This document shows positions 1 through 64,000 of a stretch of 64,000 nucleotides of DNA, in pieces; position 1 is the first letter of the stretch, and every line of letters starts with the position of its first letter. The notes beneath the pieces are model-generated. The model worked only from the letters and a program-made list of their open reading frames with translations, was not told where the DNA came from and did not search any database. The stretch comes from an uncultured Collinsella sp. (lineage in GTDB: Bacteria > Actinomycetota > Coriobacteriia > Coriobacteriales > Coriobacteriaceae). The stretch is from positions 7,284 through 71,283 of the forward strand of contig UQTD01000002.1 of the NCBI GenBank assembly GCA_900543845.1, read 5' to 3'. Position numbers and translations under genes: made by a program.

Positions 1-165
1 AACCAAGCACAGGCGCGGGTGAAACGTGCGCTCGCGCAAAAACTCGGTATCGACGGCAATCGCGTCGAACTCGCGGGCGCGCTGGCAAAAGTCGAGCAGA
101 GCCTGATGTGTGGAAATGTACATATCAACCCATCGAATAAGGTTAGGCCCGAAAAACACGGGTAG
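1..165 (+). CDS. 3' end of an unidentified upstream gene (C-terminal fragment, frame 1, stop TAG at 163-165)
   Basis: Open frame from the window edge to TAG at 163-165. The translation (..GIDGNRVELAGALAKVEQSLM..) is protein-like. No start is visible, so identity is unknown. Confidence 0.2.
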   Translation, partial: NQAQARVKRALAQKLGIDGNRVELAGALAKVEQSLMCGNVHINPSNKVRPEKHG

Positions 166-221
166 GATATCGGCATTGCCTTACAACTATACTCGGTTAG
201 TCACAGAACGGGAACGTAAGT

Positions 222-1139
222 ATGCGCTGCCTTATCATCCACAACCCGGCATCGGGCCCCAGCTCAGATGAAATCTACGCGTTCGCGCACGCCCTCGCGC
301 AGGGCGGCGACGAGATCGTGATGCGTTTTATCGGCGATGGCATGGAACCCGAGGACGCCGTGGCAGACGTGCGCGAGTTTGATCGCGTGGTCGTTTCGGG
401 CGGCGACGGCACCGTCTCCAACGTGCTCGACCAGATGCGCGGATGCGGCGTCCCCACGCTCGTCTTCCCCTCCGGCACGGCCTGCTTGTTCTTCAACAAC
501 ATTGGCAATGCCCCCGAGGCCGCGGCGCTTGCCAAGGCCTGCCGCGCCGGTCGCACGGTCAAAGTGGACATGGGCGAGCTCTTTTGGCTCGACGAGAACG
601 GCAACGAAAAGCGCCACGGCTTTATCATCATCGCCGGCTCGGGCTTCGACGCCGAGATCATGATGAAGGCCGCCCCCGCCAAAAACGACATCGGTGAGAT
701 CGCCTATTTCCTGTCGGCGCTCGCCACACCCAACCCCACGGTGGCGCACTTTACGATTGAGCATGACGGCATTGTCGAGGAGCTCGATGGCATCTGCTGC
801 ATGGCCGGCAACACCTCGGTCATTCAAAACGACATCAACCTGTTCCCCGATTGCCGTATGAACGACGGCATGGTCGACATCGCGGTCATCGAGCCCGTAA
901 AAACCGTGCAGCTCCTCCCGACCGTGATCACCGCCGCACTCGACCCCGCCGGCAAGGTGCTCGGCCGCCCGCAGTTCAAGATCATCCAGACCAAAGAAGC
1001 CAAGATCACCTGCACGCCGTCGCTGGGCATGCAGTTCGATGGCGAGATCATCTCCAGCAACTCGGGCGTCTTTGGCGCCCGCGCACTTCCGCAATGCCTC
1101 GACCTCATCGTCGACGAATTCTCCCCACTCGGAAAATAG
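222..1139 (+). CDS. Lipid kinase, diacylglycerol-kinase catalytic domain family (YegS/BmrU-like)
   Basis: 305 aa. Contains the DAGK_cat signature VVVSGGDGTVSNVLD and a typical two-domain length. The start is preceded by a GA-rich region. Confidence 0.75.
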   Translation: MRCLIIHNPASGPSSDEIYAFAHALAQGGDEIVMRFIGDGMEPEDAVADVREFDRVVVSGGDGTVSNVLDQMRGCGVPTLVFPSGTACLFFNNIGNAPEAAALAKACRAGRTVKVDMGELFWLDENGNEKRHGFIIIAGSGFDAEIMMKAAPAKNDIGEIAYFLSALATPNPTVAHFTIEHDGIVEELDGICCMAGNTSVIQNDINLFPDCRMNDGMVDIAVIEPVKTVQLLPTVITAALDPAGKVLGRPQFKIIQTKEAKITCTPSLGMQFDGEIISSNSGVFGARALPQCLDLIVDEFSPLGK

Positions 1140-1148
1140 GAGGACCCC

Positions 1149-1241
1149 ATGAACGACACTCCCCTGCCCGGCTTTATCGTCATTGTTCTGGCCATGCTCA
1201 TCGGCTATGCGATCAACGTGATCCACCGCCGGAAGAAGTAA
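1149..1241 (+). CDS. Small hydrophobic membrane peptide (30 aa), translationally coupled to the lipid kinase
   Basis: Perfect RBS AGGAGG sits 7 nt upstream of ATG 1149, directly after the kinase stop. The peptide MNDTPLPGFIVIVLAMLIGYAINVIHRRKK has one TM helix and a basic tail. It falls below the ORF-track length cut-off. Confidence 0.4.
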   Translation: MNDTPLPGFIVIVLAMLIGYAINVIHRRKK

Positions 1242-1274
1242 TTCCACATTGGTATGATATTCATCCAATTATCG

Positions 1275-1322
1275 TCTCCCCCGTTGTTTATGCATTTGCC
1301 AAACAGCGGGGGATTTTTCTTT
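1275..1322 (+). terminator. Rho-independent terminator after the kinase / small-peptide operon
   Basis: Stem ctcccccgttgttt .. aaacagcggggga (one mismatch) is followed by the T-tract atttttcttt. Confidence 0.5.
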
Positions 1323-1549
1323 GCGCCCCGTGCAAGGCGCTTTATTCAGGTACAGTAATTGCAGGGTGCCTTTATTTAAGTAAAGCTACAAAATGAGTAT
1401 TCTTATCCGCTCATCGCATATTTTAGGACGCTCATCGAGTATTTCATCGAAATAGATGAATACTTCTTAGACTTCCGATAGGCTAATGGATGTATTTATT
1501 AGCTGAGATTCCGCACAGTTTTGCGGGGTCTCAACAGTTGGGAGGGATC

Positions 1550-3352
1550 ATGAGGTTTACTCATCCTGTCAACACGCTCAAAAAGCTCGGCTGCGGCCTT
1601 GCGTTTGGAGCAGCGGCCATCATGGCCATGCCGACTTCGGCGCTCGCCTGCACCCAGATCTACATGGGTAGCAAGCTCACGGCAGACGGCAACACGTACT
1701 ATGGCCGTTCCGAGGATTTCGGTCCGCGCTATGTCAAGCACTTTGGCATTGAGCCCGCACACAAGGACGGCAACGAGTACACATCGGTCGAGTCCGGTTT
1801 TGAGTACAAGTCCAAGGGCGCAACCTACCGCTACACTTTCGTTCGCGACAACCCCTCGCAGTGGGAAGATCGCTACGACGCATATTCCGAGGCCGGCATC
1901 AACGAGAAGGGCGTCTCCTGCTCTGCCACGTTGAGCACCTCCTATAACGAGAAGGCCGAAGAGGCCGACCCCATCACCGAGGAGACTGGCATTGGCGAGT
2001 ACAGCTATGCCAGCGTCATCCTGGGCGAGAGCGCCACGGCCCGCGAGGGCGTCGAGCTCATCGGCAGCCTGATCGACGAGCAGGGCGTCTGCTCCAACGA
2101 CCAGATCATCATCGCCGACAGCACCGAGACCTGGCTGTTCGCCGCGCTTTCCGGCCATCAGTGGATTGCCATGAGGCTCGCCGATGACATCGCCTCGCTC
2201 AACCCCAACATCGGCAACCTCACCTATGACGTCGACCTCGACGACACCGAGAACTGTCTCCATTCCGAGGGCATCGAGTCCATGCCTAAGGAGAAGGGCT
2301 TTGCCGAGTACACTGACGGCAAGTTCGACGTCGCCAAGACCTACGGCGAGGAGATCGGCGAGGCCGGTATGCACCAGTGGTCGCGCTATATCCAGGGTCG
2401 CGATTACTTCATGGCCCCGCTGGCTGAAGGCACTGACTACGAGATCGTCAAGGACGAGCGTGAAGACGCTCGCGCCACGACCGGCGCCCTGGTCCACGAG
2501 ATGCAGCCGCTGTTCTTCCAGCCCGGCAAGTCCGACTGGAACACCTTTGAGATGATCCGCAGCTTCGCTGCTCGCGGCGAGAATGTCGCCGGTCTCAACG
2601 CCAACACCGACGGCGCCTATGCTATCGGCTCCAACCGCAACACCGAGATTCACACCTTCCAGATCCGCCACGGCATGGACCCCGAAATCGCGACCATCCA
2701 GTGGGAGATGCTCTCCAACGCCGAGTTCTCCGTCGCTATCCCCCTCTACTCCGCACTGCTCACCGAGGTCAGCCCCTACTTCAGCGATCAGGATGTCTCC
2801 TTCGATCACTGCGAAGAGGAAGACGTTGTAAACAACGAGGAGCCCAAGAACTCCATCAACTACGTCCTCATGGACATCAACACGCTCGCCTATGAGAATC
2901 GCGATCACTGCGCTACCGGCGTCCGCGCCTACCTCGACGCCCTGCAGAAGGAGCTCATCGAGCAGAACCTGACCGTCGACGAGGCCATGCAGGCCGCCGA
3001 GAACACCGAGGCCCGCACCGCCCTGGCCAACAAGGCCGGCAAGGCTGCCACCAAGAACACCTACCTCAAGTGCAAGGCCATGCTCGAGGAAATGCGTGAC
3101 TACCTCAAGGAGGGCGACTTCTCCGAGGAGTTCGTCCCGAGTGACTACGATGCCGACAACGACTGCCTAGTCGAGTCCATCACCTATGCCGACGAGGCCC
3201 TCTCGGATGAGGATGTAGCCGAGCCCGAAGTCGAAGAGGAAAAGGCCACCGAGGAGAAGTCCGAGGGCAACAACATGGCCGCCATGGCCGTTGGCGCCGT
3301 CGTCGTCATCGGTGTCTGCGGCTTCGTGCTCTATCGTCGCAAGAAGGCCTAA
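1550..3352 (+). CDS. Peptidase family C69-like dipeptidase, secreted with a C-terminal transmembrane anchor
   Basis: RBS GGGAGGG precedes ATG 1550. A signal peptide is followed by the N-terminal nucleophile motif A-L-A-C-T-Q-I-Y-MGS..DGNTYYGRSEDFG, typical of C69 dipeptidase A (Cys after signal cleavage). The C-terminus is AVVVIGVCGFVLYRRKKA (TM plus basic tail, no LPXTG). Confidence 0.7.
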   Translation: MRFTHPVNTLKKLGCGLAFGAAAIMAMPTSALACTQIYMGSKLTADGNTYYGRSEDFGPRYVKHFGIEPAHKDGNEYTSVESGFEYKSKGATYRYTFVRDNPSQWEDRYDAYSEAGINEKGVSCSATLSTSYNEKAEEADPITEETGIGEYSYASVILGESATAREGVELIGSLIDEQGVCSNDQIIIADSTETWLFAALSGHQWIAMRLADDIASLNPNIGNLTYDVDLDDTENCLHSEGIESMPKEKGFAEYTDGKFDVAKTYGEEIGEAGMHQWSRYIQGRDYFMAPLAEGTDYEIVKDEREDARATTGALVHEMQPLFFQPGKSDWNTFEMIRSFAARGENVAGLNANTDGAYAIGSNRNTEIHTFQIRHGMDPEIATIQWEMLSNAEFSVAIPLYSALLTEVSPYFSDQDVSFDHCEEEDVVNNEEPKNSINYVLMDINTLAYENRDHCATGVRAYLDALQKELIEQNLTVDEAMQAAENTEARTALANKAGKAATKNTYLKCKAMLEEMRDYLKEGDFSEEFVPSDYDADNDCLVESITYADEALSDEDVAEPEVEEEKATEEKSEGNNMAAMAVGAVVVIGVCGFVLYRRKKA

Positions 3353-3368
3353 GGCCCTCACGTCCTAA

Positions 3369-3405
3369 GGGAGGGCAAGACGGTGCGAGCGGTCTTGCCC
3401 TCCTG
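3369..3405 (+). terminator. Hairpin after the C69 peptidase gene (possible terminator, no clear U-tract)
   Basis: Stem gagggcaagac .. gtcttgccctc lies immediately 3' of the stop at 3350-3352. Confidence 0.3.
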
Positions 3406-3556
3406 ACCCGTTATCTGACCGGTGGGAAACACCGCGGGAAACACTGCTGAAATCTTTTCAAAAAAGATTTCCCCGCACACACTTTGCTGTGCTATAGTGC
3501 AGCGCAACAGCAACTAGGTGCGACCGCGCCATGGCATCACGAAAGGAGCCACCAAC

Positions 3557-3625
3557 ATGAAGAACACGATGAAGTCTCTCAACAACTGGTGGTGGCGTGA
3601 TGCGAATACGATCGGTCGACAGTGA
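3557..3625 (+). CDS. Tryptophan-rich leader peptide (22 aa, MKNTMKSLNNWWWRDANTIGRQ) of a transcription attenuator
   Basis: RBS GAAAGGAG sits 7 nt upstream of ATG 3557. There are three consecutive TGG codons at 3587-3595. A terminator hairpin follows 36 nt downstream. The downstream gene is a putative Trp-type ECF S component. Confidence 0.55.
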   Translation: MKNTMKSLNNWWWRDANTIGRQ

Positions 3626-3661
3626 GTCCCTCACGCCTGTTTTTGCGCTCTAGGTGATTGG

Positions 3662-3695
3662 AAGGCCTCCGGTTTCGACCGGGGGCCTTTTTCTA
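3662..3695 (+). terminator. Attenuator terminator (aggcctccgg-tttcga-ccgggggcct followed by TTTTTCT)
   Basis: GC-rich 9-10 bp stem plus U-tract located between the leader peptide stop and the S-component start. Segment 3611-3619 (cggtcgac) can alternatively pair with 3674-3680 (tcgaccg), forming an antiterminator. Confidence 0.6.
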
Positions 3696-3771
3696 TCTCG
3701 AGCCCAATCGCATTCGCATCACGCGCCTCCGCTTTCTTCTCTTGCACTTCCCTTCCGAAAGGATTTTCACC

Positions 3772-4344
3772 ATGTCTCAGAACACCACCACCGCCCAGCC
3801 CCGCACCGTCCAGACCGCCGACCGCGGCAAACTCGACGTCCGCGCCCTCGTCTTGCTCGCCATCCTGCTTGCCGCCGGCTTCATCCTCAACTTCACCGTC
3901 GGCAAGGCCATCTCCGGCATCTCGGGCGGCATGATCAGCCCCGAGTTCATCATCTCGGCCTTCTGCCTTACCATCCTGGTCGTTCGTCCCAACATTGGCC
4001 AGGCGCTCATCATCGGCCTCATCTCGGCTGCTGTAATCCAAATCACCACCACCTCGCCGTTCGTCGATTTTGCCGCCGAGGGCATCGCCGCCATGCTCAT
4101 GGCCCTCATTGTCAACGCTGCTGCCAAGGACGGCCAGGTTAAGCCCGCCGTCGCCATCGTCGCAACGTTCGTGACCACCTTTGTCTCGGGCGTCATCTTC
4201 ATGGTCATCAAGATGGCCATGCTCGGCGTGGTGGGCGAGCTCGCCGCTGCCATGCTGCCCGTCGTCGCTATGACCGCCGTGTTTAACGCCATTCTGGTCG
4301 GCGCTCTCTATCTGCCCATCCAGAAGGCCCTGAAGCTCAACTAA
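3772..4344 (+). CDS. ECF transporter substrate-specific (S) component, putative tryptophan-specific (TrpP-like)
   Basis: About 190 aa with 5-6 TM helices. It lies immediately upstream of the ecfA-ecfT genes. RBS GAAAGGAT precedes ATG 3772. Trp specificity is inferred from the WWW leader attenuator and TrpP-like size and architecture. Confidence 0.6.
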   Translation: MSQNTTTAQPRTVQTADRGKLDVRALVLLAILLAAGFILNFTVGKAISGISGGMISPEFIISAFCLTILVVRPNIGQALIIGLISAAVIQITTTSPFVDFAAEGIAAMLMALIVNAAAKDGQVKPAVAIVATFVTTFVSGVIFMVIKMAMLGVVGELAAAMLPVVAMTAVFNAILVGALYLPIQKALKLN

Positions 4345-4377
4345 CCCGCTCGGCTTTACGAGCCACCCTATCTCGGC

Positions 4378-4438
4378 GTTCATTCGTCGCTCGCGTACCC
4401 AAGTACGCTTCGCTCCTCTTTCGCGCCAACCTGGGGCC
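4378..4438 (+). repeat. REP-like intergenic repeat, copy A (core gttcattcgtcgctcgcgtacccaagtacgcttcgctcctctttcgcgccaacctggggcc)
   Basis: The core recurs at 23495-23562 (same orientation) and 33802-33863 (reverse complement). It contains the palindrome gcgtacNNNNgtacgc. Confidence 0.6.
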
Positions 4439-4556
4439 CCTCGTAAAGCCGTCTCCGTGCTTCACCACCAAAGACTGTCCCAAACAACTAGCTTTTGGGG
4501 ACGCTCTTAAACGACTAGTCATGTAAGAACGTCCCCGATGACTATGAAAGGTATCC

Positions 4557-6308
4557 ATGGAAACGATCATCAACGTCGACGATGTCTCGTTCTCCCGTGG
4601 CACGCAGACCGAGCAGGCGCTTAAGCATATCTCGCTCGGCGTGAACAGGAGAGATTTTATCGGCATTATCGGGCCTTCGGGCGCCGGCAAGTCCACACTT
4701 GCCGCCTGCCTGTCGGGAGCCGTACCCCACCATAACACCGGCACGTTCTTTGGCTCCGTCACTGTCGACGGCAACGACACCTGTGAAGTTTCGCTCACCG
4801 ATGTGTCGCAGATCGTCGGCAGCGTGTTGCAAGACATCGACACGCAAATGGTCGCCTCGGTCGTCGAGGACGAGATGCTTTTTGGCCTGGAGAACTTTGG
4901 CGTTCCGCACGACCAGATCGAGCAGCGCGTGAGCGAGACGCTCGAGACCGTCGGCATCAGCGACCTGCGCGACCGCGAGATCGCCACCCTCTCAGGCGGC
5001 CAAAAGCAAAAGGTTGCCATCGCCGCCATCCTCGCTATGCGTCCGCGTGTGCTCGTGCTCGACGAACCCACCGCGGCGCTCGACCCCGCCAGCTCCACGC
5101 TGGTCTTCGAGACCCTACGCGAGGCCAACCGCGCACTCGGCATCACCATCGTCGTCGTTGAGCAAAAAGTCGCCCTGCTTTCGGAGTATTGCAACCGCGT
5201 GCTCGTGCTCAATCATGGCGAAATCGCGCTACAGGGCGAGCCGCACGAGGTCTTCGCGCACGCCGATGAGCTCCGCGCCATCGGCGTCGATTGCCCGCGC
5301 GTCACGCGCATTTTCAACAGCCTCGAGGCCGATGGCCTGGCCAGCGGCACTCCCTGTTTGGATGTTGATGAGGCCGAGCGCCTGATTACGGGCATCGTCG
5401 ACCCCGCACACGCAAGCAGCGACACTCAGGCACCCGCCGGCTCACCGCACGCACCGTCGTTGCGCCCGCACGCCAAGGACGCCGAACCCGTGCTCACCTT
5501 CGATCACGTTGAGTTTGCCTATCCCAATGGCGGCGCCGCCGTCCACGACCTCAACCTGACCCTCTATCCCGGCGAGCTCGTGGGCATCGTCGGTCAAAAC
5601 GGCGCCGGCAAGACCACGCTCACCAAGCTGCTCACAGGCCTGCTTAAGCCCGCCTCGGGCAGCGTGCGCGTCACGGGACTGGATACCGCAGCCGTTCCCA
5701 CAAGCCGCATCGCCCGCGAAGTCGCAACCCTCTTCCAAAACCCCGACCGTCAGATCTGCAAGGACACCGTGCTCGACGAGGTCGCCTTTGGCCTGGAGCT
5801 TGCCGGCATCGACCGTGCCGAGGCGCTGCGTCGCGCCCAGCTCGTCATCGACCGCTTTGGCTTGCCGGCCGACGAGGCGCCCTTCTCGCTCTCGCGCGGT
5901 CAGCGCCAGATGGTGGCACTCGCCTCCGTCGTGGTCGTAGAGCCCAAAATCGTGGTGCTCGACGAGCCCACGAGCGGCCTTGACTACCGCGAGTGCATGA
6001 CCGTGATGGAAACGGTGCGCACCATGGCCGAGCGCGGCTGCGCTGTAATCATGGTCTGCCACGACATGGAAGTCGTCTCCGACTTTGCCGAGCGCATCGT
6101 AGTCATGGCCGACGGCCGCATCCTCGAGCGCGGCCGCACGCACGAGCTGTTCTCGGACATCGAGCTCATGCAGCGCGCCTACGTTGAGCCGCCCCAGGTC
6201 ATAGAGCTTTCTCGTCGCCTGGCATCCTCCGTCTCTCCCGCCTTTGCACAGGTGAGCGAGGTCACCGATATCGTTCGCATTACCGAGGAGATGGTCCACC
6301 GTGGTTAA
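4557..6308 (+). CDS. ecfA: ECF transporter ATPase, fused tandem EcfA-EcfA (two ABC ATPase domains)
   Basis: 583 aa. Has two Walker A motifs (GPSGAGKST and GQNGAGKTT) and two LSGGQ-type signatures (LSGGQKQK, LSRGQRQM). Confidence 0.85.
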   Translation: METIINVDDVSFSRGTQTEQALKHISLGVNRRDFIGIIGPSGAGKSTLAACLSGAVPHHNTGTFFGSVTVDGNDTCEVSLTDVSQIVGSVLQDIDTQMVASVVEDEMLFGLENFGVPHDQIEQRVSETLETVGISDLRDREIATLSGGQKQKVAIAAILAMRPRVLVLDEPTAALDPASSTLVFETLREANRALGITIVVVEQKVALLSEYCNRVLVLNHGEIALQGEPHEVFAHADELRAIGVDCPRVTRIFNSLEADGLASGTPCLDVDEAERLITGIVDPAHASSDTQAPAGSPHAPSLRPHAKDAEPVLTFDHVEFAYPNGGAAVHDLNLTLYPGELVGIVGQNGAGKTTLTKLLTGLLKPASGSVRVTGLDTAAVPTSRIAREVATLFQNPDRQICKDTVLDEVAFGLELAGIDRAEALRRAQLVIDRFGLPADEAPFSLSRGQRQMVALASVVVVEPKIVVLDEPTSGLDYRECMTVMETVRTMAERGCAVIMVCHDMEVVSDFAERIVVMADGRILERGRTHELFSDIELMQRAYVEPPQVIELSRRLASSVSPAFAQVSEVTDIVRITEEMVHRG

Positions 6309-7047
6309 CGTCATCGACTATATGCCGGGCGATACGCTGCTGCATCGTCTGAACCCCGTCGTCAAACTGGGCCTCGCCGCCGCCATCATCATCGGCATCT
6401 TTTTGTCCGACACCTACGTGGCGCTGCTGGGCTTTTTGGCACTCACCCTTGCACTGGGTGCCTATGCCGGCGTCGTCGACCGTCTGCTCTCGCTGCTCAA
6501 GTTGCTGATTCCGCTCGCGCTTATCATGCTGGTGCTCCAGTTGGCCTTTATGCGTGATGGCAACGTGGTGTGGGGTTTCATCACCGACACGGGCCTCATT
6601 ACCGGATCGAAGGCCTGCCTGCGCCTGCTGGGCGTGGCGCTGCCACTCATCCTCATGCTCATGGTGACCAAGCTCAACGACCTCGCCAACGCTTGCGTCG
6701 AGGTGCTGCACGTGCCATATCGCTATGCCTTCACCTTTACCACGGCGCTGCGTTTTGTGCCGGTATTTGGCCAGGAAATGAACGCCATCATGGAGGCGCA
6801 GACCGCACGCGGCGTCGAATACGACACTAAGAATCCCGTCAAGAAACTCAAACTCATGCTGCCGCTGTGTGTGCCGCTGCTTATCTCGAGCGTGGGCAAG
6901 ACCGATGCCACCGCGCTTGCCGCCGAGCAGCGCGGCTTCTATCTGCGTACGCGCGCCAGCTCGTACAAGCGCTACCCCATCAAGGGCCTAGACATCGCCG
7001 TACTCATCATCAGCATCGCCCTCATCGCCACCGGCTTCCTGTTCTAG
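6301..7047 (+). CDS. ecfT: ECF transporter transmembrane (T) component, CbiQ/EcfT family
   Basis: 248 aa polytopic membrane protein that overlaps the ecfA stop by 8 nt, in the canonical ecfA-ecfT order. Confidence 0.8.
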   Translation: MVNVIDYMPGDTLLHRLNPVVKLGLAAAIIIGIFLSDTYVALLGFLALTLALGAYAGVVDRLLSLLKLLIPLALIMLVLQLAFMRDGNVVWGFITDTGLITGSKACLRLLGVALPLILMLMVTKLNDLANACVEVLHVPYRYAFTFTTALRFVPVFGQEMNAIMEAQTARGVEYDTKNPVKKLKLMLPLCVPLLISSVGKTDATALAAEQRGFYLRTRASSYKRYPIKGLDIAVLIISIALIATGFLF

Positions 7048-7077
7048 CACTCGCTGGCAGCAACCGGCAAATGCAAA

Positions 7078-7110
7078 AGGCCTCGGCTCGCACCAAACGA
7101 GCCGAGGCCT
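7078..7110 (+). terminator. Rho-independent terminator downstream of ecfT
   Basis: Perfect 13-bp stem aggcctcggctcg .. cgagccgaggcct followed by tttactgtttt. Confidence 0.55.
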
Positions 7111-7130
7111 TTACTGTTTTCCCAGATAAT

Positions 7131-7166
7131 ACCTGTCAAAATAAACCTGTCCCTTTTTGGCAGGTC
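7131..7166. repeat. Hairpin repeat motif copy 1 (acctgtcaaaataaacctgtccctttttggcaggtc, reverse complement of CCAAAAAGGGACAGGTTT)
   Basis: The exact 18-mer CCAAAAAGGGACAGGTTT also occurs at 46862 and 47595, with a degenerate copy at 46907. This copy has an 11-bp stem (one G-U pair) and a 13-nt loop. Confidence 0.55.
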
Positions 7167-7171
7167 GAGGG

Positions 7172-7918
7172 CTACAGGCGGTAGGGGACGCCGCTGCGAA
7201 TGATGGACTCGCGCACCAGGACATCCATCGCATCGAGGGTGATCTCGGGCATCTCGCGATACTTCTGCAACACCGAAAGCTCCGTGCAGGCCAGGATGAC
7301 GCGGTCGCAGCCGCTGCGGGCGAACTCCCACATCACGCGGTCGAACTTATCCATATCGGGTTCGCGCCCGGCCTTCACATCGTCGTAAATGAGCGACATC
7401 ACGTCGGCCTGACGCTTTTCGCTGGGATAGACGACCTCAACGCCCGCGGTCTCACATTCGCGCCCATAGACGTCTGCGCCCACGGTACCGTCGGTGCCCA
7501 TGATGCCGATCTTGTGCACCGGCTCGGCCGGCATGCTCAGGTTTGGATCGAACTCGCACTCCCCCATCACCGCGCCGGCCAGAGCATAGCGCACCGACTC
7601 GCGCGGCATGTGGATAATCGGCACCTTGGTAAACGACTGAATCTGATCGTAGAAGTAGTGCGACGTGTTGCAGGGAATCGCTATGTGCGCGCAGCCCAGC
7701 GTCTCGAGCGCCTGAGCGCACTCCTTCATGGTCGCCAGCAGCTCGGCATGCTCACCGGTCTTGATGGCCAGCGTGCGGTCGGGCATGGTCGACTTGGAAA
7801 GCACCACCATGTCGATATGCTCCTGGTCGCACGTAGCCGCCGTATGACGTACCACCTGGTCGTAGTAATACGACGTGGCCTCGGCGCCCATGCCGCCGAT
7901 AACTCCCAGCTTTTCCAT
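7172..7918 (-). CDS. Aspartate racemase (Asp/Glu/hydantoin racemase family)
   Basis: Motifs GVIGGMGAEAT, IPCNTSH and ILACTELS supply the two catalytic Cys-containing sites. RBS AAGGAGG sits 5 nt upstream of ATG at 7918, so the track start at 7945 is probably too far 5'. Confidence 0.75.
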   Translation of the reverse strand: MEKLGVIGGMGAEATSYYYDQVVRHTAATCDQEHIDMVVLSKSTMPDRTLAIKTGEHAELLATMKECAQALETLGCAHIAIPCNTSHYFYDQIQSFTKVPIIHMPRESVRYALAGAVMGECEFDPNLSMPAEPVHKIGIMGTDGTVGADVYGRECETAGVEVVYPSEKRQADVMSLIYDDVKAGREPDMDKFDRVMWEFARSGCDRVILACTELSVLQKYREMPEITLDAMDVLVRESIIRSGVPYRL

Positions 7919-8001
7919 CGCCGCCTCCTTGGTGACGCCCCGCAATTTCGCGTATCATACCCGCGCCCGCCCGATACATACCGGACGGGCGCCACGCTCG
8001 T

Positions 8002-9258
8002 CTACTTGTAATACGTCTTGAACAGCTTAAAGTGGCGCAGCTTGGTGTGCCACATGCGCAACCAGCGGTTAAAGACAAAATCACCCTTCATAAACGAAGG
8101 ATCGGCGGCCTTGCCCTCCTTGGCCAGACGATGTGCCTTCGCACGCAGCTCGGGGTCCTTGACATACTTGTCAACGACGCCCATAGGAACAACCATCCAC
8201 AGAGCCTCATCCTGCGCCGTCACAAATTCCGGCTCAAACGGGCGGTTGAGCACATACTCGTCCACCACATACTTGGCAACGTTAAAGCCGCTGTTGGTTA
8301 CGTAGTAGTTGCTGCGGCCCTGGCGGGTGTTGAAGTCAAAGAACTTAAACGAGCCATCGCGCTCGTCATACTTGACGTCAAAGTTGGAATAGCCCACAAA
8401 GTGAAGGTCCTCGAGCAGCTTGCGCACGCCACCCATAAGCTCATCGTTGGGCTCGGTGATGATGCAGGCGTGATTACCGACGCCATGGGGCTGATGCTCC
8501 TCGAGCAGCACGTGACCAAGGCACATCATGCGAACCTTGCCGTTGCGATCAGAATAGCTGGTGAGCACGCGCATGTACTCGTCGTTGCCGGGCACGCGAT
8601 CCTGCAAAATCAGGTCATCGGTGTAGCCACTGGCATAGGAATCGCGGATAACCTGCTCCAGCTCGGCGCGGTCGGCAATCTCATAAGCCTTCTTCTGACC
8701 CTCGAACTCATGCTGCCACCACATGATGCCGTCGGAAGGCTTCAAGATCATCGGGTAGGGGAAGTCAATCTGGTCGAGCACCTCGGCAGGCGCCTCTCCT
8801 TGCGTGTTGAGCATCTGCGCAGTAAAGGTAAACGTATGCGGATAGGGCACACCGTGCTTCTCGCACAGCTCGTAGAAGATCTCCTTCTTCTGGCACTGCT
8901 CAAGCATGCTATAGGGCGCGTAAGGCGCAACGATGTTATCCGCCAGCTCGTTGGCATCCTTGGCCTGAGCCACCAGGGCAACATAGTTATCGCCGCAGCC
9001 CATCAGAACAATCGTCTTGTCGGCATGAACTCGAGCGATACCGTTGACGGTCTTAAGCATCACGGGCATGGTATCGATATCCACGTTGGGCGTGTAATCG
9101 ATAATTTGGCTGCGATACGCGGGGCCGGTCTGGTACTTGCCAAAGACCCGGCTCTTAACCTGATACTCCTCGTAGAAAGCGCGCGCCACCGAATACGCGT
9201 TGATGTCGCCGCCGAGCAGCACGGGGATAAACTCGCGCTCTGTAAACTGCAATGCCAT
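8002..9258 (-). CDS. ATP-grasp domain ligase, putative D-aspartate ligase for the peptidoglycan cross-bridge (Aslfm-like)
   Basis: 418 aa ATP-grasp architecture. It lies immediately upstream of, and co-oriented with, the aspartate racemase, mirroring the Enterococcus faecium racemase/D-Asp ligase operon. This also fits the L-Lys/L-Orn-D-Asp peptidoglycan types of Coriobacteriia. Confidence 0.5.
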   Translation of the reverse strand: MALQFTEREFIPVLLGGDINAYSVARAFYEEYQVKSRVFGKYQTGPAYRSQIIDYTPNVDIDTMPVMLKTVNGIARVHADKTIVLMGCGDNYVALVAQAKDANELADNIVAPYAPYSMLEQCQKKEIFYELCEKHGVPYPHTFTFTAQMLNTQGEAPAEVLDQIDFPYPMILKPSDGIMWWQHEFEGQKKAYEIADRAELEQVIRDSYASGYTDDLILQDRVPGNDEYMRVLTSYSDRNGKVRMMCLGHVLLEEHQPHGVGNHACIITEPNDELMGGVRKLLEDLHFVGYSNFDVKYDERDGSFKFFDFNTRQGRSNYYVTNSGFNVAKYVVDEYVLNRPFEPEFVTAQDEALWMVVPMGVVDKYVKDPELRAKAHRLAKEGKAADPSFMKGDFVFNRWLRMWHTKLRHFKLFKTYYK

Positions 9259-9477
9259 GGAAACTTCCTATCTAGAACTGCCCACACGACGGGCGGTCTT
9301 TGTGCAACTGATTTATTCTAGCGTGCCGAGCCGCCGGCACCCAAAGCTCCACCGTATCTATGGCAATCGGCGTAATTATCAGCACGAAGGCGGCAATCAC
9401 CGGCGTACGACAACGGGCAATGAACCCACCGTTGTTATAGGATTCAGCATATTGCCCGCCCCGTCGAAAGGTGCACC

Positions 9478-10110
9478 GTGCCCCAGGCTCATCCGATCAA
9501 CAACCCCATCATTGACGCCGCAAAGCGCGAACTTGCGGATCGTGCCCAGACGGCAGCTCCCCTACGCACCGCAAACGATGCTTACAACGGGCCTGCCCGC
9601 ATCGTCTCAATCAACACGTCGGAGCACAAAGGCACGCGTAAGTCACCCGTCGCCGACGGGCACGACACCGTCATCGAGCAGTTTGGCCTCGCCTCCGATG
9701 CGCACGCCGGGCATTGGCACCGTCAGGTCTCCTTTTTAGCTGCAGAGTCTATCCAGACGGCGCAGGCGCGCGGGCTCGATGTGCACGAGGGCGACTTTGG
9801 CGAGAACTTCACAACCCAGGGCATCAACCTGCTCTCACTCCCCTTGGGCACGCAGCTCAAGATTGGCAACGAAGTACTCGTCGAAATCAGCCAGATCGGC
9901 AAAGTCTGCCATACCCGCTGTGCCATCTACTATCTCGCCGGCGACTGCATCTTCCCCCACGAGGGCATTTTTGGCGTCGTGCTGCAGGGCGGAGAAGTCC
10001 ATATCGGTGACGACATACAGATGGTCAAGCTTGGTGACGGCACCTGTTCGTTTACGCCGGCTGAGGCGCTCCAAGAGGTGGAGCAGGCTCGCCGCGAAGG
10101 AACCCTATAG
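9478..10110 (+). CDS. MOSC domain-containing protein
   Basis: Residues ..ARIVSINTSEHKGTRKSPV..HEGDFGENFTTQGINL..LKIGNEVLVEISQIGKVCHTRC.. match the MOSC beta-barrel family. The start is GTG 9478, so the N-terminus is uncertain. Confidence 0.6.
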   Translation: MPQAHPINNPIIDAAKRELADRAQTAAPLRTANDAYNGPARIVSINTSEHKGTRKSPVADGHDTVIEQFGLASDAHAGHWHRQVSFLAAESIQTAQARGLDVHEGDFGENFTTQGINLLSLPLGTQLKIGNEVLVEISQIGKVCHTRCAIYYLAGDCIFPHEGIFGVVLQGGEVHIGDDIQMVKLGDGTCSFTPAEALQEVEQARREGTL

Positions 10111-10169
10111 TTGCAAAACCCCACGTTGAGGTAGTTTTTGCAGCCAAGAATTCAGTTACAACAGGGTGC

Positions 10170-10290
10170 CGTAACGTTAAAGTTGAACTCTATGGTTTCT
10201 CAACAATTCACCATTCCCGCAGGTCAAGGCTAAAACCTCAAGTTCAACTTGACCCTTTAGAACCTTTAAGGTTCAAGTTGAGGTCGAAAG
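10170..10290 (+). promoter_or_regulatory. Cluster of AAGTTGAAC-type inverted and direct repeats upstream of the secreted coiled-coil protein gene
   Basis: The cluster contains gttaaagttgaactc, the odd palindrome caagttcaacttg (flanked by ggtcaag..cttgacc), and ggttcaagttgagg. That is four copies of an AAGTTGA(A) half-site in ~120 bp of non-coding DNA. Confidence 0.4.
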
Positions 10291-10344
10291 CAGTAGTAGA
10301 ATACACCTCGACCAATAACCTACGATTGATTGCAGAGGGACTGG

Positions 10345-11478
10345 ATGCAGCATTCGAACCATCGCACCGCAGCGCTCATCGCGTCGAAGCCGGCTCGTAT
10401 CATCACGAGCGCCGCGCTCGCCGTCGCGCTGACGGCCACGCCGATGCTCTCCCCCGTCGCGGCCTATGCCGCCTCGCAGGCAACGCAGGATCAGCTTTCC
10501 GCCGCCCAGAAAAAGATCGAGGACGCCACGAGCGCCTACAACGACGCCCGAACCAAGCTCGAGGATCTGCAAAAGCAGATCGACTCCAATGAGGCGAACA
10601 TCGATAAGATTGAGGCCGAGCTACCCGAGCAGCAGGCCAAGGCAAGCTCCGCCATGCGCGATCTGTATAAGTACCAGAAGGGCACCAGCCCCATCGTGAG
10701 CTTCCTGGTGAACACGCAGAGCTTGGGTGACTTTATCACCACCTGCAAATACACCAACCAGACTACGAGCTCGAGCGTCGACGAGATCGAAGAGCTTAAC
10801 AAGATGCAGACCGAGCTCGAGCAGAACAAAACCGCCCTCGATCAGGCCAAGTCTCAGCTCGAGGGCGAGCAAAAGAATGCCGAGGATGCACTGGCGCAGG
10901 CTCAGCAGCTCCGCAGCGAGGCGCAGGCAAAGGCCGAGCAGGAAAATGCTGCCGAGCTGGCAAAGCTCGAGGCCGACAAGGCCGCTGCCGCCGAGAAGAT
11001 CTCGGGCGAGGGTGTAAGCGGCAACAACTCCAACAGCCAGGCCAACAACGCCAACACCACCATCGACACCACGGTGAACAGCTCGAATAGCGGTAACTCC
11101 GATTACGACTCGTTCATTAACGAGTGGACGAGCCGCATCGATAACTACCTTGCCGGCTCCCCCATGGCAGGCCAGGGCTACAACTTTGCCGTCGCCGCCT
11201 GGAATACCGGCGTCGATCCCCGTTGGTCCCCCGCCATCGCCTGCATCGAGAGCAGCAAGGGCCTCTATTGCGCCGGCTCCTATAACGCCTGGGGCTGGAG
11301 TGCCCGCGGCGGTGGTTGGCGTAGCTTTGGTAGCTGGAGCGAGGGCGTCTCCGCCCACGTTGCCTACCTGGGCGCCAACTATGGTTCCACGCTTACTCCG
11401 GCAGCCGCCAAGAAGTACTGCCCGCCCACGTGGCAGGACTGGTACAACAAGGTCGCCAATCAAATGAACCGTATTTAA
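10345..11478 (+). CDS. Secreted coiled-coil protein with a C-terminal putative peptidoglycan-hydrolase (CHAP/NlpC-like) domain; PcsB-like architecture
   Basis: A signal peptide is followed by a ~200-aa coiled-coil region rich in Q/E/K/A heptads and a Ser/Asn-rich linker. The C-terminal ~110 aa carry a conserved Cys (IACIESSKG) and His (AHVAYLG). The ATG at 10345 has a GAGGGA RBS. Confidence 0.5.
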   Translation: MQHSNHRTAALIASKPARIITSAALAVALTATPMLSPVAAYAASQATQDQLSAAQKKIEDATSAYNDARTKLEDLQKQIDSNEANIDKIEAELPEQQAKASSAMRDLYKYQKGTSPIVSFLVNTQSLGDFITTCKYTNQTTSSSVDEIEELNKMQTELEQNKTALDQAKSQLEGEQKNAEDALAQAQQLRSEAQAKAEQENAAELAKLEADKAAAAEKISGEGVSGNNSNSQANNANTTIDTTVNSSNSGNSDYDSFINEWTSRIDNYLAGSPMAGQGYNFAVAAWNTGVDPRWSPAIACIESSKGLYCAGSYNAWGWSARGGGWRSFGSWSEGVSAHVAYLGANYGSTLTPAAAKKYCPPTWQDWYNKVANQMNRI

Positions 11479-11522
11479 GTGCAACTGCAAAGGGGCCCCA
11501 AACGGGGCCCCTTTTCGATTCT

Positions 11523-13016
11523 CTAGGAGACGATACCGGTCGCGTTGCCGATAACAACGACGACGCACATGACGGCAAACATAAACCCGAGCGCCTTGAA
11601 CCATAGTTCGACAAAAGCACTCCCCCGATACCGACCGAGCACGGGAAAACGACGTCGAAGCCTACGCCGGTCGAGCATTCCGAATGTAATGAGCAACACC
11701 AGGCCATCGACCATAAAGAAATACTCAAGCGCCAAAAACCACGTTGGATAGTTTCGGTTTTCGCCCGTTGGCGTAAATACCGCAAAATGGCTGCCCATCA
11801 GCAGCAACAATGTTGTCGCATAGACGCATCCATTCCATATGCGCCCCACGGGCTCGGGGATACGCGAGAGCAGACGCACACATTTGGATGTCACGGGAGA
11901 GACGATCGAACGCCGGCTTGCAGAAGACGGAAGCGTGAGGGCAACCGGCTGCTGTACCCGCTGCACCTGTGGCACCGCGGCCCGGGGCACGCTGGCAGCA
12001 GAAAAGGTCACGGGCGACGGTGCAGGGAGACATAGCTCATATGCCGCACGCGCAGCATGCCCCAGTGCCTTTGCACTCGCAAAGCGCTTAGCGGGATCGA
12101 GCGCCATCGCCATGCAAATCACATCCGCCAGCGGAACGGGAATGCCATGCGCCTCGCATTGCTCGCGCATGTCACGCCCAGGCTTGGGGTCAGTTCCCGT
12201 CAGGCAAAAGAACAGCAGCGCGCCAAGCGCGTAAATATCGCTGCGGACGCTCGTTTGCCCAAACCCAAACTGCTCGGGCGGCGCATAGGAACGCGTGCCA
12301 AACTTGACGGTGTCGGCGTCGGCGCCATCGCGCCAAACGCGCGCAATTCCCAGGTCAATAATCACCAGCGAGGAAAAGGTCATGCCGGCATCGGTCGCGT
12401 ATCTCACGCCCGATACGATGATGTTCGAGGGTTTAAGGTCGCGGTGGATTACCGGCATCCCCGGCTCCCCCGCAGCTGCAAAACCAGCATGCAGCTCGCC
12501 CACCGCTTCACACAGAACGGGATACAGCCCGCGGGCATAATCGGGCGTCGTCCCCAAGCGTCCCACCAGGGCCTCGAGTGTCTCGCCTTCGACATACTCC
12601 ATCACCACGTCAAGCTCGTCGCCCACACGGCGGCAATCGACGATTCGGGGCAAGTGCTCAAAACGACGACCGGCGCGCTGGGCCGCAAACAGGCGCTCAT
12701 ATGCTCCGCCAATCTGCACCGAAGCATCGATGCGCTTGCGGACAAAGGGACCGAGAGACCCGCCGCCAGAGCCCTCAAAATAGACGAGTTCGGTCGTCTC
12801 GACATCCGAGCACTTGAGCACGCGCTCCACACGATAGCTGTCATCGCGGTCGAGCGACGCCAAATGCTCGACAAGTGAAGCAGTCAGCTCGTCATCGGAA
12901 TATGTTGGGCTCTGAGTATCCATGGTGCCCATCATAACGCAGGGTGCGGACACCCCATGGTGTCCGCACCCCGATCGTTTGCATGGCTGCTCTGGTGACA
13001 CCGCCGGCTCAGCCAT
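11523..13016 (-). CDS. Hanks-type Ser/Thr protein kinase with a C-terminal membrane region
   Basis: Kinase motifs VIHRDLKPSNIIV, DLGIAR and YAPPEQ are present, with 3-4 C-terminal TM helices. Alternative start ATG at 12935 (MMGTMDTQ). Confidence 0.8.
   Translation of the reverse strand: MAEPAVSPEQPCKRSGCGHHGVSAPCVMMGTMDTQSPTYSDDELTASLVEHLASLDRDDSYRVERVLKCSDVETTELVYFEGSGGGSLGPFVRKRIDASVQIGGAYERLFAAQRAGRRFEHLPRIVDCRRVGDELDVVMEYVEGETLEALVGRLGTTPDYARGLYPVLCEAVGELHAGFAAAGEPGMPVIHRDLKPSNIIVSGVRYATDAGMTFSSLVIIDLGIARVWRDGADADTVKFGTRSYAPPEQFGFGQTSVRSDIYALGALLFFCLTGTDPKPGRDMREQCEAHGIPVPLADVICMAMALDPAKRFASAKALGHAARAAYELCLPAPSPVTFSAASVPRAAVPQVQRVQQPVALTLPSSASRRSIVSPVTSKCVRLLSRIPEPVGRIWNGCVYATTLLLLMGSHFAVFTPTGENRNYPTWFLALEYFFMVDGLVLLITFGMLDRRRLRRRFPVLGRYRGSAFVELWFKALGFMFAVMCVVVVIGNATGIVS
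12943..12972. promoter_or_regulatory. 30-bp near-perfect palindrome (gggtgcggacacc-ccat-ggtgtccgcaccc) at the 5' end of the kinase gene
   Basis: 13-bp arms. It sits 8 nt upstream of the alternative kinase start (12935) and 50 nt downstream of the HTH regulator gene stop. It is a candidate operator or translational hairpin. Confidence 0.4.
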
Positions 13017-13022
13017 CGACCA

Positions 13023-13445
13023 CTAACTCACCGTTTCCTCGCCAAAGCGATATAGCTCTTCATTGACCTTTTGGAGGCTACAGCCACGGTCGATGCAAAA
13101 GATAATGATTGCATCGCGACGGTCCTTACAGTTGAGGACGCTCACTCCGGCAGCCGTCAGAGCGCGGTTGGTCTCCTTCATCGACAGCGCCATTGCAAAG
13201 GCAATCTGCAGCACCTTATTGCGACTCGGATGCCGCGCACCGGTAAAAATCTGATAGCCAAAGGTCTCGTTGAGGTCGGCCATACGCACCACACGCGAGC
13301 GCTCGAGCCCCTTCTCTTGCAGCAACTGCTTTAAGTAATCCGAAAGCGACGGGGCGGCAAAGTCGTGCTCTTTGATATAGCCATCGATGTTTGGCGCGTC
13401 GAGGAGTTCATTGAGTAACTCGTCCGTCAGCTTTTTATTGGGCAT
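13023..13445 (-). CDS. Putative XRE-like helix-turn-helix regulator, in an operon with the Ser/Thr kinase
   Basis: 140 aa. The segment LSDYLKQLLQEKGLERSRVVRMADLNETFGYQIFTG.RHPSRNKVLQIAFAM looks like an HTH_XRE. Its stop is 7 nt from the kinase start. Confidence 0.45.
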   Translation of the reverse strand: MPNKKLTDELLNELLDAPNIDGYIKEHDFAAPSLSDYLKQLLQEKGLERSRVVRMADLNETFGYQIFTGARHPSRNKVLQIAFAMALSMKETNRALTAAGVSVLNCKDRRDAIIIFCIDRGCSLQKVNEELYRFGEETVS

Positions 13446-13484
13446 ACGACCTCACCTCCCATACGGCGCAACGGTAGCGACATG

Positions 13485-14030
13485 TTAGGCCAGCACCCAG
13501 CTTGCAGCAGCAGACTTATCAAACACGTTGGCAAAATAGAGAGCCTTCTTGATGTCACCATCAAAGTAGATATTGCCCGCCACGGAGCCACCGGCGGCAA
13601 GGGTACCAGACTGCAGCTCATCGGAACCCTCGCTGTAATAACCCTGGTTCTGCTGCGCACCGTTGGCGTCCTCGCCCTTCCAGTCGTAGATATTGTAATC
13701 TGCGCCCTCATCGCCATTGTTGACGTACGTGACGTGAATACCCGTCATGGTCGAACCGTCATAATTTGTAAGGCCGGGCTGGACGGAATCGACGACGACG
13801 GAAAGGCCAGCAGTCGTGGTCACCGTCGTGCCAACAGCCAGGTCAGTCGTAGGCTGCTCTTCCTTCTTCGTCTCTTCCTTCTTGTCGCCATCGCCGGCAT
13901 CCTCGGTGACGGTCGCCTTATCGCTACCGCAACCGGCAAGAAGACCGGCAGTCCCCAAGGCAACAGTGGCGAATGCGCCAAGTGCAGCGCGACGGCTCAG
14001 CAGCACTTCGTTTTCGAGCTTATTCATCAT
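13485..14030 (-). CDS. DUF4352-family lipoprotein with a Tat-type signal (SRRAAL..LLAGC)
   Basis: Twin-arginine motif plus lipobox LLAGC. The Gly/Asp-rich beta domain with GSVAGNIYFDGD is typical of DUF4352. Confidence 0.55.
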   Translation of the reverse strand: MMNKLENEVLLSRRAALGAFATVALGTAGLLAGCGSDKATVTEDAGDGDKKEETKKEEQPTTDLAVGTTVTTTAGLSVVVDSVQPGLTNYDGSTMTGIHVTYVNNGDEGADYNIYDWKGEDANGAQQNQGYYSEGSDELQSGTLAAGGSVAGNIYFDGDIKKALYFANVFDKSAAASWVLA

Positions 14031-14445
14031 GCATCCTTCCTACGATCCGGCTACCGCGCCGGCACACAGCACATCGTAGAAGGCAGCGAGCTCAAATTCA
14101 TTAGCTGGGAGCTAATGGGGGTTTGTAAGCCAGATTGGTACTGGATTGAGAAGATGCCTGTTCAGATGGAGCGGTGATTGAGGCTGCAGCTTGATACCAA
14201 AGCGCCCTTTCCGCGCCTCTGGCCGACGTTAGCCGCACCCCTCTCACCTGCAAGATGCCCATGAGGGGGGCTGCCCGTCGAAGATAGCGCGCGCATGGTG
14301 TTCGACGATTCCGTCGCCCCGCTATCGAATAAAAGGTATGGTCCTAAGATCACTCAGGCAATAAAGCAATAGCGCTGCGGTATATCTCCCCGTGCTTTAA
14401 GTCGGCATCAGCCACCTCAGGCAAGCGATTCAAATCACGGCACCC

Positions 14446-15558
14446 CTATGCCAGCTCGCGAAGCCTCCCGAGCGCCAGCCTGAACCACTCCAGATCGTCC
14501 TTATCAGGCACGCTATCGTACTTCCAGTGCGTTATATAGCGCCACCGAGAGAAGACGCCGCTGCCCAGAAGCCCAACGTCGTCTATGGTGTCTATGTCCT
14601 CTCGCAGTCCTTCGGCCGTACCGGAGCGCGGATATGCCCCGGCAAAGGCCTCGCCACAGTCCATGTGCCAACCCAGGCCGAACATGTCATGGGCCAACGC
14701 GTGGAAGTCGCGGGTGGGACCGTCCAGCGAATCCTCGAAGCGCTTAACGAACCTGCACAGGTCATCACCGTAAGCCCCGCCGAACAAATAAGGCTCAATC
14801 ACGTCCTTGCCGCGCAAGGCCTCTAACCACTCGGTCGGAATGCCCTCGTATACGTACAGGATGCCGGCCAATCCACCGGCCACGCAAGCCGTGGTGTCGG
14901 TATCGTCGCCCAGGTTCACGGCGGTCAGTACGCAGTCGCGGTAGTTGTCGGTATGTTCTAGGCACCAGATGGCGGCGTGGTAAGTATCCCACACGTAACC
15001 GCCGCTGGCACCAGCTCTGTCCTCACTCTCGCAGCCGGCGTGCCCGCTGTAAAGCACCTCGCGGGCATAGGCGATCATGTCCACGCAGGCCTGGCAGCAG
15101 TCGTCGGTAGCGTGGGTGATCGCGCTGACCTCCCTTATGTCGCAGTCGGAGCATTCCATAAACACCATAGGCAGGCAACGCATGAGCGAGCCGTTGCCCT
15201 TGCTGTATTCGCTTGTGAGCCCGCAACCCGTATCGAGCGCCTGCCTGGTGGCGTTGCCGTAGTCGAAGACGTTCCCGTCGGCGGTGTATGCGCCTTCGTT
15301 TATCCAATTGCGGAACTTGACGAGGATATCGTCGCAATTGATATCGCCCAGCTCGCGGTAGCTGTCGCACAGCGCGAGCGCCATGGACGTGTCGTCGCTC
15401 CATGTGCCCGCAGGCTGGTTGTGCGTGCCGCGGCCCACCATGTCCGTGCAGGTAAAGCTGCCGCGCGGCCTGAACTCGTAGGGCACGCCGAGCGCATCGC
15501 CCACGGCCATGCCGTACACGCAGTCCCTCACCGTCCGTAACAAGCCCATGGCGCGCAC
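14446..15558 (-). CDS. ADP-ribosylglycohydrolase family protein (DraG/ARH-like)
   Basis: N-terminal VYGMAVGDALGVPYEF and WSDDTSMALALCDS are ARH metal-binding signatures. Its start (GTG 15558 or ATG 15549) directly abuts the stop (15559-15561) of the upstream GIY-YIG gene. Confidence 0.75.
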   Translation of the reverse strand: MRAMGLLRTVRDCVYGMAVGDALGVPYEFRPRGSFTCTDMVGRGTHNQPAGTWSDDTSMALALCDSYRELGDINCDDILVKFRNWINEGAYTADGNVFDYGNATRQALDTGCGLTSEYSKGNGSLMRCLPMVFMECSDCDIREVSAITHATDDCCQACVDMIAYAREVLYSGHAGCESEDRAGASGGYVWDTYHAAIWCLEHTDNYRDCVLTAVNLGDDTDTTACVAGGLAGILYVYEGIPTEWLEALRGKDVIEPYLFGGAYGDDLCRFVKRFEDSLDGPTRDFHALAHDMFGLGWHMDCGEAFAGAYPRSGTAEGLREDIDTIDDVGLLGSGVFSRWRYITHWKYDSVPDKDDLEWFRLALGRLRELA

Positions 15559-16482
15559 CTAGTTCCAGTTCATGCCGAACTTGCGCGAGCAAAGCACGTC
15601 TTTCCAGTGACTCTCGCGCTCGCACACCTCGGCGGTGGTCATCTTGGTGTCGCACACCTCTAGAATGGAGTAGGTGAAGTTTTCCATGATGTACCCAGTT
15701 CCGTGCTCGGCCACGATGGCCTTGAACTCCTTGTTGCCGCCAGTCGGGTCCATGGGGTTGGCATAGGCGCTCCAGCGCTGCCAGATACCCAAGTCCGCGC
15801 CCGCGTCCTTCTTGCTGTCGCCCGAGGCCGAACCCACGTAGAGTTTCCCCGTCGCGGTGTCGGTGATGCAGTAGACGCCCTTCACGTTGTCCAGCGCCCA
15901 GTACCAGTCGGAGCCCACGCTGGCGATAACGGCCTGCAAGGTCTTGTGGTCGATGCACACGTACTTGTAGCCAGGAAAAGGGGCAACGTTGCCCAGGCTC
16001 ATCGAGTACTCGTACACTACGGGCTCGAAGTCGTGCATCGTGTTCTCGTAGAACTTGTTGTAGATGTCGCGCCCGATAGGCTTCTTCAACTTGATGATGA
16101 GGCGCTTGATGTAGGCCTCGTAGTCGGGAAGAAGCGTCAACTTGTAGCCCACGCCGCCCAGCACCTCGGGTACTGCCTTCTCCACTTTGTGCATGCCGCC
16201 GAAGATGAAGTACTCGGGCCCGTAGGTGTAGTACTGTGCGAACGAGAGTAGGTAATCCGCATGGTTGAGGTTGTTATTCGCTTGTCCCGTCGCGCTCCTC
16301 CACGCGTTCATCTCGTACCATCGCGAGCCGCTATCGGTCTTCTCGGGGGTCGAGGTGTCCTTCAGCAGCATGTCGTACGCGCGCACGTTCACGTCGCCAG
16401 CATTCATGTTGAATTTGATCTTTGTCTTCTCTGGGTGCGCCACCGGCATCAAATCCCTGAGCGTTATAACAGCATTTCCCAT
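15559..16482 (-). CDS. Protein with an unknown N-terminal domain (~190 aa) and a C-terminal GIY-YIG nuclease catalytic domain (I-TevI-like)
   Basis: The C-terminal region GVYCITDTATGKLYVGSASG...GIWQRW...FTYSILEVCD..ERESHWKDVL..GMNWN aligns to the I-TevI catalytic core (GIY..YVGSA, R, E, N). Confidence 0.6.
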   Translation of the reverse strand: MGNAVITLRDLMPVAHPEKTKIKFNMNAGDVNVRAYDMLLKDTSTPEKTDSGSRWYEMNAWRSATGQANNNLNHADYLLSFAQYYTYGPEYFIFGGMHKVEKAVPEVLGGVGYKLTLLPDYEAYIKRLIIKLKKPIGRDIYNKFYENTMHDFEPVVYEYSMSLGNVAPFPGYKYVCIDHKTLQAVIASVGSDWYWALDNVKGVYCITDTATGKLYVGSASGDSKKDAGADLGIWQRWSAYANPMDPTGGNKEFKAIVAEHGTGYIMENFTYSILEVCDTKMTTAEVCERESHWKDVLCSRKFGMNWN

Positions 16483-16962
16483 GTTAATTCCGCCGTTTCA
16501 GTTTGAAAAGCCTGTAGGTCGAATCATACCACTCGCTTTCCAGACGAAAATTAGCGCTCGGCTAACCGCTCTGCTGTTGTCGTTTCTTATGGCGAAGAAG
16601 AGCACGAAGCCGATAAGCCCCGCGCCCGTGTTTATGCCTTGTTTGGCGATTGTTCGTGATGTGCCCGCACGGCTATTTTTGGTGAATAATCCGAAAGTAA
16701 GGAAGATAAGTGCGAATCATCCACGCCACCATCCGTCTCGCCCGCACTCGGGCAATACGCAGTGCCCGCTCCTGATCGGCCGTCCCTAGCGCCGGCGCGA
16801 ACTCTTAGATGGCGTCTTTTGCGCTCATCACCTTGCGGAAGACGGTCGCGTCCTGCTTGCCGATGGGAATCGCGATCTTCTTGCCGCCCGCGCGTCGCAC
16901 TCCGTCTTGAACAACATGTCCCATCCGCCCCCTCGCCTCATCCTCAAAAGGCTCGTCGAAGC

Positions 16963-17286
16963 CTAGCCCACCGTGACGGATTCCCCGGTAAAGGTGCTAA
17001 CGAGCAGCAAAACAAAGAACACAAGGTAGCCGATGCTCAACAGGTAGGCGGTAACCAAAAAGACAATCCATCCCACATCGGTCTTGCCGTCGGCACGACG
17101 TTGCTCGCGATTGCGGCAGAGCCAAATCGTCACGCCAATAGCCACAATCAGCAGCACGAGCGCCGCTGCGGCCAGCCCGGCAAGCACAAACATCAAGCCA
17201 ACGCTCACGACGATGACCGGAATCAGCAGCAAGCCACACCCGCATCCACCCGGACTATACACGGCAGTCTGTCGGCGTCGTTCCAT
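16963..17286 (-). CDS. Small membrane protein (about 107 aa, 3 TM helices)
   Basis: Hydrophobic ORF. The ATG at 17286 has a GGAGTG RBS. It lies immediately downstream of higA. Confidence 0.4.
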   Translation of the reverse strand: MERRRQTAVYSPGGCGCGLLLIPVIVVSVGLMFVLAGLAAAALVLLIVAIGVTIWLCRNREQRRADGKTDVGWIVFLVTAYLLSIGYLVFFVLLLVSTFTGESVTVG

Positions 17287-17315
17287 CGTCACTCCAACCT
17301 CAATATCTTTGAGCA

Positions 17316-17657
17316 CTACAACGCAACGGCCCGCTGAACGGGAACAATCTTATCCAGCTCCGGCTCGATGCGCCTCTTCTCTGCCTCGAGGTCAAACGCC
17401 ATCTGAGCGCGAAGCCAATAGCCATCCGTTAGGCCAAAGTAGCGGCAAAGGCGAAGATCGGTGTCAGCCGTAACACGACGCCTTCCCAAAATAATCTGCC
17501 CAATACGCTGTGCCGGAATTCCGGTCTCCTTAGCAAGGCGATATTGAGAAATGCCCATAGGAACAAGAAATTCCTCTTTGAGAAGTTCACCAGGAGTCAC
17601 CGGCGACAGCAAATCGGGCGCGGTCTCATCACTTGTGATAATCGACGATTTCGACAT
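17316..17657 (-). CDS. higA: HigA-family antitoxin (XRE HTH)
   Basis: The sequence ..LSPVTPGELLKEEFLVPMGISQYRLAKETGIPAQRIGQIILGRRRVTADTDLRLCRYFG is a typical HigA HTH. It overlaps the higB 3' end. Confidence 0.7.
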   Translation of the reverse strand: MSKSSIITSDETAPDLLSPVTPGELLKEEFLVPMGISQYRLAKETGIPAQRIGQIILGRRRVTADTDLRLCRYFGLTDGYWLRAQMAFDLEAEKRRIEPELDKIVPVQRAVAL

Positions 17658-17910
17658 TCCAAGCCATCCCCTGTCTCCACTCAAAACAGACCCGATAGCG
17701 CTCATTAACACGGATGCTATATTGACCAGCGCGATCGCCCTTCAACGCTTCAAGACGATTGCCTGGCGGAACGCGAAGATCATCAAGCGAAGCGCAGATC
17801 TGCAGTTGGCGAATCTTCCTCAAGGCGACCCGCTCAAAAGGAATGAACTTCCTAATCCGCACACCCATTGCGAAGCGTTCAGTGTCTTCATCTTTATATG
17901 ATGCAATCAT
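17629..17910 (-). CDS. higB: HigB-family toxin (RelE/ParE superfamily)
   Basis: 93 aa. ..FAMGVRIRKF..PPGNRLEALKGDRAGQYSIRVNERYRVCFEW.. matches the HigB killer-protein family. It sits upstream of higA, in the characteristic higBA order. Confidence 0.7.
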   Translation of the reverse strand: MIASYKDEDTERFAMGVRIRKFIPFERVALRKIRQLQICASLDDLRVPPGNRLEALKGDRAGQYSIRVNERYRVCFEWRQGMAWNVEIVDYHK

Positions 17911-18011
17911 AGTATCGCCTTACGTTAATAACGTCAAACGTTTCTATAGACTTACATCTCTATTATACCGTACATCTGTTCGTGTTTTCTAGAGCAGGTA
18001 TCCTTCGCCAA

Positions 18012-19199
18012 TTAACCAAGCAGAAACAATCGTTTGTAGACATCGAGGCCTTTGAGCAGAATTTCCTCGCCAAAGAGCATGGTATCGGTATGCAGAGCGC
18101 TCGTGGCATAGGCGGGACAGCCATCCGAATCGCTCGGGTTTTCTTGTCCCTCTGGCACGCCCGTGCCCAGCAAGAAGAACACGCCCGGCAGATGGCGCTG
18201 ATAGAAGGCGAAGTCCTCGGCAATCAGCAAAGGCTCATCTACGAGCTGTAGTTCGGGCAAAGCCGGTGCAATGCGAGTGAACAACTCGGGGTCGTTGTCG
18301 ACCGGCGGATAGCCCTCGGCAAAGTCGAGATCGTACGTGCAGCCCGTTGCAGCGCATGCCTCATCAAGCACGCGGCGCACGCCCTCACGCGCACGGTCGA
18401 ACATGTCGTCCGTAAACACACGCAGACTGCCGGCAACATGGGCCTCCCCCGCCACCGCGTTGCAGACGGTACCGGCCTGCAGCAGACCAAACTTACCGAT
18501 ACAGGGCTCGTCGGTGCCCAGCTCGTCCATCAGCACGCGCTCGGCAACCAAAAACTTCGCTGCCGCCAACGCGGCATCGTGCGACTCCTCAACCGGCACA
18601 CCATAGGTCTTAGCAATATGGATGCTCGTACCGTGAATATGGATATGCGTCTCACTCGAACGCGCCAGCAGCGGACCGGAACAACTCGCCAACGTGCCGG
18701 CAGGCAGATCGGGCCACACATGGAAGCCAAAAATGCGGTCAGCCCCATAGCGCTCGAACACACCGCTCTCGCATACTGTCTTGGCACCACCGGTCGTTTC
18801 CTCGGCCGGCTGGAACACAAAGAGAACGTTGCGCCTCATGGCGCCCGGCTGCTCGCGAATCGTACGGTCGACATACGTCGCGGCGGCAAGTGCCATGGCC
18901 ATGTGTCCGTCATGTCCGCAAGCGTGCATCTTGCCGGGATGGATCGAGGCAAAGGCCGCTCCCGTCGCCTCCGCGATGGGCAGCGCATCCATATCGGCGC
19001 GAATCGCCGTGGCACGCGCGGCACCAACGCCAGCGTCGAAGAAAGCGCAGACGCAGCTGGGACACGGATGGGTCACCTCGCAAGCGAGCGGCGCCAACAC
19101 GCCCTCGATATAGGCGATAGTCTGCGGAAGATCGAAATCGAGCTCCGGAATGCGATGGAGATCGCGGCGATAGCGACGGAGTTCTTGGAGCTCGGTCAT
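18012..19199 (-). CDS. M20-family amidohydrolase, candidate N-acetyl-diaminopimelate deacetylase (YkuR/DapL-type)
   Basis: M20D motifs HACGHDGH and metal-binding D/E/H residues. It is divergent from a lysA-dapA-dapB-dapH operon that uses the acetyl branch. The real start ATG at 19199 has a GAAGGGA RBS. Confidence 0.6.
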   Translation of the reverse strand: MTELQELRRYRRDLHRIPELDFDLPQTIAYIEGVLAPLACEVTHPCPSCVCAFFDAGVGAARATAIRADMDALPIAEATGAAFASIHPGKMHACGHDGHMAMALAAATYVDRTIREQPGAMRRNVLFVFQPAEETTGGAKTVCESGVFERYGADRIFGFHVWPDLPAGTLASCSGPLLARSSETHIHIHGTSIHIAKTYGVPVEESHDAALAAAKFLVAERVLMDELGTDEPCIGKFGLLQAGTVCNAVAGEAHVAGSLRVFTDDMFDRAREGVRRVLDEACAATGCTYDLDFAEGYPPVDNDPELFTRIAPALPELQLVDEPLLIAEDFAFYQRHLPGVFFLLGTGVPEGQENPSDSDGCPAYATSALHTDTMLFGEEILLKGLDVYKRLFLLG

Positions 19200-19347
19200 A
19201 GAGAATCCCTTCGTGAGGCACATCTGTTGCAACTTATTGTGATACAGGATTGTGGCACACATGTTTCCAGCATATTGCTGCATTTTTTAAACGTTATATA
19301 CGAATACTCTTGTTTGGTAAAGTGCAACGTGATAGGGTCTTTACCAC

Positions 19348-19500
19348 TTGATAGAGGCGCGGGCACGAAGAGCCGCGGGCGAGCCGGCAGGCTTTGACCC
19401 CGTGGGGAGGCGAAACCCGCCGAACTGGGTTTTTCGGGCACGAACAACCTGGTGGGCCTGTGGGAAACACCCACAGGACTGTCTGCAGCAATGCGGGAGC
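19348..19500 (+). ncRNA. Lysine riboswitch (L-box) in the 5' leader of the lysA-dapA operon
   Basis: The 5' motif GATAGAGGCGC and 3' motif GGGAGCGCTATC match the conserved L-box ends. Several GC helices lie between them. It sits in the 380-nt leader of a lysine biosynthesis operon. Confidence 0.55.
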
Positions 19501-19577
19501 GCTATCCGGACATTGGGTCCACGCTATGCGGATTCGATGCGCAGATGGCGCCGTCTGGATAGCGAGGTTTACGGGAC

Positions 19578-21887
19578 ATGGCATTGACCCCCAACGAGGC
19601 ATATGCGGCCAAGCAGCCGTTTGTGGACAAGGAGACACTCGAGCATATCGTCGAGCAGTTCCCCACGCCGTTTCATCTATACGACGAGGCGGGCATCCGC
19701 CGCAACATGCAAGAAGTGCGCGACGCCTTTGCATGGAACCCGGGCTTTAAGGAATACTTTGCCGTCAAGGCCAACCCCAACCCGGCGCTCATCTCCATTC
19801 TCAACGAATACGGCTGCGGCTGCGATTGCTCGAGCTATACCGAGCTCATGATCGCCCGCTCGCTGGGCATCACGGGACACGACATCATGTTCTCTTCCAA
19901 CGACACGCCGGCTGCCGACTTTGAGCTCGCCAACAAGCTGGGTGCCATCGTCAACTTTGACGACATCAGCCACATCGAGTTCTTTGAGCGTGTTGCGGGG
20001 CCCATCCCCAAAACGGTCAGCTGCCGCTTTAATCCAGGCGGCCTGTTCCAGCTCTCCAACGGCATCATGGATAACCCCGGCGACTCCAAATACGGCATGA
20101 CCACCGAGCAGCTCTTTGAGGCTTTCCGCATGCTCAAGGCCAAGGGCGCCGAGAATTTTGGCATCCATGCCTTCCTTGCCAGCAACACCGTCACCAACGA
20201 CTACTACCCCAAGCTCGCGCGCATCCTCTTTGAGCTTGCCGTGCGCCTGGAGCGCGAGACCGGTGCACATGTCGCCTTCATCAATCTGTCCGGCGGCGTC
20301 GGCATCCCCTATCTGCCCGAGCAGCAGGCCAACGACATTCACGCCATCGGCGAGGGGGTGCACGCGGCCTACGACGAAATCCTGGTTCCCGCCGGTATGG
20401 GCGATGTGGCCATCTGCACCGAGATGGGCCGCTTTATGATGGGGCCCTACGGCTGCCTGGTCACCAAGGCTATCCACGAAAAGCAGATCTACAAGGACTA
20501 TATCGGTGTCGACGCAAGCGCCGTCGATCTGATCCGTCCTGCCATGTACGGCGCCTACCACCACATTACGGTAATGGGTCAGCCGGGTGGCGCCGACAAG
20601 ACCGCGGCGCCTGTCACAAACACGTACGACATTACGGGCAATCTGTGCGAGAACAACGACAAGTTCGCCATCGACCGCGAGCTACCGCAGATCGACATGG
20701 GCGATGTGCTCGTGATCCACGATACCGGCGCGCATGGCTACTCCATGGGCTACAACTACAACGGACGGCTGCGCTCCGCCGAGGTGCTGCTGCGCCCCGA
20801 TGGCTCGGCCGACCTCATCCGCCGCGCCGAGCGCCCGGGCGATTACTTTGCCACACTCGACGTGCTGCCGAGCGGCCGAGAACTGCTGGCCAAGTCGCGC
20901 GCCGAAAGTGCTCGCCGTCGCGCCCAAGACGAGCGCCTGGCAGTCGCCGCCCAATGGAACAAACGCATCCAGATCGCGGACGCGAAGGAGAAGAACATGG
21001 ACATCCGCAATCTTGAGGGCTCGATCGTCGCCCTTGTTACGCCGTTTAAAAAGGACGGCAGCGTCGACTTTGACGCGCTCGAACGCCTTATCGATTTCCA
21101 CCTGCAAAACGGCACCGATGCCATCCTCACCCTGGGCACCACCGGCGAGAGCGCCACGATGACCGATGACGAGGACAACTCCGTCGTCGCCGCCGTGGTC
21201 AAGCATGTTGCAGGACGCGTCCCCGTCATCGCCGGCTCGGGCTCCAACTCCACGCAGACGATGCTCACCAAGTCGCTCACCTACCAGGGCTTGGGAGCCG
21301 ACGGCCTGCTGCTCATCACCCCCTACTACAACAAGTCCAACGAAGAGGGCATCTATCAGCACTTTAAGACCGTCGCCGATGCTGTGGACATCCCCTGCAT
21401 CCTGTACAACATCCCCGGCCGCTGCGGCTGCGGCATCAGCGAGCGCAACGTAGAGCGCTTGGCCGCGCACCCCAACATCATGGGGATCAAGGAAGCCTCG
21501 GGCAACGTCGCCTACGCGGCCAAGATTGCCCACCTGCTGTCCGACGACTTCCGCATGTACTCGGGCGAGGACGCCCTCACCGTGCCGCTCATGAGCCTGG
21601 GCGCTTCGGGCACCATCAGCGTGTGGGCCGACGTTCAGCCGCAGCTCGTGCACGACATGTGCCGCGCCTATCTGGACGGCGACGTGGAGCGCGCCCGCGA
21701 TATCCAGATTGCCGGCCAGCCGCTCATCAATGCCCTCTTTAGCGAGGTCAACCCCATTCCCGTCAAGGAAGCACTCGCCCAGATGGGTATGATCGAGGCA
21801 AACTACCGCATGCCGCTGTGCCCCATGGCAGACGACACGCGCTCCGCACTTACCGATGCTCTGAAGGGAGCTGGTCTGCTTGATTAA
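19578..21887 (+). CDS. lysA-dapA: In-frame fusion (or stop-less junction) of diaminopimelate decarboxylase LysA and 4-hydroxy-tetrahydrodipicolinate synthase DapA
   Basis: The first ~430 aa are an Orn/DAP/Arg decarboxylase (FAVKANPNP.., CENND). From residue ~474, MDIRNLEGSIVALVTPF.. is a full DapA. An internal RBS GAAGGAGAA plus ATG at 20997 is in the same frame, with no stop between the two parts. Confidence 0.7.
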   Translation: MALTPNEAYAAKQPFVDKETLEHIVEQFPTPFHLYDEAGIRRNMQEVRDAFAWNPGFKEYFAVKANPNPALISILNEYGCGCDCSSYTELMIARSLGITGHDIMFSSNDTPAADFELANKLGAIVNFDDISHIEFFERVAGPIPKTVSCRFNPGGLFQLSNGIMDNPGDSKYGMTTEQLFEAFRMLKAKGAENFGIHAFLASNTVTNDYYPKLARILFELAVRLERETGAHVAFINLSGGVGIPYLPEQQANDIHAIGEGVHAAYDEILVPAGMGDVAICTEMGRFMMGPYGCLVTKAIHEKQIYKDYIGVDASAVDLIRPAMYGAYHHITVMGQPGGADKTAAPVTNTYDITGNLCENNDKFAIDRELPQIDMGDVLVIHDTGAHGYSMGYNYNGRLRSAEVLLRPDGSADLIRRAERPGDYFATLDVLPSGRELLAKSRAESARRRAQDERLAVAAQWNKRIQIADAKEKNMDIRNLEGSIVALVTPFKKDGSVDFDALERLIDFHLQNGTDAILTLGTTGESATMTDDEDNSVVAAVVKHVAGRVPVIAGSGSNSTQTMLTKSLTYQGLGADGLLLITPYYNKSNEEGIYQHFKTVADAVDIPCILYNIPGRCGCGISERNVERLAAHPNIMGIKEASGNVAYAAKIAHLLSDDFRMYSGEDALTVPLMSLGASGTISVWADVQPQLVHDMCRAYLDGDVERARDIQIAGQPLINALFSEVNPIPVKEALAQMGMIEANYRMPLCPMADDTRSALTDALKGAGLLD

Positions 21888-22620
21888 GACCGTCATTATG
21901 GGAACGGGCCGCATGGGCTCGCTCATCTGCACCACCGCCGAGGGCGTTGTCGACGCCGCCGGTCAGCCCGTTTTTGATATCGTCGCGCAGATAGGCTTTG
22001 ATCTAACCGAACTCGAGAACGCACCAGTCGCCGACGTCATCATCGACTTCTCGAACGTCGTGACCTTCGATGCTGTCGTCGCCTATGTCGAGCGCACGGG
22101 TGCCGCACTCGTTTCCGGCACCACGGGCTATACGCCCGAGCAGGTGGATCGCCTGCGCGAGCTGGGTCAGAACGCCCGTGTTATGCACTCGGGCAACTAC
22201 TCTATCGGTATCGCCGCCCTGCGCCATCTGGTTGCCCAGGCCACGCGCGAGCTGCCCGGCTTTGACTGCGAAATCGTCGAGACGCACCATAATCAAAAGG
22301 TCGACGCCCCCAGCGGCACTGCCAAGTTGTTGCTCGACGCCGTCGTCGAAGCCGAGCCCGAGGCAGGCTACCACCCCGTCTATGGCCGCGAGGGTATGTG
22401 CGGCGCGCGCGACCCCAAGGAGATCGGCATGCACTCGCTGCGCGGCGGCACCGTCGCCGGCGTGCACGAGGTAAGCTTTTTCGGCCAGGACGAGGAGGTC
22501 ACGCTCACGCACCGCGCCACGAGCCGTCAGATCTTCGTCAACGGCGCCCTGGCAGCCGCGCAGAAGCTCGTCACCCGCGAGCCTGGCTTCTATACGTTCG
22601 ACCAGGTCATGTTTGCCTAA
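21880..22620 (+). CDS. dapB: 4-hydroxy-tetrahydrodipicolinate reductase
   Basis: N-terminal Rossmann GTGRMG plus the signature ETHHNQKVDAPSGTA. Overlaps the dapA stop by 8 nt. Confidence 0.85.
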   Translation: MIKTVIMGTGRMGSLICTTAEGVVDAAGQPVFDIVAQIGFDLTELENAPVADVIIDFSNVVTFDAVVAYVERTGAALVSGTTGYTPEQVDRLRELGQNARVMHSGNYSIGIAALRHLVAQATRELPGFDCEIVETHHNQKVDAPSGTAKLLLDAVVEAEPEAGYHPVYGREGMCGARDPKEIGMHSLRGGTVAGVHEVSFFGQDEEVTLTHRATSRQIFVNGALAAAQKLVTREPGFYTFDQVMFA

Positions 22621-22659
22621 CCAGGTATCAACCGGATCCACTCAAAGGAGAGACAGCAA

Positions 22660-23379
22660 ATGAGTAATGCAGCCGAGATGGATGCACAGGAGATTATCAA
22701 CTACATCGCAACCGCGCCCAAGAAAACGCCCGTCAAACTGTACGTGCGCGAAAAGCCGGGCATGAAGGTCCAGTGGGGCAATGCGCACGTCTACGGCGGT
22801 CGTCGTGGCAAGACCGTCTTTGGTGACTGGGATGAGCTCAAGGCAATCCTCGACGCCAACGCCGACTCCATCGACTACTACGACGTAGAGAACGACTGCC
22901 GCAACTCCGCCGTGCCCATGCTCGACCTCAAGGGTATCAACGCCCGCATCGAGCCGGGCGCGATCATCCGCGACCGTGTCGAGATTGGCGATCGCGCCGT
23001 CATCATGATGGGCGCCATCATCAACATCGGCTCCGTCATTGGCGAAGGCTCCATGATCGACATGGGCGCTGTGCTGGGCGGCCGCGCCACCGTGGGCAAG
23101 AACTGCCACATCGGCGCCGGCACCGTGCTGGCAGGCGTCGTGGAGCCCGCCAGTGCCACGCCCGTCATCATCGAGGACGACGTTATGATCGGCGCCAATG
23201 CCGTGGTCCTGGAGGGCGTGCACGTAGGCAAGGGCGCTGTCGTTGCCGCCGGCGCCGTGTGCGTCGAGGACGTCCCCGCCGGTGCCGTCGTGGCCGGTGT
23301 CCCCGCCCGCGTCATCAAGATGCGCGACGAGAAGACCGACAGCAAGACCGGCCTGGAAGAGGGCCTGCGCCAGCTGTAG
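22660..23379 (+). CDS. dapH: 2,3,4,5-tetrahydropyridine-2,6-dicarboxylate N-acetyltransferase (DapH-type hexapeptide acyltransferase)
   Basis: 239 aa with left-handed beta-helix hexapeptide repeats. It follows dapB and has the typical DapH size. Confidence 0.7.
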
Positions 23380-23385
23380 AAGTTG

Positions 23386-23562
23386 CGCGGTTTTACCAAA
23401 CCGCGTAACTAGTCGACGCTGCACCTTTGGTTCCGTCGTTCTAACGAACGACGGATCTCTCGACGCTGCAAACGCCCCTAAGCGGCAATCTGACGTTCAA
23501 TCGTCGGTCGCGTACCGAAGTACGCTTCCCTCCTCTTTCACGTCACCTTGCTCGCCTAGGGG
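23386..23562 (+). repeat. REP-like intergenic repeat, copy B (terminal hairpin gcggttttaccaaaccgc plus core gttcaatcgtcggtcgcgtaccgaagtacgc..)
   Basis: Shares the ggttttaccaaaccgcgtaac hairpin and the gcgtac-N4-gtacgc core with the copies at 4378 and 33802. It contains an internal duplication (cgacgctgc twice) and a 9-bp hairpin ccgtcgttc-taa-cgaacgacgg. Confidence 0.55.
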
Positions 23563-23669
23563 CGTTTTCGCTGACTTATGCTCAGTCTGCAACTCAATTC
23601 AGCTCCAAGCAAAAAGGCCGAAGTCCCGAAGGGTTTCGGCCTTTGCTTTGTCTGAAGTTCAAGCGCAGT

Positions 23670-24683
23670 TTATCGATTCTCAATTGACCCGATATTCTTG
23701 AGCTCGATGGAGATAAGGCCGTTGGGCTCGTTGACGAACTCGATATACTCGGAGTTCGAACCCATCTCGGCCGGGAAGCTGATCTCGATGCCCGTGTCGG
23801 TACGAATCTTGTGATTGCGCACGGCCGCGCGTTCGACCTGCTTGCGCTCCACGGGCACGCGATCGGGCACCTTCTCCTCGGTCAGCGCCGCACGCACGTT
23901 CTCCTTGATAACCGGCTCGTCCTCAAAGACCTCATCGACGATATCCCAGGGCGGCAGCTCCTCGTCATCCTCAACCTTCTCGGCAACGGCAGCCTTAACC
24001 TTAGCGAGCGCCACGGCCGTATTGGCACCATGCTCCTCGGCGACTTCCTCGACCACACGCGTCACGGTGTCGATGACCTCCTTGCCCGATACACCCGTGT
24101 CGCACTGCAGCAGGCCATCGGGGATAAGCATACGGTCCTCGCCGGCAATCTTGCGCTTCTTGTCCACGTAGCCGATCTCCATGGTACTCGCGCGCACGAT
24201 GGCATAGCTCGGCACCTTTTGCGAGGGGTTCGGCAGAATGGCGTAGTGGCGCGCGATGTCGTTGCGCACCTCCCCCTCCTCGCGGCCCACTTCGTGCATA
24301 AAAGCCTGCTTGGAGCCCAGCAGCATCACGGCAAACCAGCGGGCATCCTCATCGTCGTCAAAATCGGCCACGAGCACGTCGGTGGACTCGGCTTTCTCGG
24401 CTTTGGTGAGCTCGGAAGAGATGAACTCCGCAATCTGCTGCGACAGGTCCACGAACTCGCGCTCGCCAAAGAAATAGCCCTTGAGCTCGCCGCCAAACGC
24501 AGAGTTCTCGGCAAACGTGGCACGTTTATTGTCGGCCGAGGTTCGTGCGCGGCGCAGATGCGTGGTCACGAAGTTGCGCACGGTACGACTCTCGATATCG
24601 AGCTCGCGCTGGCTCATGACGTTGACGGCAGAGTCAAAGTCCAGGATATGCAGAATCGCATGATTGATTTTCATATACGGCAT
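23670..24683 (-). CDS. Putative nucleoid-associated protein (NdpA/YejK-like, NA37 family)
   Basis: 337 aa with an N-terminal MKINHAILHILD.. and an acidic central region. The assignment rests on architecture only. Confidence 0.4.
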   Translation of the reverse strand: MPYMKINHAILHILDFDSAVNVMSQRELDIESRTVRNFVTTHLRRARTSADNKRATFAENSAFGGELKGYFFGEREFVDLSQQIAEFISSELTKAEKAESTDVLVADFDDDEDARWFAVMLLGSKQAFMHEVGREEGEVRNDIARHYAILPNPSQKVPSYAIVRASTMEIGYVDKKRKIAGEDRMLIPDGLLQCDTGVSGKEVIDTVTRVVEEVAEEHGANTAVALAKVKAAVAEKVEDDEELPPWDIVDEVFEDEPVIKENVRAALTEEKVPDRVPVERKQVERAAVRNHKIRTDTGIEISFPAEMGSNSEYIEFVNEPNGLISIELKNIGSIENR

Positions 24684-24785
24684 TCCGTTCTAGATCGATT
24701 TCGGCACGAACCAGTATAGCGGTCGAGCCCACCCCAGGCGCATCGAAGATTGGTGCATCGGGGACAGGTTGCTTTGCGCCAATGG

Positions 24786-25946
24786 CTAGCGCAGGAGCTC
24801 GGACTGCCAAGCCTCGAGCTGTTCTGCCAAACTCTTGCCGGCAGCGGGCATGTCGATCTGAGGGCGTTTGGGCAGCAGTGCGCATTTAAGGATTGCCACG
24901 ATGGTCTGCGAGACAAAGCGTCGTGTATCCTTGTCAAAGCCTTGCGCAGCCTGGAGCATCACGGGCAGGCTCTCGCGCAGATTCCCAGCGATATCCGCAA
25001 ACCGCTCAGCACCCGTTGCCTCAAACACGGAGAACAACGCATCTACAAAACGCTCGCGCTCGCCAGGCGACACTGCAAGCAGCATCTCGCGAATGGAGCC
25101 ATCAACATATCGAGCACCGGCGGACAGGCGCTCACAGTACACGAAGTCGCGACCATCAACCACCCAGCTAAAGGGATTGTGCTGCAGCAGGCTGAACTCG
25201 GTGCTCTCAACGATGGCATAGTCCTCCTGTGTCTCGAACATCATGCCAAAGATCGACGACCGAGGTAGCGTCTTGTCGATTCGACCGGAAAGATCGGCAA
25301 AGGCGTCGCCGTTCAGAAACTCCTCGACGAAGCCCGGGCCATCATGGGAATACGCCCGTTCGATTCGCTCACGGGCGACATCGGAGCACATCGCCGCACC
25401 GTACACCGCAAGGTTTCCACCCTTGGAATGACCTCCGCACAAAAGCGGCCCGTCAATCGCATCCGCCGCCTCGTCCACATAACGTGCCGCGGATTCCTGG
25501 GCCGGCACAGGACACCGGAACGCCATGTTAAAGTCCTCTTTCCAGCCCACAATCGTGCTGTCGGTCCCCCGGAAGGAAAGATAGCTAAACCCTGCCGGAA
25601 ACCGAAACGCCATGGCTGCAAACTGCTCCGTCGCCACCACATCGCTCACGGCACGATAGCCGCAAACGTGCACGCCACGGTAGCGAGGACTTGCTGCCAC
25701 GGCCTCCAACAAGGCCCTGCTCCCCTCCGGGTCCCACAAGTCGTCAATCATGTCCCGGTAGCACTCGGCACGCAGCAGCTCGCGTACGTCTAGGCCCTGC
25801 CAGTTCGTCAGCTCCGCCATATCACCTGGCAAACGCAAATAGGACAACCACGCAAAGACCAGGCTATCCACCGCGCAGAACGGCCGCTCCTCAAACGGAT
25901 CAAACGCCGTCTGGGCATAGGTCAAAAAATTAGGCGAATCCGACAT
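24786..25946 (-). CDS. Alpha/beta-hydrolase, DUF2974/Mbeg1-like lipase-family protein
   Basis: Nucleophile elbow GGHSKGG (GxSxG) lies in the middle of a 386-aa soluble protein. Confidence 0.5.
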   Translation of the reverse strand: MSDSPNFLTYAQTAFDPFEERPFCAVDSLVFAWLSYLRLPGDMAELTNWQGLDVRELLRAECYRDMIDDLWDPEGSRALLEAVAASPRYRGVHVCGYRAVSDVVATEQFAAMAFRFPAGFSYLSFRGTDSTIVGWKEDFNMAFRCPVPAQESAARYVDEAADAIDGPLLCGGHSKGGNLAVYGAAMCSDVARERIERAYSHDGPGFVEEFLNGDAFADLSGRIDKTLPRSSIFGMMFETQEDYAIVESTEFSLLQHNPFSWVVDGRDFVYCERLSAGARYVDGSIREMLLAVSPGERERFVDALFSVFEATGAERFADIAGNLRESLPVMLQAAQGFDKDTRRFVSQTIVAILKCALLPKRPQIDMPAAGKSLAEQLEAWQSELLR

Positions 25947-26060
25947 GGCCCTCCCATCAACTATGGTGCATTGGGGTCAGGTTACTTTGCACCAAAAAGG
26001 CGCCCGGGCCGTGTGGACCCGGACGCCTTCATTGTAGCTTTTCGCTCTAGCGAGCTTGAT

Positions 26061-27011
26061 TTAGCAGGAGAAATCAACGCTGTCGATGATGTCCTTGAGG
26101 GCCTTGGCGGAGACGGTGAGCTCATGCTGCTCGTCATCGTTCAGCGGCACGGGGACGCGGCAGACAACGCCGTCGCGGCCAACGACGGTCGGCATGGAGA
26201 TGGCAAGATCGGACAGGCCATACTCGCCCACCATGAGCGAGGAGACAGGCAGAACGGTCTGCTCATCGCGCATGACGGCGGTGCAGATGCGCTTGACGGC
26301 CATGGCGACGCCATAGTAGGTGGCGTGCTTTTTCTCGATGATGGTGTAGGCGGAGTTCTTGACGTCCTCGGCAATGCGCTTCTCGGCAGCCTCATGCTCC
26401 AGGTGGCCGTGAAGCTCACAGAAGGTGTTCAGCGGAACGCCGGCAACCTGAGCGCTGGACCAAGCGACAAACTCGGAGTCGCCGTGCTCGCCCATGACAT
26501 AGGCCTGGACATCGCGCGGGTCAACCTCGACGTGGGCACCAAGCATCTGCTGCAGGCGGCCGGTGTCGAGCACAGTGCCGGAACCGATGACGTGGCCCTC
26601 GGGCAGGCCGGACATCTTGATGGCGGCGTAGGTCAGAACATCGACCGGGTTGGAGACGATGAGCAGAATGCCGTCGAAGCCGGACTTCTTAATCTCGGGA
26701 ATAATGGACTTAAAGATGCTGACGTTCTTGTTGACCAGGTCCAGGCGGGTCTCACCGGGCTTCTGGGCAGCGCCAGCGGTGACGACGATCATGGCGGCGT
26801 CGGCGACATCGGAATAATCGCCGGCGTAGATCTTCATCGGCTCGGCAAACGTCATGCCGTGCGCGATATCCAGGGCCTCACCCTCAGCGCGGTTCTTGTC
26901 CACGTCGATGAGGACCATTTCGGAGAACAGACCGCTCTGCATCAGTGCGAACGCCGAAGACGAACCGACGAAACCGCAGCCGACAATAGCGACCTTCTTC
27001 TCGTTAACCAT
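26061..27011 (-). CDS. ldh: L-lactate dehydrogenase
   Basis: N-terminal KVAIVGCGFVGSSSAFAL..MVLIDV and catalytic region ..GEHGDSEF.. match LDH. The ATG at 27011 has a GGGAG RBS. Confidence 0.85.
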   Translation of the reverse strand: MVNEKKVAIVGCGFVGSSSAFALMQSGLFSEMVLIDVDKNRAEGEALDIAHGMTFAEPMKIYAGDYSDVADAAMIVVTAGAAQKPGETRLDLVNKNVSIFKSIIPEIKKSGFDGILLIVSNPVDVLTYAAIKMSGLPEGHVIGSGTVLDTGRLQQMLGAHVEVDPRDVQAYVMGEHGDSEFVAWSSAQVAGVPLNTFCELHGHLEHEAAEKRIAEDVKNSAYTIIEKKHATYYGVAMAVKRICTAVMRDEQTVLPVSSLMVGEYGLSDLAISMPTVVGRDGVVCRVPVPLNDDEQHELTVSAKALKDIIDSVDFSC

Positions 27012-27212
27012 TAGAAACTCCCATCTCTCTCCACAAACAAGCCGCCCGGGAACGACCCGAGCGGCTTGTCGTAATCCCAATACATCCAATCGGGACTTTG
27101 ATTATGCTCCTATTCGCAGCCAAAAATCGACCGTTTACCGAAATTGTTTGCAGGATTCGTAAAATAACTGCACGAAATCGGTTTCGAGCTATTGACGAGC
27201 CGAAATAGCCAT

Positions 27213-28376
27213 CTAATACAGGCCCGCCTCGCGAATGGCCTCGACAGCCAAAGCGATCTGGTCGGGCGGCAAGACCAGCGCCATGCGCACGTGCCCCTCA
27301 CCCGAAGGACCAAAGCTCGCGCCCGGCGTCACCACAACGCCGGCCTTCTCCATGAGCTCCTCGCAAAACGCCATGGAATCGGTGCGACCACCGGGAAGCT
27401 TGGCCCACACAAACATAGAGCCATGCGCGTTGGGACGCTCCCAGCCCAGGCCCTCAAGACCGTCGCACAGGGCATCACGGCGCTCCTGGTACTTCAGACG
27501 CTGCGCCTCGACCTCATCGCGCGGACCGTTCAGGCAGGCGATAGCAGCCTTCTGGATCGGGAAGAACATGCCAAAGTCGATCTGACTGCGCAGCTTGGCA
27601 AAGGCCGAGACCACATCCTCGCGACCGACCAAAAAGCCGATGCGGGCACCGGTGACGTTAAACGACTTGGAGAGCGAGAAGAACTCAACGCCCACCTCGA
27701 GCGCACCGGGATACTGCAAGAAGCTGCCGCCCGGCTCGCCGTCGAACACGATGTCAGAGTATGCGTTGTCGTGAACGATCAGCAGGTCGTGCTCGCGGGC
27801 AAAAGCGATGATCTCCTCGTAGATCTCGGGCGTGCCCACCGAGCCCACCGGGTTGGCGGGCAGCGACACGATCATGTACTTGGCACGATCGGCCACCTCG
27901 GGATCGATGCCCGCCACATAGGGCAGGTAATTGTGCTCGGCAACCAGCGGATAGTACTCGAGTTTAGCATCGGCGATCTTGGCACCCGCCTCAAAGACCG
28001 GGTAGCACGGATCGGGAACCAGAATGGTGTCGCCCGGATCGAGCAGGGCCAGGCCCAAATGACCCACGCCCTCCTGCGTGCCGTTGCACGACTGCACCAT
28101 GGACGGCGTAATACCCGAAACGCCAAAGCGACGCTCATAGTAATCGCACACGGCCTGCTTGAGTTCGGGCAGGTCGCGCAGGGCATACTTCCACATCTCG
28201 GGATCTTGGGCTGCTTGCGTGAGCGCCTCGACCACATGGTCGTACGGCTTAAAGTCGGGCGTGCCCACACTCATGTTGTAAATGGTCTTGCCCTGAGCCT
28301 TCAGCGCGAGAAGCTTGTTGTTGAGCGAGGCGAAGACCTCCGCGCCAAAGCGGTCGAGACGCTGCGATGCCTGCAT
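27213..28376 (-). CDS. Class I/II pyridoxal-phosphate-dependent aminotransferase
   Basis: The PLP lysine lies in the context FSLSKSFNVTGARIGF. It is ~387 aa. The ATG at 28376 has an AAAGGTGG RBS. Confidence 0.7.
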   Translation of the reverse strand: MQASQRLDRFGAEVFASLNNKLLALKAQGKTIYNMSVGTPDFKPYDHVVEALTQAAQDPEMWKYALRDLPELKQAVCDYYERRFGVSGITPSMVQSCNGTQEGVGHLGLALLDPGDTILVPDPCYPVFEAGAKIADAKLEYYPLVAEHNYLPYVAGIDPEVADRAKYMIVSLPANPVGSVGTPEIYEEIIAFAREHDLLIVHDNAYSDIVFDGEPGGSFLQYPGALEVGVEFFSLSKSFNVTGARIGFLVGREDVVSAFAKLRSQIDFGMFFPIQKAAIACLNGPRDEVEAQRLKYQERRDALCDGLEGLGWERPNAHGSMFVWAKLPGGRTDSMAFCEELMEKAGVVVTPGASFGPSGEGHVRMALVLPPDQIALAVEAIREAGLY

Positions 28377-28494
28377 GGTGCCACCTTTCGATATAAAAAA
28401 CGCGGCGCTCCGACAAGAGCGCCGCGCGATACGGGCCATCAGATTTCAAAAGTGTAACGCTTGCAACCCCCGTATTGGTTCAATTTAGCCAACC

Positions 28495-30483
28495 TTAGTC
28501 AATTGGATTGAGCGCGTCGATCTGCGCAAGCCACAGACGCGAGCTGGCGTCACTCGGCATACGCCAATCGCCGCGCGGGCTGAGCGTCACCGAGCCCACC
28601 TTGGGGCCATCGGGCAGGCAGCTGCGCTTAAACTGCTGGGCAAAGAAGCGACGGTAGAACGTACGCAGCCACGTGTGGACGGTCTTGGCGTCGTAGACGC
28701 CCTCGAAACTCTTGAGCGCCATGCGGTAGATCTTGCCCGGCTCAAAGCCAAAACGCAGCAGGTAGTAGAGGAAGTAGTCGTGTAACTCGTACGGGCCCAC
28801 CAAATCCTCAGTCTTCTGCGCAATCTCGCCGTCACCCGTGGGCGGCAGAAGCTCGGGGGACACCGGCGTATCGAGGATGTCGAGCAGTGTCTCGGCAATA
28901 CGCCCGCCAAAGACATCGGCGGCATAACGCACCAGATGACGCACGAGCGTCTTGGGCACGCTCGCGTTGACGGCGTACATGCTCATGTGGTCGCCGTTAT
29001 AGGTAGCCCAACCGAGCGCCAACTCCGACAGGTCGCCCGTGCCGATGACAAAACCACCAGCCTGGTTGGCCAAATCCATCAGAATCTGCGTACGCTCGCG
29101 GGCCTGGCTGTTCTCGTAGGTCACGTCCTGCACGGCCGGATCGTGCTCAATGTCCTTGAAGTGCTGCTCCACAGCCGCATGGATCGAAACCTCGCGGAAG
29201 CTCACACTCAGGTCGCGAGCGAGCGACTCGGCGTTCGACTTGGTGCGATGCGTCGTGCCAAAGCCGGGCATGGACACGGCTGTGATACCGGTGCGCGGCA
29301 GCCCCAGCGCATCGAAGGCACGCACGGTCACAAGCAGTGCCAGCGTGGAGTCCAAGCCACCCGAAAGGCCGATGACCGCAGCCTTGGTACCTGTGTGGGC
29401 AAGGCGGGTCTTGAGGCCCGCAGTCTGCAGATCGAGGATCGTCTCGCAGCGCTCGGCCAAGTCGCCATGGTCGGCCGGCACAAAGGGCGCGCGGGGGAAA
29501 ACGCGGTCGATATCGCAGGCATCGCGCAGGACGGGAGCCTCGGAGAGCGTGCCCTCAAAAGAGAACTCAACAGTCGTGGCCTCCGGCGCATCGTCCGCGC
29601 GCGTCCACGTCGTCGAGCGACGGCGCTCGGCAACCAGACGGTCGAGGTCAACATCGGCAACCGCCATATCGCAGGTAAGCAGTTTAGTGGCGGCGAGCTT
29701 GGAGCCGTTTTCGTAGATAAGGTTCTCGCCCGCAAAGACCATGTCGGTCGTGGACTCGCCCTCGCTCGCGTCCGCATAGGCATAGGCGCAGTACAGGCGT
29801 GCGCTCTGGTTAGAGATGAGGCTGCGGCGGTAATCCGCCTTACCGATAATCTCGTCCGAGGCCGACGGGTTGAGAATCACCGTCGCACCGGCAAGCGCCA
29901 TCTCGGTCGAAGGGGGCGCCGGCACCCACAGGTCCTCACAAACCTCAACGCCCAACACCAGGTCCTCGGCGCCCTCATCACAGCAGCGGTAGACAAGCCC
30001 CGAACCCAGCGGAACCGGACCCTGACCGGCGAACTCGACCCACACAGGATCTGCGGGCGCCGGAGCAAACCAGCGGCGCTCGTAGAACTCGCCATAGTTG
30101 GGCAGATACTTCTTGGCCGTGAGGCCCAAAAGCTCGCCCGCGCAGCACACGGCGGCGCAGTTGTAGATATTCTCGGCAACCGCAACGGGAAGACCGATGG
30201 TAAAGACAATCGACAGCTCACGAGTCTCATCGAGGATATGCACCAGAGCAGCCTCGCAGGCATGCAGCAGCGTGCGATTATGGAACAGGTCGGCCGCGGT
30301 ATAGCCGCACAAGTTGAGCTCGGGCAGCACCAGCGCGCGAACGCCGCGCTCGGCAGCCTCGCGAACAGCTGCCAGCGCAACCTCGGCATTGCCCTCGACA
30401 TCGGCCACGCGAATCCGCGGCGAAGCCGCCGCCACACGCAAAAAGCCATCGTTCTCAACTTGACCGTTTAGAAAATCGTTCAT
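28495..30483 (-). CDS. nadE: Glutamine-dependent NAD+ synthetase (nitrilase-like glutaminase domain plus NadE PP-loop domain)
   Basis: N-terminal CN-hydrolase fold and C-terminal SGGLDST PP-loop motif. ~660 aa. Confidence 0.85.
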   Translation of the reverse strand: MNDFLNGQVENDGFLRVAAASPRIRVADVEGNAEVALAAVREAAERGVRALVLPELNLCGYTAADLFHNRTLLHACEAALVHILDETRELSIVFTIGLPVAVAENIYNCAAVCCAGELLGLTAKKYLPNYGEFYERRWFAPAPADPVWVEFAGQGPVPLGSGLVYRCCDEGAEDLVLGVEVCEDLWVPAPPSTEMALAGATVILNPSASDEIIGKADYRRSLISNQSARLYCAYAYADASEGESTTDMVFAGENLIYENGSKLAATKLLTCDMAVADVDLDRLVAERRRSTTWTRADDAPEATTVEFSFEGTLSEAPVLRDACDIDRVFPRAPFVPADHGDLAERCETILDLQTAGLKTRLAHTGTKAAVIGLSGGLDSTLALLVTVRAFDALGLPRTGITAVSMPGFGTTHRTKSNAESLARDLSVSFREVSIHAAVEQHFKDIEHDPAVQDVTYENSQARERTQILMDLANQAGGFVIGTGDLSELALGWATYNGDHMSMYAVNASVPKTLVRHLVRYAADVFGGRIAETLLDILDTPVSPELLPPTGDGEIAQKTEDLVGPYELHDYFLYYLLRFGFEPGKIYRMALKSFEGVYDAKTVHTWLRTFYRRFFAQQFKRSCLPDGPKVGSVTLSPRGDWRMPSDASSRLWLAQIDALNPID

Positions 30484-30617
30484 ACAAGCTCCAACACATC
30501 CGTTTAGCCGCAACGAGCAGCGGCAATAAAGTCCGCCTCCATTGTACTGTCAAGTTCAATCAGCGCTGATGGGGCAGTCTCATGATTAAAAATGAAAAAG
30601 AGAAGTCAGAATGGCGT

Positions 30618-30902
30618 TTAGCAGTAGAACGAGATCTCGTCCACAAGGAAAAAAGCCTTCCATTTAGAACAAATCAATTCATGCTGAGCGGCGATAATTT
30701 CACAGAGGTCGTCAAGCGTGCTCTGGGGGATCTTCGCTTTGTTATTAGCGACAATGCAACCTCCCCTGCGAGTCAGCCAGATTTTGGCCGAGTTATTTGA
30801 AGGCGCTCCCTTGCAAACATGAACATGGATTGGCTCGCCCGCTTCGTTAGACCAAAAGAAGACCCTGTAGCCGCCAATAAGAAATAGGCTAGGCAACTTT
30901 AG
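30618..30902 (-). CDS. DUF4160 domain protein
   Basis: ..LPSLFLIGGYRVFFWSNEAGEPIHVHV.. matches the DUF4160 N-terminal signature. The start is uncertain (non-ATG) and it overlaps the upstream DUF2442 gene. Confidence 0.45.
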   Translation of the reverse strand, partial: LKLPSLFLIGGYRVFFWSNEAGEPIHVHVCKGAPSNNSAKIWLTRRGGCIVANNKAKIPQSTLDDLCEIIAAQHELICSKWKAFFLVDEISFYC

Positions 30903-31200
30903 CTCCTCCGTTTGCGGCGTAGCGATACAGCAGGTGAGCATTATTGCTCAGAAAAGTCTCAAATCCTCGCTTCTCCTCGTCGGTGAAATGCCCCTCCCAC
31001 ATAGTCCAATTGTAAGAAGGCAACTCACAGCGAGCGGAGTCGAAGCCCTCTGCCGTCGGTCGTTCAAAATGCACGACAACCTTTTCGATATCCCCATCTG
31101 CAATCAGGTCAGAATGAACGACCTCGGTACCGTCTTCGAATGTCATATACGGGTACATCACGTAAACCACCTCGCAATCGTAAATCCAGTTTAGCATCAA
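30889..31200 (-). CDS. DUF2442 domain protein (partner of DUF4160)
   Basis: 103 aa small soluble protein directly upstream of, and overlapping, the DUF4160 gene. This is a recurrent two-gene pairing. Confidence 0.45.
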   Translation of the reverse strand: MMLNWIYDCEVVYVMYPYMTFEDGTEVVHSDLIADGDIEKVVVHFERPTAEGFDSARCELPSYNWTMWEGHFTDEEKRGFETFLSNNAHLLYRYAANGGAKVA

Positions 31201-31333
31201 GCTATTGCACCAAAGACAGCAAGCCCCCCTTGATGAGTTGATGGTATCTGTTAAATGTCACGTACGATTCACATCTGGTGGGTACCCTGATGGCTACACG
31301 AAACGAAGCAGATTTACACCGGGAGGACCCCGT

Positions 31334-32278
31334 ATGACAACCAGGTACACCGACGCGCCGCGCACGCGCGTCATGACGCCGGCGTCGCTCAACAACGGCG
31401 TGCACGAGAACCATTCCATCGGACAGACCATGGCCATCGCGCCCAAAAAAGGCCTGTTCGACGATATTTCCATTCCCCAGATCGTCGCCGGCGCCGCAGC
31501 TGCCGCCACGAGCGTCGCGCTTGCCTCCAAGATCGGTATCGCCGGATCGGTGATCGGCGCCGCCGTGAGCTCGGTTATCACCGTTGTGTCCTCGCAGGTC
31601 TACCGCCACTTTATCTCTGCCAGCGCCGAAGCCATCAAAGGTACGCACGCCGCCGTCGACTACCCCGCCGGTGCCTATGAGCCCGTTGAATTTAATGCCG
31701 AGGAGCACCTGGGCGGCGCCGCGACTACGCAGGAGATGCGCCAGATTGCGGGGCGCGCGACCACGGCGCGCGTCGCTCCCGACAGCCTGCGCGCCAAGGC
31801 GGCGGCAGAGCGCAGCCAGACGCAAAAGAAGGTCATCGTCTTCTCAATCGCCATCGCCATCGTCGCGGTCATCGCCTGCGCCGGCGCCATCCTTATCACC
31901 ACCGCCGGTGAGGGTCTGGGCGAGCGTCCCGAGCCAATCCTTTCGTCCCGTACGACCGAGCACGACGCGGATAGCTCCGGCCAATCGCAAAGCCAGCAGG
32001 ACGACCCGCAGGGCACCTCCGCATCCACCGACTCGTCCTCGAACACCCCCGATCAATCGCAGGGCGCCGATTCCTCTACGAACAGCAGCGACACGCAATC
32101 CGGCACGACCGACTCAAGCCAAACGACCGACGGCTCTCAGCCGAGCACGGGCGACCAGACGAGCGGCAATACATCGGGCACGGAATCTACCGACAGCAGC
32201 AATACCAACAGCTCGAGCGGCACCGCGTCCGGCACGGCATCTGACAGCTCAAGCCAGGGCACGACGTCGGGCAACTAA
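31334..32278 (+). CDS. Membrane protein with a Ser/Thr-rich low-complexity C-terminal region
   Basis: RBS GGGAGG precedes ATG 31334. Two hydrophobic segments are followed by a ~110-aa S/T/D/Q-rich tail. Confidence 0.4.
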   Translation: MTTRYTDAPRTRVMTPASLNNGVHENHSIGQTMAIAPKKGLFDDISIPQIVAGAAAAATSVALASKIGIAGSVIGAAVSSVITVVSSQVYRHFISASAEAIKGTHAAVDYPAGAYEPVEFNAEEHLGGAATTQEMRQIAGRATTARVAPDSLRAKAAAERSQTQKKVIVFSIAIAIVAVIACAGAILITTAGEGLGERPEPILSSRTTEHDADSSGQSQSQQDDPQGTSASTDSSSNTPDQSQGADSSTNSSDTQSGTTDSSQTTDGSQPSTGDQTSGNTSGTESTDSSNTNSSSGTASGTASDSSSQGTTSGN

Positions 32279-32312
32279 GTACGATTGCCTCTCATAGATA
32301 ACCGACCTGCAT

Positions 32313-32347
32313 AACGGGCGCGAACCGGCAACGGTCGCGCCCGTTTA
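32313..32347 (+). terminator. Terminator hairpin after the 31334 gene
   Basis: Perfect 11-bp stem aacgggcgcga .. tcgcgcccgtt. Confidence 0.45.
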
Positions 32348-32416
32348 CCTTGGGCGACGAGATGGCAAGCCCCGTGCGATGGTAAGATGCTTTGGTGTGT
32401 AAAGAGGAGATTTGCC

Positions 32417-33718
32417 ATGAGCAAGACAATAGTTACGCCCACGCTATCACTGGGCAACCACATCTATCTGTATCGCCTGCTGCGCGATGCGATTGGGTGC
32501 GGCAAGCAAACGTTTATGACGCAGGTCGAGGAGGCACTCGCCGCTGGTGACATGGCCGCTTATGACCTGGGCTTTGAGTCCACGCGCGAGCTGCTCGAGG
32601 AGCTCGACGACTTCATTAAGCTGACCGTCTTTAAGGGCGGTCGCCTGTATGCCACCGTCATCGCCAACGATACCTGGGATGCCGCCCTTGCCAAAGGCGA
32701 GGACAAGCCCAAGGCAGCCAAGGGAGCCAAGCAGTCCTACAAAAAGAAAAAACGCGGCGAGAAGGACCTCAAGGCCGTGCGCCCCAAGCACGTTAAGCGC
32801 GCCGAGCCCGAGCCCGTGGCCAAAGTCGCTCCGGAGCCCGAGCCCGAGATCGAAGTCGCTATTGAGGTAACAGCAGAAGCCGAAACCGAAATCGCCGCCA
32901 CGACCGATCCCAAAGTCATATCCGAGCAGGAAGCCACTGCGGAGCTCAACGAGGCTCCCAAGTCGACAGCCGAAGAAGCCGCTGACCAGCCCGAGACGTC
33001 TGCGTTCCAAAACAGCGACGTCTTTGGCGACGAAGCCGAGGACGATCAGTCCGACGAGCCCGCCGATCAAGGCGCTACTGAGTCGACGCCGGAGCCCGAG
33101 ACGCCGCAGCCCGCCATCTCGCTCACGGTCGTCTATGACCCCGAGAACGCCAATGCCGGCATAACCACCATGGCATCCACGCCCATCGACGCAAAGTCGA
33201 GCGTCGAGAACGAGAACGCGACGCAGGTTGAGGTTGAAACTGCAGCTGCAGACGCGCCCGTCACCGTGAAGCCCGCAGATTCCACGATCAAGCCGAAAAC
33301 GACGCCGGAGCCCGCACCCGTCATCGAATCCGTGCCCGCCTCTGCTTGCGACCAAATTCCCGCACCGGCACCGGCTTCGGTACCCGTAGCGGCCCCAACC
33401 CCCGCACCCGCGGCACCGACCATCCCCGAGGACTTCCCCATCGATTTCGCAACCGAAGTCTTCTGCCCCGGCCCGCTTCTGCACCAGTTGTCGACCTATC
33501 TCCCCTACGGCGCCGACACGCTCGGCATCGTCGGCGAGTACTACTGGATCGCCCGCGAGCGCGGAACCATCGAGGCCGCGCGAAACCGCGCAATCTTCCC
33601 CCTGCGCTACACGCAGGCCGGCGAGCGCCGCGAGGTTGCCGTGCGCATCCGCCGCAACACCACCGGCGGTCTCGGAGCCACCTGGGCCATCGACAAAGTC
33701 GAAGAACCCGAGCAGTAA
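32417..33718 (+). CDS. Hypothetical protein with a ~250-aa acidic/Pro-rich disordered linker between small N- and C-terminal domains
   Basis: Strong RBS AAAGAGGAG precedes ATG 32417. No recognisable catalytic motifs. Confidence 0.4.
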   Translation: MSKTIVTPTLSLGNHIYLYRLLRDAIGCGKQTFMTQVEEALAAGDMAAYDLGFESTRELLEELDDFIKLTVFKGGRLYATVIANDTWDAALAKGEDKPKAAKGAKQSYKKKKRGEKDLKAVRPKHVKRAEPEPVAKVAPEPEPEIEVAIEVTAEAETEIAATTDPKVISEQEATAELNEAPKSTAEEAADQPETSAFQNSDVFGDEAEDDQSDEPADQGATESTPEPETPQPAISLTVVYDPENANAGITTMASTPIDAKSSVENENATQVEVETAAADAPVTVKPADSTIKPKTTPEPAPVIESVPASACDQIPAPAPASVPVAAPTPAPAAPTIPEDFPIDFATEVFCPGPLLHQLSTYLPYGADTLGIVGEYYWIARERGTIEAARNRAIFPLRYTQAGERREVAVRIRRNTTGGLGATWAIDKVEEPEQ

Positions 33719-33801
33719 CGACAAACGGCTCAAATCCAAATCAGGATTTGAGCCGTTTTTATTTGTTGATGTTCCGTGACCAACAGCGAGCGGGCCGCAA
33801 G

Positions 33802-33928
33802 TGCCCCAGGTTGCCGTGAAAGAGAAGCGACGCGTACTTCGGTACGCGAGCGACGGTTTGAACGGCAAGATGGGGTGCTTGCGGCCCGCGCAGCGTCGGG
33901 CAGTTACGCGGTTTGGTAAAACCGCGTA
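33802..33928 (-). repeat. REP-like intergenic repeat, copy C (reverse orientation; includes the perfect 11-bp hairpin ttacgcggttt-ggta-aaaccgcgtaa)
   Basis: The reverse complement matches the gttcaaaccgtcgctcgcgtaccgaagtacgc core and the ggttttaccaaaccgcgtaac hairpin of copy B. It lies between convergent genes. Confidence 0.55.
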
Positions 33929-33933
33929 ACAAA

Positions 33934-35613
33934 TTAGTCACGCGTCAGCTTGCGGTGAATACGATGCGGCTGGGCTGCGTCCTCGCCAAGGCGCTCGATA
34001 CGGTTGGCCTGATAGGCCTCAAAGTTGCCCTCAAACCAATACCAGTTGCCCGGGTTCTCGTCGGTGCCCTCCCACGCCAGGATGTGCGTGGCGACGCGGT
34101 CCAGGAACATACGGTCGTGGCTAATGACCACCGAGCAGCCCGGGAACTCGAGCAGTGCCGCCTCGAGAGAGGACAGCGTCTCGACGTCGAGATCGTTCGT
34201 GGGCTCGTCGAGAAGCAGCAGGTTGCCGCCCTGCTTGAGCGTAAGCGCCAGATTCAGACGGTTGCGCTCGCCACCGGAAAGTACGCCAGCGCGCTTCTGC
34301 TGGTCCTGGCCCTTAAAGCCAAAGCTCGCCACGTACGCGCGGCTCGGAACCTCGGTCTCGCCGACCATCATGTGGTCCAGGCCATCCGAGACGACCTCCC
34401 ACAGGTTCTTGTCGGGGTCGATGCCGGAACGGTTCTGATCGACATAGGAGATCTTGACGGTCTCGCCCACCTCGAGCTCGCCCGAAGTCAGCGGCTCCAG
34501 ACCCACAATCGTCTTGAACAGCGTGGTCTTACCGACACCGTTGGGGCCGATGACGCCCACGATGCCGTTGCGCGGCAGGGTGAATGATAGGTCGTCGATG
34601 AGCACGCGGCCATCGAACTCCTTGTGCAGGTGATGAGCCTCGAGCACCTTGTTGCCCAGACGCGGGCCCACAGGGATGCGGATGTCGGTCCAGTCGAGTT
34701 TCTGGCTTGCGCGGGCCTCGGCCTCCATCTCCTCGTAGCGAGCCAGACGGGCCTTGTTCTTGGCCTGGCGAGCCTTGGGCGAGCTGCGTACCCACTCGAG
34801 CTCGGCCTCCATGCGCTTGGCGAGCTTGGCATCGCGGTTGCCCTGTGCCTCGATACGCGCGGCCTTAGTCTCCAGATACGTGGAGTAGTTGCCCTTGTAG
34901 GGATAAAGGTGGCCGCGGTCGACCTCGCAGATCCACTCGGCAACATTATCCAGGAAGTAGCGATCGTGCGTGACGGCAAGCACGGCACCCTGGTAGTTGT
35001 GCAGGAAATGCTCGAGCCACAGAATCGACTCGGCGTCCAGGTGGTTCGTGGGCTCATCGAGCAGCAGCAGGTCGGGAGCCTCGAGCAGCAGCTTGCACAG
35101 GGCCACGCGACGGCGCTCGCCGCCGGAAAGCACGTTAACCGGCATGTCGGAATCGGGCAGCTGCAGGGCGTCCATGGCCTGACCGAGCTTGGAATCGATA
35201 TCCCAGCCGTCGGCGGCGTCGATCTCGTCCTGGAGCTTGCCCATCTCGGCCATGAGGGCATCCATGTCGCAATCCGGGTCGCACATCTCCTCGCCGATCT
35301 TATTGAAGCGATCGACCTTGGCGATCATATCGCCAAACGCCATGCGCACGTTCTCGATGACGGTCTTGTCGTCATCGAGCGGCGGCTCCTGCTGCAGGAT
35401 GCCCACAGTGTAGCCGGGGGTGAGCCTGGCATCGCCGTTGGAGACCTCCTCGATGCCGGCCATGATCTTGAGCAGGGTCGACTTGCCCATGCCGTTGGGA
35501 CCCACAACGCCGATCTTGGCACCGGGGTAGAAGCTCAGGGTCACGTCGTCAAGGATCACCTTGTCGCCATGGGCCTTGCGAGCCTGATACATCTGGTAGA
35601 TAAACTCAGCCAT
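33934..35613 (-). CDS. ettA: Energy-dependent translational throttle protein EttA (ABC-F family)
   Basis: N-terminus MAEFIYQMYQARKAHGDKVILDDVTLSFYPGAKIGVVGPNGMGKSTLLK is essentially the EttA consensus. Two ABC domains, 559 aa. Confidence 0.9.
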   Translation of the reverse strand: MAEFIYQMYQARKAHGDKVILDDVTLSFYPGAKIGVVGPNGMGKSTLLKIMAGIEEVSNGDARLTPGYTVGILQQEPPLDDDKTVIENVRMAFGDMIAKVDRFNKIGEEMCDPDCDMDALMAEMGKLQDEIDAADGWDIDSKLGQAMDALQLPDSDMPVNVLSGGERRRVALCKLLLEAPDLLLLDEPTNHLDAESILWLEHFLHNYQGAVLAVTHDRYFLDNVAEWICEVDRGHLYPYKGNYSTYLETKAARIEAQGNRDAKLAKRMEAELEWVRSSPKARQAKNKARLARYEEMEAEARASQKLDWTDIRIPVGPRLGNKVLEAHHLHKEFDGRVLIDDLSFTLPRNGIVGVIGPNGVGKTTLFKTIVGLEPLTSGELEVGETVKISYVDQNRSGIDPDKNLWEVVSDGLDHMMVGETEVPSRAYVASFGFKGQDQQKRAGVLSGGERNRLNLALTLKQGGNLLLLDEPTNDLDVETLSSLEAALLEFPGCSVVISHDRMFLDRVATHILAWEGTDENPGNWYWFEGNFEAYQANRIERLGEDAAQPHRIHRKLTRD

Positions 35614-35798
35614 ATGCCTGTTTTATCCTTTCTACCTGCTGTTTTCCTATTCTTGTTTCGCTTTAGTGGAAACGAAATGAGGAAACCAGCTCTGAAACTT
35701 AACGAAAAAGGGGCATGGTTGCCCATACCCCCTAATACTACCTGGGAAAAGTTCCCCCGGAACATACTATGAACTGCGTACGCTAGTTTTCCGCAACC

Positions 35799-36512
35799 TT
35801 AGCGAGCGGCTCGCTGCGATTTGCGCCACAGCAGATACGAGTAGACGTAGACGGCTCCAACCGAACCAAACGCCAGAACCGCAATCACCGCGGCGACGAC
35901 TTCACTCGAAAGCACGCTGCCTGCCACGCCCATCACAATCAGGCCAAAGCCCAGCACCATAAAGCAGGCACCGCCAAAGCGCTGCGTACGGCGCCAGTTC
36001 TCGGGATTGGTAAGCGCCCAAGGCGTCTTGATACCGAGCGTATAGTTCTGCTTCACACGCGGCAAGTAGTTGCCTACGCCGATGAACAGCAAACCGACAA
36101 CACCGGAAATCAGCACGTTAACCGAACCGACCGCCGGCACCACGCCCCAGACCGTAAGCTCTCCCAGCCAGCTTATGGCGCACATGAACAAGGTGAAGGC
36201 GATTACGAAGCCCTGATAGAACTTGCCCGAGGTTCGATATGCCTCACCTTTGGGATCGATGCGCGGCGCCACGCAGAACATTGCGAGAAGCACCAGAGGC
36301 AATGCGCCGAGCGCCGATGCCATCCAGCTGGGACCCCAACCGTCGACGGCGCCGTTCGCGCCCCAGTGCGTGGGAATCTGCCCGGGCAAGCTCGGCATCA
36401 CCATGAGGTGCGCTACGACATTGGCGACGCACAGAGCGATCAGCGCAATCCACACACGCCGCGATACCCCCGTGGCGTGAATGCCCTTGTTTTCGTTATT
36501 CATCCTTATCAC
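35799..36512 (-). CDS. SdpI/YhfL-family membrane protein (immunity-protein-like)
   Basis: Six TM helices with a DUF1648-type N-terminus, immediately downstream of an ArsR/SdpR-like regulator. Confidence 0.55.
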   Translation of the reverse strand: MIRMNNENKGIHATGVSRRVWIALIALCVANVVAHLMVMPSLPGQIPTHWGANGAVDGWGPSWMASALGALPLVLLAMFCVAPRIDPKGEAYRTSGKFYQGFVIAFTLFMCAISWLGELTVWGVVPAVGSVNVLISGVVGLLFIGVGNYLPRVKQNYTLGIKTPWALTNPENWRRTQRFGGACFMVLGFGLIVMGVAGSVLSSEVVAAVIAVLAFGSVGAVYVYSYLLWRKSQRAAR

Positions 36513-36792
36513 CTTCCGTGTTTGTAAAGCCCATAAACCAACCGATCAAGTCCTGCATGACGGTGGTGTTTAAGCTGTAAACGATGTTTTGGCCATGACG
36601 TTCGTCGGTCACCAACCCGGCGTTTTTGAGCGTCGCCAAGTGATGGCTCAACGACGGCTTGCTGATGTCAAAATGTTCGGCAAGCTCCCCGGCCGTGCGA
36701 TTGCCCTCGCGCAGCAACTCCAAAATGCGCCGTCGCGTTGGATCGGCAAGCGCCTTAAAACCCTCTCCCGGCATAAGACCTCCTTTCATCAT
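36496..36792 (-). CDS. ArsR/SmtB-family transcriptional regulator (SdpR-like)
   Basis: ..FKALADPTRRRILELLREGNRTAGELAEHFDISKPSLSHHLATLKNAGLV.. is a canonical ArsR winged helix. Confidence 0.7.
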   Translation of the reverse strand: MMKGGLMPGEGFKALADPTRRRILELLREGNRTAGELAEHFDISKPSLSHHLATLKNAGLVTDERHGQNIVYSLNTTVMQDLIGWFMGFTNTEGDKDE

Positions 36793-37073
36793 CTCTCATG
36801 ACGCGCACACTATACTCGATATTTAGATGTTTGTCTAACTATCTAATCTAACACTCAAAAAAATAGCCGCCATCGCGTAATGCGAAGACGGCCACTTCTC
36901 ACGCTACAAACGTGTTTCGGAGTTGGTCAACCCGCGGCAACGGGTGCCATCTGCTTCAATCTTATGCGAATCCCGATCCCATTTCAACAAGCTCCAAGGG
37001 CTCAAATGGAATCGCAATAATACCTATAATGGCGATAGCTAAAACACGACCGACTCCCCATCGGAGGATATCT

Positions 37074-37871
37074 ATGACCGAAACCGCAGCCGCAGCCCCC
37101 ATCGAGACACGCGATACCAAGCTCGAAATCATCATGGGCCGCGAGGCACTCGACAAGCTCGCCGATGCTACGGTACTGGTGCTCGGCTGCGGAGGCGTGG
37201 GCTCCAACTGCTGCGAGGCACTCGCCCGCGGCGGCATCGGACATTTCGTCATTCTGGATAAGGACATCATCGCGCCCAGCAATATCAATCGCCAGGCCAT
37301 CGCCTTTCACAGCACCGTCGGCAAGCGCAAGGTTGACGTGATGGAGGCCATGATCCACGATATCAATCCTGCCGTCACCGTCATCAAGCGAACTGAATAC
37401 CTGTTGAGCGATAACATCGACGGGTTCTTTGCGAGCGTTTTGGAGCAGACGGACGGCAAGCTCGACTACGTCGTCGACGCCATCGACACCATCTCGGCCA
37501 AGCTCACCATTGCCAAATATGCTCAGGACCACGACATCCGTTTGGTTAGCTCCATGGGCGGGGCCAACAAGCTCCATCCCGAGTGCCTCCGCTTTGCCGA
37601 CATCTTCGATACGGTACGTGACCCCATGAGCCGCATCATGCGCAAAGAATGCAAGAAGCGCGGAATCAAGAGCCTGCACGTGCTGTTTAGCTGCGAGGAA
37701 TCGGTTAAGACCCAACCCCGCGACCCGTCCAATATCCACGAGCGTACCGAGTTGGGCACCGCCAGCTTTATGCCGCCTATCATGGGTCAGATGATCGCCG
37801 GCGAGGTTATCCGCCAGATCAGTGGGCGCGGCACCGAGCGCGTGCGCGCCGATGGCCAGCGCCTGGACTAG
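37074..37871 (+). CDS. tcdA: tRNA threonylcarbamoyladenosine dehydratase (ThiF/MoeB E1-like, TcdA/CsdL family)
   Basis: ..ATVLVLGCGGVGSNCCEALARGGIGHFVILDKDIIAPSNINRQ.. is a ThiF-type Rossmann. RBS GGAGGA precedes ATG 37074. 265 aa. Confidence 0.65.
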   Translation: MTETAAAAPIETRDTKLEIIMGREALDKLADATVLVLGCGGVGSNCCEALARGGIGHFVILDKDIIAPSNINRQAIAFHSTVGKRKVDVMEAMIHDINPAVTVIKRTEYLLSDNIDGFFASVLEQTDGKLDYVVDAIDTISAKLTIAKYAQDHDIRLVSSMGGANKLHPECLRFADIFDTVRDPMSRIMRKECKKRGIKSLHVLFSCEESVKTQPRDPSNIHERTELGTASFMPPIMGQMIAGEVIRQISGRGTERVRADGQRLD

Positions 37872-37885
37872 TGGAGCGTGCCGAG

Positions 37886-38668
37886 ATGGGGCCCCAGTTA
37901 ATTGATGCACACTGCCATCTTGATTTAATGGCTCACCCGGACGCCGTTGCCGATGAGGCGACGGCACTGGGCTTGGGTCTATTTGATTGCGGCGTCAATC
38001 CACACGACTTTTCGGCCGCTAACGAGCGCGCCCGTCGCCAACCAGGCATCATCGCCGGCATTGGGCTCCACCCCTGGTGGCTCGCCGACGGCCGCTGCGG
38101 TCCTGCCGAAGTCAATCTGCTTTGCGAAGTTGCTGCCCAAGAGCGCTACATCGGCGAGGTGGGACTCGACTTTTCCGCGCGCTTTGCAGGAAGCGAGCCG
38201 CTACAAATACAGGCACTTGACCGGCTCTGCGATGCGCTCGTGCAGCACCCTCTTGTCGGGCGAGTGATATCAATTCACGCCGTTCGTTCAGCAGGAGCCG
38301 TACTGGACGTCCTCGAATCGCATGGACTACTCATCCCAAACCCCGACTCCCCCGCTATCATCTTCCACTGGTTTAGCGGCACTTCGGACGAACTCGTCCG
38401 CACGCGTAATGCGGGCTGTTATTTTTCCGTCAACGAACGCATGCTCGCGTCTAGACGTGGACGCGAATACGCACGACAGATTCCACTCGACCGTTTACTG
38501 CTCGAAACCGATGCGCCGGCCGAGCCAAACACAGAAACAAGCGCGCAATCGCTCATCAGATCGCTCGCAAGGACCTCAGAACGCATCGCCTCACTCAAAA
38601 ACTGTGACGCAAAGCGCATCGAATCGGCAGTTTTAACAAATGCACGCTCTGTTTTTGGCCTTCGCTAA
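37886..38668 (+). CDS. TatD-family metal-dependent hydrolase
   Basis: N-terminal LIDAHCHLD is the TatD signature. Confidence 0.7.
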   Translation: MGPQLIDAHCHLDLMAHPDAVADEATALGLGLFDCGVNPHDFSAANERARRQPGIIAGIGLHPWWLADGRCGPAEVNLLCEVAAQERYIGEVGLDFSARFAGSEPLQIQALDRLCDALVQHPLVGRVISIHAVRSAGAVLDVLESHGLLIPNPDSPAIIFHWFSGTSDELVRTRNAGCYFSVNERMLASRRGREYARQIPLDRLLLETDAPAEPNTETSAQSLIRSLARTSERIASLKNCDAKRIESAVLTNARSVFGLR

Positions 38669-38678
38669 CCCCTGTGTG

Positions 38679-38884
38679 CAAAAAATGCCAAATATGAGTA
38701 CTGTTGCAAATCTAGTCACATTATTTACGGCAAAATAACATCTTGATAATGCACAACTGTTCATTATCAAGATGCTTAAAATCATTTTTAGCGGGTTTTA
38801 ATCGCTCGCAGACACCCAACTAGGCTCTCAAAGCTTGATTTCGCTGTTACTAAATTAGTCACAGTACTCATATTTGGCTTTTTT
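38679..38884. mobile_element. AT-rich MITE-like element (~200 bp) with 18-24 bp terminal inverted repeats
   Basis: Left terminus (caaaaaa)tgccaaatatgagtactgt (38687-38704). Right terminus acagtactcatatttggc(tttttt) (38861-38878), a perfect 18-bp inverted repeat. An internal inverted repeat catcttgataatg/cattatcaagatg is also present. Its GC content is far below the surrounding ~62%. Confidence 0.55.
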
Positions 38885-38934
38885 GACCACCGAGTCACGG
38901 GAAGGCACCAATACAGCTCCCCGGGACTGCTCAC

Positions 38935-39798
38935 CTATTCGGAAATCGGCGCTCCATGGCCCCAGGAGCCTTCCATACCGCATACGGTCGAAGCAAACCC
39001 CGCCGCAAAGTCGAGTGCGCGCTCGACGGCCTCGGCACCATCCTCGCCACGCTTGGCGGAATCGAGATAGCACATCAGAAACGAAGTCAGGAACGAGTCA
39101 CCCGCGCCCATGGTGTCCTTCATGTCTGCCACGGGCTTGGCATGCTGCCGATAGTAACGCTCGCCGTCATAGGCAATGCAGCCCTCAGCGCCAGCCGTTG
39201 CGGACACAAAACATGGGCCCAAGCCCTTCACCCAGGCAAGACGCTCGCGAATCTCATCCTCGCTCGCAGCGTCTGCCGCGCTAAAGAACGCGAAGTCGAC
39301 GTAGGGAGCAATCTGCTCGTAGTACTCGTCGGTCGAATCGTCCGAAAAGTCAAAAGAAACCGTGACGCCCGCGGCCTTCAACTTGGGCAGCTCGCGCTCG
39401 GTAAAGCAATAGTTACCCGAGTGGACTACGTCGAACTGTTTCATATACGCCAGATCAAAACGATCGAGCACATAGCGTGCATCACCACGGATGCCGCCCT
39501 CGTTAGACCCCAGAAATACGCGATCACCATCAACCACAGTAACGCGGGCCGCACCGTTCTCGCCGATGAGCTGCTTGCATTTGGCTAGCTCAACGCCCTC
39601 ATCCTCAAGACTCGCAATCACATGCTCAGCAGCAGCGTCGTTACCAAAGATGCCCATATACGCGGAGCGCGCGGCTCCGCATTTCTTGGCATACACGGCA
39701 AAGTTCGCCGCATTGCCACCCGGATACATAGTGTGAATATGCTCGTAGCGGTCGACGACGTTGTCGCCAAACCCCAGTGCGCTCACGTTAAATGCCAT
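38935..39798 (-). CDS. PfkB-family carbohydrate kinase
   Basis: N-terminal GDNVVD..GGNAANFAV is a ribokinase-like fold, and a C-terminal DT.GAGD-type anion hole (MGAGDSF) is present. Confidence 0.7.
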   Translation of the reverse strand: MAFNVSALGFGDNVVDRYEHIHTMYPGGNAANFAVYAKKCGAARSAYMGIFGNDAAAEHVIASLEDEGVELAKCKQLIGENGAARVTVVDGDRVFLGSNEGGIRGDARYVLDRFDLAYMKQFDVVHSGNYCFTERELPKLKAAGVTVSFDFSDDSTDEYYEQIAPYVDFAFFSAADAASEDEIRERLAWVKGLGPCFVSATAGAEGCIAYDGERYYRQHAKPVADMKDTMGAGDSFLTSFLMCYLDSAKRGEDGAEAVERALDFAAGFASTVCGMEGSWGHGAPISE

Positions 39799-39860
39799 GA
39801 CGCCACCCCTCTCTCTTATGTCAACGGAACCACTGTTGTGACAGCAGTACCGCCCAGGAT

Positions 39861-40520
39861 CTACGCGAGTTCCAGCAGCTCCGGCAGCTGGTCGATAATC
39901 TTGTCCGCGGCATCCTGGCTAAATCCAAAGCGCTCCTCGCGCTTGGCAATCACCGTCAGGCCAGCACGCTTACCCGCGGTAATGCCCGGAACGGAATCTT
40001 CAACGCAGCAGCAGCGATTCGCGGGCAGCCCCAGGAGATCCAGCGCATGCAGGTAGATATCGGGCTCGGGCTTGCTCTCCTTAAACTGCTCGCCGCTCAC
40101 CACATACTCAAAGGCATCCGACAGCCCGCACGCGTTGAGCACTTCCTCGATGCTAACCATGGGAGACGAGCTGGCAAGCGCCACGCGAACGCCACGGCGC
40201 GGCAGCTCTCGAATCGTATCCACGGCGCCTGGGTTAATCAAAGCCTGATAGTCGCGCGGACGCTTATGCGCCCACTCGTCCCAACGGGCCAACGCTTCCT
40301 CGCCAGTGAAATGCCCCTTACCGGCGCGCTCAAACCAATCGACCAGCATATGCAGGAAGAACTGATGCGAGGTACCGACCTGCCCATTCAACTCCTCTTG
40401 AGTCAGATTAAGCCCAAGCTCCTTGGCAAACGCGGCAGTCTCGCCCAGGTAGTAATACTCGGTATCGACAATCACGCCGTCCATGTCAAAGATAACGGCG
40501 TCGAACGGAAATGCGGACAC
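39861..40520 (-). CDS. HAD-IA family hydrolase (beta-phosphoglucomutase-like)
   Basis: Motif I DAVIFDMDGVIVDTE. Start GTG at 40520 with a strong GGGAGGG RBS. 219 aa. Confidence 0.7.
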   Translation of the reverse strand: MSAFPFDAVIFDMDGVIVDTEYYYLGETAAFAKELGLNLTQEELNGQVGTSHQFFLHMLVDWFERAGKGHFTGEEALARWDEWAHKRPRDYQALINPGAVDTIRELPRRGVRVALASSSPMVSIEEVLNACGLSDAFEYVVSGEQFKESKPEPDIYLHALDLLGLPANRCCCVEDSVPGITAGKRAGLTVIAKREERFGFSQDAADKIIDQLPELLELA

Positions 40521-40583
40521 GGCACCCTCCCTAACAAAAGGGCGCCTGCAAGCAGGCGCCCGAACCATGCATTATCGGCGATT

Positions 40584-41426
40584 CTAACCCAGCAGCTTAT
40601 CCAGCGCCACCGCAATACCGTCTTCGTTGTTATTGGCGGTCACCATCTGGGCCACGGCCTTAACCTCGTCAACCGCGTTGCCCATGGCAACACCAGTGCC
40701 GGCCCACTCAATCATGGACTTGTCGTTCTGGCCGTCGCCAAACGATACGACCTCGCTGGCATCGATGCCGAGCTTGGGCAGGGCACCCTCGAGCGCACGG
40801 GCTTTGTCGATACCGGGCGCCGTAAACTCAAAGTACCAGTCGGCCGTAAACATACCAGAAAGCGTCTGAGTAAAGGGCGCGTACATCTCCTCGTGATGCG
40901 CTTGCAAATAGGTCGGGTCGCCCGCAGTGAGTAGCTTGTCCACGGGATAAGCATCAGCGACCTCATGCAGGCTCTCCACCTCGCGAATCTTAAGATCGCA
41001 CGCGTCGCGCTCATACTTGACGATATTCTTCTGCGAGCCGTCAGGCAGCGTGATCATGCAATGGTACGAGTCCTCGACGTGCAAATCGCGACCGAGCGAA
41101 ATCATAGGGATCACGTCAAAATTACGCAGATGATCAATCAGGCGATGCAATTCGTCGGCAGGCATAGCCTGATCGAACAGCACCTCGTCGGTCTGGGCAT
41201 CGACGACGTGAGCGCCGTTAAAGGCCACCAGCAGACCGTCATGGTTTTGAAGGTCGAGCTCCTGTGCCAAGGCGTGCAGCCCCCATGCGGGACGGCCCGA
41301 AGCCAAAATGAGCTTAATGCCCGACTCCTGCGCCGCGAGCAGCTTCTCGCGCGTACGCGGGCTAATCACTTTCTGATCGTTGGTGAGCGTACCGTCGATA
41401 TCCATCGCGATGGCTTTGATTGCCAT
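40584..41426 (-). CDS. Cof-type HAD-IIB phosphatase
   Basis: MAIKAIAMDIDGTL.. plus ..LILASGRP are Cof motifs. RBS GGGAGG precedes ATG 41426. Confidence 0.8.
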   Translation of the reverse strand: MAIKAIAMDIDGTLTNDQKVISPRTREKLLAAQESGIKLILASGRPAWGLHALAQELDLQNHDGLLVAFNGAHVVDAQTDEVLFDQAMPADELHRLIDHLRNFDVIPMISLGRDLHVEDSYHCMITLPDGSQKNIVKYERDACDLKIREVESLHEVADAYPVDKLLTAGDPTYLQAHHEEMYAPFTQTLSGMFTADWYFEFTAPGIDKARALEGALPKLGIDASEVVSFGDGQNDKSMIEWAGTGVAMGNAVDEVKAVAQMVTANNNEDGIAVALDKLLG

Positions 41427-42033
41427 ATATGCCTCCCTGTCATTGAACAACCTTGTCTGAGCCATCATACAGAACACCCACCGCGACTCTGTTTGCAACG
41501 GGCAAAAAGTCATATATTGTCTCAAACATGAACGGGACGCCATCTCGGGGCTCAGTCGTTCCAGCCCAAACGCCGAGCCACCACATGCAAAGCTGGCGAC
41601 ACCAATCGCGACCGTTCCACAAATCTCATTTCATCCCGTAGAAAAAAATTCAAAATTAGTTCTTGTCAAATCGGCAAAACGAACGTACTTTAAAGATGAC
41701 CGCTCCGGTGGTCATCGTTTGATCGAGCATATTCAGTTTCAGTTTTCAGCGTGTAAGAGAAAGAAGATCGGCAAAGTACAACCCCAAACGCAATGACAAC
41801 TTAATGAGGTAACTGCCACATGTGAGGCACCCAGGGCATTGCTGTCTCGATTTTGAGCACGATGCCTTCCGCCTTGCATGGGCCGTTCCATCCCGCCCCT
41901 GCAGCAACTGCCTCACGGGCTCATTGAAAACCGCATAGCACCCCCACGTCAGCACATCACCCACGGCAAGCACATCACTCACGACAACCAACACATCAAC
42001 AAACAGCACGAACATCAACCGATTGGAGAAGCT

Positions 42034-42924
42034 ATGACAAACCACCACGCTGAAGACGGCGATAAGAAAAGCATTCTGGATGCCCGCATTGAGCGAGCAT
42101 ATGCAAACGAATATGACGCCGCCTTTGCCGCCGCGACCATCAAGAACTACGCGTCGCTACCGCTCGCGACGATCTTGGCCGACCACCCTCAACTGCTGAA
42201 GCGCTGCACAAAGATCATGGGCGACCCCGAGATTCGCAAACTGACAGACCCCTATGCCCCAAAACGCGACAACGATTCGTACGTTCTTACCGTAGGCTGC
42301 CTAGCCCATATGCTTACGGCGCTCGACACGAAACTCAAGCTCGAATGGGAACCCGACGAGCGTCATGAACTCGAAAGCAAGCGGAACACCCTGCGCACCG
42401 CACTGTTCCTTCCGTTGGACGGCCTCAAGCGCTGCAACGTCGAGCTCAATACACAGGCGCGGCAAAAGCCCGGAACCACGGGGCAGAAAACTCCAAGACC
42501 CCATGCGGCCATCGTCGACCGCAACCGATATAACCGCATGACCGCGCACTTTTCCGCCGAGGGAGCAGCCATAAGGACGCTGATCGACCTGCTGTGCCTC
42601 CTGAGCATCAACGAACTATTTGAGGGCTATCTCGCCCTTGTTCCCGCGACGGCACCCAAGTCGGTAGCAAAGATCATCGAGACCTGCAGACGCCAGTTTG
42701 AGCGCCATCGCAATGGCAGCGAGATGAACGCCAGCATCGCGCAGTACTACACGGCCCATTACAAAAAAGACGGATGTGCCCCTGTCGAGCATCAGCTGCG
42801 GCTCGCCTATACCACGCCCGTCGCAACGCTCCATCGCTTTGGAGCCCTTGGCGCTTGCGAGCCGCACGAACAGGCAGCCTGCCCCACAACCGAGCTCGAT
42901 CTCAGGCTCGGACGAACCCTGTAG
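42034..42924 (+). CDS. Hypothetical protein (296 aa), first gene of a hypothetical/ClpP-like/T4CP-like operon
   Basis: RBS GGAGAAG precedes ATG 42034. It follows a ~300-bp AT-rich promoter region. No recognisable motifs. Confidence 0.45.
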   Translation: MTNHHAEDGDKKSILDARIERAYANEYDAAFAAATIKNYASLPLATILADHPQLLKRCTKIMGDPEIRKLTDPYAPKRDNDSYVLTVGCLAHMLTALDTKLKLEWEPDERHELESKRNTLRTALFLPLDGLKRCNVELNTQARQKPGTTGQKTPRPHAAIVDRNRYNRMTAHFSAEGAAIRTLIDLLCLLSINELFEGYLALVPATAPKSVAKIIETCRRQFERHRNGSEMNASIAQYYTAHYKKDGCAPVEHQLRLAYTTPVATLHRFGALGACEPHEQAACPTTELDLRLGRTL

Positions 42925-42987
42925 CCCGCCAGCCCCTCCGCGGGCAACAATCCTATTCCACAGCACAACCAACAGAAAGGAGTCCTC

Positions 42988-43605
42988 ATGGACACCAATC
43001 ATTCCCCCATCATCAGCCCCCTCACCATGCGTGAATCCGCCCGAGGCATCACGCTCACCAGCATTTACGATGAGATGCTCGCCCGTCGCGAGCTCTCCGT
43101 CATGGGAAACATCGAAACCTCGATGGCCCACGACCTATGCCAGCAGATCCGCCTGCTCGATGCCACCGACCCCAGCCGCCCCATCACCATATTTGTCGCC
43201 AGCGCCGGCGGAAGCGTGCGATCGGGTCTTGCGATCTATGACGCCATGCGCCTCGCATCGTGCCCCATCCGCACCGTCTGCCTGGAATTCGCCGCGTCCA
43301 TGGGCGCCGTAATCTTTATGGGCGGCGACGATCGACGTATGGCGCCCCATGCAGAGCTCATGATTCACGACCCGCTGATCCCCCAGGGGGCAGGCGGCTC
43401 GGCACTTGCGCTGCAGGAAACCAGCCGGCGTCTCATGCAGACCCGCAAGACCCTCACGCAAATCCTCTCGGACCGCAGCGGCCTCACGCCCAAGCGCATC
43501 CAGTCCCTCACTGCAAAAGACACCTACCTTTCGGCCAAGCGCGCCGTCGAGCTCGGCTTTGCCCACGAAATCCTCTCGACCACCAAGGAGGTCGCCCATG
43601 TCTAA
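42988..43605 (+). CDS. ClpP-family (S14) serine protease-like protein
   Basis: Catalytic triad contexts are conserved: EFAASMGAVIF (Ser), MIHDPL (His) and AKDTYLSAKRAVELGF (Asp). It is 205 aa, typical of the ClpP core. Confidence 0.7.
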   Translation: MDTNHSPIISPLTMRESARGITLTSIYDEMLARRELSVMGNIETSMAHDLCQQIRLLDATDPSRPITIFVASAGGSVRSGLAIYDAMRLASCPIRTVCLEFAASMGAVIFMGGDDRRMAPHAELMIHDPLIPQGAGGSALALQETSRRLMQTRKTLTQILSDRSGLTPKRIQSLTAKDTYLSAKRAVELGFAHEILSTTKEVAHV

Positions 43606-44902
43606 CCTCGCCAGCCGCCTCGCCGCATCTGAGTCCGCATCGTCCACCATCCTCGCCAAGGATCGAACGCTTTCCTGCGACACCCGCCAAACGGGACTCA
43701 ACAACAACGCACTTGTAATCGGCCCCTCGGGAGCCGGCAAGACCCGAAACGTCCTCAAGCCCAACCTGCTGCAAATGAACGCAAGCTACATCGTGCTCGA
43801 CACCAAAGGCACGCTCTGTCGCGAAGTGGGACCCGTGCTGGCAGCCCACGGTTACCGCGCGCAATGTCTCAACTTCGCCGACCTCAACACCGTCCCGGCC
43901 CTTGCGCCCGGCATCGAGCGCTGCGGCTACAACCCCCTGAGGCACATTCGCCGCAAGGCGGACGGCAGGCCCAACCAGCAGGACATCCTCTCGGTGGCAA
44001 AGGCCATCTGCCCCATCGAGGACAACAACCAGCCTTTTTGGGATCATGCGGCGGCAAACCTGCTGTCGTGTCTTATCGCCTACGTCACCGAACAGCTACC
44101 CGCCGACGAGCAGACGATCAGCTCGGTCATCAAGCTGATCGAGCACCTGCAGGACGGTGCCACGGCCCGATTGTTTGACGATCTGATCACGACCGACCCC
44201 CAAAGCTATGCCCTCTCGCTATGGCGGCGCTACGCCATTACGCAAAATGCCGAGCGCATGCACGCGAGCATCGTCGGCATCCTTGCCGAAAAGGTCATGT
44301 GTCTGGGATTCGACGGTGCGGCACAGCTCTATCGTGAGTGCCATCAGGTGGACTTCGCTTCCATGGGACACACCCCCTGCGCCCTGTTTGTAACCGTAAG
44401 CGATATTGACCGCAATCTCGATCCGCTGACCGGCCTCTTTATTACGCAGGCGTTTATGGGCCTCATTCGCGAAGCCGATAGGCAGCCCGACGGCAGCCTG
44501 CCCGTGCCCGTGCGCTTTATGCTCGATGACTTCGCAAATCTGCAGATCCCCCAGATCGACAACGTGCTCTCGATTATCCGAAGCCGCAACATCTGGGCAA
44601 CGCTGCTATTACAGTCGACCAATCAGCTCGATGCGTTCTATGGCGAGGCACGCGCACGCTCCATCATGGGCAACTGCGACACGCATCTGGTGCTGGCGTT
44701 CCAGGATCCCGAGAGCGCCCGGGTGTTTTCCGACCGCGCCGACGCGCTGCCCAGCACGCTCATGGCGACGCCGATCGATCGCTCGTGGCTCTTTGTACGC
44801 GGTCGCACTCCCGAACAGGTCGAGCGCTTTAGGCTCGAAGACCATCCGCTCTACGGGGAGCTGCCCGAGGCGCAGCGAGACCATGCGGAGGCCGAGATCT
44901 AG
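43598..44902 (+). CDS. Soluble VirD4/TraG/TraD-like (type IV coupling protein family, FtsK/HerA superfamily) ATPase without transmembrane segments
   Basis: Walker A GPSGAGKT is present. The TraG-D_C-like region FMLDDFANLQIP..LSIIRSRNIWATLLLQSTNQLDAFYGEARARSIMGNCDTHLVLAFQD matches the LDEFANLG / RSRGI / QS..QL / nCDt motifs of T4CPs. The ATG overlaps the ClpP-like stop by 8 nt and has an AAGGAGG RBS. No N-terminal TM helices. Confidence 0.65.
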   Translation: MSNLASRLAASESASSTILAKDRTLSCDTRQTGLNNNALVIGPSGAGKTRNVLKPNLLQMNASYIVLDTKGTLCREVGPVLAAHGYRAQCLNFADLNTVPALAPGIERCGYNPLRHIRRKADGRPNQQDILSVAKAICPIEDNNQPFWDHAAANLLSCLIAYVTEQLPADEQTISSVIKLIEHLQDGATARLFDDLITTDPQSYALSLWRRYAITQNAERMHASIVGILAEKVMCLGFDGAAQLYRECHQVDFASMGHTPCALFVTVSDIDRNLDPLTGLFITQAFMGLIREADRQPDGSLPVPVRFMLDDFANLQIPQIDNVLSIIRSRNIWATLLLQSTNQLDAFYGEARARSIMGNCDTHLVLAFQDPESARVFSDRADALPSTLMATPIDRSWLFVRGRTPEQVERFRLEDHPLYGELPEAQRDHAEAEI

Positions 44903-44980
44903 GCGCAGGGTTCTCGCAGCGCGCGGCGCCCCGGCGATGTTCCACAAAGGCCGTGCGCCCCGGGACCACGGCAAAGCAAA

Positions 44981-45010
44981 GGGGCCCGCATCCGATAGGA
45001 TACGGGCCCC
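44981..45010. terminator. Bidirectional terminator-like hairpin between the T4CP-like gene and pgi
   Basis: Stem ggggcccg .. cgggcccc with a 14-nt loop, between convergent genes. Confidence 0.4.
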
Positions 45011-45043
45011 TGACTATAAGGCGCGATGCGTTAACAGCAGCGA

Positions 45044-46765
45044 CTACTTACGGTGAGCGCGGTAGAACTCGATGAGCGCCTGGGTCGAAGCGTCCTGCTC
45101 GGCCTTGGCGGCGTCGTCGTGGAAGGCAGGGGTAATCTGCTTGGCAAGCTGCTTGCCCAGCTCGACGCCCCACTGGTCGTAGGAGTCAATGCCCCAGACC
45201 GTGCCCTCGACAAACGTGATGTGCTCGTACAGGGCGATGAGCTCGCCGAGTGCGAACGGGGTCAGCGTGTCGCCGAAGATCGAGGTCGTCGGACGGTTGC
45301 CCTCAAAGCAGCGGGCCGGGACGATCTGCTCGGGCGTGCCCTCGGCACGAACCTCGTCGGCAGTCTTACCAAAGGCGAGAGCCTTGGTCTGGGCCAGGAA
45401 GTTGCCCAGGAACAGCTCATGCACATCCTGACCGCTATCGGTCGCAGGGTTGGCGGTATTGGCAAAGGCGATGAAGTCGGCCGGAACCACCACGGTGCCC
45501 TGGTGCAGCAGCTGATAAAAGGCATGCTGGCCGTTGGTGCCGGGCTCGCCCCAGAAGATCTCGCCGGTATCGGAGGTCACAGCGCTGCCGTCCCAGCGGA
45601 CGTGCTTGCCGTTGGACTCCATGGTGAGCTGCTGCAGGTAAGCCGGGAAGCGGTGCAGATACTGGCAGTACGGAAGCACGGCGTGGCTCTTGGAGCCGAA
45701 GAAGTTGACGTACCAGACGTTGAACAGGCCCATCAGCGCGACGGCGTTGCTCTCGAGCGGCGTGTTGCAGAAGTACTCGTCAATGGCATGGAAGCCCTCG
45801 AGGAACTGCTGGAAGCGCTCGGGGCCGAGCACGACGATCAGCGACAGGCCCACGGCGGAGTCGACGGAGTAGCGGCCGCCGACCCAGTTCCAGAAGCCGA
45901 AGGCGTTGGCGGGGTCGATACCGAAGGCCTCAACCTTCTCGAGTGCGGTGGAAACGGCGACGAAGTGCTTTGCCACGGCCTCGGCGTTCTGCTCCTCGGA
46001 GCCATCGATGGCGCCCTGAGCCTTGAGCTGCTCGAGCATCCAGGTCTTGACTTCGCGAGCGTTGGTGAGGGTCTCGAGCGTGGTGAAGGTCTTGGAGACG
46101 ATGATCACGAGCGTGGTCTCGGGATCGAGGCCCTTGAGCTTCTCGGCCTGATCGTTGGGGTCGATGTTGGAGATGTAGCGGCAGTCGATACCGGCGTCGG
46201 CGTAGGGACGCAGGGCCTCGTAGGCCATGACCGGGCCCAGATCGGAGCCACCGATGCCGACGGACACCAGGTGCTCGATCTTCTTGCCGGTAACGCCCTT
46301 CCACTCACCGGAGCGCACGCGCTCGGCGAAGGCGTACATGCGGTCGAGGACCTCGTGCACGTCGGCGACGACATCCTGGCCGTCAACGATGAGCTGACCC
46401 TTCTCGCTTGCCGGACGGCGAAGCGCGGTATGCAGAACAGCGCGGTCCTCGGTGGTGTTGATGTGCTCGCCGGAGAACATGGCGTCGCGGCGCTCCTCGA
46501 GCTTCACCTCGCGGGCAAGATCGCACAGCAGCTTGACGGTCTCATCGGTCACCAGGTTCTTGGACAGGTCGAAGTGCAGGTCACCGGCATCAAAGCTCAG
46601 CTTGTTCACGCGCTCTGCATCGGCAGCAAACCATGCCTTAAGGTCGATACCCTCGGCCTCGAGCTTCTCCTGATGGGCCTCGAGCGCCTTCCAAGCGGCG
46701 GTCGACGTAGCGTCGATAGGTGCGGCAACAGTTGCCATAAAGTCCTCCTCAACATACGGGCGCAT
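45044..46765 (-). CDS. pgi: Glucose-6-phosphate isomerase
   Basis: 573 aa. The SIS domains and overall sequence are unmistakably PGI (..[11 protein letters not shown].. and active-site region). Confidence 0.9.
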
Positions 46766-46861
46766 ACCTCCATGCGCCCGGATAATCAGATGCCCTTATT
46801 CTAGCGCAGGTCAAGACCGTAATCAGCGAGCGTTGCCAATTCGCCCCCAAACGGCGACCGA

Positions 46862-46935
46862 CCAAAAAGGGACAGGTTTATTTTGGCAGGTCAAACGCTT
46901 TACCTACCAAAATTAACCTGTCCCTTCCTGTCAGG
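46862..46935. repeat. Two inverted copies of the CCAAAAAGGGACAGGTTT hairpin motif (copies 2 and 3)
   Basis: 46862-46892 reads ccaaaaagggacaggtttattttggcaggtc. 46907-46935 reads ccaaaattaacctgtcccttcctgtcagg, a degenerate copy in opposite orientation. Both lie in the pgi upstream region. Confidence 0.5.
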
Positions 46936-46937
46936 TG

Positions 46938-47513
46938 CTAGGCCGCCGCGCACACGCTGCCGAGCAGCTCGCGCAGAGGAGACCCAATGCCCTCAAGCAG
47001 TTCGGGAGCGATAATGGCAAAAACGGGAACCTCGCCGGCCCCCACGACGGCAGGCACTTTGCCCTCCGAGACAATACATCCATAAGGGACAAAACCGTCT
47101 TCGCCGGCATCGAGTACCGCCATGCGACGCGCGAGTTCGCGCGCAAAGCCGGCAGTATCGGCATCGCCGATCGCCAGGACAAAGTCCACGCCTTCGTCGG
47201 TCGCTAGGGCCACGGCCTCATCAACCAAATCGTCTCCCCCGTCGCCCCCGACCAAACCGCAACGAAAGAGCACGCGTTCGAGCAGGGCGCGATCGAGCGA
47301 GCCGAGTGCCGCCGAGACGAGCTCATCACGCGTATGCTTGTCACCGCCCAGCACGACCAGCGCCTTGGTGCCGCCGTAGTGAGCGACCAATCGTCCACAC
47401 CAGCGAGCCACGTCTCCATCCGCAACCAAGCGCGTCGGCATACCAAACCCATAGTTGACCATCTTTCCCACAACCCTTCCGTGCGTATAGGCGGTATCAA
47501 TCGTTAGGCTCAT
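46938..47513 (-). CDS. Hypothetical Rossmann-like protein (191 aa)
   Basis: ..GGTKALVVLGGDKHTRDELVSAALGSL.. suggests a nucleotide-binding fold. Function unknown. Confidence 0.35.
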   Translation of the reverse strand: MSLTIDTAYTHGRVVGKMVNYGFGMPTRLVADGDVARWCGRLVAHYGGTKALVVLGGDKHTRDELVSAALGSLDRALLERVLFRCGLVGGDGGDDLVDEAVALATDEGVDFVLAIGDADTAGFARELARRMAVLDAGEDGFVPYGCIVSEGKVPAVVGAGEVPVFAIIAPELLEGIGSPLRELLGSVCAAA

Positions 47514-47594
47514 GCTAAGAAGCGAGGTTTTCCGAGCTGTTTCACGCTCTTTAGAGCTGCGTTAAAACCCGATCCAACCGCACGACCATACCCA

Positions 47595-47617
47595 CCAAAA
47601 AGGGACAGGTTTTGACG
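47595..47617 (+). repeat. CCAAAAAGGGACAGGTTT motif, copy 4
   Basis: Exact 18-mer match in the divergent promoter region between the 46938 gene and the Y-family polymerase. Confidence 0.5.
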
Positions 47618-47640
47618 ATGTCCGCGCAAGCGGGTATTAT

Positions 47641-47670
47641 CGAACATGTATTCGATAAGAACATGTGTTT
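47641..47670 (+). promoter_or_regulatory. Two Cheo-type LexA boxes (CGAACATGTATTCG and AGAACATGTGTTT) upstream of the Y-family polymerase
   Basis: Both match the Gram-positive/actinobacterial SOS box (T)CGAAC-N4-GTTCG(A) with one mismatch each. They lie 16-45 nt upstream of ATG 47686. Confidence 0.6.
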
Positions 47671-47685
47671 GATGGAAGGGCACGG

Positions 47686-49191
47686 ATGGCGCACGAGCAG
47701 CACACCTACATCTGCATCGACCTTAAAACGTTCTACGCCAGCGTCGAGTGCGTCGACCGCGGGCTCAACCCGCTCACCACCAACCTGGTCGTTGCCGACG
47801 AATCGCGCGGACGAACGACCATCTGTCTCGCCATCACACAGGCCATGAAAGACCTCGGGATACACAACCGCTGCCGTTTATTCGAGATTCCCGATAGCAT
47901 CGACTACATTAAGGCCGTACCGCGCATGCAGCACTACATGGAGGTGTCGGCGCAAATCTACGGCATCTATCTGGAATACGTGAGCCCACAGGACGTGCAC
48001 GTCTACTCCATCGACGAATGCTTTATCGACGTGACGCCCTATCTGGACCTCTACCATACTGACGCTGAAGGCTTCGCCTGCATGCTGCGTGACGAGGTCC
48101 TGGGGCGCACCGGCATCACGGCAACGGTCGGCATCGGCCCCAACCTATTCCAGGCCAAGGTTGCACTCGATATCACCGCCAAGCACGTGCCCAGTCGCAT
48201 CGGCAAACTCGACGACGAGACCTTTCGCAAGGAGATCTGGCCCCATCGCCCCATCACCGACATCTGGGGCATCGGGCCCGGCGTGGCAGCGCGACTCGAA
48301 AAATACGGCGTCTACGATTTGATGGGCGTCGCGGCGCTCGACGAAAACCTGCTCTACGACGAGCTCGGCGTCAATGCCGAGTATCTTATCGACCACGCCT
48401 TTGGGCGCGAGCCGACAACTATCGCCGATATCCAAGCTTATCGCCCGCAAGCGACCTCGACCACCACAGGGCAGGTGCTCTCGAAGGGTTATGCCTACGA
48501 GCAGGCCTACACCGTGTTGCGCGAGATGGTCGACAACGCTGTGCTGGACTTAGTCGATAAGCACGTGGTGTGCGACAGCATCTCGCTCTTTGTAGGCTAC
48601 GCGAGCGAGCGCGCCGACATACGCCGCCTCGACGCCAGCGGCACAGCGCAATATGTGGACGGATGCGGACACCTACGCTCGAGCACGTCGAGCATCGAAC
48701 CCGCCGTAACTGTTGGACCCGAGCTCGCACCCCGTGCGCCCAAGCCCGTCCAACGCGATGACGAACGACGGCGCTTGGTGCGTGAGGCGCAGGCAATCGA
48801 TGGCATCTTTGTGGGAGAGCATGGCGGCAAACCGCGCGGTGGCTATGCCGCGCTCTTCGCGCACTCCAACGCTTCGCGAAAGCTGCCCGAGCGAACCAAT
48901 TCGTTTAAGAAGATCATGGGCTATTTCGATGAGCTCTGGGCGCAGACCGTCGATCCCAAACGACCGGTCAAACGCATCAACCTGGGATTTGGCAACCTCA
49001 TGCCCGAGGAATTTGCCACCATCGATCTATTTAGCGATATCGAGGCGGATGAGCGCGAGCGCGACCTGGCGCGCGCCGTCCTGGCCGTGAAAGGCAAGTA
49101 CGGCAAAAACGCCCTGGTCAAAGGATTGAGCTTTACCGCCGGCGCCACCGCGCGCGAACGCAACGACCAAGTTGGAGGACACCGTGCCTAA
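47686..49191 (+). CDS. Y-family DNA polymerase (DinB/UmuC/UvrX-like translesion polymerase)
   Basis: N-terminal ICIDLKTFYASVE.. and SIDECFIDVT.. are the Y-family catalytic motifs. RBS GGAAGGG precedes ATG 47686. Confidence 0.8.
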   Translation: MAHEQHTYICIDLKTFYASVECVDRGLNPLTTNLVVADESRGRTTICLAITQAMKDLGIHNRCRLFEIPDSIDYIKAVPRMQHYMEVSAQIYGIYLEYVSPQDVHVYSIDECFIDVTPYLDLYHTDAEGFACMLRDEVLGRTGITATVGIGPNLFQAKVALDITAKHVPSRIGKLDDETFRKEIWPHRPITDIWGIGPGVAARLEKYGVYDLMGVAALDENLLYDELGVNAEYLIDHAFGREPTTIADIQAYRPQATSTTTGQVLSKGYAYEQAYTVLREMVDNAVLDLVDKHVVCDSISLFVGYASERADIRRLDASGTAQYVDGCGHLRSSTSSIEPAVTVGPELAPRAPKPVQRDDERRRLVREAQAIDGIFVGEHGGKPRGGYAALFAHSNASRKLPERTNSFKKIMGYFDELWAQTVDPKRPVKRINLGFGNLMPEEFATIDLFSDIEADERERDLARAVLAVKGKYGKNALVKGLSFTAGATARERNDQVGGHRA

Positions 49192-49609
49192 GTCCCAACA
49201 ACAGCCGATGCGGCCACCGACACCTTTTGAACGCCTAGCGGACCCCGAGGGAAGACGTCGCTCCGCCGACCCAAAGCTCACCGCCAACGGCGCCGTCCGC
49301 GCCGGCCGCGCCGCGCAGTTTATGCCCTTTGCCGCCCTCACGGGATACTACGAGCTCGTGCGCAAGCAAGAAATTACCGTCGAACCAAAATGCGAACTCA
49401 CGGAAGAAAAAGCCCTCGAGCTTTCAAAAAAGCTCGAGGGCCTCAAACGCGGCGACTTGGTGCGTGTCACCTATTACGATACATACGGCTATCGTAGCCG
49501 CACCGGCATTCTCGACGAAGTGCTTCCCGCCTTCAAGTTCCTCAAGCTCAAGGACATCGCCATCGACTTCGACGATATCCAAGACATCGAACTGCGCGGA
49601 CGAGCCTAG
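49184..49609 (+). CDS. YolD-like protein (proposed UmuD functional analogue that accompanies Gram-positive Y-family polymerases)
   Basis: Small protein immediately downstream of, and overlapping, the polymerase gene. GTG start with a GGAGGA RBS. The C-terminal ..LVRVTYYDTYGYRSRTGILDEV.. resembles the YolD family. Confidence 0.5.
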   Translation: MPKSQQQPMRPPTPFERLADPEGRRRSADPKLTANGAVRAGRAAQFMPFAALTGYYELVRKQEITVEPKCELTEEKALELSKKLEGLKRGDLVRVTYYDTYGYRSRTGILDEVLPAFKFLKLKDIAIDFDDIQDIELRGRA

Positions 49610-49635
49610 ACAAGGAAATGCATCCAAGGCGACGC

Positions 49636-50034
49636 TTACAGCGTCATGACGTAGTAACCCGCGTCCTTCACGGCGGCCACGAGAGCACCGCGATCGATCG
49701 GCTGCTTAGAGCGCACGCGTGCCGTGTGGTCCGCATACGTCACCGTTGCCCACACGCCATCCAGCGCATTCAGGGCATTGGCTACGTTCTGAGCGCAGCC
49801 GTCACAGCTCATGCCGCCGATGAGCAGCTCCTCGCTATAGGGATAATGAGACAGATCGGTATCAGCGACCACGACCTTCTTGGACTTCTTTCCGCTCGCG
49901 CCGTCACTGCAGCAGCTCTTTCCGCGAGTCGAAGCGGCGATGCGACGCAACCCAAAAAACAAACCGACGGCAATTACGGCCAGCACGATGAGATTCGCAG
50001 GGTTGAGCAAGTCACTCATGCGTTCCCCTTTCAA
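49636..50034 (-). CDS. Membrane-anchored heavy-metal-associated (HMA) domain protein
   Basis: N-terminal TM helix, a Cys-pair/Lys-rich linker (KSCCSDGASGKKSKK) and an HMA motif GMSCDGCAQNV. Confidence 0.5.
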   Translation of the reverse strand: MKGERMSDLLNPANLIVLAVIAVGLFFGLRRIAASTRGKSCCSDGASGKKSKKVVVADTDLSHYPYSEELLIGGMSCDGCAQNVANALNALDGVWATVTYADHTARVRSKQPIDRGALVAAVKDAGYYVMTL

Positions 50035-50194
50035 GTAGCCCTATCTAGATACCCCCATAGGGTGTCCCCATCTTAACCCAAAATCATGTCCGTTCGGTCA
50101 ATTAGTTTCCCTCTTCAAACTTTTTTGTTGACCATGGCTTACTTTCGTGTATAAGTTTTCCTAGGCTAACAGTTGAGGACTCGAAAGGGGCAAC

Positions 50195-50899
50195 GTGACT
50201 CGAACCATTGACATCCCAACATATCAAACGGCTGTCGTGCGCAACTGCTCCCCTACGCTCGCAGGTATCAAGCCAGCTTCGCTCTTTACCTATCCCGGCG
50301 TTTACGCCAACCAAAACGGAAAACTCGGCATCGCTCAAATCGAAGAGCGACGCTCTCGCCTGCTCGCCGTCATAGCCCAATGCAACCGCGAGCTCCAGCC
50401 GCTCGGGATCCATATGAGCGTTTTGGTCTGGCGCCCCTGCGGAGCGCTCATCTATGTGTACCGCCCTGCGGACCTTATGCGATATCTCTCCGACCCCCGC
50501 GCCGCGACGGCGCTTGTCGCCGAAGGCTACGATGTCCACAACCTGCCCGCATCCCTGGTGCATCTCGCCGCGCGCATCACGCTGGCAAGCAGCAATGCCG
50601 CAGAAAGCGCCTATGACGGCAGTGTCAGCGCACTCGCGCGAAATAGGCACTGCGATACGGGGTGTATGTGCGAGTTCCCCCACGAAATTGGCTATTTTTT
50701 GGGCTATCCCTACGAAGATGTCCATCAGTTTATCGTCCAGCACGGCGAAAACTATAAGGTCATTGGCGCCTGGAAGGTATACACGAACGTCGAACAGGCG
50801 CTCACGACCTTTGACTCCTATCGCGCATGCACGCAATACCTTACCTATATCTATCAACAGGGCTGCACCCTGGGACAACTTGTCCAGGCAACCCGATAG
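50195..50899 (+). CDS. DUF3793-family protein (flavodoxin-associated)
   Basis: 234 aa, GTG start with a GAAAGGGG RBS. Immediately upstream of a flavodoxin gene, the usual context for this family. Confidence 0.45.
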   Translation: MTRTIDIPTYQTAVVRNCSPTLAGIKPASLFTYPGVYANQNGKLGIAQIEERRSRLLAVIAQCNRELQPLGIHMSVLVWRPCGALIYVYRPADLMRYLSDPRAATALVAEGYDVHNLPASLVHLAARITLASSNAAESAYDGSVSALARNRHCDTGCMCEFPHEIGYFLGYPYEDVHQFIVQHGENYKVIGAWKVYTNVEQALTTFDSYRACTQYLTYIYQQGCTLGQLVQATR

Positions 50900-50945
50900 A
50901 GCATACAAAACGCGGCCGCACGCCGCACAACCGAAAGGAAAACAT

Positions 50946-51365
50946 ATGAGCAAGATCGCAGTCGTCTACTGGAGCGGTACAGGCAACACCGAGGCCATGG
51001 CAAACCTCGTTGCCGAAGGTGCAACCGATGCCGGCGCCGAGGCAGAAGTCATCTCCTGCGCCGATTTCTCCGCAGACAAGGCCGCCAGCTATGACGCCAT
51101 TGCCTTCGGCTGCCCCGCCATGGGTTCCGAGGAGCTTGAGTATGACGAGTTCCAGCCTATGTGGGACGAGGTCAAGGAGTCCCTCGGCGACAAGAAGGTC
51201 GTCCTCTTTGGCTCCTACTCGTGGGCCGAGGGCGAGTGGATGGACAACTGGAAGGCCGATGCCGACGAGGCGGGCGTCAACGTCGTCGATTCCGTCATTT
51301 GCTACGATGCGCCCGATGATGAGGGCGAGGCGGCCTGCAAGGCCCTGGGAGCGGAGCTGGCATAA
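50946..51365 (+). CDS. Short-chain flavodoxin
   Basis: MSKIAVVYWSGTGNTEAMA.. is the FMN phosphate-binding loop. 139 aa. Confidence 0.85.
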   Translation: MSKIAVVYWSGTGNTEAMANLVAEGATDAGAEAEVISCADFSADKAASYDAIAFGCPAMGSEELEYDEFQPMWDEVKESLGDKKVVLFGSYSWAEGEWMDNWKADADEAGVNVVDSVICYDAPDDEGEAACKALGAELA

Positions 51366-51395
51366 ACCACCCATTGACACGACAGATGCAACGCA

Positions 51396-51430
51396 AACGG
51401 GCTCCGGGTCGTCTTAACCCGGAGCCCGTT
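51396..51430. terminator. Bidirectional terminator (perfect 14-bp stem aacgggctccgggt/acccggagcccgtt)
   Basis: Lies between the convergent flavodoxin and large surface-protein genes. Confidence 0.6.
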
Positions 51431-51504
51431 CATCTATAAAGCCACGACACGAACGGCACAACTCACCCGCGTATCAAACGACGGACGTTACAGGCATCGA
51501 GTCG

Positions 51505-54500
51505 CTATGCGCTCTTACGGGAGCGCACAAACCACGCACCAATAGCCGCAAGGCACACGATACCGACAACAACACCGGTAACAGCGACCGGGTTAACGCC
51601 GCCTCGCCCATCCAAAGCACCCTTGCGTGATGCGGCAGCAGCGGACGTCGTTTTCGAACCGGAAGACTCGTCGGAGCCGGACTTCTTATCGGACTCGCCC
51701 TTGTTGGCATCCACATTCTGCGAAGCAACAACTTCCTGCATTCCAGAACCGCCCTGCTTATCGCCGGAGCCATCGCCCCTCTGCGAACCGGTCGGCATGA
51801 CCGCGGGCGTCGAATTCTTCGTCGGGACCGTAGGAACGGGTACCTCGGGCGTCACGGGTTTTATCGAGCCGCCCGGTTCGACGACACCGGCTTTTACGCC
51901 ACCGATCTTGGACCAGCTCACACCGGACCCTGCGGACTTATAGGCCGAAAGGGATCGTAAGGCCTGCACCGTCGCAAGCGCGTTGGCATTGCCGGGCTTA
52001 CCGTCGGATTCCATGGTATGGGCGTAGCCCTTGCCGTCGGCGACCTCGTAGGCGCAGATTGCAGTAATCAGGCTATTCGCACCCGTTGCAAAACCGTTCT
52101 TGGTATTTACGGGATCCTTGCCAAGAGCCACAAGAGCGAGCAGCACCTGGGCATTCGACTCAACGGACCCAAAGTCGCAAAGGCCGTTCATCTGACCCCT
52201 AAGGAAGCCGAGCGCATTGTCGACAGCAGATGCAACAGAAGGTTGGCCATTCGAGGCCAGGGCAACGGCGCACGCGTCATTATCGACATAGGGCGCAAGC
52301 GCCTGAAGTGCCATAGCGGTCATATCGACGTTGCTCGCACCGCCCGCATCGATGGTGAAACCGCCGTCGGGATTCTGGAACGAAAGCAGCGCGCAAACAA
52401 GCTGAGCACGTGTCCAAGAAGAGCCGGACGCACGCAGCACCTCATTCGAAATACCCGCCTCGTCAAGGGCGATCAGTGCATAGACCACGTTGTTCGCCGA
52501 AGCCACAAGATCTTCGTGAGAGCAAATGTCGGCAATGAGATCCACGCCATCGAAAGAGGTAATATCCTCGCCAAGCGCGGTTAGCGCAAGCGCAACTCGC
52601 TCGCAATCAGTCACCTTGGCGGTGTTGCCCGACCACTCGGCCTTATGAACGGTAAGGGACTTCTTGTAATTCGCGATCAGTGCGTCGTCAATCTTGCGCC
52701 CCGACGTTGCGAAGGCGTAAATCTCCCATTCTTGACCATAGGTGTACGCATCGATCGTACGGTTGGCGTCAAAGTACTTGGCAGCGGAAAGGGTACCTTC
52801 GTCGGCCTTTGCCTCGTTATCCGGTGAGGCAACGATTCCGTCAACCGTAATCTCAAAGGAGATGGCCTGGGCACCGGCAGTCTGATCGATCGGCGTACCG
52901 GTCACCGTATAGGTACCGGCCTTGTTCGCCGTCAGGACATAGGCGCCGCTCGCCACAAACAAGCCGTCGTCAGGAGCACCGTCAACGTGCTTCCAATCAC
53001 CAAGAGCGCGTCGGTCGATACTCACGGCATCCGAGGCATCCCGACCTTCCTCGGTCGTCACACTCCATTTCATACCGGGCTCGGAAACGCTCCAGCCCTC
53101 GACATCGTTCTCACCCGTATAACCCAGGTTGAGTTCGACGGTCTTACCGGCCTTAACGGACGCGGGGACATTCGTGATTGTCACCGATTTCAGTGGGTTC
53201 CGGTAAGCGTAGATAACTTCTCGCTTACCCGAGGAGATGACGCTGCCGTCCTGGTTTTCGACCGTCGCCTCAAACGTTGTCTTACCGGCCTTATACGGCG
53301 TAAAGCCAATCTCGCCACTCGTAGTGTACTCGGCAACCGCAGAATCACTCGAGGTGACCGTGTAGCAAGCGCGATCACTCGCGTTTTCGGGTCCCACAAC
53401 CGGCGCAGCCTTATCGGTCAGGAAGGCGCCTTTGGCAAGCGGATTGCGACCGTGCAGATAGACAGTCTCGCCGTTCTCGTTATAGCCAAGCGAGACGCTC
53501 GTCGCTGGCACATAGCTCGACGTGACCGTCACGCTCTTGGAGGCGATATCGAGATTTGCGCGTGAAGATACCCGAATCGTGGCCTCGCCCGGCTTCTTAA
53601 AATAAAAGCAGGCGGATCCGGGATTGGAGTAAAGTACGTTCGCAGGCGTGCCGACAAAGCGAAAACGCGCATAGGAAACAGGAGTGTACTCGCCCTCGGC
53701 GGCATCGGTGTAATGAACACGGACTTCAAGATTCTTGACCTCGGAACCCGCAACCGCAATAGTGCCGCCCGTCACGTTTGCGCCGTTATACCAAATCTGA
53801 AAATCATCGATCGGTTTGGACACTGCCTTGACCACAACGGTCGCGACGTTCTCGGTAGTGCCGTCGTCCTTGTGGAGTGTGGCGGTTACCGTACCTACGG
53901 CGTCGTTATACACGTGCAGCAGGCCCGTTTCCTCGTTAACGGCGATATCACCCCTGTTGGCATCTGGGGTACCCCAGGTCACCTTGGCATCCTTGGGCAG
54001 GCCATCGAGCTCAAGCGTGCCCGAAACGCAGGCGGCACCGTTCTCGCCCACCACAACGTCGTCGGGAGACGGGCAGAGCACACCATCGGCAGCAGTTACG
54101 GTCTTGCCGGTACGGGCAGACGTGAACTTCACCTCGTACTTATTGCTTGCAGTAGGGCTCTCAGAAGACTCGTGGTCTAGATTCTCACCGAAGTGCGGAA
54201 AGCCATCAGACCCCATACCCCACACGCTACCGTTTTCACCACGATTGACGTTGAGATTTTCGACAAAGGTCGCCGTCTTCATGTCATCGGTATCGACAGC
54301 ATAGGAGTTGACGAGCGCGTCCGAGGGAAAGACGACCTTATTGGTAAGGCCCTCCTGCCAGTACGCATTGATGAGCTGTCCGGAGTCGTAGCTCGCAAAG
54401 AGCACGCCGCCGGTCGAAGCGGCGGTGGACATGCAATTGGAGATCACGCCGCCCTGGAGCGTACGGCCAAAGCCAGCAACGCCCTTACCCGTAACGGACG

Positions 54501-56034
54501 TGGAGCAATTAATGACAGAGCCCTTTACCTGATTGCCAAGCGGACCAAACGACTTGCCGTCCATGGCCTGTTTGAGCTCACCGGCAAAAGAGACATTCTG
54601 GATGACGCCGGTGGAGCCAACGCTCGCAAACAGAGACTTAACGCCTCCCCCGTTGTCGAAGGTAATAGTGTGGCCCTGCCCGTCAAACGTGCAATTGAGC
54701 TCGCCTGTGGGTCCGAAGAACCATTCGTCATCAATCACAATGTCGTTATCGAGCACATAGTAGTTGCTCGCATCCTTGACGTTCATATACATGAAGTCAT
54801 CCTGCGACGAGATATGCTTGACGCTCTCCGGCTGGGCGACGGGAGCCGTCGGCTTCTTTTTCTCAAGCGCATCCGAGGCGTCATCGAGCTTTTTGACCGC
54901 CGCATTTACATCGGACTGAGATGCATCGTCGTTATCGTTGACGATTTTGGCGTCAGCAAGAGCAGCGGCAAAGGCGGACCAGGAATCCGTTGTGTAGTCT
55001 GACTCATTGAGCGCCTCGGCGGCCGTGATAGCCGCGACGAGCGCGTCCTTATTGACAACGACGGGGGCAGAGCCGCTCACAAGCAAGGGCAGGCCACCAT
55101 TGGACACCCAGGAAAAGCCAGTCGACGGCGTATCGGTATTGAGCACGTCGAGTGATTTAGCAGAAGAGAGGTCGGCGGCTTTAGCCGCGTTTCCCTTGTT
55201 AAAGCCGCTAGGGTTGTTTATCTCGGCAGGCGAAAAACCTACGGTATATAGGCAGTTCAACAGTGATCCGGCCTGAGCCTCACCGACCAGGCCACCGTTC
55301 ATCTCAACGCCTGAGCCGGCAAAATAGGAATTGACGATCTTTCCGGACGTCATACCGCCGACCAGGCCACCGGCACAGCCCATCCAGCCGATAAGGTTCA
55401 CACTCGCCGTGGACCAGCACATCTGGATGGTGCCAGAAAGTGTCATGGCAATGGAGCCCACATTGTCGGTGCTCGAGACCGAGCCCGTCACGCCCAGGTT
55501 CTGAATCGAGCCGGCCACATTATTCGCAACGGCCTTGCCGTTAATGGTGACCGTGTGGCCCTGGCCATCCAGGGTGCCGTCAACGGTCTCGATCTGCTGA
55601 TCAGTGCCCATCGAAATATTCGCGCCGAGCTTGACGGTCGCACCCGCCTCAATGGTCTCAGGCATATCGGCCGCATCGTTGACGACCACCGTCTCGCCCG
55701 AGTGCACTACCTTAGCGAAAGAACCTGCTTCTTCGACCTGTGCAGCCGGTACCGTTTCCTCGGACGCAATAGATTGCACGGCAACACCGGAGCTTTCCTG
55801 CTCCTGCGTGCTGCCGCCATCTGCCATGCCGGTTTCAGCGTCGGCAGAAGGCTCATCTTCATTAGGCCTGCCCTGCCCATCATCGCCCGCCGCGGTGACC
55901 TGATCGGCCGCCGCGGCTACGCCCGTGCTCACCTCCTCGGCAAACGCGGTCATTCCCGTGCTCGAACTGGCAAAGATAAACGCCATGAGCACGACGAGGA
56001 ATTTCCTCGTACCTGTTCGGATGTTGTTGAGCAT
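51505..56034 (-). CDS. Large cell-surface protein (1509 aa): signal peptide, parallel beta-helix (pectate-lyase-like) region, Ig-like repeats, prenyltransferase/squalene-cyclase-like alpha/alpha-toroid domain, C-terminal TM anchor
   Basis: RBS GGGGGAAAGG precedes ATG 56034 (signal peptide MLNNIRTGTRKFLVVLMAFIFASSS). Gly/Asn-rich repeats indicate a beta-helix. The QW-type motif SFQNPDGGF and a ~330-aa alpha-helical module match terpene-cyclase/prenyltransferase repeats. The C-terminus is AVTGVVVGIVCLAAIGAWFVRSRKSA. The track start at 56499 is too long. Confidence 0.65.
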   Translation of the reverse strand: MLNNIRTGTRKFLVVLMAFIFASSSTGMTAFAEEVSTGVAAAADQVTAAGDDGQGRPNEDEPSADAETGMADGGSTQEQESSGVAVQSIASEETVPAAQVEEAGSFAKVVHSGETVVVNDAADMPETIEAGATVKLGANISMGTDQQIETVDGTLDGQGHTVTINGKAVANNVAGSIQNLGVTGSVSSTDNVGSIAMTLSGTIQMCWSTASVNLIGWMGCAGGLVGGMTSGKIVNSYFAGSGVEMNGGLVGEAQAGSLLNCLYTVGFSPAEINNPSGFNKGNAAKAADLSSAKSLDVLNTDTPSTGFSWVSNGGLPLLVSGSAPVVVNKDALVAAITAAEALNESDYTTDSWSAFAAALADAKIVNDNDDASQSDVNAAVKKLDDASDALEKKKPTAPVAQPESVKHISSQDDFMYMNVKDASNYYVLDNDIVIDDEWFFGPTGELNCTFDGQGHTITFDNGGGVKSLFASVGSTGVIQNVSFAGELKQAMDGKSFGPLGNQVKGSVINCSTSVTGKGVAGFGRTLQGGVISNCMSTAASTGGVLFASYDSGQLINAYWQEGLTNKVVFPSDALVNSYAVDTDDMKTATFVENLNVNRGENGSVWGMGSDGFPHFGENLDHESSESPTASNKYEVKFTSARTGKTVTAADGVLCPSPDDVVVGENGAACVSGTLELDGLPKDAKVTWGTPDANRGDIAVNEETGLLHVYNDAVGTVTATLHKDDGTTENVATVVVKAVSKPIDDFQIWYNGANVTGGTIAVAGSEVKNLEVRVHYTDAAEGEYTPVSYARFRFVGTPANVLYSNPGSACFYFKKPGEATIRVSSRANLDIASKSVTVTSSYVPATSVSLGYNENGETVYLHGRNPLAKGAFLTDKAAPVVGPENASDRACYTVTSSDSAVAEYTTSGEIGFTPYKAGKTTFEATVENQDGSVISSGKREVIYAYRNPLKSVTITNVPASVKAGKTVELNLGYTGENDVEGWSVSEPGMKWSVTTEEGRDASDAVSIDRRALGDWKHVDGAPDDGLFVASGAYVLTANKAGTYTVTGTPIDQTAGAQAISFEITVDGIVASPDNEAKADEGTLSAAKYFDANRTIDAYTYGQEWEIYAFATSGRKIDDALIANYKKSLTVHKAEWSGNTAKVTDCERVALALTALGEDITSFDGVDLIADICSHEDLVASANNVVYALIALDEAGISNEVLRASGSSWTRAQLVCALLSFQNPDGGFTIDAGGASNVDMTAMALQALAPYVDNDACAVALASNGQPSVASAVDNALGFLRGQMNGLCDFGSVESNAQVLLALVALGKDPVNTKNGFATGANSLITAICAYEVADGKGYAHTMESDGKPGNANALATVQALRSLSAYKSAGSGVSWSKIGGVKAGVVEPGGSIKPVTPEVPVPTVPTKNSTPAVMPTGSQRGDGSGDKQGGSGMQEVVASQNVDANKGESDKKSGSDESSGSKTTSAAAASRKGALDGRGGVNPVAVTGVVVGIVCLAAIGAWFVRSRKSA

Positions 56035-56553
56035 CCTTTCCCCCTTGGTCTGGAAGATCACTACCCCAATAAGAATCGAGGCCGACCATGTAAAGGGAAA
56101 CGGGACACAGCGAAACGCCCGCACCTGACAGCATGCGGCAATGCCCCCGCATCGCATACGGGATGCTTGGAGCAAATATGATGTCATCTTCTGCTCACCG
56201 GAATCCAGCGGCTCCCAAAAGACCCTCGACACGAGAAGACCATGGGCAAGTAATCTGACTCGCGGGACAGCCCCGCACACAGTAACCGCCTTGCCTGGGA
56301 TTCCCACCCAGTTCCCTTTTATGCGCCAAGCGCACCCATGGTCCGGCTTCTTTTCAAACAGCATGTAATTGTATGGAAGACCAGACAACGAGCGTCCGCC
56401 GATATCACGCACACATAATTCACCGAAAATGTGGTTGAAAGTCCGCCAGGGCAACGACGAGACCTTTATCCGAAATGCAAAACGGGGCCGCAGCATCATT
56501 GCTACGACCCCGCCCGCTCAAGCAAACTCTCATTCCGAGACACTGCTGATCAG

Positions 56554-57306
<753 letters not shown>

Positions 57307-57318
57307 AATAGAACCTCC

Positions 57319-58629
57319 TTACAGACCAGCGATATGGTCGGCGGGCGTCGCGACAACCTGTCCGGCGCTCTTGGTGGGACGCTTCTTTTTGGTTTCGGCC
57401 GTACCCAGCAGCCTCGCCTCAAGACCGCTCACCAAGCGCGCAAGCGGCAGGGTAATGACCAGGTAGAACAGGGCAGCAACCACATACGGCGTAATGGAGC
57501 CCGTCGTGGCCACGATGGTGCGGGCGTTCATGACGATCTCGACCACGCCCACGGCCGCGAGCAGCGACGTATCCTTGTAAAGCAGGATGAACTCACTGGT
57601 CAACGTAGGCAGGACATTGCGGAACGTCTGCGGAATCATAACGTAGAGCAGCGTCTGGAAGGCGTTCATGCCCAGTGAGCGAGCAGCCTCATTCTGGCCC
57701 TTGGGGATCGACTGAATACCGGCACGGAAAATCTCGCACAGGTACGCAGACGAGTTCATGGCCATGACGATAACGCCCAGCACATAGTCGTCAACCTTGA
57801 CGCCGGCCAGCGGCAGGCCAAAGAACGCGATGTAGATCTGCAGGAACGCCGGCGTACCGCGGATGATATTCACATAGATGCCGGCAAGACAACGAAGGAT
57901 ACGCGACTTGGAAATGCGCATGAGCGACAGCGCAAAGCCAAAGGGAATGGCCAACGGAAATGCCACGAGCACGATCGAGAGCGACATGAGGAAGCCCTTA
58001 AAGACGATCGGCAGGCTCTGGACCAAAATGACCGGGTTTAAGAACAGGCGAAGGAACATGTTGGAATTCCATGCCTCGACCCACGGCTGCTCCTTAAGGT
58101 CGGCCAGGAAGTTATCGAATGCCGTCACGCCCTTGATCTCGACGGAAGGAATCTTGGAAATCTTCTTGGTCGAACCGTCGGCGAGCGTATAGGTGCCGCT
58201 AAAGGCCTCTTCGCCGCCCTCGACGGGAAACGTCACGCCGTAAACCTCGACACGGAAAAAGCCGCCGGCAGGCGCCGTCTCGCCAAAGTCGATCTTGAGC
58301 GTCTGGCCGTCAGCCTTGCACGTGGGCTTCATGGGCGTACGATCCATGAGGTCCTCGCCCGAGAGCATCGTCAATCGCGTGTCATCGGTACCAAACGTCG
58401 TGCCGTCGACAAACGTCAGCGAAAGACCGCTCAGCTCCTCGTCGGCATCGGCCTGAACTTCCCAGGTAATGCGCGTCTCGGTGCCGCCGACCACAGCGCT
58501 GCCCGAACCGGTATTGGGTCGGGCGGTAATCTTTGCGGTCTCAAGCGCCTGGGCGGTCGTGGGCACGCAGGCCCCCGCGCATACCAGGGCGAGCGCCACA
58601 GCCAGGGCACAGGCCAGCTTTTGGAGCAT
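57319..58629 (-). CDS. Polar amino-acid ABC permease (HisM/GlnP family) with an unusual ~210-aa N-terminal extracytoplasmic domain
   Basis: A signal peptide and beta-rich domain of unknown family are fused to a permease core that carries the EAA loop (EAARSLGMNAFQT). Confidence 0.7.
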   Translation of the reverse strand: MLQKLACALAVALALVCAGACVPTTAQALETAKITARPNTGSGSAVVGGTETRITWEVQADADEELSGLSLTFVDGTTFGTDDTRLTMLSGEDLMDRTPMKPTCKADGQTLKIDFGETAPAGGFFRVEVYGVTFPVEGGEEAFSGTYTLADGSTKKISKIPSVEIKGVTAFDNFLADLKEQPWVEAWNSNMFLRLFLNPVILVQSLPIVFKGFLMSLSIVLVAFPLAIPFGFALSLMRISKSRILRCLAGIYVNIIRGTPAFLQIYIAFFGLPLAGVKVDDYVLGVIVMAMNSSAYLCEIFRAGIQSIPKGQNEAARSLGMNAFQTLLYVMIPQTFRNVLPTLTSEFILLYKDTSLLAAVGVVEIVMNARTIVATTGSITPYVVAALFYLVITLPLARLVSGLEARLLGTAETKKKRPTKSAGQVVATPADHIAGL

Positions 58630-58798
58630 CGAGGGCAGTGGAAAACGCTGCTCCGCGGCCCCTTTGTTCAGTCGAGACAAGGTGGCTCCTATCGTAGAAG
58701 TTGCCGGCAAAACGAGACGGAAATGCTCTCCGTCAAGAGAAGCGCAAAGGCCCTCTCCGCCAAAACGGAAAGGGCCCGCGCGCAATCAAGTAGCTATT

Positions 58799-59659
58799 TT
58801 ACTTGATGTTATACTTAGCCATGAGGGCGTCGACGGTACCGTCGTCGGTCAGGTCCTTGATGGCCTGGTTGATGTCGTCCTTGAGCTTGGTGTTGCCCTG
58901 GTTGATGGCGATGGCGTACTCCTCGCCGGTGCTGATCTGCTTAATGGTCTGGCAGGTGTTGAACTGCTCGGCGGTCAGCTGGCTGGCAACGGAGCGGTTG
59001 GTGACTACGGCGTCGCCCTTATCGGACTGCAGGGCGCTGAAGCACTCGGTAGCGTCCTTGTAGGGGACGATCTTGGCCTTGGGGAAGTTCTCCTGGGCAA
59101 AGGACTCGGCGGTCGAGCCAGACTGGACGATGATGGTAGCGTCGGCGTTGTTGAGCTTCTCGCTGTAGTTGTCGGCCGTAATGTCGGTGTTATCGACCTT
59201 GGTCACGATAGCCTGATCGTCCATGTAGTAGGAATCGGAGAAAGTGACTTCCTTCTCACGCTCGGGCGTGTCGGTGATAGCCGCAATGGAGACGTCATAC
59301 TTGGCGCCCGAAGCGACGCCCGGAACCAGCGTGTCAAAGTCATTGTTGACGTACTCGACATCCAGGCCCAGCTTGTCGCCGATAGCCTTGATGAGTTCAA
59401 GGTCAAAGCCCTGATAATCGCCGTTGTCATCCTTGTACTCAAACGGAGCGTACTCGGCAGAGGTGCCGACGGTCAGCGTACCGTCCTTGACGAGCGCGTA
59501 CTCCTTGGAGCCGTCGACCTTCTCGACCTTAGCGTCGTCAGAGCTGCTGGAACCGGCATCAGAACCAGAGGTGGCGTTGGACGAGCCGCAGCCCGTCAGT
59601 GCGAGGGCGAGCGCCATGGCGCCCGTGGCGGCAAATGCGCCAAGCTTCTTGAGCTTCAT
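58799..59659 (-). CDS. Amino-acid ABC transporter substrate-binding lipoprotein (SBP family 3)
   Basis: Lipobox LTGCGSS. A GGAGAC RBS precedes ATG 59659. Type II periplasmic-binding fold motifs are present. Confidence 0.75.
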   Translation of the reverse strand: MKLKKLGAFAATGAMALALALTGCGSSNATSGSDAGSSSSDDAKVEKVDGSKEYALVKDGTLTVGTSAEYAPFEYKDDNGDYQGFDLELIKAIGDKLGLDVEYVNNDFDTLVPGVASGAKYDVSIAAITDTPEREKEVTFSDSYYMDDQAIVTKVDNTDITADNYSEKLNNADATIIVQSGSTAESFAQENFPKAKIVPYKDATECFSALQSDKGDAVVTNRSVASQLTAEQFNTCQTIKQISTGEEYAIAINQGNTKLKDDINQAIKDLTDDGTVDALMAKYNIK

Positions 59660-59806
59660 AATCAGTCTCCTTCCGGTGACCCCGTTTGATTCAGAGGTCT
59701 GCAAAAACTGATGGCTATTATGCACCCGCTTGGGAGAATCTGCAATTAGAAAACTGATTGAAACAAACCCATAACGTGAATGGAACACTCCACTTTGTGA
59801 CAGTCA

Positions 59807-60673
59807 TTACTGCTGTAACGACCTTAACAGTTTGATTTCAGCCGCATAACCTGCAAGTTCGTTCGGTGTCTCCAAAATATATGGAAGTGCACGCAAGCGG
59901 CTATTCGATACAATATTCTGCATAACCTGCATATCGCCGCCAAACTCTTCACTACCTAGATAGCCCTTACCGATGCATTCGTGGCGGTCCTTATGGGCGC
60001 CGCAGGGATTCTTGGAGTCATTGATGTGCACGGCGCGCAGGCGCTCGATACCCACCACACGATCGAACTCGTCGAGTACGCCGTCCAGATCATGGATGAT
60101 GTCGTAGCCAGCATCGCTCACATGGCAGGTGTCCAGACACACGCCCAGCTTGTCCGATAGCTCTGGACGTCTGGCAGCAACACCCTCGATAATGCGCGCC
60201 AGCTCTTCAAAGCTACGGCCCACCTCGGTGCCCTTGCCGGCCATGGTCTCGAGCAGCACCGTCGTCTGCTGGCCCTCAAACATCACCTGGCACAGGGTGT
60301 CGACGATCATCTGAATGCCGGCATCAGTCCCCTGCCCCACATGCGCACCGGGATGGAAGTTGTAGTAGTTGCCGGGCAGCGCTTCCATGCGCTGCAGATC
60401 CTCGGCCATGGCCTCCAGGGCAAACTCGCGCGCCCGCTCCTTAGCGGAGCAGGGGTTATAGGTATAGGGGGCATGCGCCACGAGTGGGCCGAAGTCGTTT
60501 TGCTCCATAAGCTCGCGCAGGGCCGCCACGTCATCCATGTCAAGATCTTTCGCCTTGCCGCCGCGCGGGTTGCGCGTAAAGAATGCAAAGGTATTGGCGC
60601 CAATGGATAGCGCCGTCTCCCCCATCGCCCGATAGCCCTTCGTCGTCGAAAGATGGCACCCAATCGTCAGCAT
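59807..60673 (-). CDS. nfo: Endonuclease IV (AP endonuclease, xylose-isomerase-like TIM barrel)
   Basis: Conserved HAPYTYN.., ..[11 protein letters not shown].. and ..CLDTCH.. metal-ligand contexts of Nfo. Confidence 0.8.
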
Positions 60674-60691
60674 CTCCAGCTCCCCCTCATC

Positions 60692-60776
60692 AGTTGCGGT
60701 GAAATAGTTCCTGTTTGGCCCCTATTCTGCCGCAAACAGGAACTATTCCACCGCAACTTATAAAAGGGGCATCAGA
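60692..60776. repeat. Long-stem hairpin repeat, copy 1 (cagttgcggtgaaatagttcctgttt..aaacaggaactattccaccgcaacttataaaaggggcatcag)
   Basis: A ~24-bp near-perfect stem with a 17-nt loop. A near-identical copy lies at 61877-61962 in the same orientation, so the two bracket the Gfo/Idh gene. Confidence 0.65.
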
Positions 60777-60844
60777 GATGCGGGCCGCCAAGCACTACGG
60801 CTACGGGCGCCAGCGTCATGATCCCCTACGCGTCAGCGCCAAGC

Positions 60845-61864
60845 CTAGAGGGCTAGACGGATTGCATCGATAATGCGCGCGCAGCGCTGTGTGGCGGCAA
60901 GGGGCATGACGGGACTCTCGAGTTTCCCCGCCCGGATGAGCTGGGTCGCATGCTGGATTTCGCCGTAGAAATCATCGACCTCAAACGGGGCATTTATTTC
61001 GAGCGTTCGCCCGTCGGAATACTTCACATGGGCGAGCTCGGGGCGATGGAGACGGTCGATTTCCAACGAGCCCCGCTCGCAGGCAATCGTTAAGCGGCTT
61101 TCATATGCTGCTTTGCCGTCGCACACCATATGAATGGGTATACCGCCGACACTCATATGGATCTCGTCGGCCCAATCGACGCGGCCGCCCGATACGTCAC
61201 GCCAGCGAACTTCACGGGACGAAACCTCGCACGCACCCGCGAGCAAATCCTCAAACCAACCGACCGCATAGCAGCCCATGTCATATAGACAGCCACCCTG
61301 CAACGGGTCGAGCAGATAACTCGAAGGGGGCTCACCATAATCGAGTTTTTGCACGCTTTCAATCGAGACGATACGGCCGAGCTCGCCCGACGCAAGCAAG
61401 CCCTTCACGCGAGTACGCATCGGACAAAACCGATTTTTCATCGCCTCCATAAACAGCACGCCGCGCTCACGGGAAACGGAGGCGATCGCATGGGCCTCTT
61501 CTTCATTCAAAACGGCCGGCTTTTCGCACAGCACGGCCTTTCCGGCGCGCAGCGCGCGACAGACCCAACGCGCATGCATGCCATGTGGAAGAGCCAAGTA
61601 GATTGCGTCGACATCGGGGTCGGCAATCAACGCATCATAAGCTGCATCGCCGTTATCGTCAGCCGTGGCATAACTGTGCGCGGCATCAATCGAAAACGCC
61701 CTGCAAAACTCCTCAACATGCGAAGGAGTGCGACCGGCGGCAGCCACAAGCCGTGCCCCGTCCACCTCCCTGAGCGACGATGCAAATCGATGCGAAATGC
61801 GCCCAGCGCCCAAAACGCCCCAACGAACCTCACGCAAATCATCACATGAATCCCGATGGCCCAC
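60845..61864 (-). CDS. Gfo/Idh/MocA-family NAD(P)-dependent oxidoreductase
   Basis: N-terminal ..RWGVLGAGRISHRF.. is the family's Rossmann. 339 aa. The gene is flanked on both sides by the long-stem hairpin repeats. Confidence 0.7.
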   Translation of the reverse strand: MGHRDSCDDLREVRWGVLGAGRISHRFASSLREVDGARLVAAAGRTPSHVEEFCRAFSIDAAHSYATADDNGDAAYDALIADPDVDAIYLALPHGMHARWVCRALRAGKAVLCEKPAVLNEEEAHAIASVSRERGVLFMEAMKNRFCPMRTRVKGLLASGELGRIVSIESVQKLDYGEPPSSYLLDPLQGGCLYDMGCYAVGWFEDLLAGACEVSSREVRWRDVSGGRVDWADEIHMSVGGIPIHMVCDGKAAYESRLTIACERGSLEIDRLHRPELAHVKYSDGRTLEINAPFEVDDFYGEIQHATQLIRAGKLESPVMPLAATQRCARIIDAIRLAL

Positions 61865-61876
61865 GACAGCCCCCTT

Positions 61877-61962
61877 CAGTTGCGGTGGAATAGTTCCTGT
61901 TTAAGCCCTATTTTGCCGCAAACAGGAACTATTCCACCGCAACTTATAAAAGGGGCATCAGG
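61877..61962. repeat. Long-stem hairpin repeat, copy 2
   Basis: cagttgcggtggaatagttcctgtttaagccctattttgccgcaaacaggaactattccaccgcaacttataaaaggggcatcag is about 95% identical to copy 1. Confidence 0.65.
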
Positions 61963-63145
61963 AGCGCGTTTTGCAAAAGGCCTTAAGCGCGGTCGTTACG
62001 GGGCCAGGCTGGAAACGTCGGCGCACATCGTCGAGACGCTCGGGAATATCGATGTGCTGCGGGCAGTGACGCGCGCATTTGCCGCACTTGACGCAATTGC
62101 TCACCAGCTTGGGCTCGCCTGTACGCACCGCGCTCGCCGTAAAGTATTGAGACAGCCCCGTAAACCAACTATGCGCGTAGCTCGCGTTGTAGGCGCCAAA
62201 GCAGCCGGGAATATTGATGCCCTTGGGGCACGGCATGCAGTAGCCGCACCCCGTACAGGGCACGCGATTCGATTTCTCAAACTCTCCCAGCACACGCGCG
62301 ATGGTATCGAGCTGCTCTGTTGTCATCGAATCCGGCAGTGCGCAATCCGCCAATGCCGCGTTCTCGTCCACCTGCGCGGTATCGGTCATGCCCGAAAGCA
62401 GCATCGTGACTTGAGGATGGTTCCACACCCACGAAAGGCCCCAAGCAGCCGGCGTCTTCAGATACGGATCGCGTACGTCATCGAGCACGGCGCGGGCCCG
62501 CGGAGGCAGCTTGCCCGCCAGGCGTCCACCCAAAAGCGGTTCCATCACAAACACCGCGAGCCCGCGCTCGGCAGCTGCCATGAGTCCCGCCGTTCCTGCT
62601 TGGTAGCGCTCTCCAGCGTAGTTGTACTGGATCTGGCAAAAGTCCCAGTCATACGCGTCAAGCATCGTGAGGAAGTCCGCCGCACTGCCGTGGTACGAAA
62701 AACCTATCTGGCGAATACGCCCCGCAGCCTTTTGGTGCGCAATCCAGTCCTCGATACCCAACGCTGCCACGCGCTCCCACTGCGCGGGCGAGGTGATGTT
62801 GTGCATGAGGTAGTAGTCGATATGGTCAGTCCGCAAACGGTGCAGTTGCTCGTCAAAAAAGCGGTCGAAATCCTCCGCGCATTTGCACGAAGCATGCGGC
62901 AGCTTGGTCGCGAGCAAAACCTGGTCGCGTAGGCCCAGGCGCTCAAGCGAAGCGCCCACGCAAGCCTCGTTGCCGGGATAGAGATAGGCCGTGTCCAGGT
63001 AGTTAATCCCCTGCTCCACCGCACGGGAAATGATGGCATCGGCTGTCTTCGCATCCGGGTGTCCCGGCGCACCGGGAAACCTCATGCAACCCAGCCCCAA
63101 CGCCGAGATACGGTTGCCGCTTTTGGGGTCAACGCGATATTGCAC
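61958..63145 (-). CDS. Aldo/keto reductase fused to a C-terminal 4Fe-4S dicluster ferredoxin-like domain
   Basis: AKR core (..GLGCMRF.., ..YLDTA..Y..G.E..) plus C-terminal CTGCGYCMPCP and CVKCGKCARHCP cysteine clusters. Confidence 0.75.
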   Translation of the reverse strand: MQYRVDPKSGNRISALGLGCMRFPGAPGHPDAKTADAIISRAVEQGINYLDTAYLYPGNEACVGASLERLGLRDQVLLATKLPHASCKCAEDFDRFFDEQLHRLRTDHIDYYLMHNITSPAQWERVAALGIEDWIAHQKAAGRIRQIGFSYHGSAADFLTMLDAYDWDFCQIQYNYAGERYQAGTAGLMAAAERGLAVFVMEPLLGGRLAGKLPPRARAVLDDVRDPYLKTPAAWGLSWVWNHPQVTMLLSGMTDTAQVDENAALADCALPDSMTTEQLDTIARVLGEFEKSNRVPCTGCGYCMPCPKGINIPGCFGAYNASYAHSWFTGLSQYFTASAVRTGEPKLVSNCVKCGKCARHCPQHIDIPERLDDVRRRFQPGPVTTALKAFCKTRS

Positions 63146-63307
63146 CGCCCCTCCTCTCCCCTCGAAGCCCTAATGAGGCGAAACACAATGGTCACGTCAT
63201 CGAAACACATTGGAATCGTAATCGAGAACGTATCGTAACGTAGCAGCAATCGAGCCGTCACGACACCGCTTTAACATCAGCAAAAAGCCCGATGAAAGGA
63301 GGCGAGC

Positions 63308-63502
63308 GTGACCACACGCGAGAATGCCTGCCCCTACCCCGGCGAGCAGTACATCCTCTCGGCCGATCGTTACCAGATCGAGGTCATGGACCATCTGGAC
63401 GAGCTTCCCGCCACAGGCGCCGTCATCTTCTGCACCTTCCCTAAGGTCCGCGATGGTGTCGGATACCCCGCGCGCGTCTTTGCGGTCTGCCCTGCAGCGT
63501 AG
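63308..63502 (+). CDS. Small hypothetical Cys-containing protein (64 aa)
   Basis: GTG start with a GAAAGGAGG RBS. Contains four cysteines, including C-P-Y-P and F-C-T-F-P contexts. No family assignment. Confidence 0.3.
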   Translation: MTTRENACPYPGEQYILSADRYQIEVMDHLDELPATGAVIFCTFPKVRDGVGYPARVFAVCPAA

Positions 63503-63623
63503 CGTCCAGGCAAACGTTTCTTTTTTATAACAGCCGTCCCGCGCACCCACCAATCACTCTGGCGGCATACAATCCATCAGGCGCCCCTTACGCGGGCGCC
63601 TTTTATATGGGGAGATGATTCAC

Positions 63624-64000
63624 ATGCAGATCAACAAGGTTGCTTTTATCGGCAAGGGCGGCGTCGGCCTGCTCTACGGCAGCATGATTGCCATGGCCCT
63701 CGGCAATGATGCCGTCGAATACGTTATGGATGACGCCCGTTTTGAGCGTCACGCGGGCGATGCGCTCACCGTCAACGGCGAGCCCTGTGCGCTCAAATCC
63801 GTCCGCGCCAGCGAGGCAACGCCCGCCGATCTGGTCATTCTCACGGTCAAGACGACTGGACTCAACCAAGCACTCAAGACTATGGAGCGCGTCGTGGGGC
63901 CCAATACGCTCATCGCCTCGCTGTGCAACGGCATTACAAGCGAACAAAAGATTGCCGAGCGCTTTGGCTGGAAGCGCACCGTCCTGGGTATCTGCCAGGG
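63624..64000 (+). CDS. panE: 2-dehydropantoate 2-reductase (ketopantoate reductase, ApbA/PanE family), 5' part; continues beyond the window
   Basis: N-terminal KVAFIGKGGVGLLYGSMIA (Rossmann) and ..DLVILTVKT.. are PanE signatures. RBS GGGGAG precedes ATG 63624. Confidence 0.7.
   Translation, partial: MQINKVAFIGKGGVGLLYGSMIAMALGNDAVEYVMDDARFERHAGDALTVNGEPCALKSVRASEATPADLVILTVKTTGLNQALKTMERVVGPNTLIASLCNGITSEQKIAERFGWKRTVLGICQ

Follow-up and report, generated by a model that had tools for sequence, protein, structure and literature searches.

Background

Panina et al. (2003, as cited in PMC1262725) are said to have described control of the trpP (yhaG) gene by T-box(Trp) and TRAP in the Firmicutes. 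In the Actinobacteria, leaders with three consecutive tryptophans (WWW) are known (PMC1262725), among them S. lividans TrpL1 (MFAHSTRNWWWTAHPAAH; PMC8079986) and the C. glutamicum trpL with its three tandem Trp codons, of which the trpL-fbr type of change places a premature stop at the third Trp codon (PMC11995493). Here we describe a leader of this kind in the window, i.e. the whole 64-kb stretch of Collinsella DNA that was analysed (positions are counted from its first nucleotide, and all features are on the + strand). We hold with good confidence, from sequence and conservation, that it is a ribosome-mediated attenuator which senses charged tRNA-Trp and controls an operon for a TrpP-like ECF S component, EcfAA' and EcfT, and the importer is very likely turned on by a shortage of tryptophan. 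Attenuation of this kind is textbook knowledge, and the context of the controlled genes is new. Collinsella and its relatives are abundant Coriobacteriia of the human gut, where tryptophan metabolism is of medical interest.

A trpL-like leader ORF in front of an ECF importer operon

The leader ORF (3557-3625) consists of 22 codons, MKNTMKSLNNWWWRDANTIGRQ, from the ATG at 3557 to the UGA stop at 3623-3625, with a run of three TGG codons at 3587-3595 and a Shine-Dalgarno (SD) sequence AAGGAG (3543-3548) located 8 nt 5' of the ATG; all of these were read from the sequence, and are present as an earlier sequence-only reading of the window had described them. The spacer between SD and start codon (GCCACCA, 3548-3554, referred to as segment 0) can base-pair with the Trp codons (UGGUGGC, 3589-3595), as seen in the MFE fold and in an inverted-repeat scan. 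The motif TGGTGGTGG occurs once in the 64-kb window against an expected 0.5, and 35 of 100 shuffles contained at least one copy; the single occurrence is not significant alone, and hence its significance rests on context and conservation.

A simple σ70 scan found no promoter at the locus. A likely promoter with an extended -10 box (TGcTATAGT, 3490-3498) was read from the sequence, and its position is conserved in distant relatives, which have TATAGT, TAAAGT or TATTGT at the same -10 place, with the TGn extension in class A and a TTGCGC -35 element instead in the Olsenella-like lineages; transcription probably starts near 3505. Further upstream are a direct repeat (GGGAAACAC, at 3424-3432 and 3436-3444) and a 23-bp palindrome (GAAATCTTTTCAAAAAAGATTTC, 3449-3471), both of which had been noted before as a potential additional operator. 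Both are present, but the palindrome is confined to the C. aerofaciens group, where its loop length varies, and was rejected as a conserved operator.

The S component gene (3772-4344, 190 aa; profile search and fold model) is preceded by an SD sequence AAGGA (3759-3763, read from the sequence), and is directly followed, here and in relatives, by genes for a fused EcfA-EcfA' ATPase (4557-6308, 583 aa; TIGR04520 and TIGR04521) and an EcfT transmembrane component of the CbiQ family (6301-7047; profile search). This agrees with the previously proposed order of a TrpP-sized S component, ecfA and ecfT, with the refinement that the ATPase is a fusion. The match of the S component to Pfam TrpP (PF17099) scored 23 bits, which is below the cutoff of 27.2, and was full-length (profile positions 2-168 of 169). 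TrpP was the sole Pfam family matched by all 14 of 14 S homologues (best E 3.1e-06), and many S homologues carry a precomputed PF17099 match; in an NCBIfam search, no model names the S protein. A paralogous S component, S2, occurs in relatives. The AlphaFold model of the S component has six helices (pLDDT 68), and its best Foldseek matches were RibU, PanT, ThiT and the ECF S chains 4huq_S and 4hzu_S, at TM 0.5-0.56 and with weak E-values. We infer that the importer brings in tryptophan or a direct precursor, with the caveat that the transporter role of TrpP has been questioned in C. glutamicum (PMC11995493). Neither the S component nor the ATPase contains a Trp residue, and the whole importer has only 1 Trp in 1021 residues; a Trp-free S protein would ease ligand-binding assays by fluorescence.

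Conservation of the leader

The best 80 matches in a scan of genome contigs were near-identical Collinsella loci, one of which (L063) was cut by the contig end, and the leader, i.e. the SD-led ORF with NWWWR, was kept in all 79 informative loci among them. Since these matches are so similar, diversity was drawn from protein look-ups and from one metagenome DNA pattern. Six more distant lineages with S identities of 77-85%, found by protein look-ups, also keep the leader, and neither of these two sets was chosen by its leader. In the protein-anchored loci the N-terminus of the peptide diverges in sequence and length; retained are NWWWR, the next nine codons, the UGA stop and the distance to region 2 (see below). 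The check proposed in the sequence-only reading, conservation of the W-rich leader at orthologous S genes, thus came out in its favour in every informative protein-anchored locus.

The metagenome pattern, which required the last TGG only, gave 105 matches: 82 with WWW, one cut by a contig start, and 22 chance matches without leader features. Among 117 unique leaders, a TrpP-like S gene was located within 1 kb in 104 (41-99% identity) and a C-terminal S remnant in the other 13, with none upstream of any other gene type, and the association of leader and terminator with S genes persists down to 41% S-protein identity. NWWWR is invariant among the leaders, the N-terminal part (8-16 codons) varies in both sequence and length, and the WWW is nine codons away from the stop (eight in two Collinsella loci), which is always UGA. 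Most of the diverse leaders came from a pattern that fixed GGTCGGTCGA, the stop and the spacing, and those invariances are therefore unbiased only in the protein-anchored loci. Pairing of the SD-AUG spacer with the Trp codons, either GCCACCA-like (Arg CGU class) or GCGCCAG-like (Arg CGC class), was found in 28/30 representatives. Searches with covariance models gave no match of any Rfam leader family to positions 3000-5000, even at E-values up to 10; the Rfam Trp leader model is proteobacterial.

Since folding places the Trp codons in a helix with the spacer between SD and AUG, and since much of the conservation is at the nucleotide level, one could suppose that the ORF is untranslated, and that UGGUGGUGG and its surroundings form an RNA element bound by a protein or a tRNA, or a leader with a purely structural role, which controls the terminator. 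This is very improbable: 29 of the 30 representatives have an SD sequence 5-9 nt from an in-frame start codon despite freely diverging N-terminal codons, the frame is open from the AUG to the fixed UGA in every lineage, and the sequence has neither the (G/U)AG repeats which TRAP needs for binding nor an Rfam match.

Predicted T-box leaders of the Eggerthellaceae homologues

In the Eggerthellaceae, the homologous operons (S-ecfA-ecfA'-ecfT, L195-L198) have a T-box-like leader in place of the WWW leader. These leaders match RF00230 over its full length at 61-75 bits (E 1.8e-11 to 5.6e-15; the gathering score is 93), have AAAUGG conserved at the specifier position, and contain the GGUGGCACCGC motif. 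The predicted UGG-specifier T-box is an independent link to tryptophan, and the presence of two predicted, independent sensors of tRNA-Trp charging, a WWW leader and a UGG T-box, in front of homologous S operons leads to the strong and testable prediction that this family imports tryptophan or a direct precursor. A protein family which is otherwise "hypothetical" in current models would thereby gain a predicted substrate and role, the import of Trp or its direct precursor under Trp limitation, and a single bacterial class would have exchanged one RNA mechanism for another.

Terminator and helix 1:2

The hairpin and T-run that had been placed at 3662-3695 were recovered by folding and a terminator scan as an intrinsic terminator at 3662-3694, with a stem (3662-3673/3678-3689), a UUCG loop and the U-tract UUUUUCU. 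The segments A3663-U3673 and A3678-U3688 form 11 pairs, including one G-U, and A3662:U3689 extends the stem. Over the 30 representatives 99.3% of the stem cells are paired, and 4 pairs have changed on both sides. One U, located within a CUC, is always present in the 5' arm; its partner in the terminator stem is G (or A).

Upstream of the terminator, region 1 (GGCGUGA, 3594-3600), which takes in the final two nucleotides of the third Trp codon, the Arg codon and some of the sequence after it, pairs with region 2 (UCACGCC, 3631-3637); the latter can instead pair with the spacer (CGCCUG, 3634-3639, with UAGGUG, 3651-3656). Helix 1:2 has compensatory variants (GGCGUGA:UCACGCC, GGCGCGA:UCGCGCC and GGCGCAG:CUGCGCC), with pair types such as CG 12/UA 11/UG 1 and GC 22/AU 6, where part of the AU count is due to one class being shifted in register by 1 nt. 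For helix 1:2 and the terminator together, 93% of cells were paired compared with at most 59% when the partners were slid, 7 pairs had changed on both sides compared with at most 2, and 0/500 shuffles reached the covariation score.

A candidate antiterminator spanning the leader stop codon

The proposed antiterminator uses a 5' strand that spans positions -13 to +14 around the stop codon, and its exact pairs are those suggested by complementarity and folding. The outer part of this strand would be the invariant UCGGUCGA (3612-3619, codons Ile/Val-Gly-Arg), pairing with UCGACCGG (3675-3682) in the loop and 3' arm of the terminator. The complementarity claimed in the sequence-only reading is thus real, but it was misplaced: CGGTCGA is at 3613-3619 (cggtcgac at 3613-3620) rather than 3611-3619, with no overlap with the stop codon, and its partner TCGACCG (3675-3681) is indeed within the terminator, in the loop and 3' arm and not the 5' arm. 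The inner part would be GAGUCCC (3624-3630), which does overlap the stop codon; its GAG (3624-3626) pairs with CUC (3667-3669) in the terminator 5' arm in 13 of 14 cases including the window, and the U of the CUC pairs with the A of the GAG.

This architecture was shared by 22/25 single-sequence folds, and the CGGUCGA:UCGACCG helix was present in the best non-terminator fold of 22/25 lineages. The partners of the 5' arm cluster at +1 to +7 from the stop with a pairing probability of around 0.7, and region 2 pairs with its own spacer better than with permuted spacers (8/5000 permutations). With region 1 beginning inside the third Trp codon, a ribosome on the Trp codons would mask region 1, and the position of the stop codon would let a terminating ribosome mask the antiterminator strand; the footprint sizes used in this argument are general knowledge.

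The energies set limits to this picture. Segments from stop to terminator fold no better than dinucleotide shuffles (z from +1.3 to -1.9, with +1.3 for the window), and shuffling the 3' part of the leader worsens the forced non-terminator state by a mean of only 0.76 sd (in the window this state improves, z +1.1). Compared with the terminator state, the non-terminator state loses 8 kcal/mol of stability on average. As the spacer cannot be aligned, MAFFT followed by RNAalifold yielded no consensus antiterminator for the segment from stop to terminator; covariation cannot be scored in the outer strands because they are invariant, and the comparison of cognate with non-cognate duplex energies for long strands has no power in this GC-rich RNA, unlike the narrower permutation test of region 2 with the spacer given above. 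The terminator was always retained in thermodynamic folds with a masking ribosome, so that the switch, like that of other attenuators, must be a kinetic one. The antiterminator that had been proposed from the sequence thus stands as a helix found in 22/25 lineages, but it is only the outer part of the structure, to which GAG:CUC is added, and neither part has a better energy than shuffles.

The fixed distance between WWW and the stop, the constant UGA and the conserved C-terminal G-R of the peptide could also point to a TnaC-like leader, of which the nascent peptide would sense free tryptophan and arrest at the stop, with charging of tRNA-Trp not being the signal. We consider this most improbable, as three tandem Trp codons are a hallmark of charging sensors, the residues following WWW vary (RD, RN, RS or RG) and there is no C-terminal Pro; the leader has neither the W...D...P-stop spacing nor the Rho-dependent terminator of TnaC-type arrest peptides, its control point being an intrinsic terminator. 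In the invariant GGUCGA even synonymous positions are fixed, a sign that selection acts on the RNA rather than on the peptide. Furthermore, induction by Trp would have the wrong sign for an importer, and the sister family has a predicted T-box, which is a sensor of uncharged tRNA.

Proposed mechanism of attenuation

The central claim of the sequence-only reading, a ribosome-stalling Trp attenuator in front of a TrpP-type S component with a substrate prediction following from it, is supported by the conservation of the leader, the covariation and the predicted UGG T-box in the Eggerthellaceae. With a presumed response to Trp and presumed ribosome footprints, the attenuator would work as follows. 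Transcription would start approximately 50 nt upstream of the 22-codon leader ORF. When Trp-tRNA is plentiful, the ribosome would pass the WWW codons and reach the UGA, with its footprint covering UCGGUCGA, GAGUCCC and the first bases of region 2; as the bases flanking the stop would be covered and unable to engage the terminator sequence, the hairpin at 3662-3689 and its U-tract would form, and the transcript would end near 3692. When Trp-tRNA is scarce, the ribosome would stall at UGG UGG UGG (3587-3595) and mask region 1 (3594-3600), leaving region 2 free of helix 1:2; region 2 and the stop-proximal bases would then pair with the spacer and both terminator arms to give the antiterminator, and the polymerase would read through into the importer genes, the products of which would take up tryptophan or a direct precursor.

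A complement of the leader downstream of the terminator

An unexpected feature was a segment downstream of the terminator, region 5 (3704-3724), which is found in the read-through RNA only and pairs with the leader codons following WWW (3595-3615, 19/21 bases complementary). A region 5-like segment of 21-28 nt is present in 16/25 lineages (about two thirds), where the duplex has an energy of -33 to -45 kcal/mol (z -2.4 to -5.9 versus shuffled UTRs). The pairing comes in three covarying versions: 80% of the helix is paired compared with at most 46.5% when slid, 7 pairs have changed on both sides, 0/500 shuffles reach the covariation score, and, as one would expect of an RNA helix, G-U pairs are tolerated. 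The MFE structure of the whole 5' UTR likewise contains the pairing (z -3.9), and in the read-through RNA UCGGUCGA belongs to this pairing as well.

Inverted repeats of about 21-28 bp that flank an 88-bp segment holding the terminator could alternatively act in the DNA, with inversion of the segment between 3595-3615 and 3704-3724 flipping the terminator and so causing phase variation, and invertible promoters are common in gut bacteria. This too is highly improbable, since the middle segment was inverted in 0/89 protein-anchored loci, no recombinase gene adjoins the locus, the arm spacing ranges from approximately 90 to 150 bp across lineages, one arm is within a conserved reading frame, and G-U-type differences between the arms are tolerated.

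Pairing at the RNA level may instead constitute a second stage, which would add to the classical model and not replace it: once the ribosome is gone, region 5 would re-pair with the leader codons following WWW and close the leader domain, possibly limiting repeated translation of the Trp-rich leader and stalling on the mature mRNA, making the 5' end more stable, providing a site for RNase III or serving as a target in trans for the abundant terminated leader RNA. We see this as a reasonable possibility that falls short of probable. The 21-nt inverted repeat, its complementarity, its presence in 16/25 lineages, the covariation and its place in the full-UTR MFE structure speak for it, and attenuator RNAs are known to act in trans in Sinorhizobium (PMC6614838). 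Against it, region 5 is missing in about one third of the lineages, those with short UTRs, so that the switch can do without it. The predicted accessibility of the S-gene SD did not change when region 5 was masked (13/14 lineages), and control of S-gene translation by region 5 was rejected on that ground. A three-way junction in which a CCUCC downstream of region 5 hides the leader SD was not supported, as it does not appear in the full-UTR MFE structure. A C-rich UTR acting as a Rho loading site was also considered, and was given low weight: C averages 0.40 versus 0.22 for G, inconsistently across lineages.

The full two-stage scheme, with a termination decision followed by capture of the codons behind the Trp codons by region 5 and pairing of the SD-AUG spacer with the Trp codons themselves, is a more tentative and rather doubtful proposal. 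If true, the mature mRNA would throttle or shut off translation of a leader that consumes Trp and stalls ribosomes, or alternatively its processing or stabilisation would differ according to whether a ribosome is still stalled; either would give the attenuator an inherent memory or reset step, for which classical attenuators have no described counterpart. A covarying leader complement 3' of the terminator may show the fate of attenuator leaders after read-through.

Comparison with known systems

The T-box and TRAP control of trpP (yhaG) in the Firmicutes, and the predicted T-box of the Eggerthellaceae homologues, have the target, a TrpP-family S component, the presumed signal, a lack of charged tRNA-Trp, and read-through of an intrinsic terminator in common with the Collinsella system. 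The sensor differs: the T-box binds uncharged tRNA and TRAP binds free Trp, whereas the Collinsella leader would use a translating ribosome that reads Trp codons. Pairing of a leader peptide with an importer, which the sequence-only reading considered unusual, is less so, since leader peptides are already known in front of ABC amino-acid importers; there, as here, a leader rich in the cognate residue precedes the transporter for that amino acid. Those examples concern another amino acid, classical ABC importers and other phyla or families, and none has an ECF S component. The E. coli tnaC-tnaAB operon likewise has a short ORF with a critical Trp upstream of an operon that includes a Trp permease, but TnaC senses free Trp via the nascent chain, blocks Rho and induces with Trp, whereas the Collinsella leader has tandem Trp codons and an intrinsic terminator, and its response is expected to have the opposite sign.

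The closest similarity is with the classical trp attenuators, i.e. E. coli trpL and the Corynebacterium and Streptomyces trpL in front of trpE or trpS (PMC1262725, PMC8079986, PMC11995493). These share with the Collinsella element the short SD-led ORF with tandem UGG codons, here three as in C. glutamicum, S. lividans TrpL1 and S. meliloti, and the NWWW motif; also common to them are a helix from the Trp-codon region to the region just past the stop, a GC-rich terminator with U-tract, and a stop codon so positioned that the terminating ribosome would mask the antiterminator strand, and the proposed pairings would likewise be mutually exclusive. In contrast to the leaderless transcripts of the Streptomyces leaders, the Collinsella leader has a 5' UTR of approximately 50 nt with an SD sequence. 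Unlike in the classical attenuators, the proposed antiterminator would use a single uninterrupted stretch of the leader, running across the stop, to invade the two terminator arms, the Trp codons have a complement in the SD-AUG spacer, and most lineages add a long complement of the leader downstream of the terminator. Finally, the classical attenuators control biosynthesis or tRNA synthetase genes, whereas the Collinsella element would control an operon for an ECF importer, which would extend leader-peptide attenuation in the Actinobacteria from biosynthesis and synthetase genes to this class of transporters.

Leader, terminator and upstream elements in the window

The sequence-only reading proposed a trp attenuator in front of a putative tryptophan importer gene; this is confirmed as an observation and supported in its interpretation, and the leader very probably acts as a leader-peptide attenuator which senses Trp-tRNA and controls an ECF importer related to Trp. 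The leader ORF (ATG 3557 to TGA 3623-3625, product MKNTMKSLNNWWWRDANTIGRQ) is preceded by the Shine-Dalgarno (SD) sequence AAGGAG (3543-3548, 8 nt upstream of the ATG), contains three tandem Trp codons (TGG TGG TGG, 3587-3595; WWW), and is followed by a GC-rich terminator hairpin with a UUCG loop (3662-3673 with 3678-3689) and by UUUUUCU to 3694, all in agreement with the original description, except that its cggtcgac segment had been placed about 2 nt off and does not overlap the stop codon. The leader matched no Rfam family, and a lone TGGTGGTGG in 64 kb is not significant by itself.

A conserved extended -10 element (TGcTATAGT) is located at 3490-3498. The palindrome (3449-3471) and the GGGAAACAC repeat (3424-3444) suggested as an additional operator are both real, but the AT-rich palindrome, which has 10-bp arms and lies over the -35 position, is confined to the C. 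aerofaciens group (47/161 loci), with fixed arms and a variable centre (CAA, TAA, CGAA or CAAA). GAAAC or GTTTAC half-sites, approximately 11-12 nt apart and 40-70 nt upstream of the -10 element (window 3424-3447), recur at the equivalent position in the homologous loci L162, L147, L083, L089, L091 and L094, with the forms GGGAAACAC (twice, in the window), GAAACGTGTTCGAAAC and GTAACGAACCGTTTAC across lineages, and may represent a transcription-factor site for the leader promoter.

Conservation of the leader

Conservation of the WWW leader upstream of orthologous S genes had been put forward as a check, and it is borne out: in loci anchored on the S protein, where the leader played no part in selection, it is kept in 79/79 informative Collinsella loci (L063, the sole apparent exception, ends at a contig edge), and also in six more distant lineages with 77-85% S identity, one of them an Olsenella uli-like genome (leaders MSRIARTSMNWWWRSLSAVGRS, MINFSNNSVMNWWWRDAYTVGRL, MNKSAMSTSNNWWWRDAFSVGRL, MFQSMNNNWWWRNSISLGRW, MSAMQNLPMNWWWRDANTVGRL and MNRIATNIARTSMNWWWRDSQAVGRS, each ending at the stop codon). 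The N-terminus varies freely between lineages in both sequence and length, and the parts kept are NWWWR, CGGUCGA close to the end and the nine-codon distance to the UGA stop, shortened to eight codons in two Collinsella loci. Diversity was widened with a metagenome DNA pattern constraining just the last TGG, GGTCGGTCGA and the stop, which gave 105 matches: 82 with WWW, 22 chance matches on high-GC contigs with leader features absent, and one clipped at the contig start. The leader loci total 151, with 117 unique, and in 104 of the latter a TrpP-like S gene (41-99% identical to that of the window) is located within 1 kb of the leader, while the remaining 13 have just a C-terminal remnant of the S gene upstream of ecfA; none of the 117 has the leader ahead of any non-TrpP-like gene. 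Of 30 representative leaders, 29 have both an SD sequence and a start codon in frame.

One Collinsella-like lineage (L165, L131, L163 and ten similar loci; leader MNSIQNNLMNWWWRDANTVGRL) has the leader, terminator and post-terminator region 5 intact, with the S gene deleted to its last codons (..PIKKALKVED and stop) before an ecfA which looks frameshifted, and this locus appears to be decaying.

Covariation of helix 1:2 and the terminator

When 30 representatives with <95.5% identity were aligned without gaps, a helix was seen between region 1 (3594-3600, GGCGUGA), which begins inside the third Trp codon and runs through the Arg codon and beyond, and region 2 (3631-3637, UCACGCC), 6-12 nt past the stop. 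It occurs in the compensatory forms GGCGUGA:UCACGCC, GGCGCGA:UCGCGCC and GGCGCAG:CUGCGCC; the variable positions include the synonymous third Arg-codon base, with the non-coding partner changing to match. When this helix and the terminator were counted jointly, 93% of cells were paired versus at most 59% with partners slid, and seven pairs had changed on both sides versus at most two when slid, with the observed values reached by 0/500 shuffles.

A plausible antiterminator

The terminator is retained in every equilibrium fold, which is just what a kinetic switch is expected to show. When the transcript was made to end ahead of the 3' arm, with the third Trp codon occupied by a ribosome, 50-80% of bases in the 5' arm found upstream partners, mostly at stop-relative positions +1 to +7 (GAGUCYY, approximately 0.7 in mean probability) and less often at -15 to -1. 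Independent single-sequence folds gave the same architecture in 22/25 lineages, with GAG (3624-3626) pairing with CUC (3667-3669) in the window. When upstream pairing of CUC was imposed on the complete transcript, 22/25 lineages folded into a single long hairpin. In it, GGUCGGUCGA (leader positions -13 to -4) pairs with the loop and 3' arm of the terminator, the last leader codon with the top of the 5' arm and GAGUCYY with its bottom, at a mean energy of -29.8 kcal/mol versus -38.0 for the terminator state. In the window this hairpin includes UCGGUCGA (3612-3619) with UCGACCGG (3675-3682), the CGGUCGA:UCGACCG helix which the sequence-only reading had taken as the antiterminator; that helix is recovered, but as just one part of the structure and with energies at the level of shuffled sequences. 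From the general size of ribosome footprints, a ribosome at the stop codon is expected to cover the antiterminator 5' strand completely, and one on WWW to cover region 1.

Two indirect signs from the aligned representatives fit dual pairing. The terminator 5' arm always has one U inside CUC, whose partner is G or A in the terminator but the A of GAG in the alternative structure, and the terminator top is invariant while its base covaries. Region 2 also pairs better with its own spacer than with permuted ones (8/5000 permutations, in statistics which ignore phylogeny). Energies of the stop-to-terminator segment were no better than shuffled (z +1.3 to -1.9), shuffling the 3' part of the leader likewise revealed no energy advantage (mean z -0.76, window +1.1), and RNAalifold found no consensus antiterminator. 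The antiterminator is therefore considered plausible and consistent but not demonstrated.

Further predicted pairings of the leader

Downstream of the terminator, the 21 nt of region 5 (3704-3724) are 90% complementary to leader positions 3595-3615, the codons after WWW, and this complementarity reaches 24-28 nt in relatives. The duplex is present in 16/25 lineages, with energies of -33 to -45 kcal/mol (z -2.4 to -5.9 versus shuffled UTRs), and it forms part of the MFE structure of the whole 5' UTR, which has -101 kcal/mol (z -3.9). It occurs in covarying versions (...GAUGCGAAU...:...AUUCGCAUC..., GAUUCGC:GCGAAUC and GGUGUCGAAACGG:CCGUUUCGGCC), with 80% paired versus at most 46.5% slid and seven pairs changed on both sides, and is absent from short-UTR lineages. 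Region 5 can only act once the termination decision is past. Predicted accessibility of the S-gene SD is independent of region 5, and a junction hiding the leader SD is not predicted in the fold of the whole 5' UTR; the 3595-3615/3704-3724 repeat as invertible DNA is unsupported (0/89 loci inverted). This covarying leader:post-terminator pairing is the part likeliest to hold something new.

The leader SD-AUG spacer (GCCACCA with Arg CGU, GCGCCAG with Arg CGC) is complementary to the Trp codons in 28/30 representatives, and we speculate that it may form a pause hairpin or start-site hairpin. Complementarity to the Trp codons UGGUGGUGG (3587-3595) is also seen in the Thr codons ACCACCACC (3784-3792) at the S-gene start, and in CACC ahead of the S-gene AUG (region 3766-3774). 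(C)ACCAUG is common at S-gene starts in relatives, while CACC is found in just 2/79 other SD-AUG spacers of the window, and a contact between leader and start site is possible.

The S component and its ECF operon

The S gene (3772-4344, 190 aa) has a full-length Pfam TrpP match below the cutoff (23 bits versus 27.2), and TrpP was the sole family matched by 14/14 homologues; the best 80 genome matches to its protein are all Collinsella, with 96-99% identity. AlphaFold models it with six helices (pLDDT 68, a moderate confidence), and the closest folds are those of the solved ECF S components RibU, PanT, ThiT, 4huq_S and 4hzu_S (TM-scores 0.5-0.56, weak E-values). Downstream are a fused EcfA-EcfA' ATPase (EcfAA', 4557-6308) and EcfT (6301-7047). 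Trp is found once in 1021 residues (S 0/190, EcfAA' 0/583, EcfT 1/248) versus a mean of approximately 0.8% in long ORFs of the window, which hints weakly that the transporter is made when Trp is short. Among 240 S homologues retrieved, 213 lack Trp in the core.

The S gene and ecfAA' are separated by 212 nt (4345-4556) of strongly structured sequence (MFE -70.6 kcal/mol), with GGCTTTACGAG (4353-4363) and CTCGTAAAGCC (4437-4447) in the arms of a long hairpin. This region may give the S-gene and ECF-module parts of the mRNA different stabilities. In several relatives, a second TrpP-like S gene of 181-185 aa is located between the first and ecfA (L083 3639-4184, L085 3890-4435, L089 2383-2940); it is 45% identical to the first in L083, has no trace in the window and may have another substrate; in L146 the S protein downstream of the WWW leader resembles a chimera of both paralogues.

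A probable T-box in Eggerthellaceae and the link to tryptophan

A second protein search reached Eggerthellaceae proteins; its query was the most distant of the leader-associated S proteins, with 43% identity to that of the window. Four loci with gene order S-ecfA-ecfA'-ecfT have no WWW ORF upstream of S; they contain full-length T-box leader matches (L195 2062-2302, L196 2131-2377, L197 2124-2377, L198 2056-2296) of 61-75 bits (E 1.8e-11 to 5.6e-15), below the Rfam gathering score of 93, so that they would be missed by standard annotation. These have a conserved AAAUGG at the specifier position (UGG being Trp), the motif GGUGGCACCGC and a terminator. The WWW leader and the UGG T-box would thus be two distinct tRNA-Trp charging sensors ahead of homologous importer operons within one class, which is the best available evidence for the likely substrate.

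Other elements in the window

A perfect 12-bp GC-rich hairpin without U-tract (3370-3403) follows the C69 peptidase gene (1490-3352) and probably either ends or stabilises its transcript. Upstream of a 769-aa ORF (19578-21887) is a lysine riboswitch (79 bits, 19344-19512, + strand), and upstream of a very long ORF is a cobalamin riboswitch (47.5 bits, 56228-56354, - strand); this ORF is listed as 51505-56499 but probably starts only after the riboswitch.

Comparison with known systems

Within our incomplete coverage of the literature, no report was found of a leader-peptide attenuator ahead of an ECF TrpP gene or in Coriobacteriia. In Corynebacterium and Streptomyces, trp operons and trpS are known to be preceded by classical Trp attenuators, which contain two or three UGG codons (PMC1262725). 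TrpL1 of S. lividans reads MFAHSTRNWWWTAHPAAH (PMC8079986). Three tandem Trp codons, as in the leader of the window, are found in trpL of C. glutamicum, while the trpP of that species is a separate, leaderless gene with a debated role as transporter (PMC11995493). The mechanism is that of a classical attenuator, and what is new is the gene it controls and the lineage in which it is found.

Follow-up and report, generated by a model that had tools for sequence, protein, structure and literature searches.

A ClpP-like peptidase and a membrane-less VirD4-like ATPase are encoded together as a conserved module that is undescribed in the searchable literature and is neither an ICE remnant nor a phage head protease. 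The pair (P2 and P3) was analyzed in a Collinsella gut chromosome, within a 64-kb stretch of DNA (the window), where it follows a third gene, P1, all three being read in the same direction between positions 42034 and 44902 of the plus strand. The original prediction had proposed a three-gene system; the open reading frames of 296, 205 and 434 aa were re-read in the sequence as described and the P2-P3 pair is conserved, whereas the third gene is lineage-specific, leaving two universal genes. Neither the searchable literature nor PADLOC v2 was found to describe the ClpP/VirD4-like pair, and the only PADLOC v2 match of proteins P1-P3 was a weak one to mad8. The features of the locus are as follows.

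41430-42033, plus strand: upstream non-coding region of the operon
42034-42924, plus strand: P1 open reading frame, 296 aa, GGAG 5' of the ATG at 42034
42976-42982, plus strand: ribosome-binding site of P2, AAAGGAG, read from the sequence
42988-43605, plus strand: P2 open reading frame, 205 aa, ClpP-family serine peptidase paralogue
43585-43591, plus strand: ribosome-binding site of P3, AAGGAGG, within the 3' end of P2, read from the sequence
43598-44902, plus strand: P3 open reading frame, 434 aa, soluble VirD4/TrwB-like P-loop ATPase (T4CP cytosolic domain)
44980-45011, minus strand: 14-bp G+C-rich hairpin (inverted repeat I10), between the convergent P3 and pgi

An alternative start of P1 at ATG 41878 (348 aa) was rejected since it has no ribosome-binding site, whereas GGAG precedes 42034. 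The DNA upstream of the operon, formerly regarded as an AT-rich promoter region, does show a moderate drop in G+C (~0.50 vs. ~0.60), but a search of the plus strand upstream of P1 gave no sigma-70-like site. The ATG of P3 at 43598 and the TAA stop of P2 at 43603-43605 give an 8-nt overlap which, with the AAGGAGG before the ATPase gene, was read as predicted and is consistent with translational coupling. The hairpin thought to end the island is real; given the T-tract on the minus strand, it reads as the terminator of pgi and may operate in both directions. Insertion of an island between HAD and pgi was not borne out: flanking repeats, an integrase or a tRNA were not found at the P1-P3 locus, the 64-kb window contains no tRNA genes, and no empty HAD|pgi site occurs among the related genomes examined, which are all occupied. 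As predicted, other Tn1549/CD1115-type conjugation proteins have no match anywhere in the 64-kb window.

The trio occupies one HAD|pgi site in 80 of the best 80 Collinsella species-level genomes and in all contigs recovered through pgi. Between haplotypes, identities are 41-45% for P1, 81-84% for P2 and 78-80% for P3, vs. 95-99% for the flanks, and haplotype A, that of the window, has a dS of 0.03-0.05 vs. 0.21-0.37 in the flanks (5-10 times lower). Sharp identity steps bound the haplotype at ~41800 and ~45000; positions 41430-41800 are variable among genomes (8 of 43 align over 41400-41800), and the conserved block starts at ~41800, where identity steps up to 0.99. Over 70 genomes carry the open reading frames intact, and the three genes are under purifying selection, with dN/dS values of 0.11-0.25 (P1, ~0.25; P2, ~0.13-0.16; P3, ~0.11-0.125). 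In Olsenella and Thermophilibacter, Cof-type HAD hydrolase genes are also partly syntenic with the locus, which suggests long vertical residence. The locus is a long-standing resident that exists as deeply divergent allelic haplotypes (P1 ~44% identical, flanks 96-98%), not an evident inserted island. That the trio is universal in the Collinsella genomes seen, at a single site, and has no defence genes beside it in the window counts against a role in genetic conflict.

P2 matches PF00574 with 153.7 bits and lies below all NCBIfam ClpP equivalog cutoffs (e.g., TIGR00493, 123 vs. 308.6). The predicted retention of the catalytic triad was confirmed: AASMG, MIHDPL and KDTY align with the Ser, His and Asp contexts of ClpP, and none of 34 distinct members of the P2 family departs from the triad. 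P2 also matches PHROG 94, a head maturation protease, with 127 bits; it falls under the NCBIfam head-protease cutoff (96.1 vs. 120), and ClpP models score higher. Judged by this triad, the ATPase motifs of P3 and the dN/dS of 0.11-0.25 in the trio, P2 and P3 both look like active enzymes.

P3 matches PF02534, PF12696 and PF10412 and scores barely over the cutoff of the VirD4-like CD1115 family (NCBIfam NF045973, 252.5 bits vs. 250). The expected motifs GPSGAGKT (Walker A), LDDFANLQ, RSRNIWATLLLQSTNQL and NCDTHL are all present, and Walker A and the other ATPase motifs are invariant in 70 sequences. Walker A begins at residue 42, vs. residues 139-153 where canonical relatives have the motif (an exception is L132, a short relative, at residue 37), leaving no room for a membrane anchor, also as predicted. 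According to the AF2 model (pLDDT 92.4), P3 is predicted to have the fold of a T4CP NBD plus all-alpha domain; Foldseek ranks Cagbeta (8dol) and TrwBdeltaN70 (1e9r/1gl6) highest, with TM-scores of 0.6-0.73, and HerA ATPases of the Sir2-HerA and DUF4297-HerA defence complexes appear among ranks 41-50. Walker B is LDDF in all ClpP-linked ATPases examined vs. DEF in all canonical T4CPs examined. At the sequence level, this Glu-to-Asp replacement argues for a slow or switch-like ATPase and not a ClpX-like motor, and hydrolysis may be too slow for processive unfolding; of the ClpXP-like unfoldase-protease suggested earlier, the conserved pairing with ClpP stands and the motor is less likely. A ClpX-like (IGF/LGF-type) docking loop was not identified in P3; a conserved L-G-F at 236-238 sits at a helix junction and is missing in the Firmicute clade. 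As conjugation already offers examples of coupling proteins that have no TMD, e.g., TraJ of pIP501 ('T4CP Lacking TMD', PMC7434980), the solubility of P3 alone is not the novelty.

A ClpP-like gene lies on the same strand within ≤5 kb of all 32 distinct full-length soluble-type VirD4-like genes, vs. none of 19 long canonical T4CPs, so that the neighbourhood is very strongly conserved; 24 of the 32 pairs are spaced by ≤61 nt or overlap, and 28 by ≤1.5 kb. The pair is present in two phyla, in Coriobacteriia and Lachnospiraceae (including the isolate genome of Butyrivibrio sp. XPD2006), with a gene order that varies by lineage, common start/stop overlaps and P2/P3 identities that drop in step from 99/98% down to 33/33%. 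Proteins of 637 aa resembling P2-P3 fusions were rejected as frameshift reads, and no natural fusion was found. Embedding in conjugative elements, raised in the original prediction as an alternative, was not observed: no relaxase, VirB4 or PrgI was found in any soluble-subfamily neighbourhood examined, nor MobC, an integrase or an oriT-like repeat near any soluble-clade locus examined, whereas canonical long CD1115-type coupling proteins have relaxase/VirB4/PrgI-type genes alongside. The other alternative, a prohead protease, is contradicted by the lack of capsid, portal or terminase genes beside the pair and by IMG/VR, in which the Collinsella-type ATPase has no relative and the Firmicutes type only two, neither with ClpP. 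A cassette of identical make-up (HTH-VirD4l-ClpP-hyp89) occurs in three different contexts, remnants and tandem copies are found in L014 and L115, and some copies are frameshifted or truncated. Many defence systems are carried by phages and plasmids; collections of such elements contain essentially no copy of the pair, which counts against a conflict role as well.

P1, predicted to be without recognizable motifs, indeed has no match in Pfam, NCBIfam, PHROGs, PADLOC or PDB sequences, and only 27 representative clusters among 1.84 billion are related to it at E<=1e-3. Its AF2 model is all-helical and too poor for fold comparison (pLDDT 47.6). P1 homologues are located immediately 5' of VirD4-like genes in four loci (L012, L107, L122 and L124), and in L012 and L124 one ClpP is common to two P1-like/VirD4-like pairs, which fits pairing of P1 with the ATPase. 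The third component differs by lineage: Collinsella, Enorma and one further lineage (L012) have a P1-like protein, Firmicutes have an Xre-type HTH, whose small gene lies directly 5' in the cassettes as it does in L157, and other orphans are found elsewhere. We infer that P1 is a fast-evolving specificity or regulatory subunit.

Defence genes are found in the neighbourhood of the pair at several loci. PsyrT (720 bits) and DarT are neighbours in L107, McrB/McrC and Fic in L110, an N6_N4 methyltransferase with RE_MamI (a restriction-modification pair) and KilA-N in L177, and SLFN/AlbA_2 in L108. In L009 a TOTE TPR-S1CSD protein that matches PDC-M16B is encoded next to P3, and in L108 the gene for its homologue and the P3 stop overlap by 4 nt. 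Near the pair in L110 and L177 are PIF1-like helicases that weakly match PDC-M16A, and the L128 pair has a D5-type primase and a giant methylase-helicase nearby, of the kind typical for mobile elements. The defence or addiction role proposed originally is backed circumstantially by these neighbours and by the population genetics of the locus, but the trio has no neighbouring defence genes in the Collinsella window.

Among known systems, canonical T4CPs (VirD4/TrwB/Cagbeta; Tn1549/CD1115) share with P3 its three Pfam families (PF02534, PF12696, PF10412), the NBD/all-alpha fold and the Walker A, RSR and NCD motifs; plasmid and ICE T4CPs are 27-33% identical to the Collinsella type and ~40% to the Firmicute soluble type. 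They differ by a ~125-aa N-terminal membrane segment, a G.EHG.A.WG motif and a ~30-aa C-proximal insert, all missing from P3, by a DE instead of DD Walker B, and by their neighbours, which for the P3 type at the loci examined are always ClpP and never PcfB, PrgI, VirB4 or a relaxase. A ring ATPase with ClpP represents the gated compartmental protease logic of Clp proteases, and P2 resembles the peptidase of ClpXP, ClpAP and ClpCP in its full-length ClpP fold, triad and N-terminal axial region, its gene being in operon with that of a ring ATPase. However, Clp ATPases are AAA+ and P3 is an FtsK/HerA/T4CP-type P-loop ATPase, with no IGF/LGF-type docking loop identified, and P2 is under all NCBIfam ClpP equivalog cutoffs. 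In Sir2-HerA and DUF4297-HerA, likewise, the two genes of an operon encode a hexameric FtsK/HerA-superfamily ATPase and an effector enzyme, but the effector is Sir2 or a nuclease and not a ClpP-fold protease, P3 belongs to the T4CP branch (TM-scores to HerA only 0.42-0.53), and P1-P3 gave no PADLOC match to these systems. IetAS, said to have been described by Gao et al. in 2020 as a defence pair of an ATPase and a subtilisin-like serine protease, is similar in its two-gene design and defence context; its families are unrelated (subtilase vs. ClpP fold, and a different ATPase), and P1-P3 have no PADLOC match to IetA or IetS. Cagbeta in complex with its regulator CagZ (8dol) is the best structural match of P3 and offers, by analogy, a case of a VirD4-type ATPase regulated by a small partner, the role proposed for P1; Cagbeta is membrane-anchored and a T4SS member, unlike P3, and P1 has no sequence similarity to any PDB chain. 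Lastly, TOTE and the PADLOC candidate PDC-M16 systems combine a TPR-S1/CSD protein with a helicase; a TPR-S1CSD-TOTE-2 protein matching PDC-M16B is encoded directly 3' of P3 in Olsenella and Thermophilibacter, but TOTE/PDC-M16 components are missing from the Collinsella window and most loci. TOTE is defined in a passage of PMC12458937 that cites Aravind et al. 2022.

The explanation we prefer, at about an even chance, is that P2 and P3, with P1, constitute an ATPase-controlled ClpP-like protease acting in genetic conflict. A lineage-specific housekeeping protease of Coriobacteriia and Lachnospiraceae, with an endogenous substrate (in stress, DNA-protein crosslink removal or quality control) and P1 as adaptor, would suit the occupancy of HAD|pgi in the best 80 of 80 Collinsella species-level genomes and all pgi contigs, the purifying selection on all three genes, the partial Cof-type HAD synteny in Olsenella and Thermophilibacter and the lack of defence neighbours in the window. 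We consider it unlikely, as 44%-identity haplotypes between 98%-identical flanks and a dS 5-10 times under that of the flanks are not normal for housekeeping genes, and as the cassette is found in unrelated contexts, duplicates and remnants, its third component is swapped for non-homologous proteins in other lineages and defence genes recurrently adjoin the pair elsewhere. Equally unlikely is a selfish addiction or toxin-antitoxin-like cassette, kept because its loss harms, in which P1 or the Xre-type HTH would be either a target destroyed by the protease/ATPase or the restraint on it. At ~3 kb and with two large enzymes it would be larger than typical toxin-antitoxin modules, it is essentially missing from the plasmids and phages where addiction modules thrive, and it has been stable for long at one Collinsella locus, even though an Xre-type HTH 5' in Firmicute cassettes and L157 recalls many toxin-antitoxin operons, the fast-evolving third component co-varies with the ATPase, the cassette shifts between contexts and DarT and PsyrT are toxin-antitoxin-type neighbours. 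This possibility overlaps the abortive-infection form of the preferred explanation and does not exclude it.

Still less probable is that P3 acts, like TraJ of pIP501, as a membrane-less coupling protein for a T4SS or mobilizable element elsewhere, with P2 processing transfer substrates. Working TMD-less coupling proteins exist (PMC7434980), IMEs may encode their own coupling protein (PMC12084326), P3 has the T4CP fold and is barely over the CD1115-family cutoff, and the L128 pair is near a D5-type primase and methylase-helicase; yet relaxase, MobC, VirB4, PrgI, integrase and oriT-like repeats are lacking near soluble-clade loci, ClpP linkage is seen in 0 of 19 canonical T4CPs, Asp stands in place of the catalytic Glu in Walker B throughout the clade and the clade-specific sequence signatures are unlike those of canonical T4CPs. 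A decaying ICE remnant or phage head-protease module, now functionless, is highly improbable and already contradicted: mobile elements commonly carry both domains, P2 reaches 127 bits with PHROG 94 and frameshifted or truncated copies occur occasionally, but the reading frames are intact in >70 genomes with dN/dS of 0.11-0.25, the pairing is kept across phyla, capsid, portal, terminase, relaxase and VirB4 genes were not found alongside, IMG/VR contains no relative of the Collinsella type, and P2 favours ClpP models over the head-protease model (96.1 vs. a cutoff of 120).

The analysis shows directly how the genes are paired, the folds, the catalytic residues, the purifying selection, the haplotype structure and the neighbourhoods. 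For the ATPase-controlled protease in genetic conflict, we infer that P2 and P3 form a physical complex and that P1 binds P3, and likewise what kind of ligand is involved and that the system serves in defence. P3 would go back to the cytosolic domain of conjugative coupling proteins of the Firmicute Tn1549/CD1115 type and, as a soluble hexameric ATPase, would take the place of the AAA+ unfoldase on a ClpP-fold peptidase ring of P2. It would recognize a macromolecular ligand, probably a protein or protein-nucleic-acid complex of an invading element, its nucleotide state deciding whether the ligand is fed to P2 or P2 is gated, while P1 would be the lineage-specific partner that sets the specificity of the ATPase or restrains it. 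The outcome may be an anti-phage or anti-conjugation defence, or an abortive or addiction-like response.

The original prediction of a three-gene unit made up of an orphan protein (P1), a ClpP-like protease (P2) and a soluble VirD4-like ATPase (P3) was confirmed, with small corrections needed for its promoter, its terminator and its supposed insertion. The trio is flanked by HAD hydrolase genes on one side and by pgi on the other, and comprises, with the adjoining hairpin, the following features:

42034-42924 (+): P1, 296 aa, with GGAG upstream of its ATG
42988-43605 (+): P2, 205 aa, preceded by AAAGGAG
43598-44902 (+): P3, 434 aa, ATG preceded by AAGGAGG, start overlapping the P2 stop by 8 nt
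44980-45011: hairpin, in the orientation of a pgi terminator

The hairpin taken for the end of the island exists, but its orientation is that of a terminator for pgi. The idea that the island had been inserted was not borne out, as no tRNA, integrase or long flanking direct repeat was found at the locus; the reported lack of other conjugation genes holds over the whole 64-kb window, where none was matched. An alternative ATG for P1 at 41878 is without an RBS.

Several features of the surroundings were also recorded. At 41949-41993, immediately 5' of the ATG of P1, there are imperfect direct repeats with a high content of CACATCAC, either a possible regulatory element or just low-complexity sequence that the alternative 348-aa ORF call runs across. 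Of 43 genomes with the window's form of the trio (haplotype A), no more than 8 can be aligned over the intergenic stretch 41430-41800, just upstream of the conserved block; this stretch is a hypervariable or indel-prone segment beside the presumed promoter. The HAD_2 hydrolase gene (39861-40520, -) is dimorphic among Collinsella genomes, with amino acid identities of either 67-69% or 97-100%, and in some genomes (such as those of loci L017 and L104) the PfkB region past this gene is replaced by a GntR/DcuC/amidohydrolase block. An ORF of the Fe-ADH family (46938-47513, -) is roughly half as long as usual (191 aa), yet is 92-98% identical in other Collinsella genomes; it could represent either gene truncation or a stably kept fragment. 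Two riboswitches were detected with Rfam at the gathering threshold, for lysine (19344-19512, +, 79.3 bits) and for cobalamin (56228-56354, -, 47.5 bits).

P2 matches PF00574 with 153.7 bits. The catalytic-triad contexts that it had been said to retain do align with those of ClpP (AASMG for Ser, MIHDPL for His and KDTY for Asp), and all 34 distinct ClpP-like sequences compared keep the Ser-His-Asp triad unchanged. Its scores fall below all NCBIfam ClpP equivalog cutoffs (TIGR00493, 123 vs 308.6; PRK00277, 151 vs 249) as well as those of the head-maturation models (NF045542, 96.1 vs 120; NF045540, 102.8 vs 475), which makes it a divergent paralogue; judged by these profiles, P2 belongs to the ClpP family and is not an orthologue of housekeeping ClpP. 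Its identification as a phage prohead protease was considered and rejected, given these curated cutoffs, the lack of structural genes among the neighbours seen and the near-absence of the partner ATPase from IMG/VR. No clpX or clpC was seen in the neighbourhoods inspected; for the window, the scan used the ClpP-like and VirD4-like HMMs only.

P3 matches PF02534 (108.1 bits, cutoff 20.1) and PF12696 (69.9 bits), its domain families being T4SS-DNA_transf, TraG-D_C and TrwB_AAD_bind, and it passes marginally (252.5 vs a cutoff of 250) the NF045973 model for the "VirD4-like conjugal transfer protein, CD1115 family". The AF2 model (pLDDT 92.4) has a nucleotide-binding domain and an all-alpha domain, and Foldseek ranked Cagbeta and TrwBdeltaN70 best (E ~1e-15, TM 0.6-0.73), followed by DotL, VirB4 and HerA. 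The predicted absence of an N-terminal membrane anchor was substantiated: Walker A begins at residue 42 versus 139-153 in the canonical homologues having the motif, and about 125 aligned N-terminal residues containing the membrane segment are missing in comparison with the ~600-aa CD1115-family proteins of Firmicute plasmids (27-33% identity). The ClpP gene lies immediately upstream of P3. Since conjugation systems with coupling proteins that lack a membrane domain have been described (PMC7434980), the novelty does not lie in solubility by itself.

A second difference resides in Walker B, which reads LDDF in 17 of 17 aligned ClpP-linked sequences and DEF in 10 of 10 canonical or long relatives; D310 and D311 of P3 are invariant across 70 sequences. 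From this alignment, the DD form is most simply read as a shared derived change uniting the soluble clades of Coriobacteriia and Firmicutes, both of which stand apart from canonical coupling proteins in a distance tree. P3 agrees with coupling proteins in sequence and in fold and lacks three of their defining features: the membrane anchor, the Walker B DE and the T4SS or relaxase context. A candidate LGF docking loop in P3 was discarded: Coriobacteriia do conserve L236-G-F238, but its place is the junction between two helices of the all-alpha domain, and the Firmicute clade does not have it.

Conservation of the neighbourhood was examined at loci gathered from protein look-ups and from one metagenome scan, which were the source of diversity, using local HMMs for the ClpP-like and VirD4-like families run over all loci. 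All 32 distinct full-length ATPases of the soluble type have a co-directional ClpP-like gene within 5 kb (within 1.5 kb in 28 of them, and within 61 nt or overlapping in 24), versus none of 19 distinct long (≥550 aa) coupling proteins. The identities of P2 and P3 to their counterparts drop in parallel across loci, from 99/98% to 33/33%, and the order and number of the genes vary:

Arrangement of the pair at other loci (VirD4-like and ClpP-like genes abbreviated VirD4l and ClpP; hyp and HTH, hypothetical and HTH proteins with their length in aa)
L009 (Olsenella): hyp256, ClpP, VirD4l
L108 (Thermophilibacter): hyp277, ClpP, VirD4l
L107 (Enorma): P1-like, VirD4l, ClpP
L110: hyp108, VirD4l, ClpP, hyp237
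L012 and L124: two P1-like/VirD4l cassettes with one shared ClpP
L014: ClpP, a deleted VirD4l remnant and a full VirD4l
L127 and L128: hyp, ClpP, VirD4l, on an element with a D5-type primase
L157: ClpP, HTH, VirD4l
Butyrivibrio sp. XPD2006 (isolate genome): hyp230, ClpP, VirD4l

A search seeded with the most distant member returned more than 1600 short (~405-460 aa) homologues, several of them attributed to Lachnospiraceae, and one cassette (HTH108, VirD4l, ClpP, hyp89) occurs in three different genomic contexts. In L014, a 102-aa ORF (5960-6268) consists of the two termini of a VirD4-like protein fused to each other, a remnant left by internal deletion; it lies next to the ClpP-like gene, with the full-length copy 3.7 kb downstream. 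Two apparent natural fusions of ClpP and VirD4-like proteins (P0001 and P0002, 637 aa) were dismissed as frameshifted ClpP read into the +1 ORF.

The genetic context of canonical CD1115 proteins includes genes for PcfB, PrgI, VirB4-like proteins and relaxases. Relaxase, MobC, VirB4 and PrgI are absent from every soluble-clade neighbourhood examined. PLSDB plasmids yielded long canonical coupling proteins only, with at most 40% identity. For phages, a tblastn search of INPHARED and two scans of IMG/VR turned up distant or ClpP-less matches only; IMG/VR held no relative of the Collinsella-type ATPase and two of the Firmicute type, both without ClpP. A viral-labelled IMG/VR contig (L184, 7983-9275) encodes a VirD4-like protein of the short kind (430 aa) that shares 47% identity with the soluble type of Firmicutes, with no ClpP-like gene detectable near it, a possible exception to the pairing. 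The P2-P3 pair is essentially absent from the phage, IMG/VR and plasmid collections, and is a conserved module independent of conjugation.

The third component is far less constant. Described originally as a protein without recognisable motifs, P1 has no match in Pfam, NCBIfam, PHROGs, PADLOC and PDB sequences, and searches with a profile likewise returned nothing from PDB or Pfam. Its family is tiny (27 representative clusters of 1.84 billion at E≤1e-3), and with a local iterative profile its relatives were located just ahead of the ATPase gene in both cassettes of L012 and in L107, L122, L124 and L131. The AF2 model of P1, built with 19 sequences, had a pLDDT of 47.6, too low for a fold search. 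Kinship with PcfB/DUF3801, the protein encoded upstream of canonical CD1115 coupling proteins, was rejected at an hhalign probability of 0.04. A separate family of 256-277 aa takes the third-gene role in Olsenella and Thermophilibacter, another is found in L014 and L110, and an Xre-type HTH protein in the Firmicute cassettes and L157; the universal core therefore consists of two genes accompanied by a fast-changing accessory. In L012 the P1-like and VirD4-like genes are co-duplicated and the ClpP gene is single, which suggests that P1 works together with the ATPase.

The window is from Collinsella. In the GTDB species set, which yielded at least 578 confirmed relatives, the best 80 loci all belong to Collinsella or Coriobacteriaceae, with P3 at least 98.6% identical; being nearly the same, these 80 served the population genetics and contributed little to the survey of diversity. 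Identical trios occur in the same gene context in human gut metagenome contigs; the look-up of the site by the exact pgi product returned occupied sites only. Within the haplotype the trio proteins are as conserved as their housekeeping flanks (median identities of 97.6% for P1, 99.0% for P2, 98.8% for P3 and 98.9% for PGI), and dN/dS is 0.25 for P1, 0.13-0.16 for P2 and 0.11-0.125 for P3. Intact ORFs, housekeeping-level conservation and low dN/dS indicate that P1, P2 and P3 are functional genes and not remnants.

Between flanks that are 95-99% identical, alternative trios were found in which P1, P2 and P3 are 41-45%, 81-84% and 78-80% identical to those of the window, together with an intermediate form (75/91/93%). 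The alternative haplotype group is the older one and shows more diversity, P1 being its most variable gene. In Collinsella species-level genomes sharing haplotype A, dS is 0.03-0.05 in the trio (41800-44950) versus 0.21-0.37 in the flanks 39600-41400 and 45000-49200 (HAD3, pgi and IMS, the polymerase gene), and nucleotide identity rises from ~0.90-0.96 to 0.98-0.99 at ~41800 and falls again at ~45000. The low dS and the sharp identity steps therefore argue that one allele, that of the window, has been spread recently across diverged backgrounds, seemingly by homologous recombination. A metagenome contig (L115, 3328-9260) carries the divergent (B-type) P1, ClpP and a truncated VirD4-like gene (314 aa) with a complete A-type trio immediately after them, a tandem of both haplotypes that may be an intermediate of allele replacement. 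The overall pattern is typical of frequency-dependent or diversifying selection and not of housekeeping genes.

Defence or candidate defence genes occur within 10 kb of the pair in L009, L107, L108, L110, L177 and possibly L180; none was seen in the window or in the L014 and L179 neighbourhoods.

Defence-related neighbours of the pair
L107: PsyrT (720 bits) and DarT, beside the pair
L110: McrB/McrC, Fic and a PIF1-like helicase (helicase region 363-2045)
L177: N6_N4 methyltransferase with RE_MamI, PIF1-like helicase (helicase region 4652-5899) and KilA-N
L108: SLFN/AlbA_2 gene, beside the pair
L009: TPR-S1CSD "TOTE-2" protein matching the PADLOC candidate PDC-M16B (11336-15236)

The L108 homologue of the TOTE-2 protein (8538-9752) overlaps the ATPase stop by 4 nt, and both TPR-S1CSD proteins and PIF1-like helicases (weak PDC-M16A matches) recur beside the pair in different genera, which hints at a functional link with the TOTE/PDC-M16 systems; TOTE systems are defined in PMC12458937. 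The pair itself matches no PADLOC v2 system: in PADLOC-DB v2.0.0, P1 and P2 have no match and P3 has a weak one to mad8 only (29.3 bits, E 1.4e-7). The view that no system of this composition had been described agrees with PADLOC v2 and with the full-text literature searched; a prior mention in the TOTE-defining review of Aravind et al. 2022 is conceivable. The P2-P3 composition appears undescribed; in kind, the pair would fall among the compartmental proteases served by a ring ATPase or among the conflict modules that join an ATPase to an effector.

In ClpP-fold barrels, substrate entry requires a ring ATPase, and to our knowledge all characterised ClpP partners are AAA+ unfoldases. Coupling proteins are hexamers that recognise proteins and DNA-protein substrates. 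P3 may therefore gate or feed P2. The Glu-to-Asp change and the lost membrane anchor suggest a repurposed ATPase, possibly slow or switch-like, and P1, or its non-homologous counterparts elsewhere, could tune specificity or restrain the ATPase; the complex of Cagbeta, the best structural match to P3, with CagZ provides a precedent for a partner protein acting on such an ATPase. The closest analogies to the pair are ClpXP and the HerA-effector defence complexes, and presumably also IetAS, an ATPase-protease pair.

A conflict or defence role for this presumed ATPase-gated protease has, in our estimation, an even chance of being correct. A lineage-specific housekeeping protease is rather improbable, the haplotype pattern being atypical of housekeeping genes, and we assign the same low standing to an addiction-type cassette. 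Service as an accessory to a T4SS encoded elsewhere is somewhat less probable again, considering that the soluble-type loci come without the relaxase and T4SS genes that were sought. An inert remnant or a phage module is very hard to reconcile with intact ORFs under purifying selection and with near-absence from phage collections. Within the defence reading, a bolder version is offered tentatively, as possible and on balance doubtful: the pair would be the first ClpP-family protease working with a non-AAA+ ring ATPase, a conjugation-derived coupling protein that has lost its anchor and catalytic Glu, and would form a widespread, unnamed immune system capturing and destroying relaxase-DNA complexes or phage proteins through the ancestral recognition surface, with specificity set by fast-evolving P1-type subunits.

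At present, annotation pipelines label the ATPase and protease genes "conjugal transfer protein" and "Clp protease subunit", which inflates ICE/IME calls in these genomes. For Clp biology, an obligate linkage of a ClpP-fold protease with an ATPase of the FtsK/HerA/coupling-protein type would widen the known gating modes of compartmental proteases, and the pair would illustrate clearly how part of a conjugation apparatus can become a module that resides in the chromosome and probably serves defence. It may also represent an anti-conjugation mechanism in abundant human gut bacteria such as Collinsella and Lachnospiraceae. With its deep haplotypes and a near-identical allele on diverged backgrounds, the Collinsella locus is a tractable natural example of selection on such a module.
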